Assembly: GCA_964016885.1 (NCBI GenBank) | Contig: OZ024740.1 | Location: 335,482,001-335,546,000, forward strand | DNA: 64,000 nt | Direction of reading: 5' to 3' | Source: Eledone cirrhosa | Taxonomy: Eukaryota | Shown: one piece after another, positions 1 through 64,000 of the stretch | Layout of the letters: each line of letters starts with the position of its first letter | Position numbering within the stretch: position 1 is the first letter of the stretch | Translations under genes and position numbers: made by a program | The notes under the pieces: model-generated | What the model saw: the letters and a program-made list of their open reading frames with translations, nothing else | Told to the model about the DNA's origin: nothing | The model's database searches: none

Positions 1-28
1 CTCCCTATTACCTTCCATGTCCTTATAG

Positions 29-480
29 TAATCATCATCATCACCATCATCATCAGCAGCAGCAGCGGCGGCGGTATCATGATCATCATCATCGTCGTCG
101 TCGTCATCACCATCACCAGCAGCAGCAGCATTACCCTCGTTATTACCTTCAATATCCTTGTCGTAATCATCACCATCGTCATCATGATCATCATAATCAT
201 CAGTAGCAGTAGCAGCAGCAGTAGCAGAAGCAGCGGCATTACTCGTCATTACCTTCAATGTCATTATTGTAATCATCACCATCATCATCATCATCATCAT
301 AATCATCATCATCATCATCACCATCAACATAATCATCATCAGCAGCAGCATTACCCTCGTTATTACCTTCAATATCCTTTCCGTAATCATCACCATCATT
401 ATCATCATTATCAGTAGCAGCATTACCTTTCTCATTACTTTCAATATCATTATCGTAATCACCATCATCATCATCATTAT
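29..480. repeat. Degenerate (ATC)n/(AGC)n trinucleotide low-complexity region
   Basis: Runs of catcatcat and agcagcagc. The His/Ile/Ser-rich ORF here is a translation artefact. Confidence 0.9.
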
Positions 481-481
481 C

Positions 482-670
482 ATCACTTTCATGACTACCA
501 CCACCATCCCCATCATTGTATCACTTTCATGACTACCACCACCACCCCCATCATTGTATCACTTTCATGACTACCACCACCACCCCCATCATTGTATCAC
601 TTTCATGACTACCACCACCACCCCCATCATTGTATCACTTTCATGACTACCACCACCATTCCCATCATTG
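482..670. repeat. 38-bp minisatellite, ~5 copies
   Basis: tcactttcatgactaccaccacc...catcattgta recurs at 483, 521, 559, 597 and 635. Confidence 0.95.
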
Positions 671-3600
671 TTATTATCCCCTTCATTGTGTCATCATCAT
701 TCCCATCGTCATCGTTCCCATCGTAATCATGATTATTTTACCACCTTTACCATGATTATAATCATCATAATTAGCATTGTCGTCATCATGCTTGTCACCA
801 CAATTGTATCGTTATCGTCGTCGTCAATATCCTCATACTTTAATAATTTTTGTTACCAAATTATTTTGGATGTCTAAAGTTGATTTATGTGACCTTTGTA
901 GTAAAGTAGCGGAAGATGAAAATGTTGTGTGTGATTTACCAGAAATGAAAATATCAAAGACGTGTATCAGTGGCTTGTGTCGCCATGTAGGCCTGTGTCA
1001 CCAGATAGGCCTTAACAAGTGCTAATGTTAGCTATTATTGTTCTCTCCATCAATTGGCATTGATGGTGAGCGGAAAAGAAGAAAAAGGAAATGGCGGTCC
1101 TGGTGATAATGAGATAATACAGAAGGTGAAAGTCTTTCTACAAATAACATCTCACATGACAGCGCACCATGGATGCAGTTGTAATTGCAGCAATAACTAC
1201 AGCATTAATTGCATCAGTAGATGCAAGAAGATCAACAATAATACAATGTCCATCGCTGCAGCTGCTGCAACGGCGTTAAGTAGAAAAATATGAAGCGAAA
1301 GCAGGTGCAATACAGAAACGCTAGTAAAAGAAATGAAGATCAGTAATTAGAATGCCATAAAAACAGCCTCAGTAGTAGCATAAATAACAGCCACAACTAC
1401 AGTAACAGCAACAATAACATCAGCAAAACAATTACAGCACCAGCTACAGTATACCAACAGCAGTTATAAGACTGCCACAACCTCTGGAAACTACTAGAGA
1501 GTCACTATTTGGTTCTTCTAGCAACAAGATATAGAAACAAAATATCCCCGGAAAGGCGCCCATCTGTATTTAACAAAAATAAATGAAGGTCATGACTTTT
1601 GATCATAAGTCTATTTAATATGAGATGAACAGTGACTAAGGAACAACAACAATAACAACTAACAATAAAAACAACTACAACAACAAGAGTAATATAATTA
1701 ATAGCTACAATGACTGCAGCAAAGGTGACTAAAGCTTCCGCAATAACGTCTGCAACAACAACAACAAAAGCCACAGAAACAATTGTAACCGCGACAGCTT
1801 CATCAACAAAGGAAGTATCAATAAGGATGAGAATGGCAATACAATAATTGTGACAACTCCGCGATTTTGGTTTAATATTCGTCAATATAGTGCAATGAAT
1901 TGGCGGTCGTGAAGTTAACATTTATCTGATCTGAGCAGAGAATTTATTTCCATCTGTTCTAGACGTAAGCAAGTAGAATACTGTGCTTTGTCAAAAAATC
2001 TCTAGACCAGGGCTTTAAATAGTAAGATTTGTGCGACAAGGTACCCTCTAAGTGATTGCTCGATTAACTAGAAATTGTAATCACATCTTCAAAAATAAAT
2101 TTATTACAAGTTCAGTAATATTGTCTGATGATCATTATCCATGAAAGAGTAGACGGGGTAGTCACAGCTGCAGTGTTTTCCATCATTTATCTTCTCCGGC
2201 CAGAGCTGAGTAAGTATAAAGAACAACCTTATAAATGGGTAAACAAATGCAGCTTAGATCTCTTAAAAGCTTTTGTTTTACTAAAAGATGAACTGACGAA
2301 AACCCAATATAAACTTTGAGAAATCCACTTAAAACTATGAATAGTTGATGTGATGGATTCCCATGTAAGAACATCAACATGCATATGAAACGCAACGGTA
2401 AGCAGATAAGAAACATTTTCATGCCATATTAAAAGGAATTATATAACTGAAGGTTTTAGGAGATGTCGACTTTGCATGGCAGTATTTAATGAGAACATTG
2501 ATAAGGACAGATTTCATGAGTTGAGAAATTTAGCTGCAAATATCTGAATATAATACCTTCTCAAATATATCTAGAAGTGAACACTGAATGTTGGGATTTT
2601 GATACAGTCTTTGATATTAATTTGTCTCAGTTTAATCGAGATGTCCTATAACACCCAATAAATCTTCAAAGAAATCAATATATCCAGCAAGCTGTTCTAG
2701 GTTTATCTACGTTGTGGGTGACTCTTGTGACAATGTGACTATATACACATCATCATAGCTTGAATGTTCTCTTCAGTAGGGCGGTGCTATTGTTGCTCAT
2801 ACATACATCGTAGATCACATCAAACGAAAAAAAATCACTCATTGGCATAAAGTTAATCATAGACACACGCTAGGCTCGAGCCTACTGTCTATTCTCTCTA
2901 CGTCATCTACACTACTGATATTGCTCCCCAGAGCTAGTTGGTCTCACGAAACCTCTCGTTACTCATTTATTCTCCTCTAATCACATATTTTGTGTTCAGT
3001 ACCCAGGCTCTACTCTAACCACTGCTCTAAGTCCTTCTTACCATGCTCATCGTTCCTACGGGAGTTGATTAGCAACCTTTTAAGTAGATCATCAACAACT
3101 TCAGTTTCACCGGCCGAGGAAGTGCTGTCATGTCAAAGACACATTGGAAAAAATGTTGCTGGATTCCATACACATGGCAAACTGTTTGGATGATCAAGGA
3201 TTGAATGCATTTGATCATAGTTCTGCTCATTCGGAGCTGATTTCGGATGAAAGTACTAGAATATTCTGTTGAGGTTGTTAGACGTAGAGGTGCAGGTATG
3301 TTGCAATCAAAAGGATTATGGATTCGGCCCCACTGCACGACATTTTCAGAATATGTATTCTATTATACACTCTGGTTTACTAATGCGTTCTGAGTTATAT
3401 TTGGCAGGCATTAACAGTGCAGAATTCTACCTTATGATCCCATCACCCGACACGTCTTCTCAAATGCACCCCTCCCGACCTTCAAATGTGCCTACTACCC
3501 AAGTAGGCTTTGGTTAACAGCTTATTCTCTTCACTTTCACTCCACTCGGACAGACATTTGATACCCATTTCGTTATGTTTCCTTATCCTTCTTCCATTAT

Positions 3601-4319
3601 TTTCTTATTCTTTAAAAGAAAGACATAGCCTGGTCTGTCATAACTCCCTTTTACACCTATCCAAACACCATTCGAATTATGTCTTTCGTTTCCTATGTCT
3701 ATATATATATATGTGTGTGTTGGTGTTTGTGTGTATATGTGTGTTCGCGTGTGATTCTGTGTGCGCCCGTGTATGTATTTCTGTCCGTGTCTGTGTTTAT
3801 GCCTCCTATTTGTAAATGTCCCTTTACCTAGCGGTTCGACAAAAAGAAATGGATAAGATAAGTAGCTTATTTCAAAAGTAAAAGTATGTAAGATGGTCAA
3901 CACGATCGTTTGAAATTCCTTCAAGGCTTTGCCTGAGAATGACAGCGGTCTAATGACTGAAAACATTAAAAATATAGACAATAAAAAAATTAAAAGTGTA
4001 GTATCTAGGACCAGATTATGAAAAAAATTTGCTTTTATAATGAGGTAGATGTGCTGCTACTTCGAAAAGGTCGAACGACCCACATACAGGGTCTCTCGTT
4101 ATAGCAGTGTGATTGTTGTAATCATTACCGTTGTTATCATTTCTGTTGTAGCAGCTGCTGTTCTGATTTATAGCCCGAAGGCAAAATGTTCCCTAATTCA
4201 TTATATAATAATATTCAATTGGTAATTATTGTTTCTGCCACCACGACATTCCCAATTTATCACTTTCCATTTCCTTCCTAATGTCACTATACTGCCTTTT
4301 CATTCTTCTACACCTCCTC

Positions 4320-4331
4320 ATCATCATCTTT

Positions 4332-4362
<31 letters not shown>

Positions 4363-4376
4363 AAACGTTCTTGTTT

Positions 4377-4412
<36 letters not shown>

Positions 4413-4536
4413 ACACTACTAACACTACTATTACTGCTATTCTACAACTAATACAACTACTTCTACTACTATACTAACGCTAACACCACTACGACTTCTA
4501 CTAATACTCACACTAACGCTACTACTACTACTACTA

Positions 4537-4569
<33 letters not shown>

Positions 4570-4645
4570 TTACTACTACTACTACTACTATTATCATACT
4601 ACAAATATTACGACGTATACTACAAATACTAACACTAACGCTAAT
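4320..4645. repeat. (TTC)n and (CTA)n microsatellites
   Basis: Directly visible ttcttcttc and ctactacta runs. Confidence 0.95.
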
Positions 4646-4649
4646 CCAA

Positions 4650-5962
4650 TTCATTTATTGGCCACAAGAGCCGATATATAGGGAACAATACAAAAGAGTG
4701 GGACTGAGATTTTACAGAAAAATCGAGTAAACAGTATGAATAACAACAACAAAGCAACAAGAAAATTACAAGAAAAAAATTCCCCAAGAGGGGGGATGAC
4801 CACCCAGGGTTCGCTCAGGTACCCCACCAATCCTGAACCCTGGAAGGGCACCCCTCTCCTCCTCAAATTTACCTACCTACAGCTGCATGACCAGATTAGG
4901 CCCACTCACACGGGCCATTCTCGCCACATTCACCCACCTTTCAGCAAATGTACTGGGGGGCAGCATTTCTCTGTCCACCCTCACCTTCCTTTCCAAGTGA
5001 AACTTGAAAAAGTTGATGAGGGATTGGCCGAAGAGAAAAGTGTCTGTCTTCAGTCCTTTCAACCTCGTCCACCATACAACCTCTTTCGCTACTGCCACCA
5101 GACAGAGGAAAATTGCCTGCCCTTCCTGGCCAAAATAAGGCGGCGGGTCGATCTTCACTATGGACTCGGCCGATAGCCGGATCCGTTCTACACGCGACAA
5201 CAGCTGTTCAACATAACTCCACAAGTCAGTAATGCACGGACACTAGACGAGTGCGTGCAGAACGGTTTCGTCGCTCTGCGCGCATCTCGGGCAGGTCCGT
5301 CTGACAGCACTTCCGTGCCTGTAGAGTTTATCTCGAACCGGCAGTGCCCCCCGGTAGCACTGCCAAGCGAGGGAATTTTGGAAATTATTCATTGTCCTCG
5401 GATCGAAAGTCCTCCGGAACACACTGGTTAGTTCGACATTGTCGACTCCAAGAGCCTCTCCGAGTGCGTCGTCGCACTTGTCCACCACTAATCCTCTATA
5501 GAACTCGAGAGTGGAAGTTCTACTGACCGCAACATTCCAGATGCCAGTCACCCAGTCTCGGTCTCTTCTTGGCCCAGGACTACAGCTCAGTCAAAGAGAC
5601 GAGCTGCGGAAAGGCAAACGGTGACCACACCTGTTCACCGTTTAGGCAGAATATCTGTAGATGCCGCAATCTCAGCGCGTGTCTGCGCATCATTAGCCAC
5701 GGCATGCCCAGCCCTCCACGTAGAGGGTGCTGGCAGCAGATGGACCGCCACACCAACGGAACCTGACCCCATCCACAAGAATTTGAAGAGGGCAAGGGGC
5801 AAGGGCAAGAGGCGACGGCAGCCGGTAGTAGATGCCGGACGCGATGTTCGCGTTCGCCACGTCCACCTGACCTTTCAGTGATAGCTTTCTCGCATCCCAT
5901 TTCTGCGTGAGACTTGCTACCCTGCCCGTCACCTCGTCCCAATTCTTATCCAGCTGGAGGTC
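4650..5962 (-). mobile_element. 5'-truncated, decayed Tx1/L1-clade LINE (ORF2 C-terminus and 3' UTR), divergent subfamily
   Basis: Minus-strand peptides (RSICCQHPLRGGLGMPWLMMRRHALRLRHL; SLAWQCYRGALPVR; CPRC..DETVLHALV; ERWVNVARMARVSGP) align to ORF2 at 48425-51862. Frameshifts and stops are present, and the 3' end reads gtggccaataaatgaa. Confidence 0.92.
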
Positions 5963-7296
5963 TAGAAGAAACTGCACATCTAGAAGAAACTGCACTGCCA
6001 CAAACACACCCACTACAAAAATACAATCACCAAAATACCTCCAGCACCACCAACATACTTCTACAGCTAAATCGTCACGGGTCACTAAAAAGGTATTTGG
6101 AGCCCAGAAGAGTATATGTAGTTAATCATTTACCCGACGGAAAAAATGCAGTCAAATCACTCTTAAATCGCATCATTCAACCCTCAAAAACTGGAAAAAC
6201 GCATTGGAATATACAGTTTAATAAACGATGTTTGGGGAAAAATACGGGATGCTCATTGCTGGAACGTTTGAGGAAAGATGGCCTAGGTTCATAGATACCT
6301 ACCAAAGATCTTAAATGTTAGCTTTTCTTATTTTTGTTTTAGCTTCAACTAACGATTCTTTCCCCCAACTCGGGGTGCCTTTCTTCTCCCGGGCTATTAA
6401 ACATAGAAAACGAAAACATTATTTCATTTTAAGAATCGAAACATAATTTAAAGAGCTAAAGGCGATATTCAAAACATTATTTACACTTATTTTCTCTTAT
6501 TTCGAGCTTTCCAAAGTGTGTCACCGATACATATGTCACGAAATTGAATGAAATCTGATCAATTTTTATCGGTATTTCGCTGGGAAGTATATTTGAAGTC
6601 TGAAAACCTTGCGTACAATTAGACACATCACTGGTGACATAACATTTCTTTTTATTAACTACTTCGGTTACGTCTTGCTAACAGCACTTAATTAATGTGC
6701 ACCGAATTTTGTTTTTTATTTTAACATGTGACGCCAATATTGTGAGTTTGTAATGATCTGCTTTAGTCTCAATGAAACCATCTAAAACATTAAACTTGCA
6801 ATGTTTCTACTGCTTAGAACGGATTATCTGCTTCATTTGAACATAGAATATAAAAGCTAACAGAATAGTCATAGTTGACAATGCTGTTATGTGCACCATC
6901 ACAGGACCGATTTACATATAAGTGGAATGAGTCACTAGGGAGTTAAGGACCTAGAAAATGAACACGAAGCATCGAACATCTGACCAACAGCCTGACATTT
7001 TATTCATATAGCCAACTGCCAATCATATTGGACTATGTAATGTATTATATCCCGTGCTTCACGCAATATATTCACAAATTGTAATAAACTCATGTTATAC
7101 ACGCAGAGCCACTTATATAAAAATTCAATATAGATAAATGGATATGTCTACTCACGCACACGAATAGATAGATAGACTGATAGACAGATTGATAAATATA
7201 AGGATAAATAAATATATAGAGAGCGCGGGGGAGATGGAGAGAAAGAGATAGAGTGATAGATAGACAGAAACAGTTAGATAGATAGATAAATAGATA

Positions 7297-8233
7297 TGTT
7301 TCTTTTATTTGCCACCAGGGCATCAAAAGAGGGACAATTACAATGGGGGGGGGGGGAGTTTACAAAACAAGGCGTCCTCAATAAGGAGGAGGCAATAACA
7401 AAATATAAAAATAAAATAAAATATAACAGAATAAAATATATAACAAATTCCTTAATAGAGAGGAGGCACCTTGGGGGGTCGCATACACTCTTTTCCTCGG
7501 GAGCACAGAGAAGGGGTGCTCCCTTGGTCTTTCATCTTCTTCATCTATAGTCTGATGTAGAGTGAAGGCCCATTCACACGGGCCATTCTCGCCACTTTCA
7601 CCCATCTTTCATAAAAATGGCTGGGGTGCAGCACCTCTCTCTCCATCCTGATCCTTCTTCCGAAATGATATCGGAAGAAACGGACCAGTTGTTGGCCAGA
7701 GAGAAAGGTGTCTGACCTCAGTCCTTTCAGACGCGTCCACCATACAACCTCTTTCGCCATGGCTATTACGCACAAAAACACCGCCTCTCCTTCGTTTTTG
7801 AAGAAGGGAGGCGGCTTGATCGTTACAATAGACTCGGTGGTCAACCGGATCGGTCCCACCCTTGACAGCAGTTGTTCGACATAGCCCCACAGATCAGCAA
7901 TGCCCGAGCAGTGTACCAATGCGTGTGCAACGGTTTCCTCGTCGCACACGCATCTGGGACAGATCTTTTTCGAGGGGTGCCTACCCGGGCGCCCGTGTCT
8001 GTAGAGCCTTTCTCGAACGGGCAGAGCCCTTCTGTAGCACTGCCAGGCCAGGGACCTCTGGAAGTTATCCATGGGTCCCGGGCTGAATGTCCTACCGAAC
8101 AGGTTGGCCAGTTCGTCTTCCTCCATGCCTAGGGCTTCTCCGAGGGCGTCGTCGCACCTGCTAACCACCAGCCCTCTATAGAATGACAAGGTGGATTCTT
8201 CACTGACAGTCCGGTCCGCCTGCCAGAGAGCCG
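7297..8233 (-). mobile_element. 5'-truncated Tx1/L1-clade LINE inserted in a (GATA)n tract with a 10-bp TSD
   Basis: ORF 7545-8189 is nearly identical to the C-terminal ~214 aa of ORF2 at 48425-51862 and has the same 3' end (gcaaataaaagaaaca). taaatagata is present at both 7287-7296 and 8234-8243. Confidence 0.95.
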
Positions 8234-8462
<229 letters not shown>

Positions 8463-10653
8463 ACCTATGTTTATGCATTAAATTCATGAATGCTCAATTC
8501 CTATATTCCATTCTAAAGGCTTTGGTTATGTTTTCTCGCTATTGCCTCTGTATATCAGATTTGGAGGTTATGTATTGACTTCTGGCAGGATATTAGGAGA
8601 AATTCTATTATTAATCTTTGATTTCCACTACCAACAAAAACCAATGACAATATGGAACCATAACCTCATCTGAATCAAACAAGCGCTAGAATAAATACGA
8701 ATATTCAAACTAAGATATGAAGTGAGGGACTTACAAATATTGAAATTCCATAACAATAGGGAATTCGTAATTCAATAACCGTAACATCAAATATGAGAAA
8801 TAGTTACTTTGAAATACAAGAAATTGAAAGTTATTTAGTTTTCAGTTTACACCGAACTTTGTATTCAATTTATCACAATATCTGTATGTAAATAATATGT
8901 CGGAGCATAATTCAAATATTATTTGCGTTGACATTGGTGTGGGTCTTCCTACAAGCATTATGATTGCAAGGTTGCTATTGTAATGCAATATACCTCAAAC
9001 TTGATTATTTTATCTCAGACCTTATTAGTGTACATCATATCAGACAGGGCGACGAGAGAACCTTTACTCTGTCGTTTCATCTGCTTGAAATACCAGGAAA
9101 TCTAATAAGTAAATGGTGTTGCCCCTACAAGATGCAAAGGAGAAAACACTCCAATATTATCGCATAAATCTGTTGAAAACATGCTGATAAATTATAATAC
9201 TAAGTACTATATTATACAATACACAGCTTACAACACCAATATTACACAATTATTAGAAACAAATTTATGTTGTAGCTATAGCCATTCCGTGCGAAAACAA
9301 AAATCCATTAATATGAAGGATATCGTATACAATCTACAAGTTATTTACATTAATTCTTCTGATAAGTATAAGCCATGATTTGAAACAAGATATCTGTCCA
9401 CACGAGCAGAAACTGTATAAAACATTGACTTAATGTTGCAATAATAAAACGAAAACCTTTACAACATAAAAAAGGAAAGATGTAAGCTGTGAAGATGTTA
9501 ACTGAAGGAACTCGTAATAGCATGAGTTGATTATCGTTATTCAAGAACCATTATACACGAGCATGCTGGATAAACAAGTATATCAAGCATCTCATGAAAT
9601 AAGAGAAATAATCACTTCCATTCATACAGACGATGGGACTATAAAAACCATTGAAATCCATATTTAACTCGGGAATATTGGATTTAAAAAAAGCATATTC
9701 TTTTCACCTAAACTGAATGCCAAAAATATTCTTAAATAATATAGATAGATCCTCTATATGGTAACTTGATCTGCTAGAAATAACAAATCAAATCTCGCTC
9801 AAATCACAGCCAACTATCTTTTAAAAATTGAGAGTTTGCAAATTAGATTACGTTATCTGATATAAATTATGTCGGATAAAATATGGAACGGTCACGGCCA
9901 GAATGTATTTGGACATCGGATTGCTCGATCAAGATTGATTAGCATCGAATCAACAAGAGTGATTATTACGCTGCGCCTGGAAAGTGGATACGAATGCATG
10001 TGCTACAGGAGGATAATAATATATTTCTTGTCTTTTAGTGATTCCAGAGTCTGGAATTATTTTTGCATTAGGTAGACTGTTGCTATATTTTGGCAAATCC
10101 TAACGGGTCAATAAAAAGATGCCAGCGCCATCATGAATATATCTAATTAGATTAAGAAGCCGGATTGCGAGAATTAGACCGAAGACATAGTCGCGTATAA
10201 TTAGATATCAACAACCTACATGGAAATAAAACATGAAAATAAGATTTCTCGATTATATTCGATTAAATTAGCCCAATGTAAAAATAAAACATATTTTAAT
10301 AACTATTAGACATCTATAGATAAGACTGTTTACTATGAAATACTTGTCAGTTGTTAAAAGACGGTAACTGAACTAGTTTGGTCATGTATCAAGATAGCAT
10401 GACACCCTAAACCGAAGTAAGATAGTTATAGCAAAATAACAATAAAGGAATGAGCGAAGAGGGGGACGATGGAATATAAGGTTTGGATGATCACCAGAAG
10501 AAATGAAGGAGATTATGTCCCTTTCTATGCAACTACAGCAGAGGCTTTCAAAGTGGGCACTACCGCCCCCGGAAGGTCCAGGGAGTTGTAAGGAAGGGGT
10601 AGAGATGGTATAATAGTATATTAGATATCAAATGATACATGTTATATATAATT

Positions 10654-11528
10654 CTTGTTACAAGCTGACCACGTTTGGGCCTTTCTGGTGACAAAATCCT
10701 TCTCTGAGTCCACAGCCGTTGATTGCTTTGATGTTGTTGCCTGTCCAGTTTGATATGTACTTTACCCTCGGTAAGTTGAAGGCCAGCGAGGGCAGCTGCT
10801 TCCTGGAGAGATGTCAAAAGTTGTTGCGCATTTTCTAGGCAATCTGCAAGAAGTGCAATATCATTGGCAAAGTCGAGGTCAGTGAGATGTTTAGAGGAGT
10901 GCCTAAAGCTCATGCGGGGTTTGATGGTTATACATTTGTTATTGATTTTGTCAATTGAGAGTCTCAGGGTGTAGTCCAGTGCAATGATAACGAGGAATGG
11001 GGCAAGAGTGTCACCTTGCAGCACTCCTGCTGAGATATCAAAGAACTCTGTTGGGCCATCGGGGGTGATCGAGTTTGGAGCTCAAATCTTTCCAACCGCA
11101 CCAAAATTAGACTCTTCCAAGTAACAATTCAACCAATCTTGTTATATGGAAGTGAAACATGGACGCTTTCATCCTAACAACAAAAGCGCTTTCATGGCAC
11201 CTACATTTGCCTACTTTGACGCATTCAGATCATAAGCTGTTGACATCTGACTTTGAAAGCAATATATGCCGGCCTCCCACGCATATCTGTCGTTGTACGT
11301 AAATGGAGAGTAAGATATGCTGGTCACTGAAATCGTTCCACCTATGAGGCCGTCTCCCCATTAGTGCTTTGGAAACAACAAGCAGTCACTAGTAACAGGG
11401 CGTGCAAGCACTCCTAATTCGATGTCATCTCCAGAGATTCTGGTATTAAAATACAGAATTTGGCAACGACAGACCCACGTGGAGATCAATTGTTGAGTCA
11501 ATTTCGGCTGAGGCCGCCAGATGAAGAT
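10654..11528 (+). mobile_element. RTE/RTE-X-like LINE fragment with 5' inversion
   Basis: 10654-11070 on the minus strand encodes ITPDGPTEFFDISAGVLQGDTLAPFL..DLDFANDIALLAD..TWSACNK. From 11067 the plus strand encodes DRVWSSNLSNRTKIRLFQ..LLYGSETWTL and a decayed C-terminus. Confidence 0.85.
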
Positions 11529-12831
11529 AAATATAGTAAAATAAAGAATATATATCTATTCTTACATGGTACATATTATATTATTTATTATATATAAATT
11601 AAGGATTTTATTTATTATATATTATTTACAATTTACGTGTAGGCATGTCTCTCTGGAAATAGAGTTGATCGGGGCGATGAGGGTGTTATCTGACCCTGAT
11701 GTGGGTGGTGCCCAAAACGTTTGAGAACCTTTGAACTACAGCGTTGCTCAGCCATGGGATTTGATTGGTTGATAAATAAAATTAAAGACAGCCGCTTTGG
11801 ATTTCGACCTCATACCATAGGGTTATGAATCTTAATGTCGCTAAACCTTTCATCCAGAACGCTAAAAGTGTTTTCAAACTACCACTTTGCAACAATAAGT
11901 ATAAATATAGTTTCTGATGTTAATGTTATTGCTGTTGTTCTAGGTGTTATTTGTATTGCAATTACTATTGTAATCATCGTCATTATTGTTATTAATACTA
12001 ATGATAATTTTGTTTATTATTATCGTTATCATTATCTTCCCCCTTTTCCTCACCAACATCGTCATATCCATCACCATCCTCATCATCAATGTTACACAGT
12101 AATTTGTCGTTGCAATTTCGCCTCACTATTTCGAGTGTGTCTCAAGACGAAGATGTTGCTAATTTAGTGAGTCTATCTCTAGGCAGACAAATCGATATAA
12201 ACAACGAACACGACAAAAGCAACAGCACCATAAAACAATACAAAAAATGTCACTAGAAGGTCTTACACTCTTCAATAATAAACGCTACATCAACATCAAA
12301 TGAAAAACAAAATGTCTCTTTAAATAATTTTATCTTTAATTCTTTTTCTACACATAGTTTATATAATGTTTTTTAAGAATGAAATATTCACGGATAATTT
12401 TAAGGATAATGATTTCCTAAAATATATTTAATCATCTGCTCTATGTTGTTTACCGTGTTGTTTTATCTTAAGTAGAATACGTAAAGAAATATTGAAATGC
12501 CTACTGGGAAATAATTAAGATTAAGAATGTTGTCAAAAAAAATATGGTTGGTTCTTTTGGCGGAATATCATAACAAGATGCTTTAAGCAGGCAAGGAAAT
12601 AAAGTAAATTAAAGGTTTTATCTAGAAATATGTGATTTTAGATCACATATATTTTGTAGTCTGTATTGATTTCTAATTTTGACAAAAAAAAAAAATCCAT
12701 CAATTATCAGGGAAAGAGTATAGTCGATTGAATTAACTCCAGCATACCAAGTGTATTTCAAACCTGGAGAGACGGAAGGCAAAGTAAACTTGGCTGGATT
12801 TGAACTCAGAATGTAAGAAAAAGCAGCTAAT

Positions 12832-13012
12832 AATTGTCTCTACTTTTGGCACAAGGCCAGCAATTATCTTAGTGCATTACAGGTACTTTATTTTATCGAG
12901 CTCATAAGGATGAAAGGCAAAGCTAACCTTGGCGGGATTTGAACTCAGAATGTGAAAGGCCGTAACTCTATGCTGCAAAGCATAGCGTCCGACCTTCTAC
13001 CGATACTGCCAA
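12832..13012 (-). mobile_element. tRNA-derived SINE (major ~190-bp family); an older degraded copy lies at ~12720-12815
   Basis: Shares ttggcagtatcggtaga (A-box-like), gagttcaaatccc (B-box), the gcctttcatcctt..tcgataaaataaagtacc core and the gctggccttgtgcc..tagaaacaatt tail with other copies. Confidence 0.9.
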
Positions 13013-14811
13013 ATGCAATATATTTAGACTAGCAATTTACATATTCACTACTCACCCATCTCATCTCTGCAGCATAAATTAACTTCTTTATGAGTCGGTT
13101 TATAAATACAGTTGATTGTATTGATTGCGCTACGTCAGAGATATTTATTTTTTGATGCACAGATGGAGGATATCGAAAGGTGACAAGAGGAATTGATCTC
13201 AAATACAATTTGTACAGCTTAGCATCTAAAACACATATAATCTCCCCTCTCCGTCTCTCTCTCTCCCTCTCACATATACATATATTTTCTAGTTTTCTAG
13301 TCCCTCGTGGAATTCGTAATGCTATAATTCTACTGCATATGTATATAAACGTATGTGTGTTTATATATAAAGAGAGAGGAAGACAGAATGAGGAATTTAA
13401 TGCGCAAACGCACATAGAAACAGGTAAACACTAACTGCACGAGTACTCAATACGTATAGGCACAGTTTGTGTTTTATTTCTATAACATGAGACAGTGGGT
13501 TCGAAGTTTTGGCTTTTAAATATCATCTTCAATTTGCGAATATTTATAGTCAGAAACTCTAGATATAAGGTAGACATTTTTCGTAAAGTACAAGTTTAGC
13601 CCCGCCGTATATGTTTTATCCCTCCATTGACAAAAAATGGAATCGATCTAAGCAGTGTTCGACTTATAGCTATTGGTATACAAGCTACAACGCTGCTAAA
13701 CTAGTTCCTCTAACTTAAATAACAGTGTATGCATTTTGAATGTGGATTAATTAATACATTTATAGTACACTACTGTATTTTTATAAATATTTCAAGTATG
13801 AATCGAACGAATCCCACACATCCAATATTTTTAATTAATTGAATCATTCTTTTTAGCAAGGAAAAATAAATTATATCCTAGCAGCAGTTGTTAACTATTC
13901 TTAAAGAAGCAGAGATGTAATTTCAAGAAACCGAGAATTACCCTCTCAGAATTTATTTTTATGCTTAGGGTAGAGTAGGCTTGTAGATAAGAAATATCTA
14001 TTCACATATTCCGGTCTATTAGACTTCAACGGCGAGAAATACTCTGTTCAAGCCTGCTTGAGAGGTTGTTACAATATTTACATATAGAAGAACTGTTACG
14101 AATAATTATGTGTGATGAAATATTAAAATAAAGAAAAATATTTAACTGGGACAAAATTTGCATAAATTAGTTAAGGTGTGATGTACTGGGAACACACGTA
14201 CATGCGATGGTGTTATACAAACGTACTTATCTTCAGGGTAAAAGTAATCATATTCGCATTATCTTCTTTAAAAATTACAGGCGTTGTGTTATCAGATATT
14301 GACTACAGCAGACGTATTATTGAAACCAGACACGATACAAAGCAACAGTAATGGTCATTTTCTTTCAGGGTTTCGTGAAGATGAACTTGAGCGTTATGAG
14401 TTCTGTTGACTTCGCTGTGAGACCTCGTTCTATAAGGTTTCTGATAACTGGCGGACGGTGTTTCTTAAAGTAATTTTGAATGTTCATTTTGTTTTTTGTT
14501 TTTGTTTTTGTTTTTGTTTTTGTTTTTGTTTTTGTTTTGTTCATTTGTGGAATTTTTTAATATAAAATACCGTTAGGGAACTAAAATGTTAACCAAGTAC
14601 CAAGTGGTTTTAGGGATCCTGGAAAATCTCAAACTCAAATATGATTCATCATCTGGAGGCATACGCACTTGTATCGTATCTATATTACATATATCTCCAG
14701 CATGGCCTCAACCGGATGGCTGGAACAGTTAAAAGAGTAAAAGAGTAACCCTGCTATTGAAAACTCTCACCACTTATATATGTTACACATATTCCTGCTT
14801 TATATATATAT

Positions 14812-14930
14812 GAAGGCGTGTGGCTGAGGGGTTAGAGAATTGGATTCGCAATCGTAACTTGTGAGTTCGATTCCTGGACCAGGCGATGCGTTATGTCCTT
14901 GAGCAAGACACTTTATTTCACGTTGCTCCT
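14812..14930 (+). mobile_element. tRNA-derived SINE 5' portion, second family (related remnant at ~26450-26535)
   Basis: A-box-like gtggctgaggggtt, B-box gagttcgattcc, then gtccttgagcaagacact. Confidence 0.7.
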
Positions 14931-15381
14931 TCTACCTGGAGTTGCGACCGATAGATAGTATTAGCAATTGGAAAGACCAATGGAAACATTGTTCCCTCGG
15001 TCCGATTTGACAAAAGTCGATCGTTCCTATATATATATATATATATAAATAAACAGAAATGAGTTTAATCTATTTAGTTATGTTCCGCCACCCAACCACA
15101 TTCTTTTAATGAAAGCCTAAATCTTTGCATTTTTCAGTATTGACATGTTGCAAACTTGACATGCTACGTCTGCTGTCTATTTTAAATCTGTCGAAAGACA
15201 ATCGTAAATATGTCTGTCCATTCTTTGTTTTTCTACCGTCTCTCATTCATATTAACAATAGAAGGGCTATCTATCTACTGTGCAAACTGTCATTAGAAAT
15301 GCAATATTCCATTGATGCCCGAAATTGTACTAAATCAAGGTGGCTGAAAACAAGGTGGCTGAGTTCTTTTCAGCTTATATT

Positions 15382-15563
15382 ATTGGCAGTATCGGTAGAG
15401 GGTCGGACGCCATGCTTTGCAACACAGTTATGTCCCTTTACGGACTGAGTTCAAATCCCGCCGAGCTTAACTTTTCCTTTCATCCTTACAGGGTCGATAA
15501 AATAAAGTACCAGTAATACACTGGAATAATTGCTGGCCTTGTGCCAAAAACTAGAAACAATTA
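15382..15563 (+). mobile_element. SINE, major family
   Basis: Full-length similarity to the other copies. Confidence 0.9.
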
Positions 15564-15625
15564 TACATATGTTTGTATGTGTGTGCGTACATGCCATTAT
15601 GCGTGTCTGCGAGTCTGTCTGCCTG

Positions 15626-15656
<31 letters not shown>

Positions 15657-15957
15657 GTATACACAGTTCAAGAGTAACCAATCTTAAAGAGAGAGATGGA
15701 GATAGGAGAGGAGAAGAGAGATAGGTGAATTAGTTAGAAGCCAAAGCGTAAAGGCATGTGCTCAATGTGCAATATGCAGTGGAAGGCAGCTAGGTGGCTG
15801 GGTTCATGCAGAGATTAGGTGCACAGAGCTGGAAATATTCATTAGTTAAGCAAAACAAGACCACAGATTTCACAAGGAAGACATTATTAAAAGATTGTCA
15901 ACATAGTTTAGTTTGATGTAAGGAATGTAGAGAATAATAATAATAATATTAATAATA

Positions 15958-16138
15958 ATTGTTTCTACTTTAGGCACAAGGCCAGCAATTACCCAGTGCA
16001 TTACTGGTACTTTATTTTATCGACCCCGTAAGGATGAAAGGCAAAGTCAACCTCGGCGGGATTTGAACTCAGATCGTAAAGGGACGTAACTATGCTGGAA
16101 AGCATGGCGTCCGACCCTCTACCGATACTGCCAATCCA
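15958..16138 (-). mobile_element. SINE nested in the left arm of PLE-A
   Basis: Nearly identical to the copy at 62615-62802. Confidence 0.92.
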
Positions 16139-16154
16139 AATAATAATAATGTCC

Positions 16155-16273
16155 GTTTACAATTGTTTCGCTACTCCATATAATATTTCTGGATCAAATG
16201 ATTATAGATCATTATTGATCTGGTTCAGTTGAAAATAATTAACTTAGGTATAATTAGAGTAACTCATCGGAAC
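16155..16273 (-). ncRNA. Hammerhead-like motif with a long helix-II insertion (PLE-A 3' region)
   Basis: Minus strand: gtt-CCGATGA-gttactct...ggagtagc-GAAAC-aatt-GTA-aac. Has an 8-bp helix II base, palindromic ACAATTGT helix III and a U4C core variant. Confidence 0.55.
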
Positions 16274-16656
16274 TTCAAAAGGAATATAAATTAAAATAAG
16301 GAAAGAATGTTACATGAATGTAATGTTCCATATATTGGTATTTCACTATGGTGTCCTGGGTATATCTATTGTCTGCCATAGTCGAGCAGTATTTTTCTGT
16401 CGAGGCTGCATTGTGTGAGATCTGCCTATGGGTAACAAGATGGCCGCCAATTGACATATTTACCTTACTAATTAGAGGGTGGTTTCAGGTTAAGTAACTC
16501 CTCGAGAAATTAGAAATTGTGGGTAGTTTATAGTTAAGAAGTGCTAATTTTTTAATTTTTTTATTGAGAGACAATGTAAGGGAGGTAACTTATAATTATC
16601 TAAGTTAGCTATAACTATTTAATTTATTAGCTATAAGTAAAAATGGGGCCAGATGA

Positions 16657-19120
16657 CTATGCTGGGTCAAATATTCTGTTGGCGAAGGATTTAGCCCTTC
16701 TATGTTGACAGCTAAGAGTTACCTCCGTTCTATCGTTAATCGGTAGAGGTCGTGATAGAGTTATGTAATATGCTTCGGTAAGACAGAGGTCAAAAGAGTT
16801 TCTTCGTCCATTGAACGGTTGGGCCCTAGTCAAGATATCCCATGTTAGTGAGTGTTCAATGTTGGTTAATTTAAGGTTTTTAATGAGCCAAGCTAGAGAT
16901 ATCGAACATCTGTTGTTAGGGTTTCGGAAGGAAAAAGAGTGCGCGTTATAGCGTACCTTAAAAGGGTTAGAGGTAGAACCAATATAGGAGCTGGTATGCG
17001 AAGCAGTTTTAACTGTGCACCTATAAACTATATTGGGTGTCAGGCAATGTCCATTTAGTGGGCATGCATTAGGGTAACGGCAGGTCCAGTCACTTCTGCG
17101 GTTAGTGAGAGTAGGGTTGTTTAAACTAAGCGGTTGGTCCGTGCTAGAAGGATTAGATGGGGGAGATGTGCTACTAGAGTAAGTATTGGTGTAGTGGCGT
17201 GGTGTATTTTATGGGGGTGGGGTACCGCGGTGTGGGAGTTATACTGTCTTAGTTTATGATGGTTACTGAATGCGATGTGGCTAGCTAGGTTAGGTGTTGT
17301 GGAGAATGAGATTTTAATGTTGTTTGTAATATCTGTGGTTGGGGGGAAATGTTTAGATAAGATAGAGAAGAAACGTTTAGGGATATTAGTGGCTAGATTA
17401 GATGAGAATGGAGGGTTAAGCCAGGTGATATTTCTAGGCCTATTCCTTCTAGGGTTCTAGTGGAGTTGGTAGGGGCCTTCATAGGGTTATTATTACCTGG
17501 GCATTTGTTATTTGTCATCTCATTGCTCATTTCTATTCTAGGGTTGATTTTTAGTTTGCTACTTGGAGTAGGAAGTAGGCCACTTCCACCATTAAGGTTC
17601 CCTGTATAGGTGCTGTTACTGCTAAAATTCCGGTGAATCTGGCTATATGCTAAGTTATTTCTAATTCTAGTGTTAAGTTTATTATGGTTGTGGTGAAGTG
17701 CTGTGTTATGGCATTTAGGTATGTAGTAAATGGGCTGTTCATAAGCAGATTCAGAAAGAGCCTTATTATAATATGTCACATGGTTTATAAATATCTCCTC
17801 ATTTGCTGATAGCATGGAGATCCAACACGAGATAGATTTGATTACTGCTCTGATGACTGCCGATGGGTGGTTAGAGTGTGGGCTAATATATGTAAGTATT
17901 TCACCTGGTTTATGATAAGGGTAATATAGGTTATTGTTAAGGTTTAGGTTATTGTTAACGTCTAGGAAGTTTACTATTTTGGGCTCGATGGTGATAGAGA
18001 AACCGTTATTTTTAAAGAATCTATGTTATTGTTTTTTGAGCAAGTCAATGCCTCGATTAGTGCAATTGTGGACTGCAAATAGGGCGTCGTCCCTATTTGC
18101 AAGGGTTGGATTTCAGTTCTGATGTTATGTAATAGGTAAATTCCAACTAAATCGGTTATTTGCGCAGAGTCACTTGAGCCCATAGTGATGTCAAAGTTGT
18201 CTGTTCTGTCTTTTCTAGTCCAGAGTGCTCCGTCGAATTCAATGATGGTCTGCCTAGCCATAAGTATGATGTTAATCTCATTATTGGTTATGTCAGAGTT
18301 GGTGCTGGCTAGGGTTAATGCTTTGTTGAGCAGTGCCGGAGTTATTGAAGCGTAATAGCTGTCAATGTCAAATTGGAGGAACCTCATAGATTCCTTGGAC
18401 CTTAGATCGGAGAACCATCTAATGAGTTGGCCGGTGTTGAACCACAGCTTGTAGGTGATATCATCTCGTAGCCCATGGATGATCCTATCAAGGATGTTCT
18501 TACTGATACGACCCAAGTCGGATGTGGTTGGGCTTATAAGTCTAATAGATGGGTTCTGTATAAAGTTTGGCTTCTGATCATTGACAGAAAACCTTGGGGT
18601 TGTACGTACATAAGGGTGGGTAAATCTATCCATATGCAAGCCCTTAATCAAAGCCTGGAGGGTATAGTTTTTTTTTATATTTATAGTTTTTATTAAGTTC
18701 CTTAAGAAGGAAAGAATTGTAAGTTTCAGGAGTCATGGTGTATAGATTTTTAGTTTTGTCACACATAACATTTAAGAGGTGGCTATATTTACATTTTTTT
18801 ATAGTTGTTGCTAATTTTGTGAGGAAATTATTCTTGTGTCTATAATGCTTTTTGAATTTAATGCTCCTGACGAAGTTAAATAGATCTTTCTCAAAAGGGT
18901 CCAGCAGGATGTTGTGTTGAGTGTTCTTGCAGGTGGTAAATCCATATCTGTTTGCTGTACTTCCGACGTCAGCAGCACCCGCACGGTCGAGGTGGAAGGC
19001 CTTCCATCGTATTCTTCGGATGAAAGAGTTGTCACTCTGTATTAGGAGTTTGAGGCATGTCTTCCTGTCCGGGATAGGAATGGACTTAAATGATATCCTG
19101 AGTTCCTGCTTGCTCAACAT
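16657..19120 (-). pseudogene. PLE-A polyprotein (RT plus C-terminal GIY-YIG endonuclease), frameshifted; resembles Hydra-clade PLEs
   Basis: Motifs FIRRIRWKAF, CDKTKNLY, IRLISPTTSDLGRISK, FDIDSYY, ITMGSSDSAQITDLVGIYLL, NRDD, TCRYPNACPLNGHCL, IVYRC..SYIGSTSNPFKVRY and DLCLTE..CQH. The clade assignment is from recall. Confidence 0.85.
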
Positions 19121-19587
19121 GGTGACTTCTAACAGTAAGTAGCTCAACTACGGGAGCTCAAGTATAAACAGTTCAAGAGTAACCAATGTTAAAGAGAGAG
19201 ATGGAGATAGGAGAGGAGATAGGAGAGAAGAGAGATTGGTGAATTAGTTAGAAGCCAAAGCGTAAAGGCATGTGCTCAATGTGCAATTGTCTCTCAATTA
19301 AACAATTAAAAAATTAGAACTTCTTAACTATAAACTACCCACAATTTTTAATTTCTCGAGGAGTTATTTACCCTGAAACCACCCTCTAATTAGTAAGGTA
19401 AATATGTCCATTGGCGGCCATCGTGTTACCCATAGGCAGAACTCACACAATGCAGCCTCGACAGAAGAATACTGCTCGACTATGGCAGACAATAGATATA
19501 ACCAGGACACCATAGTGAAATACCAATATATGGAACATTACATTCATGTAACATTCTTTCCTTATTTTAATTTATATTCCTTTTGAA

Positions 19588-19706
19588 GTTCCGATGAGTT
19601 GCTCTAATTATACCTAAGTTAATTATTTTCAACTGAACCAGATCAATAATTATCTATAATCATTTGATCCAGAAATATTATATGGAGTAGCGAAACAATT
19701 GTAAAC
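19588..19706 (+). ncRNA. Hammerhead-like motif with a long helix-II insertion (inverted arm copy)
   Basis: gtt CCGATGA gttgctct (19598-19605) ... ggagtagc (19684-19691) GAAAC aatt GTA aac. Confidence 0.55.
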
Positions 19707-19734
19707 GGACATTATTATTATTAATATTATTATA

Positions 19735-19925
19735 GGGCGGTGGATTGGCAGTATTGGTAGAGGGTCGGACGCCATGCTTTGACGCATAGAGTTACAGCCC
19801 TTGCCATTCTGAGTTCAAATCCCGCCAAGGTTAACTTTGCCTCTCATCCTTACGGGGTCGATAAAATAAAGTACCAGTAATACACTGGTATTTGCTGGCC
19901 TTGTGCCTAACGTAAAAACAATTAT
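19735..19925 (+). mobile_element. SINE nested in the right arm of PLE-A
   Basis: Matches the subfamily of the copy at 44178 (tttgacgcatagagttac..cccttgccattc). attattattaatattattat flanks both sides. Confidence 0.92.
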
Positions 19926-20038
19926 TATTAATATTATTATTATTATTCTCTACATTCCTTGCATCAAACTAAAATATGTTGACAATCTTTTAATAATGTC
20001 TTCCTTGTGAAATTTGTGGTCTTGTTTTGCTTAACTAA

Positions 20039-20115
<77 letters not shown>

Positions 20116-20802
20116 GAATGATCGAGAATCGGAATATCGGCCCACGAAATCACGATAAGCAATATCCGACATGTGTGGCAGAGGGCTCACTAGTTTGGAT
20201 AAACCAGAGCTATAACTATCGTTAAAATATCAACACACGGAGATCATGTCTAAAATCACCCGTGCAGCCGAAAAAGAACGACCAGGAAGATTCGGGTCAC
20301 TCAAATAAAATATCAATAAATTAATAAATTAAATGAATGTAAAAAACTCACCCTGACCCGCTAGAAAGATGTTAAAATCTAGCTTCTTGGGTTTCTGCAA
20401 TTCCTTAATCAAATCACTATCAGCCCACATAAAAAATATATAAGACTTCTAGAGAAGGGATGAACGAGGAAAAGCTTCTTCAACGAGTTTTCGTTCAATA
20501 ATATAGAGGGGACCTATAGCCAAAAACGCACATGGTATTCAGCAAGAGAGGGAACCCCTATATTAGCGAAAGAATTCGGTGATGTGTAAATTATGTAAAA
20601 ATACAAAGTATCACATATCGAATCAGAGTGTTCAACAGACGTGTTAAAATAAACAAGAACTATTCATCAGTCAATAAGATCAACAAAAATTAATGAATAT
20701 GGTTTTACAATAGATTAGAAACACTCAACAAGGATGGTTTTCTGGAGTTAATAATATTAATTCAAAATATTAATAAATATAGACATTCATGTAATCAAAT
20801 AT

Positions 20803-20866
20803 ATTTTATTATATATATTTCAGAGGTACTGTGCTGTTTCCTCAGTACGTCCTCATCAGATAAAAT
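20803..20866 (-). ncRNA. Type I hammerhead ribozyme
   Basis: Minus strand: attttat CTGATGA ggacgtactg..cagtacctct GAAA tatat ATA ataaaat. Has a 7-bp helix I and palindromic ATATATAT helix III. Confidence 0.8.
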
Positions 20867-21252
20867 AAACTGATGTCTGACATACCTCAACTTTCCTGAT
20901 AGTTCAATTCCAGTCTTGGCAGTGATTAGTTATGACAACACTCAATATTTATATAACATGACAAACTACATATAATTGAGATGGTGAGTAGGAAAACGTG
21001 TAGAAAAAATAAAATAAATACATATATAGATAAGTAAAATACATAAACACATAAGTACATAACTGTTAAATATTTAAATAATTAAATACGTAAATATCCG
21101 TATTAGAGAATAAAACTAATGAGAGAGAGAGCTAAATAGAGGAGAAAAGGAAAAGATAGAGAGATGAAGATAAACACGAAGAAAGGGAGATATAGATAGT
21201 ATAAAATAATTACATAAGGAAAAGAAGAATAGTGGTATATGATGCGTGACCG

Positions 21253-22435
21253 CAAATTTCTGATCCGGATTAGAAAAAGAATGTTTATGATTGGAAAATC
21301 TCAGTTTAAAGTTCGATGAAGTTGCACCTATGTAGTTATAGGTAATATTATTATTTGCTTTAATGGTACATTTATATACTAAATTCTTATCAAGGCAGTT
21401 ATTTTGCAAAGGGCATTCTGATTTTCTTCTACAGTTACAGTTCGATTTCATGCTATTTCTATAATCGATTCTGTTCGCATTATCATTGTTAATATATGTA
21501 GATTTTCTACTGTAAGTGCTTAAATTAATGTTATTGTTATTCTCTGTAACTATAGTATTATTATTATTAATATTGTCATTATCGCTAATTATCTGTTGGT
21601 TATATCTAAGAATTCTGCTATTTATGTTTGCAATATTTTGAGCCATATTGAGTAAGATAGTTTAACTGTGTGTCTATTGAAGATAGAGTAATGTTTATGT
21701 AATCTAGGGAAACATTTATCTAATGCTTTAAAAAATAATTCTGCTAAGGGTGTTATAATAGCTAAAGATGCTGGTGGGGCATACCAAATAGTTGTTTCTA
21801 CATTTGGCACAAGGCCAGCAATTATTCCAGTGTATAACTGGCATACCAAATAATAGATCTAGTTCTAATTTTTTTCCCCGATTTATTCACGAAATTGGTA
21901 TTTTTATTTATATTTATATTATTTTTATTTTTAAGGCTGCTTTATTTATATTATTCCTATTATGAATATTTAGTTTATAATTACAATTATTATTTTCTAC
22001 ATATTCAATATTATTTTTATTTCCTGCTTTATGCAACGCTTCATTATAATATACATCTTTAATATTAAAAATGGATTTGTTAGCAGATAATTTAGTTAAA
22101 CGTTGTTGCACACTATTGACTATTGCATTTTTAACACATATAGGATGATTGGAATAAAAACTAACATGATTTAGGTTTTCATTGGGTTTATGGAAGTGCT
22201 AATATAGGCCTGAGTTTAAATTGAGGGTTACGTCTAGGAAGTTAACTAATTTACTGTTACTTTCTACTTCTAATTTCAGGTCGTAATTTTTAAAGAATTC
22301 TATGATTGTTTTCTTTACTCTATTTAGTTCACTATTGCTATGTTTTACTACAGTAAATAATATATCATCTCTATATAAACCACCGGTAATCTCCGGCAGC
22401 TTTCTATAAATTTGCAACAACATTTCAAGCATCAT
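21253..22435 (-). pseudogene. PLE RT C-terminus/thumb plus truncated GIY-YIG (Hydra-like)
   Basis: GGLYRDD, VNFLDVTLNLNSG, WYAPP, IFNRHTVKLSYS, CNCRRKSECPLQNNCL, VYKC..YIGATSSNFKLRFSNHKHSF. Confidence 0.85.
21791..21839 (-). mobile_element. 5'-truncated SINE tail inserted in the PLE-B ORF with a 13-bp TSD
   Basis: ggcataccaaata at 21778-21790 and 21840-21852 flanks the SINE 3' tail (ggcacaaggccagcaatt). Confidence 0.8.
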
Positions 22436-23629
22436 ATAAAATTAGGAAAAAACATTGACTGAGTGAGAAAAGATATTGACTTATTAATAATTCTTGTAAT
22501 GCTTCTATTATTGCTATCATTGCTATTATTGATATTGTGTATAATGTTTCTACCTCACCTTAGGAAATGCATAGCTGTTCTTTAAAAGAGTATGATAATC
22601 TCTTGATTGTTTAAATACCTTTAGTTTTGATTTAGAATCCTCTTTTTTAAATCCTGTATTTTATAAATTTGAGATCTGTAATATCTTCAGACTTTCAAAC
22701 CGTTTAATTAATTTAAACGTTTAGATACGTCATACGAAGATATTGTTTACATTTGTAGTGTATAAGTTTCGTTTTATCTAAATTGATTAATAATCTGTAT
22801 TTAACTTGATTTATAGTATTGAATACAGTAAAATTTTGGTGAATCGAAATAATAATACTCTCAAATAATTAATCCTATATGTAATTGACAAATATCGATT
22901 TAAATAGTATTGTTTATATAAAATGCTTATACAGATGCTAATATCTAAGTAAGTTAAGTTTAATAATATCATATTTACTATATTTGTAAGCACCATTGTT
23001 AGTTAATAATATTTTGAATTTTGAATTTTATAACAAAATTATTGAATGTATTTACTAATTTAAATATGCTCCAGATTATCATTGAAAATATGTTATATTA
23101 TCTGATATCACTCTATATTGTTTTAATTTTGATATAATATGATAGTATAATTCCTTTCAAATATTATAGAGTAAAAATTTCACGGCATTTAATTGATCGT
23201 TTCTACCTAACTTAATATTTGAAAAAAATAACGGTCACGCATCATATACCTCTATTCTTCTTTTCCTTATGCAATTATTTTATACCATTTATATCTCCCT
23301 TTCTTCGTTTTTATTTTCATCTCTCTATCTTTGCCTTTTCTCCTCTATTTAGCTCTCTCTCTCATTAGTTTTTTTCTCTATTACGGATATTAACATATTT
23401 AATTATTTAAATATTTAACAGTTATGTACTTATGTGTTTATGTATTTTACTTATCTATATATGTATTTATTTTATTTTTTTTACACGTTTTCCTACTCAC
23501 CCTCTCAATTATATGTAGTTTGTCATGTTACTACATATGGTATATAAATATTGAGTTTTGTCATAACTAATCACTGCCAAGACTGGAATTGAACCATCAG
23601 CACAGTTGAGGTATGTCAGACATCAATTT

Positions 23630-23693
23630 ATTTTATCTGATGAGGACGTACTGAGGAAACAGAACAGTACCTCTGAAATGTATATAATAAAAT
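23630..23693 (+). ncRNA. Type I hammerhead ribozyme
   Basis: attttat CTGATGA ggacgtactg-loop-cagtacctct GAAA tgtat ATA ataaaat. Confidence 0.8.
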
Positions 23694-24000
23694 ATATTTG
23701 ATTACATGAATGTCTATATTTATTAATATTTTGAATTAATATATATATAGTAATAATAATAAATTTGAAGACTAAAATTCAAAGAGAGCTCGATAAGGAT
23801 AAATATATATCAAATATATAAGAACCGTAGAGCAAATATTTATTAAAATAACAGATTAAAGTTTAAGCAAAGAATCGCTGCTTTCACCCTTAACGGGATC
23901 TTCTGAAACTAACAAAGTCAATCTGTGAACGCAGAAGTGAATATTTCAAAAAACGTTGCAACCGGAGGAAGATAGGAAGACGATACTTTGGTTCGTGGAA

Positions 24001-24270
24001 ACGTTCCCTGGCAAAGAACGGAAAAAACGAATATAATACGTCATTATTTGGAGCGGTGAAAAACAATTACATGCAAAGACAAAACCACGTCTATGGTATG
24101 AAAGAAATCGTAGACTAATATTCTATTAGGTGATTCATAGAGACGTTCTCTAGCAATGAACGGGAAAAACGAAGATAATACGTCATATGTGGAGCGGGGA
24201 GAACAATTTCACGCAAAGACATAACCACGTAAATTGTATAACTGAACCGTAGACTAAAATTCTAACTAGG
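24001..24270. repeat. ~142-bp diverged tandem duplication in the PLE-C 3' region
   Basis: acgttc..gaacgg..aaacgaa..taatacgtca..ggagcgg..caaagaca..accacgt..cgtagactaa..ttct..tagg at 24001 and 24143. Confidence 0.8.
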
Positions 24271-24930
24271 AAACCGAATGATTCTCGGCTTCAGAGTTAA
24301 GAATAAAGTAAATAAAATACAGAGGTAATTGAAATTAAATAAATACATACACAAGCATACGCCATAGGTATACAAATACACGCACGTACACACACACACA
24401 AAAAAAAACAAAAAAAAACCCGCACGGACATACGAGCCCACGCAACGCCTGTACCCGCACGCATACGAATTTATACACCAAATACACATAAAAATATATA
24501 TAAAAATATATATATATATATATGTGTGTATGTGTGTGTGCGTGTATACATATAATTAAATAAACGTATATAAATAAATAAATACGTATATAACAAACGC
24601 ACACACATACCTACATGTAAATACACATATTTTTGGAGACGTACGTCAACTAAAACACAAAGTATACATGTAAACACTCCCTACATACGTACGAACCCGC
24701 ATACACACACAGACGCAAATGTCCAGTATATACATAACCAAAGCATACGTACGGGAATATATAATATATACGCCATAACATATACAATCAAATATACGTA
24801 CGAGAAAGTATACGTAGCTACACAAAACATACAGGTAATATATACTTACCTATACAAATAACAAATGGTATAAACATAACATATACTTAGATACCACATC
24901 AAGACGTAAAATATCCACGTATAGTTCGTA

Positions 24931-25372
24931 CTATCCGTTAGGGTTTAATGTGGGGCTGTAATACAGGAAAGCTTTGTTCAATTTATGTTTACAAGCCGAA
25001 ATTGCCTCAGATTTTTTGTTTAATATGTCGTCTTTGGCGTAGGGTATTTCCAGGGCCTCAGTGGCGCAGAGGTCACACGGTCTTTTATTTCCGTTATACG
25101 ATCTAGTCCTAGCTAGGATCTCCCAGTGTAACTTATATTGGGTGTGGTTGTCTTTTAGACTCCATATATAAGCTGAAAGTGACGTCATATTCCTTCTTAA
25201 AGGGTAACGAAAAGAATGGGTATGCTTGTAAAGACGCTGCTTGAATCTATTGACGGTTAACCCTATGTAAGCCCTACGGTACGTGGGTATTTCAACCTTA
25301 CATTTGTAGACAATGTTACTAGAGAGGCATTTCCCGGATAAGGGCAGTCAACCCGATTCCTACAATTACAGT
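24931..25372 (-). pseudogene. PLE-C GIY-YIG endonuclease fragment (5'-truncated; 3' UTR probably extends toward ~23750)
   Basis: CNCRNRVDCP..CLSSNIVYKCKV..YIGLTVNRFKQRLYKH..TSLSAYIWSLK..CDLCATE..LNKKSE..CKH. Begins at a (TA)n tract. Confidence 0.85.
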
Positions 25373-25403
<31 letters not shown>

Positions 25404-26544
25404 TTATATGTGTGTGTGTATGTGTGTATGTGTGTGTATGTGTCTCTGTGCGTGCGCACGCGCGCGCGCGTGTGTGTGTGTTTGCGCTGGCATATATGTT
25501 TATATATCAGAAGGAAATCTGCATAAAGAAAAACGCGAGTTCCGATTGAAATCTTTCACCAGCATTTCATTTTCAGTTAGAGTCACTTTACAACAAAACT
25601 GTGAATAATACCATGGGCGGATATGGCAGAAACGTGACAATTGTTCAGTTTGCTCATTCTTTATATTCAGCAAGAAAACAAACAAAGGGATCTGGAGAAT
25701 ATAAGTGAAGCTAAAATCTTTGAAGCCAACAGAAATAGCCATTTTGTAAAAAATATATGTAACAAACGACATGGATGAACGTAGTGAGTAGGTTTTCTGC
25801 AATGGTATTTCTATTACAAACCTGAATATATATCAAATTAGCAGACAGTTTCAGTTCGTTTCAAACTAAAATATTTCCAGGATCAGAGAATGTTCTCTTT
25901 CGTGACACTAGATAAGCGCCAACAATATAACGCACGAATCCTTTGAAGGTGAGCGTAAGATATTCTAGGTGATCTCAAACAATGGAATTACCAAATTAGT
26001 TATAAACTGAAAAGAGAGAATCGTTACCACTTTTTCGATAAAGAATATTATATTTTATGGTCGTTGCTGTAAATGTAATTAAAGTTTTCGTATATCAATT
26101 AATCATATTGCTGGAAATATTCAGTAGATTTTTATTGTTTATTAAAATTACCCAAATTTTTCCAGTAGGTTTATTAGTTGTAACGCTTGATGTATTTAAG
26201 GTTTAATTGTCACGGAAAGAGGAACAAATATCATACATTAATTGAGACGACGCTAGCGAGAAATATTTATACCAAATGGAAAAAAGAAACAAATATTTTG
26301 GCAATGTCTAACTTTTGAATCACTATTTAGGTTGATTAGTTTTAAACCATTTAAAAGTCAACAAGCTCGGAGTAATGGTCGATATTAGTTTTATAGTTCG
26401 AGGAATGTTAATATCTACAACGATTATATGATACATAAATAACTACAACAGAGTGTAGGGTCATGGTTAGTAAGGTCATAAATTCGATTCCCAGATACGA
26501 CGGCACGTTGTGATACTCTTTCCACGTTGCTCCAAACCACTCAA

Positions 26545-27420
26545 CTTCTTCTTCACCCACTTCTTACTGAGAAATTCTTGGGGGAAGAGTCCTCAAACAC
26601 CCCTTCCAGCAGGTCCTGTCAGAAGCAACTGTCTCCAACTGATTCGGCTTGATCTCCAAGCGAGGCCAGCCAAGCTCATGGATGTTATCCAGCCATCTTG
26701 TTCTGGGTCTACCTCTGGGTTTTCTGCCGGTTGATTTTGCCCGTAAAATTTGTACACCGATTCTTTCCCTAGACATTCTAATCACATGCCATAGTATCGG
26801 AGCTGTGATCCCACAATTCGGAGAAATAGCGGCTCTACCTGGAGTGACTCTCTGATCTCTGAGCTACGCACTCTTTCGAGTAACGTTACTCCAAAGATCT
26901 TTCTGGGGAACTCCATTTCGGCCGCTTGTATTCTCGATTGTGTTCTTTCGGTCATTACTCAAGATTCATAGGCAAGGGTTGGCACGAATTCCAAAGTGAA
27001 GACAGCGTGTTTGGAATTTACACCTACCTCCCTTCTTACTGCACCAGCTCCTGCAATTCTTGCACTTAATTCTGCCTCCTGCATTCCTTCACTCGTGAAC
27101 ACAGCCGCGAGATACTGGATAAAGTGGGAAGCATTGCTGGATAAGTTCGTCACGACCAGGTATACAGATACTATTGCATCCAAATTCAGAAAACTCCATA
27201 AGTAAACTGAGGATGTTGAGACTGAGTGAAGATTGTTCGGCGGGCCACTCGACTGAAACAATTATTCGTGACGACAAAAGTGTCAGACAGCATTGGTGCC
27301 GTTGAAAGGTGAGACTCGCATGCGCATGTTGGTTTTCCAAGAAACGCCCTTCCCTGACTTGAGCCTCGGGGAGGCAAACCTATGGCCAGTACAAGAAGCT
27401 TACATGTTTCACTCCGGACC
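26545..27420 (-). mobile_element. Decayed RTE-clade LINE 3' fragment
   Basis: FVPTLAYES, GRKPRGRPRTRWLDNI and a short gaagaagaag tail. Confidence 0.75.
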
Positions 27421-27864
27421 GATCATGCTTAAATCGAAATTATTTTATGGTCGAGGTGTTTGGACATTGTGAAATTCTAACACCACTTCCAACTTTTTCC
27501 CTCTAAGGAATGTTATGTTAGCCAACGTATCTTTAGAAATTCTGTCATCTCAATTTCATCTTTTCGCTGTTATTGATATTTAAATTAGACAACAAATGAC
27601 TATTTTAATATTGCCACCTATTAAATCATAAATTTAACAAACATAATGATTGCTTAATAAATATTTAAACTGGTTCTCTCTCTGAATAATATAAATTAAC
27701 AAAATTCACTGAAAAATATTATAGGAATAAAATCCCACGGGAAAATTTGAAGCAATCAACAAATTAATAGACAGACCAGAGTAAATCTTCTCTAAAAGAT
27801 ATACACTGTTGGAAATATAATAAAGTATAACAAACACAGACATACAAATACAATTACAGCTATT

Positions 27865-28300
27865 AGGTTCACACTTTGGATAAAAGATAGAAAAAAGGTT
27901 CAACGTATCGGGAGCTAGTCCTTCATCAGGAGAGTACAAGTAAATAGATTGGAAAATAATACGAAATAGAAAGGGAGCGGGGCATGAGTGTGTGTATTTA
28001 TCTGTGCGTTTCTACGTGTTAGTTCATTTGTGTTTCAGTTTTTTTGCTGTGTTTGTAAGGTATCTAAGTGTGTGTGAATATTTCGAGTGGACGCGTGCGT
28101 AAATGACAGAGGTTACTGGTTGTTGTGGAAAGAGCAAATTAGAAGAGGTGTGGTGTATTAAGCCCATAGGGGTTAGATATATTTACAGATATATAAGCCT
28201 CTCTTCCCTCGCCCGACATTGTATCCTAATGGATAGTACCGACAATATACAGAAGATATACACCAAGATACACGAGCTAAGGACGAAAGAACCACCAACC
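27865..28300 (-). mobile_element. Old Neptune-like PLE 3' remnant with a degenerate HHR (~27902-27933)
   Basis: RAREERLIY..PYGLN endonuclease C-terminus, then CTGATGA aggactagctccc GATA cgt. A related degenerate HHR lies at ~28715-28752. Confidence 0.55.
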
Positions 28301-28874
28301 TTTATACTCAGGTTTATATATACACATATATATATGTGTGTTTGTGCGTGCACGTGTGGGTTTGCGCATGTGTGTGTGTGCCTACGTGTGGGTGTGGATG
28401 TGTAAGTCAATTGATTTTCACTCTCTTGTAGAGGCTGAATATATTCTTATAAGACAAGCTTACTGAATGGGAAGATTTGTCTTAATTTACTAATTATCCA
28501 TTTTAATTATGGTAATTGGTATTGTCTCTTTCTCATCGGCAACCGCAGTTTAAGCAATTATATTTTAAAACATTCCTCTGCTATTCTACCTTTTAGCTAT
28601 TTATCTATGTGCACACAAAAAACACACGTGCGCTCACATATATATATATCAAAGCAAGCGACACATTAGAATGAAGAACTGTATTAATTTAACGCTTGAA
28701 ATAATAGGAAAAGTGCCTTATCATTATGAACACTAGTCCTTCATCAGAAGATAGATTGAGAAATACAAGATGAAATAAAATGATAAAGAATGAGAAGAAG
28801 AAGGAAGGGAGGAAAAAGATGGAACGAAAAAAATTCATATACATACATATTCATACATATACACATGCACACTA

Positions 28875-28928
<54 letters not shown>

Positions 28929-28936
28929 TATATATA

Positions 28937-29117
28937 TAACGAAGGAATTGTGGAAAGGAACCAGATGGACCATAACGCACCAAAGTACTCAATACTTAGG
29001 GTAGTAGAGTGGGTAATAGGAACAAGTATGACCCCGACGGCAGAGCGCAAGCCGTTTAGACGGCTATTTCTGGACGCAGAAATAGCCGTCGAAACGGCTT
29101 GAGCTCTGCCGTCGGGG

Positions 29118-29120
<3 letters not shown>
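28937..29120. mobile_element. ~190-bp TA-flanked element ending in a ~95-bp near-perfect palindrome
   Basis: tatgaccccgacggcagag..ctggacgcag..ctctgccgtcggggtcata. A second copy lies at 43405-43590. Confidence 0.85.
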
Positions 29121-29153
<33 letters not shown>

Positions 29154-29193
29154 TTCAAATATTAATAAAATAGATGTTCTTGTGATCAATTAA

Positions 29194-29259
29194 ATTTTAT
29201 TATACATATTTCAGAGGTACTTGAATGAAGTGTAATAGTACGTCCTCATCAGATAAAAT
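29194..29259 (-). ncRNA. Type I hammerhead ribozyme
   Basis: attttat CTGATGA ggacgtact..agtacctct GAAA tatgt ATA ataaaat. Confidence 0.8.
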
Positions 29260-30640
29260 AAAATGATACATGACATACCCTGACATGTTAAATGGTTAAG
29301 ATTTAATCAAGGTAGTGATTAACTTGTGAGAAAACTCAATATTTATACCATACAAATGAGAACATGCGAAAGCGTAATAGAATCAATAGAGAGGGTGTGA
29401 TTAAGAAAAAGATTGCTTTAATGTAACAGTTATAGAGTTATTAAAGTTTGAAATACTACTGTAGAACTATAGAGGAAGACTATAGATATCTGGACTTATA
29501 ATTGTTTTAGTTTTTAGTTTGAGAATGCAACTGACAGATAATTGAAGAGAGAGACATAAAGGGGAGTAATTTATGCACAAATATTCTTTAGACGCATATA
29601 AACTTCTATAGCCTTGGCGGTTAAATTTCAAAATATTTAATTCATGTCATTTTAGGGTAACGAATCAAAATTTTACGTTTTAAAAGTTGATGGTAATTTG
29701 TGTTATAAATTTTATAAATTTTATAAATGTATTAAATTTCTAAAATTCAAAGTTTTATGAAATTAAATTTAAAGGATTTACTAGGCCCGCGAAAGAGAAA
29801 TATATACTGTTCAATATTCACGCAAAGGTAATCTTTAACAATATTACTTGAAACAGTGTCAACATTTTCCATATGTATAGTTTATGAAGTATTTACAGTT
29901 ACAATTATCAAGGAATTTATTGTTAAATAGTTATAGTGTCTAAAGTATAACAATTAAACCAGAGTTTTCAGCTGTAAATATATATATGTGTGCATTGATC
30001 TTAATAAGAGGACTATACATTATTATTTTTATTTTTATTATCTATTCATATATTATATTAGATCATTACATTAGTTCAGCCTTCTAGGGAAGAACCGAAC
30101 TCTAATTATGATTATGTCAATATACAATATAAATATATATATATTTGGACAAGCTATATATAGAGTTATATCGAACTAAAATTATGATTGTGTTATTATA
30201 CATTATAAAGATATTTGCACAAAACTATATACATCATAGATATACCGAACTATAATTATGATTATGTTATTATACAATATAAACATATTTGCACCAACTA
30301 GATTTAGAGAGATATACTAAGTATTAATGAGACAGTATACATTTATTAAAGGATAACGATTACAATCCTAGATAATAAATTCAACATGCATAACTATAAA
30401 CTACATAGATATATATAAAAATGTAAACGGACGAATGATCTACAGTTCAAAATAAGGTTCGTAAAAATTTACATGTTAGATATCAAAACTATATTTAAAA
30501 CAGAGATAGAAAAATAAAGGTCTAGATCAAAGTTAATAATATCCAAAAAACCATAGGTTATGTATATCAACCTGCGAACATGTTCTTAAACATGTGTCAT
30601 TCATTCAAACGTTGTTTCCATTATAAATGATTTATTTTTT

Positions 30641-30706
30641 ATTTTATCTGATGAGGACGTACTATTGAACTTGATTCAAGTACCTCTGAAATATGTATAA
30701 TAAAAT
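30641..30706 (+). ncRNA. Type I hammerhead ribozyme
   Basis: attttat CTGATGA ggacgtactattgaacttgattcaagtacctct GAAA tatgt ATA ataaaat. Confidence 0.8.
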
Positions 30707-30845
30707 TTAATTGATCACAAGAACATCTATTTTATTAATATTTGAATTTAATATTAATAACTCTGGAAAATACCCCCTCTGTAAAGTGCTTTCAATCTAC
30801 TGTAAAACTCATTCTTTGATGTACTCATTGAATCTTGTTTAACTC

Positions 30846-31398
<553 letters not shown>

Positions 31399-31475
31399 TT
31401 TATAGTGAGGTTGCTTGGATGCGTCCATGAGCGGTAGCCAGTAGAGCACTCTATGCTCCTTCGGAGCAGATTAAG

Positions 31476-32119
31476 ATAATATGGAAAACGAAGAATCAGT
31501 GATGCATCGGAACACAATTTATTACGTATTACAATTGTTTCTCCGGCGAACAGCTCGGAGTGCGGTCTGTTTGTGGATCGAACCTGACTCTGGATTCGCA
31601 AGTTCCTCAAATACGTCTAGTGATTTCGAAGCAAATCCTCTTTCTGTTGGACTCCGACCCTTTTAATTTCTGTCATCTGCCATCATCCTGTTTGCGCGGC
31701 CCCACGATTGGTTTCGAGACGTCATCTGTATGTTTGACCATTCAAATCTTCCCACTGACCATTTCCATTCAGGCCGTGAGCTTTCACTCACCTTAAATCT
31801 GTCGCCAGAATTACTGCTTTGTGTGCGAGGTGTTATGAATTGCCTTGCCATTCCCTTGCTTACCCGTCGCCCGACACATATACACTCACACACACGTGTT
31901 CTCACACATATACAGACATTCCGAGCTCCTGATCGCATACTTATCTGTCTCGAAGGGTCGGAGTTCAACAGAAAGAGGATTTGCTTCGAAATCACTAGAC
32001 GTATCTGAGGAACTTGCGAATCCAGAGTCAGGTTCGATCCACAAACAGATCGCTCCTCAAGCTTTTCGCCGGAGAAACAATTGTAATACGTAATAAATTG
32101 TGTTCTGATGCAGCACTGA
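31476..32119. mobile_element. Non-coding element with ~185-bp inverted arms, each carrying an extended HHR
   Basis: Inverted repeat ~31476-31662 / 31953-32119 adjoining (TA)n. A diverged relative lies at ~45680-45900. Confidence 0.85.
31999..32091 (+). ncRNA. Type I hammerhead with a ~60-nt helix-II domain (left-arm copy at 31524-31616 minus has C3U)
   Basis: acgtat CTGAGGA acttgcgaa...ttcgccgga GAAAC aatt GTA atacgt. Perfect 6-bp helix I. Confidence 0.75.
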
Positions 32120-32132
32120 TTCTTCGTTTTCC

Positions 32133-32174
<42 letters not shown>

Positions 32175-32222
32175 AGACGAAAAATAAGAAAATTATAAAA
32201 TTAACTTACTTACTAAAATATC

Positions 32223-32304
32223 ACTTCCAACTAATTAGTTTCTGGAATGGAGTAAATATATTTTCCGAAGAAGATATGGAAAAGCATTCCGTCGTCAGGA
32301 AAGT
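32223..32304 (-). ncRNA. Type I hammerhead, monomer 1
   Basis: actttc CTGACGA cggaatg...cattcca GAAAC taatta GTT ggaagt. Confidence 0.8.
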
Positions 32305-32747
32305 CTATTCTCATGTAAGTTTCCAGGCAAAGCGAGGACTCTGGAAACTTATTAAAAAATAATTATTCAGTGGATAGGAAATAGCAAAGCGTGGACTGAA
32401 TTCCTAGCCATTGATAAAATCACTGCCTCTGCGTCTGTGGCAAATTCAAAAAGAATTGAACACGTGACATCGAGGTCAATCAGTGGAAAGTGGTTTGTTA
32501 ATAAGACAGCGGCCTGCCTACAACCGTAGCAGCAGTCATGGCCAATATTGCTCGACAAATAATTTGGAGATAATAATAAAGAATTCATATCTAGTAACAT
32601 ATATATACATACAGATGTATATCAATGCTAGCAAATATATAGGTTTTGTCTTAATAACATTGCGGTTCAATGCATGGGGTTGCAGAACAAAAATATAAGA
32701 GACGTAAGATAAGAAAATTATAAAATTAACTTACTTACTAAAATATC

Positions 32748-32829
32748 ACTTCCAACTAATTAGTTTCTGGAATGGAGTAAATATATTTTCCGAAGAAGAT
32801 ATGGAAAAGCATTCCGTCGTCAGGAAAGT
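32748..32829 (-). ncRNA. Type I hammerhead, monomer 2
   Basis: Identical motif exactly 525 bp from the first. Confidence 0.8.
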
Positions 32830-33265
32830 CTATTCTCATGTAAGTTTCCAGGCAAAGTGAGGACTCTGGAAACTTATTAAAAAATAATTATTCAGTGGAT
32901 AGGAAATAGCAAAGCGTGGACTGAATTCCTAGCCATTGATAAAATCACTGCCTCTGCGTCTGTGGCAAATTCAAAAAGAATCGAACACGTGACATTGAGG
33001 TCAATCAGTTGAAAGTGGTTTGTTAATAAGACAGCGGCCTGCCTACAACCGTAGCAGCAGTCATGGCCAATATTGCTCGACAAATAATTTGGAGATAATA
33101 ATAAAGAATTCATATCTAGTAACATATATATACATACGCAGAGGCAGTGATTTTATCAATGGCTAGGAATTCAGTCCAAGCTTTGCTATTTCCTATCCAC
33201 TGAATAATTATTTTTTAATAAGTTTCCAGAGTCCTCGCTTTGCCTGGAAACTTACATGAGAATAG

Positions 33266-33347
33266 ACTTTCCTGACGACGGAATGCTTTTCCATATCTTC
33301 TTCGGAAAATATATTTACTCCATTCCAGAAACTAATTAGTTGGAAGT
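33266..33347 (+). ncRNA. Type I hammerhead, inverted arm
   Basis: actttc CTGACGA c ggaatg ... cattcc a GAAAC taatta GTT ggaagt. Palindromic AACTAATTAGTT helix III. Confidence 0.8.
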
Positions 33348-33565
33348 GATATTTTAGTAAGTAAGTTAATTTTATAATTTTCTTATTTTACGTCTCTTAT
33401 ATTATTGTTCTGCAACCCCATGCATTGAACCACAATGTTATTAAGACAAAACCTATATATTTGCTAGCATTGATATGCATCTGTATGTATATATATGTTA
33501 CTAGATATGAATTCTTTATTATATATATATATATAGTTATGTAATAAACAACATAAGGCAATTAT

Positions 33566-33623
33566 TCCATTTACCAGTGGTTTCTTAAAAGCAAAAAATG
33601 TTGCTTTCAATCATCAGAATGAA
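33566..33623 (-). ncRNA. Type I hammerhead ribozyme
   Basis: ttcatt CTGATGA ttgaaagcaa..ttgcttttaa GAAAC cactg GTA aatgga. 6-bp helix I, 10-bp helix II and 3-bp helix III. Confidence 0.85.
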
Positions 33624-33782
33624 AAAATCTTGGTCTATTTATTGAATTGGATTCTTAAAAAACAAAAATGCAGTCTATATGAAAGTGAGGCTGGAGAATG
33701 AAGAAGGAAAGGAAAAATAAAATAAAAACACACATGCAAACATACACACACACACACACACGATTATATACATCCACATATT

Positions 33783-33814
<32 letters not shown>

Positions 33815-33994
33815 CATACACACACACATACACACACACATATACACATATATATGTGTATATATATATATACATACACATACATACATACACACATACA
33901 TACATACACACATAAATATCAAATATCAACATATCCATACATACACATACATATATACAACCACACACATATATATACACATATATATATAGAA

Positions 33995-34033
<39 letters not shown>

Positions 34034-34341
34034 TACACATTCACATACATAGCCATAAACACATACATATACGTACATACATACATGCATACATATGTAT
34101 GCATGTACATATGTGTGTATGTATGTGTTTGTATGTACGTGTGTATATACGTATGATTGTGTGTATGTATGTATGTACGTATATGTATGTGTGTATGGCT
34201 ATGTATGTGAATGTGTATGTATTTATGTGTGTATGTATGTATGTGTGTATGTATGTGTATGTATATATATATACACATATATATGTGTATATGTGTGTGT
34301 ATATGTGTGTGTATATGTGTGTGTATATGTGTGTGTGTATG

Positions 34342-34375
<34 letters not shown>

Positions 34376-34392
34376 AGTGGATGTATATAATC

Positions 34393-34424
<32 letters not shown>

Positions 34425-34540
34425 TTGCATGTGTGTTTTTATTTTATTTTTCCTTTCCTTCTTCATTCTCCAGCCTCACTTTCATATAGACTGCATTTTT
34501 GTTTTTTAAGAATCCAATTCAATAAATAGACCAGTATTTT

Positions 34541-34598
34541 TTCATTCTGATGATTGAAAGCAAAATTTTTTGCCTTTAAGAAAGCACTGGTAAATGGA
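34541..34598 (+). ncRNA. Type I hammerhead ribozyme (helix III mismatch)
   Basis: ttcatt CTGATGA ttgaaagcaaaa..ttttgcctttaa GAAAG cactg GTA aatgga. Confidence 0.7.
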
Positions 34599-34710
34599 AT
34601 AATTGCCTTATGTTGTTTATTACATACCTATTAAGCTCTGTTACCTACATAGAGCACTCTTTCTTCCTGGACTTTCCGACGGAATTACTTCATTTACACA
34701 TATATTCACA

Positions 34711-34779
<69 letters not shown>

Positions 34780-34945
34780 TGTAATATTATTCTATTTGGG
34801 GAGGTTCATATTGTTAGAATAGTGCCGGTAATATATAATAAAACACACGCACTGTTTGGGATGGGATGCTTTTCGGTTACACATATTTTGTATACCTATA
34901 ATTAAAATAGTTGCAATCAATGTTTAACATTGATTGGTCAATAGT

Positions 34946-35048
<103 letters not shown>

Positions 35049-35965
35049 CACACACGGGTGTGTATGATTGGGTATAGAAGATTATATTATTAAAAGGAAT
35101 TCCAACTTTGTCTGATTTACTCGTTTTATTTATAATCCTTTAAACTTATAATAATATTATAATGAAATAGTATGGTAGAATATTAAATGTTAAGTGTTAA
35201 TTGAACAAGTACTTTCCTAATTGAACTAGTACTTTCAATAAAACGAGTGAATCAGACAAAGTTGGAATTCCTTTTATTAATATATATATATATATAGTCT
35301 CTGAGAGTTCTTTCGTCACATACCTGTGACAACATCAGTTTGGAAGCCTCGACAATGCAAATGGGTAAATCTCCGGGTAACAAGATCCGGTGGTGGAGAG
35401 AGAGATGTAAGTGGGTGTACGTTGAGATGCGTGGTGTGTATAAGATGTGTAAATGTGTAGAAGAAAGAAGGGAAGAGTATAAAGGATAAAATTAAAATAA
35501 CAACACAAGAGAGAGTTACCTTGGGAGAGATTTAATAGTCCCTATATATTTCGGATTCACATCCATCAACTGGGGTTTTTTTCCGGGGTAAAGGTTGTCT
35601 GTCGGACAGGTGCGAAACGCGTCCTCCGCTGTTTGTTGTTTTGAATATCTGAGGTATTCGGCAGAGCGCGCGTGCGCGTGAAATGGGGTCGGTCGTGCAA
35701 AGGTCAGCTGCCGAATGAGGGAGTGGGGTGGCGCTACTGTCAGTCCATTCTCTGCCTGTTTGTTAAATGTTACTGTGTGTGTGTGTGTGTGCGTGTGTTG
35801 TTGTCTCGCTTGAGTGTGTGTGTGTGTGCGTGTCTTGTTGCCTTGTTCCTCTGTATTGGCAGTGTAGTATGTTCGTATGGTGGAATGCTACTGTGTGTGT
35901 GCGCGTGTGTGTAGTTGTTTCGTTTGTGTGTGCGTGTGTTGTATGTTGCTACATCGTTTGTTAAC

Positions 35966-36785
35966 TTAAACCAGCCATCTCATTTCGCTTCTCTCTAATC
36001 GGTTATTTATTTGCGGTTGCAGGCGTTTGATAAAAAGCGCTTCCTTGATACGTAACGTGCCGACGTTTCTTTCAGTCGCTAGAATTGTGACAATTGGCCT
36101 TCCGTCTTTGTTTCCGCATTTGTCTATGTGTTTCCGGAAAGACGAGGCCCTGGTTTTAGTGTGTTCCTTGATCCGGATGTGCAAAGGTCGGATTGTGCTA
36201 CCTATGTAGTATTGGTTGCACCTGTCACATTCTATCTTATACACGACGTATGTGTGTAGGCAACAGTTCGCATGGCGTATCGGGCAGTCTCTGAGGGATC
36301 ATGCGTCAGTAGATTTCCCGGGTTTCTTGGAGAGGCATCTTCGCAGGGAGGGGCCCGAGTGGGCCAGGTGGATGTCGAGGCCCTCCCTCCGTATAGCCTT
36401 GCGGATAGCGTTGGTGGTATTCTCGCCCAGGTGTGGCATTTTAAGGAAGCACTTGCCTTGGGTGCCTCTCTGTCTCTTGTGTCTGGTGTCTCCTATTCTG
36501 TCTGTGATCGAGGTAGGGTACCCGTTCGTCTCCAGCACCTCGAGGAATCGCTTGGTATGAGTGACACCACTCGCGGGATCGCTGCATCTGTTTTTGATTC
36601 GCGCGATCTCGTTCGTGGTGTATCCTCTTTTAGCACTGTTAGAGAGGGCGGACTTGTAGTCAACGAACAGGTCCCTGCAGGCTGCCTTTCGGTAGAAGTT
36701 GCAGTGGATCCTTCCCTGTTCCGCGATGTTGATTCGGAAGTCGAGGAGGGCAATTGACCCGTCTTCGTTGGGGTGTTCAACACTG
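35966..36785 (-). pseudogene. Inverted duplicate of the PLE-D thumb and GIY-YIG region
   Basis: ORFs 36299-36538 and 35966-36244 match the plus-strand copy and lack its frameshift. Confidence 0.92.
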
Positions 36786-38912
36786 TGGGAAACAACAACT
36801 TAACAACCGCCACCGCCGCATCCACCAATACCTCAACGATGCGACGCACCTGGTCACCGACCTAAGCGGCACTCTAACGAGCGACGAGCTAAAACTCCTA
36901 CACCTCGGACCCATGTTCATCGTCTCACAACGTCTCGACGACAGACTCAAACTCAACATCGAGGCCAACTTTTGTCGAACCGCTTACCAACTTAAATGGG
37001 TGACTGCCATCAACAGCGCCACAGAAAATAACAGCGCCCACGCAACCCACCCCAAGTTTCCCACTTACCACCCCGACAACCCACTCCACCCCCCACCCAC
37101 CAACCACGAACTCGACACTAAACTCATCAGGCTAAAACACTCCATCTCGGATATACTTCACAAACACACACACACACGCACAACACATAACCTCACCAAA
37201 TCTCAACTCACCACTCTCTCCAACCTAAAATCGAAGAACCTCATCTATCTCCCCTCCGACAAGGGAAAAGAATTCTGCGTCATCAGCAGAGAGGCCTACA
37301 ACACCCTGGCCCTCCAACACCTTGACGATGACAACCTCTACTCCAAGGTCACGGGAATCACTCCCGCGCAGATAGAAGAGCACATCAACGCCGCCTGGAC
37401 CAACATCTGCGACCGGCGGAAGCTCCCGAAGAAGCTGAGATACAACCTCCTCACGAGGAACAGCAGACTACTCGCCTCCTACCACCTCGTGAAAACACAC
37501 AAACAGGGACCCGACCTGAAGATCAGGCCCATCGTATCGAGCGTGGATGGACCACTCTACAAAATTTCATGGCTCCTAGCCAGAATACTCAAACCCATCT
37601 TAGACACCTTGCCGGGACACGTTAACAGCTCCGAGGAGGTGTTGAAGCACCTGCATCAAATGGATCCCGACACCTGAAGGAATAACAGATATGCCTTCAG
37701 CCTTGATGTAGTCGCTCTCTACACCTCGGTCCCGGCACTCCCGGCCGTCAATATACTGATGGAACGCGTCCAATCCACCGACCTACAATGCTTCGGGCTC
37801 ACCACCACTGACATCCACCAACTCCTATCCATCGTCGTCGACAACACCTACTTCGGATTCCTTGACCAAACATACCAACAAACCTCGGGATTGCCCATGG
37901 GATCAAGCCTATCAGGTGTGCTAGCGATCGCTTACATGGATAACCTCGAACGCAAGGCACTCAACGCCTGCCACCCCAACGCCGTAGCCTTTTTCTCAAG
38001 GTACGTGGACGATATCCTCATCCTCACATCTTCCCAAGACACGGCGAACAGAATCTATGAGACGTTCAACAACACGGACGAGAACATTGATTTCAGTGTT
38101 GAACACCCCAACGAAGACGGGTCACTTGCCCTCCTCGACTTCCGAATCAACATCACGGAACAGGGAAGGATCCACTGCAACTTCTACCGAAAGGCAGCTT
38201 GCAGGGACCTGTTCGTTGACTACAACTCCGCCCTCCCTAACAGTGCCAAAAGAGGATACATCACGAACGAGATCGCGCGAATCAAAAACAGATGCAGCGA
38301 TCCCGCGAGTGGTGTCACTCATACCAAGCGATTCCTCGAGGTGCTGGAGACGAACGGGTACCCTACCTCGATCACAGACAGAATAGGAGACACCAGACAC
38401 AAGAGACAGAGAGGCACCCAAGGCAAGTGTTTCCTTAAAATGCCACACCTGGGCGAGAATACCACCAACCTATCCGCAAGGCTATACGGAGGGAGGGTCT
38501 CGACATCCACCTGGCCCACTCGGGCCCCTCCCTGCGAAGATGCCTATCCAAGAAACCCGTGAAATCTACTGACGCATGATCCCTCAGAGACTGCCCGATA
38601 CGCCATGCGAACTGTTGCCTACACACATACGTCGTGTATAAGATAGAATGTGACAGGTGCAACCAATACTACATAGGTAGCACAATCCGACCTTTGCACA
38701 TCCGGATCAAGGAACACACTAAAACCAGGGCCTCGTCTTTCCGGAAACACATAGACAAATGCGGAATCAAAGACGGAAGGCCCATTGTCACAATTCTAGC
38801 GACTGAAAGAAACGTCGGCACGTTACGTATCAAGGAAGCGCTTTTTATCAAACGCCTGCAACCGCAAATATACAACCGATTAGAGAGAAGCGAAATGAGA
38901 TGGCTGGTTTAA
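36786..38912 (+). pseudogene. PLE-D RT plus GIY-YIG polyprotein, 5'-truncated, with two in-frame TGA and one frameshift (~38470); Nematis/Poseidon-like
   Basis: PSDKG, KTHK..IRPIVSS, SLDVVALYTSVP, GLPMGSSLSGVLA, RYVDD, LLDFRI, VYKIECDRCNQYYIGSTIRPLHIRIKEH, IKEALFI. Confidence 0.92.
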
Positions 38913-39555
38913 GTTAACAAACGATGTAGCAACACAGAACACACTCACACACAAACGAGACAACTACACACACACATACGCACACACACAGTAGCATTCC
39001 ACCATACGAACATACTACACTGCCAATACAGAGGAACAAGGCAACAACACACGCACACACACACACACTCAAGCGAGACAACAACACACGCACACACACA
39101 CACAGTAACATTTAACAAACAGGCAGAGAATGGACTGACAGCTAGCACCACCCCACTCCCTCATTCGGCAGCTGACCTCTGCCCGACCGACCCCATTTCA
39201 CGCGCACGCGCGCTCTGCCGAATACCTCAGATATTCAAAACAACAAACAGTGGAGGACGCGTTTCGCACCTGTCCGACAGACAACCTTTACCCCGGAAAA
39301 AAACCCCAGTTGATGGATGTGAATCCGAAATATATAGGGACTATTAAATCTCTCCCAATGTAACTCTCTCTTGTGTTGTTATTTTTATTATATCCTTTAT
39401 ACTCTTCCCTTCTTTCTTCTACACATTTACACATATTATACACACCACGCATCTCAACGTACACCCACTTACATCTCTCTCTCCACCACCGGATCTTGTT
39501 ACCCGGAGATTTACCCATTTCCATTGTCGAGGCTTCCAAACGACTTAAAGATATT

Positions 39556-39616
<61 letters not shown>

Positions 39617-39693
39617 ATATACATATGTATATTATGAATGATTTTTCGAAGAGGAATGGAAGAGTACCACGTTTAAATAATGGTTTCTTATAT

Positions 39694-39845
39694 AGGTACA
39701 AAGCCAACAATTTGGGGGCCGGATGAGGACAAAGTCGATTAAATTGACCCCAGTGCGTGACTGGTACTTTATTTTATCGACTCCGTAAGGATGAGAAGCA
39801 AAGTTAACCTCGGTGGGATTTGAACTCAGACCTTAAAGGACCGTA
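39694..39845 (-). mobile_element. SINE, related subfamily, 5'-truncated
   Basis: Contains the gagttcaaatccc B-box and the catccttacggagtcgataaaataaaagtaccagt core. Confidence 0.8.
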
Positions 39846-42800
39846 TCACATTTAAATAGTGTACACATTACATTAGTCCTCAAGGAGCATATTTATTTCA
39901 TGTAAAAATTACTTCTATGTGATTAGAACTATTTCATTCGTTCCAAGTCATTCAAGCGAATAAAAGAATTATATTTCTGTAGAAGTATTTTCTATACATA
40001 TTTTTGTTTAAGGCAGTTTTAAAGAATTGTTATAATATATTTAGGAGGGATTTAAAAGCGAAATAAGGCGTACGGTGAATAGCATGAGAAAGCAGAATTT
40101 CTTTTATTTAAATATTAGAATTGCAGTGCCCGATGATAAATTAGATTAAATTAGGACGAATGCAAAATAATCCGGAAATAATTTGTACCCTCGTTGCTAG
40201 CGGTCGTATGACCAAGGCAGAATGAGCTGTAGTAGCAATAATTGTTACTACTTTTGGCACAAAGCAATAATAAGAACAGAGCAGCAATCGTTGTAGTACT
40301 ACTTCTCATTCTGTTTTGTATAATATATTCATTTTTGTGAGTTGGCAGACAAAAGCAAAAAACTTCTAAGTACAATAATATTTAACTTCGTTCATCTGGC
40401 TATGATGAACTTCGGAAATTAAAATTTGTTTTCATTTTTAAACTATTTTTATAATATATTTTGTAATTATTTAAAAGCCAAAGAATGCGTATGATGATTA
40501 TCATGTAAAACAATCTTTATTCAAACGTTTCGACCTTAAAATGGCTTTTTCATAGAATTTATTACACTCAAATTTAGTACACCAAGTAATAAAATGCTAA
40601 TTCTACTTTTAATTATATTTTCATCATAGATCTTCTAGATCTAAGCCAGCCATGAGCTAAACAAAAGCAACAATGGCACTCTAGATCCACGAAGTTATCA
40701 GACTAAACCATTATTGTGTGAGTTTTTTACATACAGTTAGATTTTGTGAAGTAGTTCATATCACCCATTTATAACGTTGGTAATACTTATTTATTAATTC
40801 TAGAACAAAGAGCAATCTTCATTGCGTATTTTTTTTATAGATCAGCAAAGGTATTGATGTAAAAATAATTGGCCTTAAGTTCAGTTTTCTTCGAAATAAG
40901 ATAGTTATTTTTGTTTGGAAGTATATAATAATATGGTAAAAGAGTATTTCTACAAGTTGAAAGAATAAGACAATATAAAAAGGCGTTGCTGTATCCTACA
41001 TTGTCTTCCAACACATTCATCTAAATATACAATAGAAATAACACTGAAAAGTAAATATAGACTAAAGAAAATATAGTCTAAAATGGAGAAGTTAGAAAAC
41101 ATTAAAAATTATGAAATATATATAAAATTAAAAATAATTATAAATAGATAAAGAGAAAAGAAAATGTATACTTTCAAAGAAAACAAATTTAAAAGAAATG
41201 CAGAAAATAAATGTGAAGGAAAATGTTTAAAAAATAAAACAAATTACGAGAAAAAATGAAAAGTAGGCACAGCTCTACTTGTCCTCCTGCTTCCATCTAT
41301 GATTTGGTAATAACTACATAACTGTAATTATAGATATTTCAGTCTACAGAAAGGATTGGTGATGATGATGTAGATCTACTTCTGAAGAAAGGTGTGTTGT
41401 TATTATCTTTTACAGTCTCAACATCTATCATTATACCACCTAATATATAAGGTATATATTTGTTTAATGCATTATCCTTAAGTGTATTTTTTATGTAGTG
41501 ATGTACTACTCGAAATATCATTAGTTATTTATCCTTTAGAGTCTTTTATTTTTCAAGTGATCTAATACTTAAATGTATTTTTTCTATCTGATTCGATATT
41601 GTGAGAATCTTTGCGGCTTCATAGTTAGAGGTAAAGAGAGAGAGAGATAAGTATTTATTACGAAGAGTGTCGGCAAGATGTACAGAGAAAGAGTCAGTGT
41701 TATCATCAACAAGTTTGGATGATAGACGTAATACAAATGAAATGCAAAGCAATCTTTTGTAATAGTTTCTTAATGAGTACTTATCAAGTAATGGGCGTCT
41801 ACTTTTCGGGTGATCCCCATTTACCATGGAGGTGAAGTGTCATAGTAATGAGAGAACTAAAGTATACGTCAGATTTTATATGTATATAGCTGATATTGAA
41901 AGCTTATATAATTTATCTTTAAAATGACATCAAGTTTCATGACGCAGTATTAACTATACGATTAATACAGCATTCTATATAAGCCTGTTCAATTTCAAAT
42001 GCTGCAAATAGAAGTCATTCGGTGTTTCCAAAAGTTTAGAAAGATGACTAGAACTAGGGGGCTGAATCATCAGCGGAATTCAGTCCTTAAACTAAGGGAA
42101 GAAGTCCTAAGAGAGACTGCCAGACTCAATGATAGCATCGAATCCCAAACCGCATATATATATATATATATTGTTTGTGATTCGATGCTATCATTTTCTA
42201 ATAAACAATCACGACATCACTGGATTGTTTCGAATAGGCCTCAACCTAAACATGCTGATAACAGTGTTTTCCTTGTTTTCAATAACACTATATTATATAT
42301 AGAGAAAAACGTTATCTTTTTGGTGTGTTAATATACCAACAGCGTTAGTATACAGATAATTCTATAAGAGTTTATCAAATTTAATTCGACAGGCGTGACG
42401 GTGAGAAGCATATCCTTCATAAAAATAATTTGCACCAGGTGCCAATTATTCATATAATCAAAATTCATACAAAGTTGGCACAAAATAAATAGCGATACAA
42501 GAAATAAGGTCACATAAAAACTAGAGTAGGATCCGAGACATTGCACAATACATTAAGACATTTTCAAAATTTTAAATTACGCAACATAATAAGATTATAT
42601 AAAACACTTATATATATACATATATATACACATATATATATATAAGTTAATTAAACGAGATAACAAATAAGGTAACGAATTCTCATGAGAAAATAAATGC
42701 TAAATTAAATTCACACGTGAAGACAAAAATAATTGCAATTGTTGAAATTCATTTTATTTATTTCTCCAGACATCTCCTACTCTACTTCACCCCCTCTCTC

Positions 42801-43354
42801 ACTCTCTCTCTCTCTCTCTCTCTCCCTATCTCTCTCTCCCTATCTCTCTCTCCCTACCCCCCTCTCTCCCCCTTTCTCTCACCCCCTCTCTATCTCTTTC
42901 TCTCTCTCATTAACGATTTCATGAATTTATTAATTATTCCATATAGTTATAGCAGACTATACACGACAGTAATTTGCTACAGAACTACACCGTGCTGTTA
43001 TGTTTATCTCCAGTTATTATGATGGCCACACATCCATTCATCAGTGTTATCGCATGCGTTTATTTGTCTCTGATGATATAAACATGTACTGTCTATGTTT
43101 CACTTTTTGAATGAAGTTTAACATAACTATGGTTTCCTTTTTATTCACATTTCTTTGCAGTAATCCACGTAGTGATAGCCCTCTTCATACATACATACAC
43201 ACACATACATACATACATACATACATACATACATACATACATACATACATACATACATACATACATACATACATGCATACGTGCATGCATACATACGTAC
43301 ATACATACGTATCTCACAATGCATCGTATTACCTATACTTATATATATATATAA

Positions 43355-43404
<50 letters not shown>

Positions 43405-43405
<1 letters not shown>

Positions 43406-43590
43406 GGAGAAAGTATGACCCCTACGGCAGAGCTCAAGCCATTTCGACGGCCATTTCTGGACGTCCAGAAATAGCCGTCGAAACGGCTTGAACTCTGCCG
43501 TCAGGGTCATACTTTCTCCTATTACCCACTCTACTACCCTAAGTATTGATTACTCTGGTGCGTTATGGTCCATCTGGTTCCTTACCACAA
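43405..43590. mobile_element. Second copy of the TA-flanked palindromic element
   Basis: aggagaaagtatgaccc..ctggacgtccag..gggtcatactttctcct, with a unique tail matching 28937-29025 in reverse. Confidence 0.85.
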
Positions 43591-44177
43591 CTCCTTCGTT
43601 ATATATATATATAACCCAGGATACATACCCAACTCCGCACGTCACCCTAGGCAAGAATATCGCCTGAGCCGGGACAGGTTGACCCGGATTCCATTGACTT
43701 TCAGTCAAATGCCTTACACCTATAGGACAATATACCTCAACCACAGTGACATACTTCAGTATAGCCGGTCCACGCACCCCCATGAATGTGTATATTTTCA
43801 ATAAAGAGTCCATAGTCTCCACGTATTCCATTTTGTAACACATATTGTATTCTCCGTATACAGACCCACTTGTATATCACATACTTCTCTTGTGTACTAT
43901 CTCATACGTATACACGTTCCTTCTTTTTTCATATATGTTTTCTTTTTTTAATATAATTTCTGCACGCATTTTCTATGTACGGTCTGCGCATACTATTTAC
44001 TATTTACTGTAATACCATGAACGCCCATAATGTGGCTTTGCGCAAAGATCCGATATGTGGTTCGATCCATGTTCGCAACGTAACAACATCTCTGTAGACA
44101 CATACAACTGGGCGCACTCTTTCATGTATTGCTTAATGTGTATCTCTATGTGACGTTATATGTATATTTTTAATGAA

Positions 44178-44365
44178 GCGGTGGATTGGCAGTATCGGTA
44201 GAGGTTCGGACGCCATGCTTTGACGCATAGAGTTACGGCCCTTGCCATTCTGAGTTCAAATCCCGCCGAGGTTAACTTTGCCTTTCATCCTTACGGGGTC
44301 GATAAAATAAAGTACCAGTAATGTACTGGTTAATTTTCTGGCCTTGTGCCAATAGTAGAAACAGT
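44178..44365 (+). mobile_element. SINE, major family
   Basis: Full-length copy. Confidence 0.92.
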
Positions 44366-44447
44366 TATATGTATATTTTTAATATATTCTATATTTCTTT
44401 CACATGTGTGTATATATGTATGTGTATATATTATGTATGTGTATGTA

Positions 44448-45035
44448 TGGTGGCTGCCAACTCGTTTTCGAGTACGGCCACTACTTTATATCCATGTAGG
44501 AGAACCCCTAACGATGCGCTGAACGAGTGTGACTTTTAGTCCAGCCAACGACTTGAAAACTCTGGTACAAACATTACACCTGTGACAATTATTGACACAG
44601 GCCCATAGTACCATGTGACGACAAAGGCAGAGAGATCTCCAGATATAAAGCAATGCCTGTGCCGTGAAGCTTTTATAGTGAGCAATGGCACTGCACAAAG
44701 CCAGTCCCACTCTCTTAACCAAGATGATATTTACCAAAAAGAACAAGTCGACATCATTGGATACCATCAGGTTTGCAGGTGTTATATCAGAGTTTTCCTT
44801 CTCCTAGAATTCTGCCTTGACAAAGGCTAAGGTGTCATCTCTCCCGGTGATTTTGGATGGCCAGCTCCTTTGCCATTTGACAGGTTTTGTTTTTAGTCCT
44901 GCAGGATGTCCAAAGTCACCCTCCTCACCAAGAAACCTTGGTGGAGTTGCCAGTTTAGTCGCCAACGACCCGACCATGAGACAGGTTGTACTGGGATACA
45001 TGTTACCAGTAGCACCAACTGGTGACCTGACATAT
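44448..45035 (-). mobile_element. Short internally deleted RTE-like element (5' UTR-like part joined to a C2H2-encoding 3' end, (CATA)n tail)
   Basis: Minus strand CNVCTRVFKSLAGLKSH resembles RTE ORF C-terminal zinc fingers. An aggagaaggaaaactctga motif is typical of RTE 5' regions (from recall). Confidence 0.6.
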
Positions 45036-45163
45036 TGTGTATGTATATATATATATATGTATATGGTTATATTGTTTGTATATGTGTATGTTTATAACAA
45101 GATGCATCCTTTCATGTATGACCCATTGTGTATATTTATATGACTTTGTGTGTATATCCTATT

Positions 45164-45202
<39 letters not shown>

Positions 45203-45760
45203 CTTTGTATGCGTGCGTGGACCTGTATGTGATTATGCGCATATTTGTAAGAGTGTATATGAACCAGTGTGTGTGTGTACAAGCACGCACTGTATGGAAA
45301 GTTCTTGTTTGTGTGTTTGTGTGTATATATATATATGTATGTGTGTTTGCGAGCGAGTGTGTATCTGTGCCTGTATATATGGACACGTGTGTGTATGTGT
45401 GTGTGCATGGGAGGAAAAGGGAAAAAAAGGGGGGGGTCTATGTATATGTCTGTACGTGTTTGTGTATACAGGTATATATACGCGTATGCATGTGTGTGCG
45501 CCTGTGTGTGTGTGTGTGTGTTGATGTATGTGGGCATGTAGGCAGGCGTCTGTGTATGCGTATGTTTATAGGTTTATATGTTCTCCTTTAATGTGTGATT
45601 ATAGCGGGAGTCTATGTGTACGACTGTCGTTATCTATGTGATTGTGAGTGTGTGTGTGTGAGCGTGTGTGTGTGTGGACGTGTGAACTACCAAACTACCG
45701 AAGATGATGAAGTTTTTGACGCTAAGACCCTAGTGAAAGATTTTGCTCCGAAATCATTTG

Positions 45761-45852
45761 ACGTGTCCGTCGAACCTGCGGATCCAGATTCAGGCAGATC
45801 CACACAATGATCGTGTCTCGAGCTGTCCGCCGGCGAAACAATTGTAACACAC
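45761..45852 (+). ncRNA. Degenerate extended hammerhead homologous to 31999-32091
   Basis: acgtgt ccgtcga acctgcgga...tccgccggc GAAAC aatt GTA acac. The core is mutated but the helices show compensatory changes. Confidence 0.5.
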
Positions 45853-45918
45853 AATAAATTGAGTTCAGATGCATCACTGATTTTTCGTTTTATATTATAT
45901 ATATATATTGTTTAATTC

Positions 45919-46013
<95 letters not shown>

Positions 46014-46536
46014 GTATATGCGTGGGTTTGTAATTTTGTTTAGAATTGTTTGTGTAAGTGATTTTGTGAGTATATGTGTTTGGGGTCTGTTTGCATGCGT
46101 TTAGGTGTTTCTAAGTATCTATTCTGTCAGCTTTCATTTCTAGGAAAATGACTTTCCCTAACTTTTCAATTTCAAGCTTCATATTTAACCATCGTCTCTC
46201 TCTCTTTGTTTTTCCTTTCCACCCTCTCTCTCTCACTCTTTATTGCATGATCCTTCTCATTCAGACTCTCTCTCTCTATCTATCTATCTGTTTCTCACAC
46301 TATCCATCTACCTATCCATCTATGACACATGTGTTGAGCTCGCTCGGTAAGTTTTTGTTTAAATTCATACGGAAATTGTAAACTGTAAACTTTCATTTTT
46401 GTACCATTTTGTAGAGGGACTGCCAGGTCAAATTTTGATCTGGTCGGTCTCTCAAAATATTCTGCGCCTTTGGGCGAAATAGTATTGTGAACATTTTATC
46501 TTTCGAAAAACTTCGAAAAACCCTATTTTGAGAAAA

Positions 46537-48400
46537 ATGGCTGAAGCATCTTCACCATCAATCAAAGAAGGAAAGGGGAAGTCATACTCATAGCTTCCCC
46601 CTGCCACTGTCACAGCAGCAGATGCCAAAGGCAGAGGTCAGAGAGAGGAAGAATTGTCTTCACCTGTTGACCGACCACTAGATGTAGCCACAACTACACA
46701 AGAATTTGAAAACAACAACAACAATAACAACAACAACGACAACAACAGCAACAATAAAGACAACAAAAACAACAACAACACAAACGTCACAAGTATCCAC
46801 ACACGAAACGAGAAAGACAACAACAACAACAAAGATGAAAACAACTCAAACGACGAGAAACAAAACAATACTAATATCCAAAACGAAAACAAAATATCTT
46901 TTGCACAAACGGCTAAATTATCAGTCGCTTATGTGCTGGAAGATATTTCAAAAGCAAAAGAAATGCTGGAAAAAGCCAAGAAATATGTGTCTTTTGGCGA
47001 AAACGGTTCGTTTTCTATACATTCACCTCCGGTGCTAAAAAGACAGACGGAATTACGAACTGTCGTATTCCGAACAATTTTAAATAAAACAAAGAAACCA
47101 GCGCAACCATCTCAAGCGGAAATTCAGTTAGTCTTGAAAGACGCGATGAGAGACATCACTTTTATACAAAAGGATAAACTCTATGGGAGTTTATCCATAT
47201 TGATGAAAGACGAATTGGCGGCAAAAAAATACTCTGTGTCGCCAATTCGGTCCACACACTACACCTTCTTCCCCACCTACATGGGTAAAAAAACCCAGAG
47301 GATATGGATAACCACCATCACCCCAAACATAAACTACTGGTGGTTCCTAACCGGTTTCCTCAATTTAGACGAGGACAACCTCATTTCAATAGGGAAGGCA
47401 TCCGGCGACGCGTTCAGTGGAACGAGCCTCGAAGTTCTGACCCAAATAAGGCCAGAACGCATCGCCTAAATCCCTGAGCGCGTCATGCTGGATGACCGTA
47501 CCCACCTCAACATTATTGTGGAGGGTAGGCGTCCCTCCTGTTACCTCTGTGGCAATAGAGGTCACCTGAGGGCTGCCTGTCCCCAGCTCACACAGAAAAA
47601 AACACTGCTACCAACACTAACACCACCCCAACTACAACAACAAAAACAACCACAACAACAACAAAAACCAACAACCCCACCACCACCACCACAACAACAA
47701 CAACAACAAACACGTGAAAAAATAACACAGAATACTGTTCCACCCAATCCCTCCCCACCCAAAACAAATACAAAAACACGCACACCGCAAACACTACCAG
47801 AAAACATACCCCTCCCACCCAACAAGGAAGACGAACATCTTTCGTCGCAAGACGAAAAAGATCCCTTCCAACAAGTAAAAAGAAAGAAGAGGAGACGCAC
47901 CACAGACACAAATGTTAACTTTAACCCCCCCCCCCCCCCCCCAAGAGAACACAAACTACACACAAACCACCCCTCCCTGTCACACAACACTAACTGCTAC
48001 ACAAAAAAAGACCTTACAATACACATACATGAACACAGACAACAAGGAATTACGGAAAACAATTTCAGCAAACCCTTCGGTCCAAACTGAAGGGCCAAAC
48101 TTTATAACTGCTGTCGGACTACCTCATTTGAAAATGATAAAAGTCCCAATGCACTTGTACAAAACACTGAAAATAAATTTCACGGAGGACGTGGGCCCCC
48201 CCTGCGCCAAACCAATCAACCGCGTCCTCCTAAAAAATTTCACCCCCCTACCCCACCCAGACACCCACTCAACGACAAACACCCCAACCCCACAACACAC
48301 CGATGCCCTTTCACTTCCACAAACCAAAACCCCACCAAACAACCCATCCCCAACCAGCATGGAAATTGAGCGGCCCGTTTCCCGGGACGCAGAGAGGTAA
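46537..48400 (+). pseudogene. LINE ORF1 (gag-like, CCHC zinc knuckle), two premature stops and a frameshift in a poly-C run
   Basis: ATG at 46537 is in frame with ORFs 46654 and 47485. Contains CYLCGNRGHLRAAC, SFAQ and FQQVKRKKRR. The frame shifts at the C-run ~47925-47942. Confidence 0.8.
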
Positions 48401-48424
48401 GTGCCTTTCCTCTTTACCACCAAC

Positions 48425-51400
48425 ATGGCTGTGCTAAGAGTAGGGTGTCTAAATGCGCGTGGCCTGGGCTCGTCTTGGAAGCAAGCAATGCTTCTAAATG
48501 ACCTCAGGTCACAATCTATAAATGTAATGGTTATCTGCGAGGCCCGGATCAGCAGCATGCGACAGCTAGCCCCCACCTTTGACGACTTTGAGATGTACGC
48601 ATCTCTCTGTCAGCCCGGAGGTGGGGGTGGGGTTGTCGTTCTGCTGCAAAAACATATGGGCCTTGCAACACAGATAGTTCACTTGGACCCAGGGGGTCGA
48701 CTGGTGGTGCTGGACCTTGGCAGTGGTGAAGGTAGAGCCTTTAGGCTGATAGCCGCATATGCCCCTTTTGGGACAGAGCGGCCCGACTTTTTCCAGCGTC
48801 TGGAGTCTTTTCTAGGGACGTCCCGTTCCCTGCTTTTAGTGGGGGATTGGAATGGTATCCTGGATGCACGTTGGGACTATGCAGGGGCATGTCCCGATAG
48901 AGAAGGGTGCAACAGCCTCAAGGGGTTACTCGGCCGATTTGACCTGGCCGATAGATTTCGACTAGATTTTCCGACGGTGCCAACCTGGTCTTGGTCAAAT
49001 CGCAGCGGATCATCTAGATCGTACCTAGATAGATTTTTAGTTAGAAATAAGGACAGGGACTTTTTAAGCTGTCCAGAAATGCTCATGGTTGGCTATTCAG
49101 ACCACAAGTTGGTGACCTGCATGGTCAACCTTGATAGAACGCATAGACAGGGCCCCGGTTACTGGAAGCTCAACTTGTCCTTGCCGGCAAGTAGAGCCTA
49201 CAGGAATCGGATTAGTACGTTAGTTAAGGAACGGTTGACTGGAGCGATCGTCAGCAGCAGGTGGTGGGTATCTCTAAAGAGAGAGATTAGAGTAGTCTCG
49301 ATAGAATTTAGTAAGGTTCTAGCTGCGGATAGGAATAGGAAGGAAAGGGAGCTAATAGATAGAGTAGAAGAGGCAATTAGAAGCGGCGACGTGGCCAGAG
49401 TGCTAGCGTCGAGAACGGCTTTGAGCCAGTTTTTCGACGCGAAGCACGAAGGCTGCGTTGTCCGAAGTAAAATACGTGCTCTAGGGAACGAGGGGACCAA
49501 AGCTGTTAGCTGGGCCCGCGTGACAGAGGCCAACAGTGGAACTAAATCCACCATCCGGTCTTTGCGAGACCTGGATGGACGGGCGATTCTTGAGCCTAAG
49601 CAGATGTGTGAGGCCTTTCAAAGGCACTTTGCCCGACTGTTCGGGAGGGGCGGGGAGCCGGTTGGGAACGTGGACTTCGGTCCATACCTCGACGGCCTGC
49701 CGCGCCTCTCGGACAGGGAGGCGAAGTCCTGCGAGGAGCCGATTTCGGCCGCTGAGATAGAGGACGTGCTGAGCCAATGCGGCAAACGCAAATCCCCGGG
49801 TCTCGATGGTCTTCCTTACGAATTATATCTAGCTATGCCGGACTTGTTCCCCGATCTCCTCGAGGCGGTCTACTGCAACTGGCAACAGAACGGGAGAATT
49901 CCCTGTACTGTGACCAAGGGCGTAGTCACGCTAGTGAGGAAGGACGAGAACAAGGGGGACGAAATAAGTAACATCAGGCCCATAACTCTGCTAAATACAG
50001 AGTTACAGATTTTGGCCAAGGTGCTAGCAAAGAGGTTGGCGCTTGTCGTGGGGAACCTGGTGGGAGATGCGCAGATATGCGCTATCCCGTCCAGGTCCAT
50101 CCATAACAACCTCCACCTCATGCGATACATCATAGAAAGGGTTGGGAACGAACCCGGCTTTGGTGGGGCTCTGATCAACTTGGATCAATCTAAGGCGTTC
50201 GATAGGGTCGACCATGGTTACCTGGATGCGGTGCTAGCGGCGGCAGGCTTCGGACCCGTTTTCAGGGGCTGGATCACTGCTATGCACAGCAGCCGCATCT
50301 GCTCTAGGGTCAAGGTGAACGGCTACCTCTCGGAGCCGTTCAAAATCGCGCGGTCCATCCGACAAGGGTGCCCTCCCTCCTCCCTTCTGTATGTGTTGAC
50401 TCTCGAGCCACTACTGCGGAAGTTGGAGTTGTTGCAGGGCATCCCTTTGGAACCGGGATTGCGGAAAGCGGTGTCAGCCTACGCCGATGATGTGACAGTA
50501 ATGGTGTCGACGGCCTCCGAAATCGAGGCGGTCGGCACCTTACTGGAGGAGTACGAAAAGTTCACAGGGGCTAAGCTGAACCGGGACAAGTCGATCGGTT
50601 TGCAACTCGGCACGTGGAGGGGCAGACCGATGCCCTCCGATGGCGTCTTCGGACGCTGGACGGAGGGCCCGGTGAAGTTGCTCGGGGTCTGGTTCGGACC
50701 GGACCTCCAGGTGGAGAAAAACTGGGCGGAGGTTACGAACAGGGTGTTTGCACTGACCCAGAAGTGGGCCAATTGCAAACTATCCCTGAAAGGTCGGGCG
50801 GAGGTGGCGAACACTTATATAGCGTCCGTCATCTACTACCGCCTGACCGTAGTGCCCTGCCCAAGGGAAACCCTCACCAAGATGGAGCGCGCGCTCTTCC
50901 AATTCCTTTGGAAGAGGCGGGCTCCTATGGTGAGGAGATCCATCTGCTGTCAACACCCTTCGAAAGGAGGGCTGGGGATGCCGTGGCTAATGATGCGTAA
51001 ACACGCATTAAGGCTACGGCACCTCTACGTATTCCTCACCGGACAACCGGTGTGGGCCTCGTTTGTGAGACGAACCTTTCCCAGACTCGTCTCACTCACC
51101 GAGCTGCAATCCTGGGTCAAGCAAAGACCGAGAAAACTGGGCGCCTGGCACACTGAGTGTGCCCAGGCGCTCACCGCCCTCTGGCAGGCGGATCCGGTTA
51201 TCAGTGGAGACTCGACCGCAACATTCTATAGAGGGCTGGTACGCAGCAGGTGCGACGACGCCCTCGGAGAAGCCCTAGACATGGAGGAGGACGAATTGGC
51301 CAGCCTGTTCGGTAGGACATTCAGCCCGGGACCTATGGACAACTTCCAGAAGTCCCTGGCCTGGCAGTGCTACCGAGGGGCTTTACCCGTTCGAGAAAGG

Positions 51401-51862
51401 CTCTACAGACACGGGCGCCCGGGTAGGGACCCCGCCAAAAAGATCTGTCCCAGATGCGTGTGCGACGAGGAAACCGTTGCACACGCATTGGTACACTGCT
51501 CGGGCGTAGCCGATCTGTGGGGCTATGTCGAACAACTGCTGTCAAGGGTGGGACCGATCCGGTTGACCACCGAGTCTATTGTAATGATCAAGCCGCCTCC
51601 CCCCTTCAAAGATGAAGCAGAGGCGGTGTTTCTGTGCGTAATAGCCATGGCGAAAGAGGTTGTATGGTGGACGCGTCTGAAAGGACTGAGGTCAGGCACC
51701 TTTCTCTCTGGCCAACAACTGGTCCGTTTCTTCCGATATCATTTCGGAAGAAGGATCAGGATGGAGAGAGAGGTGCTGCACCCCAGTCGTTTTTATGAAA
51801 GGTGGGTGAAAGTGGCGAGAATGGCCCGTGTGAATGGGCCTTCTCTTTACATAAGCCTGTAG
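48425..51862 (+). CDS. LINE ORF2: APE endonuclease, reverse transcriptase and C-terminal cysteine/histidine motif (intact, ~1145 aa)
   Basis: LNARGL, ICEAR, GDWN, SYLDRF, SDHK, GYWKLN, KSPGLDG, RPITLLN, LDQSKAFDRVDH, SIRQGCP, AYADD, GGLG, CPRC..ETVAHALVHC. Confidence 0.97.
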   Translation: MAVLRVGCLNARGLGSSWKQAMLLNDLRSQSINVMVICEARISSMRQLAPTFDDFEMYASLCQPGGGGGVVVLLQKHMGLATQIVHLDPGGRLVVLDLGSGEGRAFRLIAAYAPFGTERPDFFQRLESFLGTSRSLLLVGDWNGILDARWDYAGACPDREGCNSLKGLLGRFDLADRFRLDFPTVPTWSWSNRSGSSRSYLDRFLVRNKDRDFLSCPEMLMVGYSDHKLVTCMVNLDRTHRQGPGYWKLNLSLPASRAYRNRISTLVKERLTGAIVSSRWWVSLKREIRVVSIEFSKVLAADRNRKERELIDRVEEAIRSGDVARVLASRTALSQFFDAKHEGCVVRSKIRALGNEGTKAVSWARVTEANSGTKSTIRSLRDLDGRAILEPKQMCEAFQRHFARLFGRGGEPVGNVDFGPYLDGLPRLSDREAKSCEEPISAAEIEDVLSQCGKRKSPGLDGLPYELYLAMPDLFPDLLEAVYCNWQQNGRIPCTVTKGVVTLVRKDENKGDEISNIRPITLLNTELQILAKVLAKRLALVVGNLVGDAQICAIPSRSIHNNLHLMRYIIERVGNEPGFGGALINLDQSKAFDRVDHGYLDAVLAAAGFGPVFRGWITAMHSSRICSRVKVNGYLSEPFKIARSIRQGCPPSSLLYVLTLEPLLRKLELLQGIPLEPGLRKAVSAYADDVTVMVSTASEIEAVGTLLEEYEKFTGAKLNRDKSIGLQLGTWRGRPMPSDGVFGRWTEGPVKLLGVWFGPDLQVEKNWAEVTNRVFALTQKWANCKLSLKGRAEVANTYIASVIYYRLTVVPCPRETLTKMERALFQFLWKRRAPMVRRSICCQHPSKGGLGMPWLMMRKHALRLRHLYVFLTGQPVWASFVRRTFPRLVSLTELQSWVKQRPRKLGAWHTECAQALTALWQADPVISGDSTATFYRGLVRSRCDDALGEALDMEEDELASLFGRTFSPGPMDNFQKSLAWQCYRGALPVRERLYRHGRPGRDPAKKICPRCVCDEETVAHALVHCSGVADLWGYVEQLLSRVGPIRLTTESIVMIKPPPPFKDEAEAVFLCVIAMAKEVVWWTRLKGLRSGTFLSGQQLVRFFRYHFGRRIRMEREVLHPSRFYERWVKVARMARVNGPSLYISL

Positions 51863-53035
51863 GTGGAAAAGAGGAAGGAACGAGGGAGCACCCCCTCTCT
51901 GTGCTCCTGAGGAAAAGGGTTGCACACTTTTTTCGGGGGTGTGTGCGACCCCCCAAGGCGCCTCCTCTCTATTGAGGATTTTGTTATAAATTTTATTTTT
52001 TGTTATATCTTATTTTATTTTTATATTTTGTTATTGCCTCCTCCTTATTGAGGACGCCTTTTTGTGTAAACTCCCCCCTTTGTACTTGTCCCACTTTTGA
52101 TGCCCTAGTGGCAAATAAAAGAAACATATCTATCTGTTTCTCACTCACATTCTTTCTTTCCCAGCTCATCCTTATATGTTAGGTTCTGTGTCCAGCCTAC
52201 TTTTCACAATGTTCCATATCGTCCTAACTACTATATTTTTATTTAACAAACCATACATTTTATTTGATTGGAACACGGTATTGATTTTATCATGGAATCC
52301 AATATATTTGTAGATCTATTCGACAGTATTCAACGAAGGACATTACTGGTAGATAACGTATTGACTTCGGTGTAGTAAAAGTTGAAACTTAAAATAAAAC
52401 AAAACCAGAAAGGATACGACTTAATACTGTGATACATATAATCCAGCAGATTCTTGTCAGAATAATTTTGACCGACGTATTACAAACTGTATTATCACAA
52501 TCTAGAATATACTACTCAAATATTGTAGCCCCCAAAACGTTTTGAAGCCTGATGCCAGTAAGCACTTAATCATCAGCAGCTCTTTTATAGAAAAAATACA
52601 AATATAAGGATCGTAGTTAAAAAATAAAAAGCAGTTTTCGGTTCAGATGAGATGAGCCTAGCCATAACTGACTTAAACGATGTTGGATGGTTCTCGCAAT
52701 AATCACGAGGGTTATCTCGTTTTCACCTCCATGGATTAGATGATAGGCAAATCTACTACGAGAGAAAGAGAGGGCCAGGTGCAGGAATTGACAAGAGAGT
52801 GAGCAATTCTAGACTCACAAACCTCAATGCTCTCCCACAATAGTTGAGCTTATTCACCCTTATAAACAGGTATTGTGTTTGTCCTGTTTGTTCTGTTAGG
52901 CAGATATATTTCTAGATTGCAAAGAAAGAAAGCAATCTCGTTCTCAGAAAATGTCGTATGCAAGTGATTTGAACAATGGATTGTGAATGAAATCTGGGAT
53001 AGGGAAACTGTGTGACGCCCGTCATATATATATAT

Positions 53036-53631
53036 CAGTGGCGAAGGGTAACCTGGAAAGCAGGGCATGCAGTCCAATCGCCATAGCGAAAGGTGGGGCT
53101 GTGCAACCTTACCCCCCACCCCCACCCCCTCCCTCTTTCCCTCTAAATGACCCTCCTGGTCAAAGCCGCATGTAGTGTTATCTAGTGTGTATTATCTTTT
53201 TATGTGTCTACGAATTAGTAAGCAGTCAAAATTCTGTTTGCCCCAAAGCTGTCGTGTGTTTGTGTGTGTGTGTGTGTGTGTGTCTGTGTGTGTATGTGTG
53301 TGTGTTATCTTTTTATATGTCGACGATTTAGTAAGCAGTCAAAATTCTGCTTGTCCCAAAGCTGTCGTGTGTTTGTGTGTATGTGTGTGTGTGTGTATTA
53401 TCTTTTTATGTGTCTACGATTTAGTAAGCAATCAAACTTTTTCTTGCCCCAAAGCTGTCGTGTGTTTGTGTGTATGTGTTTGTGTGTATGTATGTGTGTG
53501 TGTGGGGGGTGGGGTGCTATCTTTTTTTTGTGTCTATGCGTTTTAGTAAGCAGCCAAAATTCTGCTTGCTTCAACCGACGCAATTGATCAACTCAAGATT
53601 CTATAACGCATACACGGACCCTTCGCCCCTG
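53036..53631. mobile_element. hAT-like MITE with 14-bp TIRs and an internal ~100-115-bp TG-containing tandem repeat (~3.5 copies)
   Basis: cagtggcgaagggt ... acccttcgcccctg, with atatatat on both sides (consistent with an 8-bp TSD). The unit tatctttt..ttagtaagcagtcaaaattctg..cccaaagctgtcgtgtgtttg recurs. Confidence 0.8.
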
Positions 53632-55659
53632 ATATATATATATATATATAATACTTGTACATATAGAGTAGTGTTTCATAATAAACTCGAAACAGTGGAT
53701 AACACTATGCAAGAGCTCCGTCAATTTTTATAGTATAATGGAAAGTATCGAGTCGTTGGTTGATGTTTATGTAGTCAATAATAAGAGGAGAGATGAGATA
53801 TGGATCAAAAGAATCAATTCACCAATATTCTGAAACTGTCTATGGATTTCTATAATGCTGAAGTTATACACATTGTCGATTCACTAGAGGTACCACAAAA
53901 TATCAATATCTGTCACCAAACGGATTTGCCTTTTAGACGTAAAATAAAAAAAGATTAAATCAGTACAAGTGAATGTTTTCTTCTAACTTTATTCATATTA
54001 CAAATTCAGATTACCAAAAGATTACAAAAGAACTTTAAACTTTGAACAATACGTTAAGTGGAAGAAGGAGAGTATTAGAGCAATGTATTCATAAAAGCTA
54101 AAATTTGAATTATAAGTTAAGTCTGAAAAGCATGTGACTGACATATAATTGGTGCCAGTGTACGATGTAGATCCATATTCGGAGAGAATTTTTAACTTTA
54201 AATCTTATAAACGATGGATACTCCGCATTTTTCAACTTAACGTCTAGCTCATGATATTGACACGAAAGTGGTTGAGTATTCCAGAAATTGGTCTACCCTT
54301 CACGATATTCCCACGCTGAATTAGCCTGATACAATCTGTGACAACTCTGGACATTTGAATTACGAGTAGAATCCATTGAATGGGTTTCTACACAGTTTCT
54401 ATCTACTTAGTTTTATTCATAAGGGATGTGGTAAATGAGATTTGCACAAACCGCTATGCACAAACCGCTATGCACAAATGGCTATGCAGCTAATGAAATA
54501 AGGTGAAGAACCTTAACAGACAGAAAAACAAGTTGGCATCTTTCAAAGCTCTTTCCCATATATTATAAGCTATCTTTATAGCATTTCTACGATTGAGCAC
54601 ATTTGTTATACTTATATATAAATATATATCTATATATTCTCAGAGCTTAAAAGCCGAAAATTTAGCTTCGTACATAGCTTGTCCACACAGTGGGTTTGAA
54701 ATCGAGACCACGTGATTGCGACGCAAATTCCATAATTATTCGTTCATAATTATTCGTTCACAAAACTCGATTTATACGTAATAGATTAAAAATATATATG
54801 TCATAATCATATGAACGAGCAGTCAAATAATATATATTTAAGCCCTATAAATGCGTGTTTGTTATCTATTAATAGGCTTAATGTTAATTTGGTTGACACT
54901 AAAATTATACATATATATATATGTAGGTGTGTGTAAGAGAATAACTAATAAAAAGTTCAAGATCCACCTGTTTTCTTCTAAATACATATGGTAAGGTTTA
55001 CAGTACACAAAGAAAAAAAGGCAGTTACATAATACCCCACGTAATAATTCAATAGGTAAATCGAGAAATCACTCATACCATGGGATTCTACAGCTACAGC
55101 ATACGCGGATATACTAACAAGGCCGAAAGAGACCTTCCAAGAGTAGATCCATGGTCTCCTGAGAAGCCAAGCTCCCCGCCATATATATATATATGTGTGT
55201 GTGTGTGAGCATGTGTATGTGTTTGTGTGTGTGTGAATGTGTGTGTGTATGTGTGTGTATATATATATATATGGTGAGAGAGGAGGGAAAAGAGAGATAT
55301 TAGCTATGTCTCCGATGGAGAATGATATAAATTGTGGTTGTCTCCGTTAGATAGATAGATGTATGTATGTGTCTGTGTGTAGACTGCTGTGTGTGTCAGG
55401 ATGTTTATATATTCATACATTCGCTATATACGTGTCTCTGAGCCTGTTTGTTTATGCGGGGAAAATTTTGAATATATATATTTTGGGACAGGAATCGTTT
55501 ATTTTGTTTCATTATTTACGTTTATCATATATGTGTATATTTGTGTTTGTCTGTATGCATACATAAAACATACACACACATGAAATATATATATATACGC
55601 ACACACATTTACATAGGTTTCTATATACACACGCTCGCGTACATACTTACACACAATAT

Positions 55660-55895
<236 letters not shown>

Positions 55896-57851
55896 ACCCA
55901 CTGTCCAGTGCTTGCAATATAATTACCATATTCGGTAATAAAATATTTACCTACAATCATGTGATAACAGGACAGAATATCTACAAGAAATACAACAGAT
56001 ACAGATATACCCATATTTTGGTTTTGTTTTGTGTTAGCCTATTTCTTTTTTATTTGTCGAATTGTTTTATTATTATTTTTTTAAATTGTCCACCATCATT
56101 GATTTGTTGGACAGGAACTGAAATGGAAAAATAGTTATGAATTAGTTTATGGCTGGCTCTCTGCAATGGCGTCGAATGAACCTGCAAACAGATTGATATA
56201 TTAGAAATTCAACGTAAACAGCGTAGATATGCTACAATGCTACTACCTAAATATGTTGCAGACATCGCGGACATAGACACATTTATTATATATATATATA
56301 TAATGAAAATATAATTATGATTTGGTAAGCAATGGTGCTGGAAAGTGATAAACTATTTAGAAAGCTCACTCACTGATCAGCATTATTGTTTCCTGTGTCA
56401 ATTAAATTATTTTGGATACAGCCCGTTGTTTCCTTTTGTTTAATTTTTGGCTGAGGCTCAATGTTTTGTTTTATAGATTAAAAAAAATTATTTAGCGACC
56501 AGCTACTGGTTTGCCGTTAGTATTAATATATATTAACAGTTTGGCTGATTTAGTAGAACTGCGTACAAAATAGTAGTGGATTGGTATAACGAATCATTCA
56601 ACAAGCAAAATGATGATGGATTAGTAGAATAGGTTGAGCATCGAACAAAATGATATTGAGGTAATAAGGCTGTTAGACTATTGGACAAAATGGTAGTGGG
56701 GCGCCAATGCTGGGCATAATGCTAGACGGTATCATTTTGCGTCTTTATGTCCTGATTTCGAATTTCATCATAATCAACTTTACCTTTCATTCTTCTACAG
56801 TCAACAAAATAAATAAGTACCTCTGAAGCACAGATTTATAATCGCCTAAACCTTTCTCCTCCATTGTAACACGTTAAGGCTATAATAACAATCAATTATA
56901 AAAGTAGGTACGAAAAGGTGGAACTGGATGATTATATGTGATCACAACTAGTTTTGAGCTCAAATACCACTGAAATCGAATTTACGTTGATTTCACTCTT
57001 TTAATCCCAAGGAGGTCGATATGAAATATGAAAAAAATATACTAAGAAGTCAATTCGAGTGATTATCTGCCACGTCCATAAATTCCTTTAAATATGCCGC
57101 TATAAGAGATTAATACTATTTCAATGAACAACAGTAGAGTACAGTATTACATAAGCTACTCTTCAAAATGTATTTCCATTCTGATTTATTTACATTTTGA
57201 TTTCAAATCTTAGCAATGTTGACTTTTTTTCTTTCAACGCTAAAACGAGCATGTTTAAGGACGTGCTAGTACTAACGTCTAAATCTTAATTAATCCATAC
57301 TTTACCGTCTTAAATAAAGGATCATATGACAGTATAATTGTAGATACATAAACAGATCAGATGGACATGCATGGAATGTCTTTAATCATACCTCTGTTTG
57401 ATCTGTCTTGACCTAAATGTCTTGACCTAAATGTATTTATGAAATGAGGTATCCTGTCAATTGGCTTTAACCTTTGCCTAGTAGAACTGTGGCCTTATGT
57501 CTATGCTAGAAAACGATATTACTATGGCAAATACTTGTCAACAAAGAAGAGATAAGCCTTTGATACACTGAGAATATTTTGTATTAAGTCTGCTGTTCAT
57601 ACCCTTGGTAAAGACAAAATAGCTCGAACATGTGCATGCTAAATATGTGTCTATTAGAGAAGCCAACAAATCAATTCACTAACGAATACGAAGAATCTAT
57701 CAGATAATCGACATCTGCAAGCTATTTTTGTTAATCTCAATTTACTCCACATGTAACTGCAAAAAATGAGTGGAACAAGGAAGTGAGTCTTTACATGGCC
57801 ACTTGAGTCAATCTGATAAACACACACGAATATTATTCTACTATATTAAAT

Positions 57852-58035
57852 AATTGTTTCTACTTTTAGCACAAGGCCAGCAATTACCCAGTATATTACT
57901 GGTACTTTATTTTATCGACCCCGTAAGGATGAAAGGCAAAGTTAACCTCAGCGGGATTTGAACTCAAATTGGAAAGGGCTGTAACTCTATGCGCCAAAGC
58001 ATGGTGTCCGATCCTCTACCGATACTGCCAATCCA
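57852..58035 (-). mobile_element. SINE, major family
   Basis: Full-length copy. Confidence 0.92.
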
Positions 58036-59090
58036 ATAATGAAACACATATCTGTACATAAATGACACATTTGAATATCTAAAGGTTACTCTAGATAATA
58101 TATTTCTAGATATAAACCAAAGATGAGCTGGACATAGCTGGAACGAGGCCTATTTGAAACTATCTGGCACTGTGAAGACTTATATTGCATGGCTCGATAA
58201 AATATCTCTTGTGTACACATTTTAGACATAGTAATCTGACTGCAATAAATTGAATATATAGAGCAGTGTTTATATCCATAATATATAAAACTATATTATG
58301 GGCGTAGCTGGGACGATTTTGAGCATAGTCCCCTAAAGGCTGACCTAAGACTAAACAAGAACTGTATCAGTAGCATGTGTGAAATAAATATAGATATGAT
58401 TGTGTGCATACCCGATTGACTAATTTAGTTTATATCTCACGCCACTTTACATTTACGGATCTCATAAATTTTACGAAACAGGGTACAGTTATTTAATCAA
58501 AGAAAGTGCCTACCGGGTAAAATAATGTGCAAATGGCTGAGGATTCCAGAGTCACCTTTAGACTTAAAATAATTATGAGGGTAATTAATTTAAAATTACA
58601 GGTTGAATTACAGATAATGTCCATCCGACTGGCTTTCAAACAATTTCCGTCCACTCAATTTTACTGACAAAGCAATTAAACGTGATACCACACAGAAGCT
58701 CCATGAATGTGAAACACAGGTCTTAAATACCGGACTATTCTACTTCTGATTATTGTTACTTGCTAGGAATTCAATATATCAGTGAGAAACGAGAACATTC
58801 TATCAGTGTCACGTTCTATATTGTTGCTACAACACGCATAACAAATATATCAACATTAAATGCGAAATATTCTACTAATCACATGCCCAAATGAATAATG
58901 TGATAGTAATAACATACAGATCAAGCCATTATACTGTTTCCTCTGATCTCGTTTTTTTTTTCAAATTCCTTAGTTCAATTCGAAGTTTTTGTCAGTTGTA
59001 TATATGGTACGTTAGATGTATCAAAGCTATTGACAAGAAACTAATCTATATTTGGCTGCTACACATCCCCACATTTTAATATATATATAC

Positions 59091-59132
<42 letters not shown>

Positions 59133-59316
59133 GGGGGGGGGGGCGTGTGTGTGTGCGTGTGTGTGTGCGTGTGTGTGTGTGTGTGTGTGTACAAAGTCGG
59201 CCAATATAATGTATACAGACTACAGGAGAGGATATTTAAAAGATACATATATATTCAATTATTATTCACCAGTAGATTTCTTGCATCAAGATATCACAAA
59301 AGAGAAATTCATCTTT

Positions 59317-59484
<168 letters not shown>

Positions 59485-59534
59485 AGGTAAATAGATATAA
59501 CAACACAATCGGTACATTATATGAAAGGGATATA

Positions 59535-59830
59535 TTAGGTTAACGCTTGATATAGCAGGAAGAGGCTCTTAAGGTTTCGGACGCTAGTCCTTCATTAGAA
59601 GAAAGAATGAGAAATAAGATAGATTGAGGGGACGGGCGGGATGTAATTGGAGAAAATGTCTTTAGATAAAAATAACAGGTCCATTCATGTTGACATCTCT
59701 TGGAAAACTGTTGGTGCTGGCGTTTTGTGTATGATTTATTTTTTAGAAAAGTGGATGATGGAACGCGTCTATCTGGAATGGAAATGGAAAAAGAAACGTT
59801 TTTTAAAAAGAGCTAGACATGTCACGTGCG
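59535..59830 (-). mobile_element. Old Neptune-like PLE 3' remnant with an HHR-like motif (~59566-59602)
   Basis: CTAATGA a ggac-tagc-gtcc GAAA cct TA agag. Upstream sequence resembles 63040-63085. Confidence 0.55.
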
Positions 59831-60020
59831 TCAGCATGTGTTTTGTGTGTTATTATACGTCCGTACGAAGCTAAGGAGAAAAGTGTGTGTATATGTGTGT
59901 ATATATTCATATATATATGTATGTAATTATATGTGTGTGAATGTAAGTAAATTTGTTGTATGTGCGCGTACACACACACACACACACACACACATATCTA
60001 TATATATATATATATATATA

Positions 60021-60199
60021 TAATTGTTTCTACTTTTGGCACAAGGCCAGCAATTAACCAGTACATTACTGGTACTTTATTTTAGCGACGCTGTAAGGAT
60101 GAAACGCAAAGTTAACCGTGGCAGGATTTGAACTCATACCGTAAAGGGATATAACTATGCTAGTAAGCATGGCGTCCAACCCTCTACCGATACTGCCAA
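60021..60199 (-). mobile_element. SINE, major family (a further 3' fragment lies at 60906-60952, plus)
   Basis: Full-length similarity. Confidence 0.9.
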
Positions 60200-60318
60200 G
60201 TAGAGAAGTAACACACGAGTTGATATATATAAAAGTAAAGAAGAAAAAACAGTAGAAAATACTAATGGGATTTTCTCATAGAATAACAGCTAAACATTTA
60301 TTTACAAAAACGGATCTT

Positions 60319-60357
60319 ATCGTACCGGTTTCAGCCACGTAGGCTTCTTCATGCTAT
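60319..60357 (-). ncRNA. Degenerate minimal hammerhead
   Basis: atagc ATGAAGA agcc-tacgt-ggct GAAAC cg GTA cgat. Palindromic ACCGGT helix III; the core and helix I are imperfect. Confidence 0.45.
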
Positions 60358-60984
60358 GGAAGTGTATAATAACATTTAAAATGGAGTTAAGTTGTATATT
60401 AATAAGAATATGGTATAAAATAACATGGTTTACATACATATTTATAGAAGAGTTCACATTTTTGTTTATCGCTTTCTCTCTTTCTCTCCTTGGTGGTGTT
60501 GACTATATGGATGTTTTTTTTTCTTGTTCGTATCACTTGCAAATAGGAACACATTCTTTGGTTTAATTCCATTAATATGCTAGCTGAGTGAGGAAGAAAC
60601 AATTATTAGACCAGCTGGTATATCAGATAAGATAATACATCACTAATGTTTATGCAAGCAAAACATACCCTGGTATACTCTTATATGAGTATTACATAAC
60701 AGATGCCGCAGAGATACGTATAATTGATTACGTAACAAATATAATGTGGTGAAATTCAATCATAGTGCCTTCTAATATATATCAATATGATAGCGGTGAA
60801 GCGATAATACGTCGAATCTCTATCCTGGTTACGCAAGTGTTAATTAATCTATACCCCAATCTGATAAGAAATCTAATAACACCGCATTATCATAATCATA
60901 ATCATAATGCACTTGGTAATTGCTGGCCTTGTGCCTAAAGTAGAAACAATTATTATAATCATAAAATGCATAAACATATGTTTA

Positions 60985-62480
60985 TATGTAGTTAGTATTT
61001 TAATGTGTATCACATTGTGACGCTCGTTTCACAGAGAACTGGCTCATGGTTACCCATAGAAGTTGTGGACCGACTGCATTACCTATATATTCAGCCGACT
61101 GGTGATGCAGTGTTTATGTGTAGATATGATCTAGCGCTGGTAAAATTCCCGAGATCCATCGACGAGTTCTCTCCAGCGGTCTCTGTCCATCATTATCGCT
61201 GCCATGTCTTGCGTCTCCAACAGACCAGTGTCTGTCCCTAGGGCATCAACATACGTTAACCTTAGTCTTCCTCTTCCAGTGTGTCCATGTAGGGGCTCCC
61301 ATAGGAATACTGAGTGCAATGTCAACTCTGGATGTCGGTGAGCATGTCCAGCTAACCTCAGTCTCCTCTGTGTCACTTTTGAGCTGACTTTTGGGAGGCT
61401 CCCATACAGCTCTGAGTTTTTCATCCTCAGTGTATACTGATTAATGTTCAGAGCCATCCTCAGCATTCTCGTGTAGCACTCATCTACCATCTGAGTGAGT
61501 TTCTTGGTCAGTGTCCAAGTCTCAGACCCGTACAACAGCACATACTCCACTACAGCAATGAAGGAGGAGGCACTGATAGAGAAGATAAGAAGTGTGGAGA
61601 GAGTGGTTGACAGATCTGGATGTAAGGAGAGCTGGATGATCATCAACGAGATCACAGGGAGGAAGAGAAGGTGTTCGAGTCATATCCAGGGAACGGGGCC
61701 CGAGGATAGGAAGAGGAAATGGCTAGACCATTTTAGGACCCTACTAGGAGAGCCATCCTCCACAGCCCAGAGCACTGGGGACATCAGGCGGCTGTTTGAG
61801 GAACTGGATATTGAGACAGAGCCCTTCACCAGAGAGGAGCTTCAGAGAGCCAAGAAGAGGATCAAGGAGGGCAAGGCTCATGGAGAAGATGGAGTGGCAT
61901 CAGAGGTGATGAAGAGGTGTGATTTTGAGATATCATCCTGGGGTTCTGTAACCGGGCACTGGAGAAAGGAGTTGCCTCGAATCAGTGGAGGATCAGTAAC
62001 ATCGTCCCAGTGCCAAAGAAGGGAGATCTCTCTATCACCAACAACTACAGGGGGATCTCACTGGCGTCACTTGTGGCAAAGACCCTCAACAGGATGATTC
62101 TTAACAGGATCCAGCCTGAGATGGAGAAGAAGCTCAGGGACAACCAAAACGGCTTCAGAGAGGGAAGATCAACCACCAGTCACATCCTGATGCTGAGGAG
62201 GATATTAGAGGGAGCTAGAGCAAAGTGCCTTCCTGTGGTCATGGTTTTCATTGACTTTAGGAAGGCCCTTGATTATGTGGACCGTCACTGCCTGCTGAAG
62301 ATCTTACAGGCTTATGGAACCCCCAAGAAGATAGCGGACCAGATATCACTGCTCTACACCAACACCAAAGCCCAAGTCATTACATCTGATGGGATGACAG
62401 AGTTCTTTGAGATACTGGCTGGAGTGCTCCAGGGAGATACATTGGCTCCCTACTTTTTTATCATCGTAGTGGACATATGT
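60985..62480 (-). mobile_element. RTE/RTE-X-like LINE with 5' inversion (3' part minus ~60985-61560; inverted RT part plus ~61560-62480)
   Basis: Minus: VLLYGSETWTL..RRLRLAGHAHRH..GRGRLRLTYVD. Plus: PKKGDLS..NYRGISL..NQNGFREGRST..FIDFRKA..GVLQGDTLAPYFF. Confidence 0.9.
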
Positions 62481-62614
62481 ATGCATATATATATATATAC
62501 AGTGGAGGTTCGACAAAGAAAACAGTGTTTATCTATGTGTATATATATATAGTGAGCAAAAGTGTGGACGTTAGAAAACCTTCTAGACGGATCACATTAT
62601 ATAAGGAAAATTAT

Positions 62615-62802
62615 GGCGGTGGATTGGCAGTATCGGTAGAGGGTCGGACACCATGCTTTTCAGCATAGTTACGTCCCTTTACGATCTGAGTTCAAATCCC
62701 GCCGAGGTTGACTTTGCCTTTCATCCTTACGGGGTCGATAAAATAAAGTACCAGTAATGCACTGGGTAATTGCTGGCCTTGTGCCTAAAGTAGAAACAAT
62801 TA
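62615..62802 (+). mobile_element. SINE, young copy with a 16-bp TSD
   Basis: attatataaggaaaat at 62596-62611 and 62810-62825. Confidence 0.93.
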
Positions 62803-62911
62803 TATAACAATTATATAAGGAAAATGATAATAAAAAAGGTTATATATATATATTCAATAGGCAAACAGAAATAAAAAAGCAAACGACACAGTACAATGAA
62901 AATATATATTA

Positions 62912-63425
62912 TTAGGTTTACGCTGGACATTGTAGAAAAAGTATTGCAGCCTTTCGGACGCAACTCTTTCATCAGAAAGTAGAATACGAAATTAAAGAAA
63001 AAATAGAATAATTGAAGAGGCGCACATTAGAGAAAAAGCAAATCCATTTATGTCAGCATCTCTAGGAAAACGTTTGATACTGGCGGAAAATCCGACTCTT
63101 CCGTGATGTAAAAGGACACCAAGGACTGAGATATGTAGGGAAGAATGTCCCGGGGAAGGGAAATGACGAGCGACGGGGTTATACATGCCGATTCATATGT
63201 CACTCAAGTATTCAGCGAAACGGTCTGCCAAATGGATGTATATGAATCCATAAAGGGGACCCTGGTGTGCATAGACTACGTGGGTGGATGTGCAGGTGAA
63301 CGAGTGGCGGATACGATTGGACGTTAGTGCCTGAGAGGGGGCTACAAATGAAAGGACATATGTTACAGCGGGGACGAGAACAGTGCGGAGTTGGGTGGAG
63401 TCCTAGGTCAGAAAAGGAATGAACT
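62912..63425 (-). mobile_element. Decayed Neptune-like PLE endonuclease and 3' end with a degenerate HHR (~62946-62980)
   Basis: CSRPRCNICPFI, LADRFAEYLSDI..NPVARHFPSPGHS, then CTGATGA aagagttgcgtcc GAAA. Confidence 0.65.
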
Positions 63426-64000
63426 ACGTACACACACACACAAAACATGCAATGTGTATGTGCATATATGTATGTGTGTATATATATACACAAATAATTG
63501 CATATGTGTACAGCTGTTTATTTTAGCACTAAATCTACTGTTAATCTACTGTTAATCTACTATTATTGCAAACGACCCCACCTAGTATATGCTGTAGGAT
63601 ACACGACACAATCCTTTTGTTGGCTGTTTTATACTGGACATATCCACAAAGCTAAGGTGCATTTGGATTCAATAAGAACATTTTCAGTTAATATATGAAT
63701 GGAACGTTGCTAAAGGAAATGTTCATACCAGTCGTGAAGAAACCACTTTCCAAACAAAGATATAGACATCAGTGATTTCTCCACGTAATAAAAAAAGATT
63801 GTTACTAATACATATTATAAATATATAATATAATATAGTATAGTATAGTATAATATAATATAATATAATATAATATAATATAATATAATACTTATTTATA
63901 AATATAATATAATACATATTTATAAATATATAACATACATTGCTGTGGGGCAAGTGTAGAATGAGTAAAGTATATTTGCAGCAGTAATTTAATATATATA

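What the first reader, a model, noticed from the sequence alone, without database searches (positions are those of the whole stretch)
32171..33523. 525-bp tandem HHR monomer: candidate retrozyme that could generate a circular RNA
Seen: two near-identical head-to-tail units exactly 525 bp apart, each with an intact CUGACGA/GAAAC/GUU hammerhead and a perfect palindromic helix III (AACUAAUUAGUU). A third, inverted copy spans the unit junction, and there is no meaningful ORF. Established: retrozymes are tandem HHR repeats whose transcripts are cut to monomers that circularise, and palindromic helix III allows dimeric cleavage. Inference: a minus-strand transcript would release a 525-nt monomer, and the 1.85-mer insertion fits reverse transcription around a circular template.
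Basis: partly seen in the sequence, partly recalled or inferred. Interest (0 to 1): 0.8.

Follow-up and report, generated by a model that had tools for sequence, protein, structure and literature searches.

The report
Penelope-mobilised hammerhead repeat in animal DNA
A 525-base non-coding repeat with a predicted self-cutting hammerhead RNA sits as 1.85 head-to-tail copies plus an inverted copy between two TA microsatellites, the layout known from Penelope-like retrotransposons, so it is likely a new member of the known animal 'retrozymes', whose RNA would be cut and closed into circles.

Summary
There is a 970-bp direct arm (period 525) and a 391-bp inverted arm, carrying three type I hammerhead motifs with a palindromic helix III and no conserved ORF. 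Reads from other samples show a many-copy family whose best-supported ends are not permuted. They fall at two fixed sites, 61 and 181 nt past the predicted cut, each next to (TA)n, and these are this insertion's two outer ends. Partial tandem, inverted 5'-truncated arm, one-sided tail and (TA)n target are the published Penelope-like element (PLE) footprint. The hammerhead resembles those of Hydra-clade PLEs, remnants of which lie in the window. Best reading: a non-autonomous, PLE-mobilised non-LTR retrozyme (about 85%). Both arms cross the predicted cut site, so the template was longer than a cut linear monomer. A circle (about 45%) and an uncut multimer (about 33%) both fit, so the 1.85-mer is not evidence for a circle. 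The hammerhead fold is not the lowest-energy fold of this copy, and cleavage and circles are untested. It is a known kind; its value is the clear insertion anatomy.

The parts
32133..32172 (.). (TA)n target, left side; its last ATATA overlaps the element end
   Evidence: sequence
32168..33137 (-). Direct arm, 970 bp = 1.85 units, hammerhead sense on the minus strand; 3' end at 32168, 5' break at 33137
32229..32753 (-). Predicted 525-nt monomer between the two cut sites; 34.7% GC; circular fold z -5.7
32223..32304 (-). Type I hammerhead motif, copy 1 (C3 at 32298, U17 at 32229)
32748..32829 (-). Type I hammerhead motif, copy 2 (C3 at 32823, U17 at 32754)
32573..32692 (-). 120-nt stretch between the family's two fixed ends (the 'tail'); predicted to fold into two hairpins
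   Evidence: loose ends at 32573 and 32693; fold
33098..33137 (-). Last 40 bp of the direct arm, identical to the outermost 40 bp of the inverted arm (33483-33522)
33132..33137 (.). Inversion junction with 6-bp overlap, 5 of 6 matching (microhomology)
33132..33522 (+). Inverted, 5'-truncated arm, 391 bp, ending 181 nt past its predicted cut; includes the tail at 33403-33522
33266..33347 (+). Type I hammerhead motif, copy 3 (C3 at 33272, U17 at 33341)
33520..33535 (.). (TA)n target, right side
   Evidence: sequence

Best explanation
This is a 525-bp non-coding, many-copy repeat with a hammerhead motif in each unit, likely a non-autonomous passenger (non-LTR retrozyme) of a Penelope-like element, whose RNA would be cut by paired hammerheads into a 525-nt monomer that would be closed into a circle and copied into TA microsatellites. 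Shown: the repeat, the motifs, the family, its two fixed ends beside (TA)n, and that the three arms share one source. Inferred steps: (1) a tandem copy is transcribed on the minus strand; (2) two hammerheads pair through the palindromic helix III and cut, probably slowly or with protein help; (3) a host ligase closes the monomer; (4) a PLE protein, likely of the Hydra clade, nicks both strands of a (TA)n run and starts cDNA at two fixed internal sites, 61 and 181 nt past the cut; (5) one cDNA runs 970 nt and the other 391 nt, both through the cut site, and they join by microhomology, leaving the direct and inverted arms. I put the identity (steps 4-5 on a longer-than-unit template) at about 0.85; the score given here is for the whole chain with a circular template.
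For: The anatomy matches the PLE footprint of partial tandem, inverted 5'-truncated copy, one-sided tail and (TA)n bias (PMC8557442 passages). Family: 3962 reads of X10 and 1552 contigs of X1 lay on one unit and cover all 30 bins. The best-supported loose ends in X1 are TA runs before 32693 (13 contigs) and before 32573 (3 contigs), this insertion's two ends, and a contig of X7 also starts at 32573. A PLE protein cut and extended both strands of AT-rich DNA and started at two fixed internal sites that define the tail (PMC11167929). Of 40 variant rows shown, 8 fall in the hammerhead: 5 in loop II, 1 at the free N7 (236 of 643 reads), 1 turning the helix I U.G into C-G (365 of 634), 1 in helix II, and none in the invariant core or helix III. 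By my count of File S2, 15 of 25 Hydra-clade families have an unpaired base on both sides of helix II and 16 of 25 start helix III with ACU; 26 of 27 listed Hydra families target (TA)n. Hydra-type RWK, DKT and CxCX5C-like motifs occur in PLE remnants at 16660-19147 and 21119-21661. The circular monomer folds at z -5.7, against a median of -0.14 and a minimum of -2.7 in 32 background windows. A double hammerhead is 6-7 kcal/mol better than two single ones.
Against: In this copy the single-hammerhead fold lies 3-9 kcal/mol above the free fold, with helix I and II pair probabilities of 0.04 or less. The double form is still 7-16 kcal/mol above the free fold. A helix II variant in 193 of 631 reads breaks a G-C pair unless a hidden row compensates; 120 variant rows and 199 loose-end rows were not shown. 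PLE hammerheads cleave poorly in vitro (PMC4209133), and 8 of 9 tested Xenopus retrozyme dimers did not cleave (preprint). In Anolis PAc, hammerhead mutants did not affect insertion and no reads ended at the cut. On one circle the first cDNA would pass the second start site already in its first lap. No listed contig bridges 32572/32573 by the tool's 31-letter rule. No autonomous partner with matching ends was found in the window. Rfam gives no hammerhead match.
Confidence: 0.45

Rival explanations
1. Same non-autonomous PLE passenger, but copied from an uncut linear multimer. Both nicked strands prime on one RNA of at least 2.5 units (twin priming), and the hammerhead plays no part in insertion.
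For: The direct arm stops 40 nt past the second start site of its second lap, exactly where the inverted arm begins, so both arms fit one continuous 1321-nt path; the chance of that is about 40 in 525. Unprocessed RNA was the main substrate for PAc. The hammerhead fold is disfavoured in this copy.
Against: 5' truncation would shorten arrays at each round unless something regenerates more-than-unit length (the argument for circles in PMC4209133). The hammerhead looks maintained across the family and the monomer is strongly self-paired.
Confidence: 0.33
2. The arms are stacked, 5'-truncated 3' ends (pLTRs) of an autonomous PLE, with no independent 525-bp element.
For: Most PLE hammerheads are found as single motifs from truncated copies, some as opposite-strand pairs 100-700 bp apart (PMC4209133). 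PLE remnants are common in the window.
Against: All three arms map onto one closed 525-bp cycle. No well-supported exit into other sequence was listed for X1, whose share running on unlike the stretch was 0, and X10 depth stays near 500-770 around the non-tail part of the cycle apart from dips at AATT sites. No coding remnant was seen.
Confidence: 0.1
3. A monomeric PLE derivative inserted once and was then duplicated and inverted locally by slippage or recombination, as in satellite birth.
For: The arms share alleles that are a minority in the family (32697, 32806, 32940). Local amplification is proposed in the 2026 preprint.
Against: Both outer ends coincide with the family's fixed ends beside (TA)n. 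Both neighbours show the same inverted-arm-plus-tail layout with unrelated sequence. At least 158 X10 reads from another sample cover 32562, next to the point where a monomer would end.
Confidence: 0.07
4. Assembly or read artefact (fold-back chimera or collapsed haplotypes).
For: PLE structures trouble assemblies. The locus itself was not checked against reads, only one unit.
Against: The three arms carry 11 differences, each private to one arm or at the junction. At the 5 sites listed in the read table the family majority (82-99% of X10 reads) sides against the private letter, as expected from decay after insertion. A fold-back would be identical and would not end at family ends.
Confidence: 0.03

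Closest known systems
Metazoan non-LTR retrozymes (Cervera and de la Pena 2020, PMC7229834; parts 2-4 of 6 read)
   Same: Non-coding, low-GC tandem unit with a type I hammerhead per unit, a self-paired monomer and many copies; PLEs are proposed there as mobilisers. An axolotl family has a U.U mismatch at the base of helix II and cleaves better as a dimer.
   Different: 525 nt against about 170-400 nt. The hammerhead is PLE-type with a 35-nt loop II. The inverted arm, fixed double ends, tail and (TA)n target are not in that main text ('inverted', 'tail' and 'microsatellite' occur 0 times; supplement unreadable). Cleavage and circles were shown there and are not shown here.
Retrozymes as non-autonomous PLE derivatives (Li, Clavereau and Pollet 2026, bioRxiv 10.64898/2026.07.22.740005; parts 1-3 of 5 read)
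   Same: Meets their working definition of two consecutive units with complete hammerheads; 525 bp is inside their 51-972 bp range.
   Different: Their link to PLEs rests on co-occurrence and pLTR similarity in Xenopus; here it rests on insertion anatomy, and no sequence link to a partner was found.
Hydra-clade PLEs (Craig et al. 2021, PMC8557442; passages, section 11, supplement parts 2 and 52 and search passages)
   Same: (TA)n target; hammerhead near the 3' end with unpaired bases on both sides of helix II and an ACU..AGU helix III; one family is listed with an inverted 5'-truncated copy.
   Different: No RT/GIY-YIG frame. The mismatch is C.A, not U.U (C.A is listed for PLE-X1_cBra, a non-Hydra element). 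The tail is 120 nt rather than 30-40.
Anolis Poseidon element PAc (Frangieh et al. 2024, PMC11167929; parts 1-2 of 4 read)
   Same: Two fixed internal start sites downstream of the hammerhead cut that define the tail; AT-rich target; both strands cut and extended.
   Different: PAc is autonomous and its sites are 30-40 nt apart; its hammerhead needed protein and was dispensable for insertion in vitro.

Membership tests
Metazoan non-LTR retrozyme | Type I hammerhead motif in each unit | tested here: met
   3 of 3 arms; 5 hits against 0.005 by chance. Helix II base is a C.A mismatch; no Rfam match.
Metazoan non-LTR retrozyme | Head-to-tail tandem units | tested here: met
   1.85 units at this locus. 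At other loci only indirect: the cycle is fully covered, but no listed record bridges 32573 by 31 letters on each side.
Metazoan non-LTR retrozyme | Non-coding | tested here: met
Metazoan non-LTR retrozyme | GC below 50% and a highly self-paired monomer | tested here: met
   34.7% GC, 63% paired, z -5.7
Metazoan non-LTR retrozyme | Many genomic copies | tested here: met
   3962 reads, most at 85-95% identity, mean depth 644, 0.018% of letters read in X10
Metazoan non-LTR retrozyme | Unit size | tested here: inconclusive
   525 is outside 170-400 nt but inside 51-972 bp
Metazoan non-LTR retrozyme | No LTR, PBS or PPT; canonical loop I-loop II contacts | not tested
   No scan for PBS/PPT or tertiary contacts was run
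Metazoan non-LTR retrozyme | Self-cleavage, and linear and circular monomer RNA in vivo | not testable with these tools
   Needs RNA data or a bench assay
PLE-type insertion | Partial tandem with an adjacent inverted 5'-truncated copy | tested here: met
PLE-type insertion | Two fixed 3' ends with a one-sided tail | tested here: met
   13 and 3 contigs in X1; the tail is 120 nt, longer than the published 30-40
PLE-type insertion | (TA)n target | tested here: met
Autonomous PLE | RT plus GIY-YIG reading frame | tested here: not met
Passenger of a Hydra-clade PLE | Ends or hammerhead shared in sequence with an autonomous partner | tested here: inconclusive
   Motif style fits; no matching partner in the window; genome not held

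The most novel reading that the evidence does not exclude
The insertion is a fossil of twin priming on a circular RNA. A dimeric Hydra-type PLE protein nicked both strands of a TA run and primed at two fixed sites of one 525-nt hammerhead-made circle; the first cDNA went nearly twice round and stopped on meeting the second. The family, hundreds of copies shared with other species, would then record how retrozymes integrate and why PLEs leave inverted arms and tails.
Probability: 0.2. Interest if true: 0.65.

Novelty: new member of a known kind. Interest (0 to 1): 0.38.

Why it matters
Retrozyme mobilisation by PLEs is a standing hypothesis based on co-occurrence and sequence similarity. This family carries the PLE insertion footprint on a non-coding closed cycle, with mapped start sites. 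It offers a genome-scale test of two open points: whether the template is a circle or an uncut multimer, and whether inverted arms come from twin priming. The element itself is an ordinary kind of animal repeat, and nothing here shows cutting or circles.

Tried and rejected
Expression: no RNA holder listed among 12 runs, so no verdict. Of 9 holders I laid 3 (X1, X4, X7) plus 1 added raw run (X10); the others are no evidence. X1 may be the assembly's own sample. X4 (59 contigs) and X7 (2 contigs) carry other organism labels, but related species and carry-over cannot be told apart. X10 molecule ends (32564, 32582, 32758, 32889/32890, 32971) and the loose end at 32719 sit at or within 4 bases of AATT sites and have mixed loose letters. 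They come from the library, and 32758 is not the ribozyme cut. The 436 reads joining 32995 to 32471 only cross my chosen wrap point and do not prove tandems. Whole genome not held. A 29-nt hammerhead pattern had 0 matches in JGI metagenomes and 0 in IMG/VR. Host not identified: two protein searches and one cluster look-up named no close relative; a cephalopod is only my impression from the microsatellite load. The Atlas placed the 17977-18732 fragment near eukaryotic RT-like clusters without a clade. The 77-aa ORF was rejected. A B-box-like motif at 32978-32986 (consensus recalled) was rejected because two of its letters differ in about 70% of reads. The tblastx of the unit against the window showed low-complexity hits and one weak match at 34613-34723 that DNA alignment did not support (output was cut). 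One search folded a monomer offset by one base; one search has the right ends. Literature: a search for Penelope + twin priming + inverted listed 2 papers, both on mammalian genomes and not read; retrozyme + inverted + Penelope + target-primed listed only PMC8557442; hammerhead + octopus listed no retrozyme paper; one search was uninformative; one search listed one engineering paper, not read. The library lacks most subscription papers. The supplements of PMC7229834 and of the preprint, and file 1 of PMC4209133, were not seen and may show similar insertions.

Full report
Verdict. The repeat and its hammerheads are real. It is most likely a non-coding passenger of a Penelope-like element (PLE), that is an animal non-LTR retrozyme.

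Observation. The direct arm runs 32168-33137 with period 525 and 6 differences in 445 bp; the inverted arm 33132-33522 equals 32963-32573 at 98%. Three identical type I hammerhead motifs have U17 at 32229 and 32754 (minus strand) and 33341 (plus strand). Helix I is 6 bp, helix II 6 bp with a 35-nt loop, and helix III 3 bp inside a 12-nt palindrome. The pattern scored 5 hits in the window against 0.005 in 200 shuffles. Rfam reported no hammerhead family. There is an extra C after A9 and an extra A before G12. The longest ATG frame (77 aa) is matched by 125 of 2000 shuffles, has no Pfam hit, and has a stop in 365 of 533 family reads.

Setting. The window is microsatellite-rich eukaryotic DNA with LINE and PLE remnants. 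I take the host to be an animal from these elements; it was not identified. Both outer ends merge into (TA)n through AT overlaps, and the arms meet at a 6-bp overlap. Craig et al. describe this layout for PLEs: partial tandems, an inverted 5'-truncated copy at the 5' end, a tail at one end, microsatellite targets (PMC8557442 passages). The two neighbouring inserts are unrelated in sequence but built the same way, each with hammerheads, inverted arms and a one-sided tail of about 70 nt.

Family. No genome was held, so I laid 4 of 12 listed runs on one unit, 32471-32995. X10 (raw reads, same species label, another study) gave 3962 reads at mean depth 644, or 0.018% of the letters read. That would be about 350 units per Gb if the library were even, which it is not. 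X1 gave 1552 contigs, X4 59 and X7 2. The best-supported loose end in X1 is a TA run before 32693 (13 contigs); another TA run stands before 32573 (3 contigs); 199 rows were hidden. These are this insertion's two ends, 61 and 181 nt past the predicted cut. Copies are therefore not randomly permuted. This matches the Anolis PLE, which starts reverse transcription at two fixed internal sites that define the tail, and cuts and extends both strands (PMC11167929). No strong exit into other sequence was listed. Closure of the cycle at other loci is supported only indirectly: 158 reads cover 32562 and contigs overlap across 32573, but none listed bridges it by 31 letters on each side.

One source, then decay. 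The arms share letters that are a minority in the family (for example 32940, where 569 of 715 reads differ). Their 11 differences are private or junctional; at the 5 sites in the read table the family sides against the private letter. This argues against an assembly artefact and against independent insertions.

Is the ribozyme maintained? Of 40 variant rows shown (120 hidden), 8 fall in the motif: 5 in loop II, one at N7, one making the helix I wobble a C-G pair, and one breaking a helix II pair in 193 of 631 reads with its partner not shown. None falls in the invariant core or helix III; X10 samples the cut site poorly. The base after A9 and the palindrome are known PLE traits (PMC4209133, parts 1-2 of 4 and supplement part), although an A before GAAA appears only once in about 56 rows there. 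In Hydra-clade PLEs, by my count, 15 of 25 families have an unpaired base on both sides of helix II, 16 of 25 begin helix III with ACU, and 26 of 27 target (TA)n. Hydra-type motifs occur in remnants in this window. This makes Hydra the likely mobiliser, by resemblance only. Against efficient cutting: the hammerhead fold of this copy is 3-9 kcal/mol above the free fold; pairing two hammerheads gains 6-7 kcal/mol but stays above it. Published PLE hammerheads cut poorly, and 8 of 9 Xenopus dimers did not cut. The review PMC6155905 (passages) gives the dimer mechanism.

Template. A cDNA started at +61 or +181 on a cut linear monomer would run off after that many bases, yet the arms cross the cut site twice and once. 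The template was thus a circle, an uncut multimer, or monomers joined by template jumps (inference). For the circle: the monomer folds far better than background (z -5.7; background minimum -2.7 in 32 windows), known retrozymes form circles, and circles regenerate more-than-unit length. In the predicted circle the 3' strand of helix I pairs elsewhere and the hammerhead fold costs 7 kcal/mol, which would protect it from re-cutting. For the multimer: PAc used unprocessed RNA, and the direct arm ends 40 nt past the second start site of its second lap, where the inverted arm begins. That suggests twin priming on one 1321-nt path, a coincidence with a chance near 8%. Twin priming is a LINE-1 model that I recall; my search found no paper applying it to PLEs. 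I put the circle at 0.45 and the multimer at 0.33.

Comparison and novelty. It works like a PLE passenger and meets the sequence criteria for a non-LTR retrozyme; the defining RNA criteria could not be tested. It is larger than the 170-400 nt of Cervera and de la Pena but within the range of the 2026 preprint. The insertion anatomy is not in those main texts, but non-autonomous head-to-tail PLE derivatives are known. Earlier notes of this scan report similar repeats in other genomes; I did not test them. Score: new member of a known kind, interest 0.38.

Noticed in passing
window 31405-32139: Separate PLE-type insert: inverted arms 31476-31662 and 31953-32139, hammerhead at +32005 (U-for-C3 mutant at -31610) with a palindromic helix III and a long loop II, one-sided tail of about 70 nt; a 78% copy lies at 45742-45945.
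   Followed up: partly
window 33533-34705: Third PLE-type insert: inverted arms 33533-33761 and 34403-34631 around a microsatellite, hammerhead at -33617 whose helix III (ACCA-N-UGGU) matches that listed for Hydra-1_oBim, tail of about 70 nt.
   Followed up: partly
window 31089-31140: Another type I hammerhead-like motif at +31096 with an A.A mismatch at the base of helix II; four unrelated motifs in 31000-34700 all have A before GAAA.
   Followed up: no
window 20810-20859, 23637-23686, 29201-29252, 30648-30699: Four copies of a further hammerhead family with an AT-rich helix I; the one at -20859 lies about 260 nt downstream of the GIY-YIG remnant 21116-21661.
   Followed up: no
window 16657-19147, 21116-21661, 24931-25347 (minus strand): Broken Hydra-type PLE frames (RWK, DKT, CxCX5C-like, YIG motifs); Pfam found nothing on them.
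   Followed up: partly
window 35966-38912: PLE with RT and GIY-YIG (one stop near 37675) and an inverted 5'-truncated copy at 35966-36799; my scans found no hammerhead near its 3' end.
   Followed up: partly
window 46594-51862: LINE with an open 1153-aa endonuclease-RT frame at 48401-51862 and an upstream frame broken by a stop; decayed copies near 4877-6121 and 7545-8312.
   Followed up: partly
window 31440-31452 and 34648-34660: The tails of the two neighbouring inserts share an 11-of-13 match around a short palindrome; possibly a shared start signal, possibly chance.
   Followed up: no
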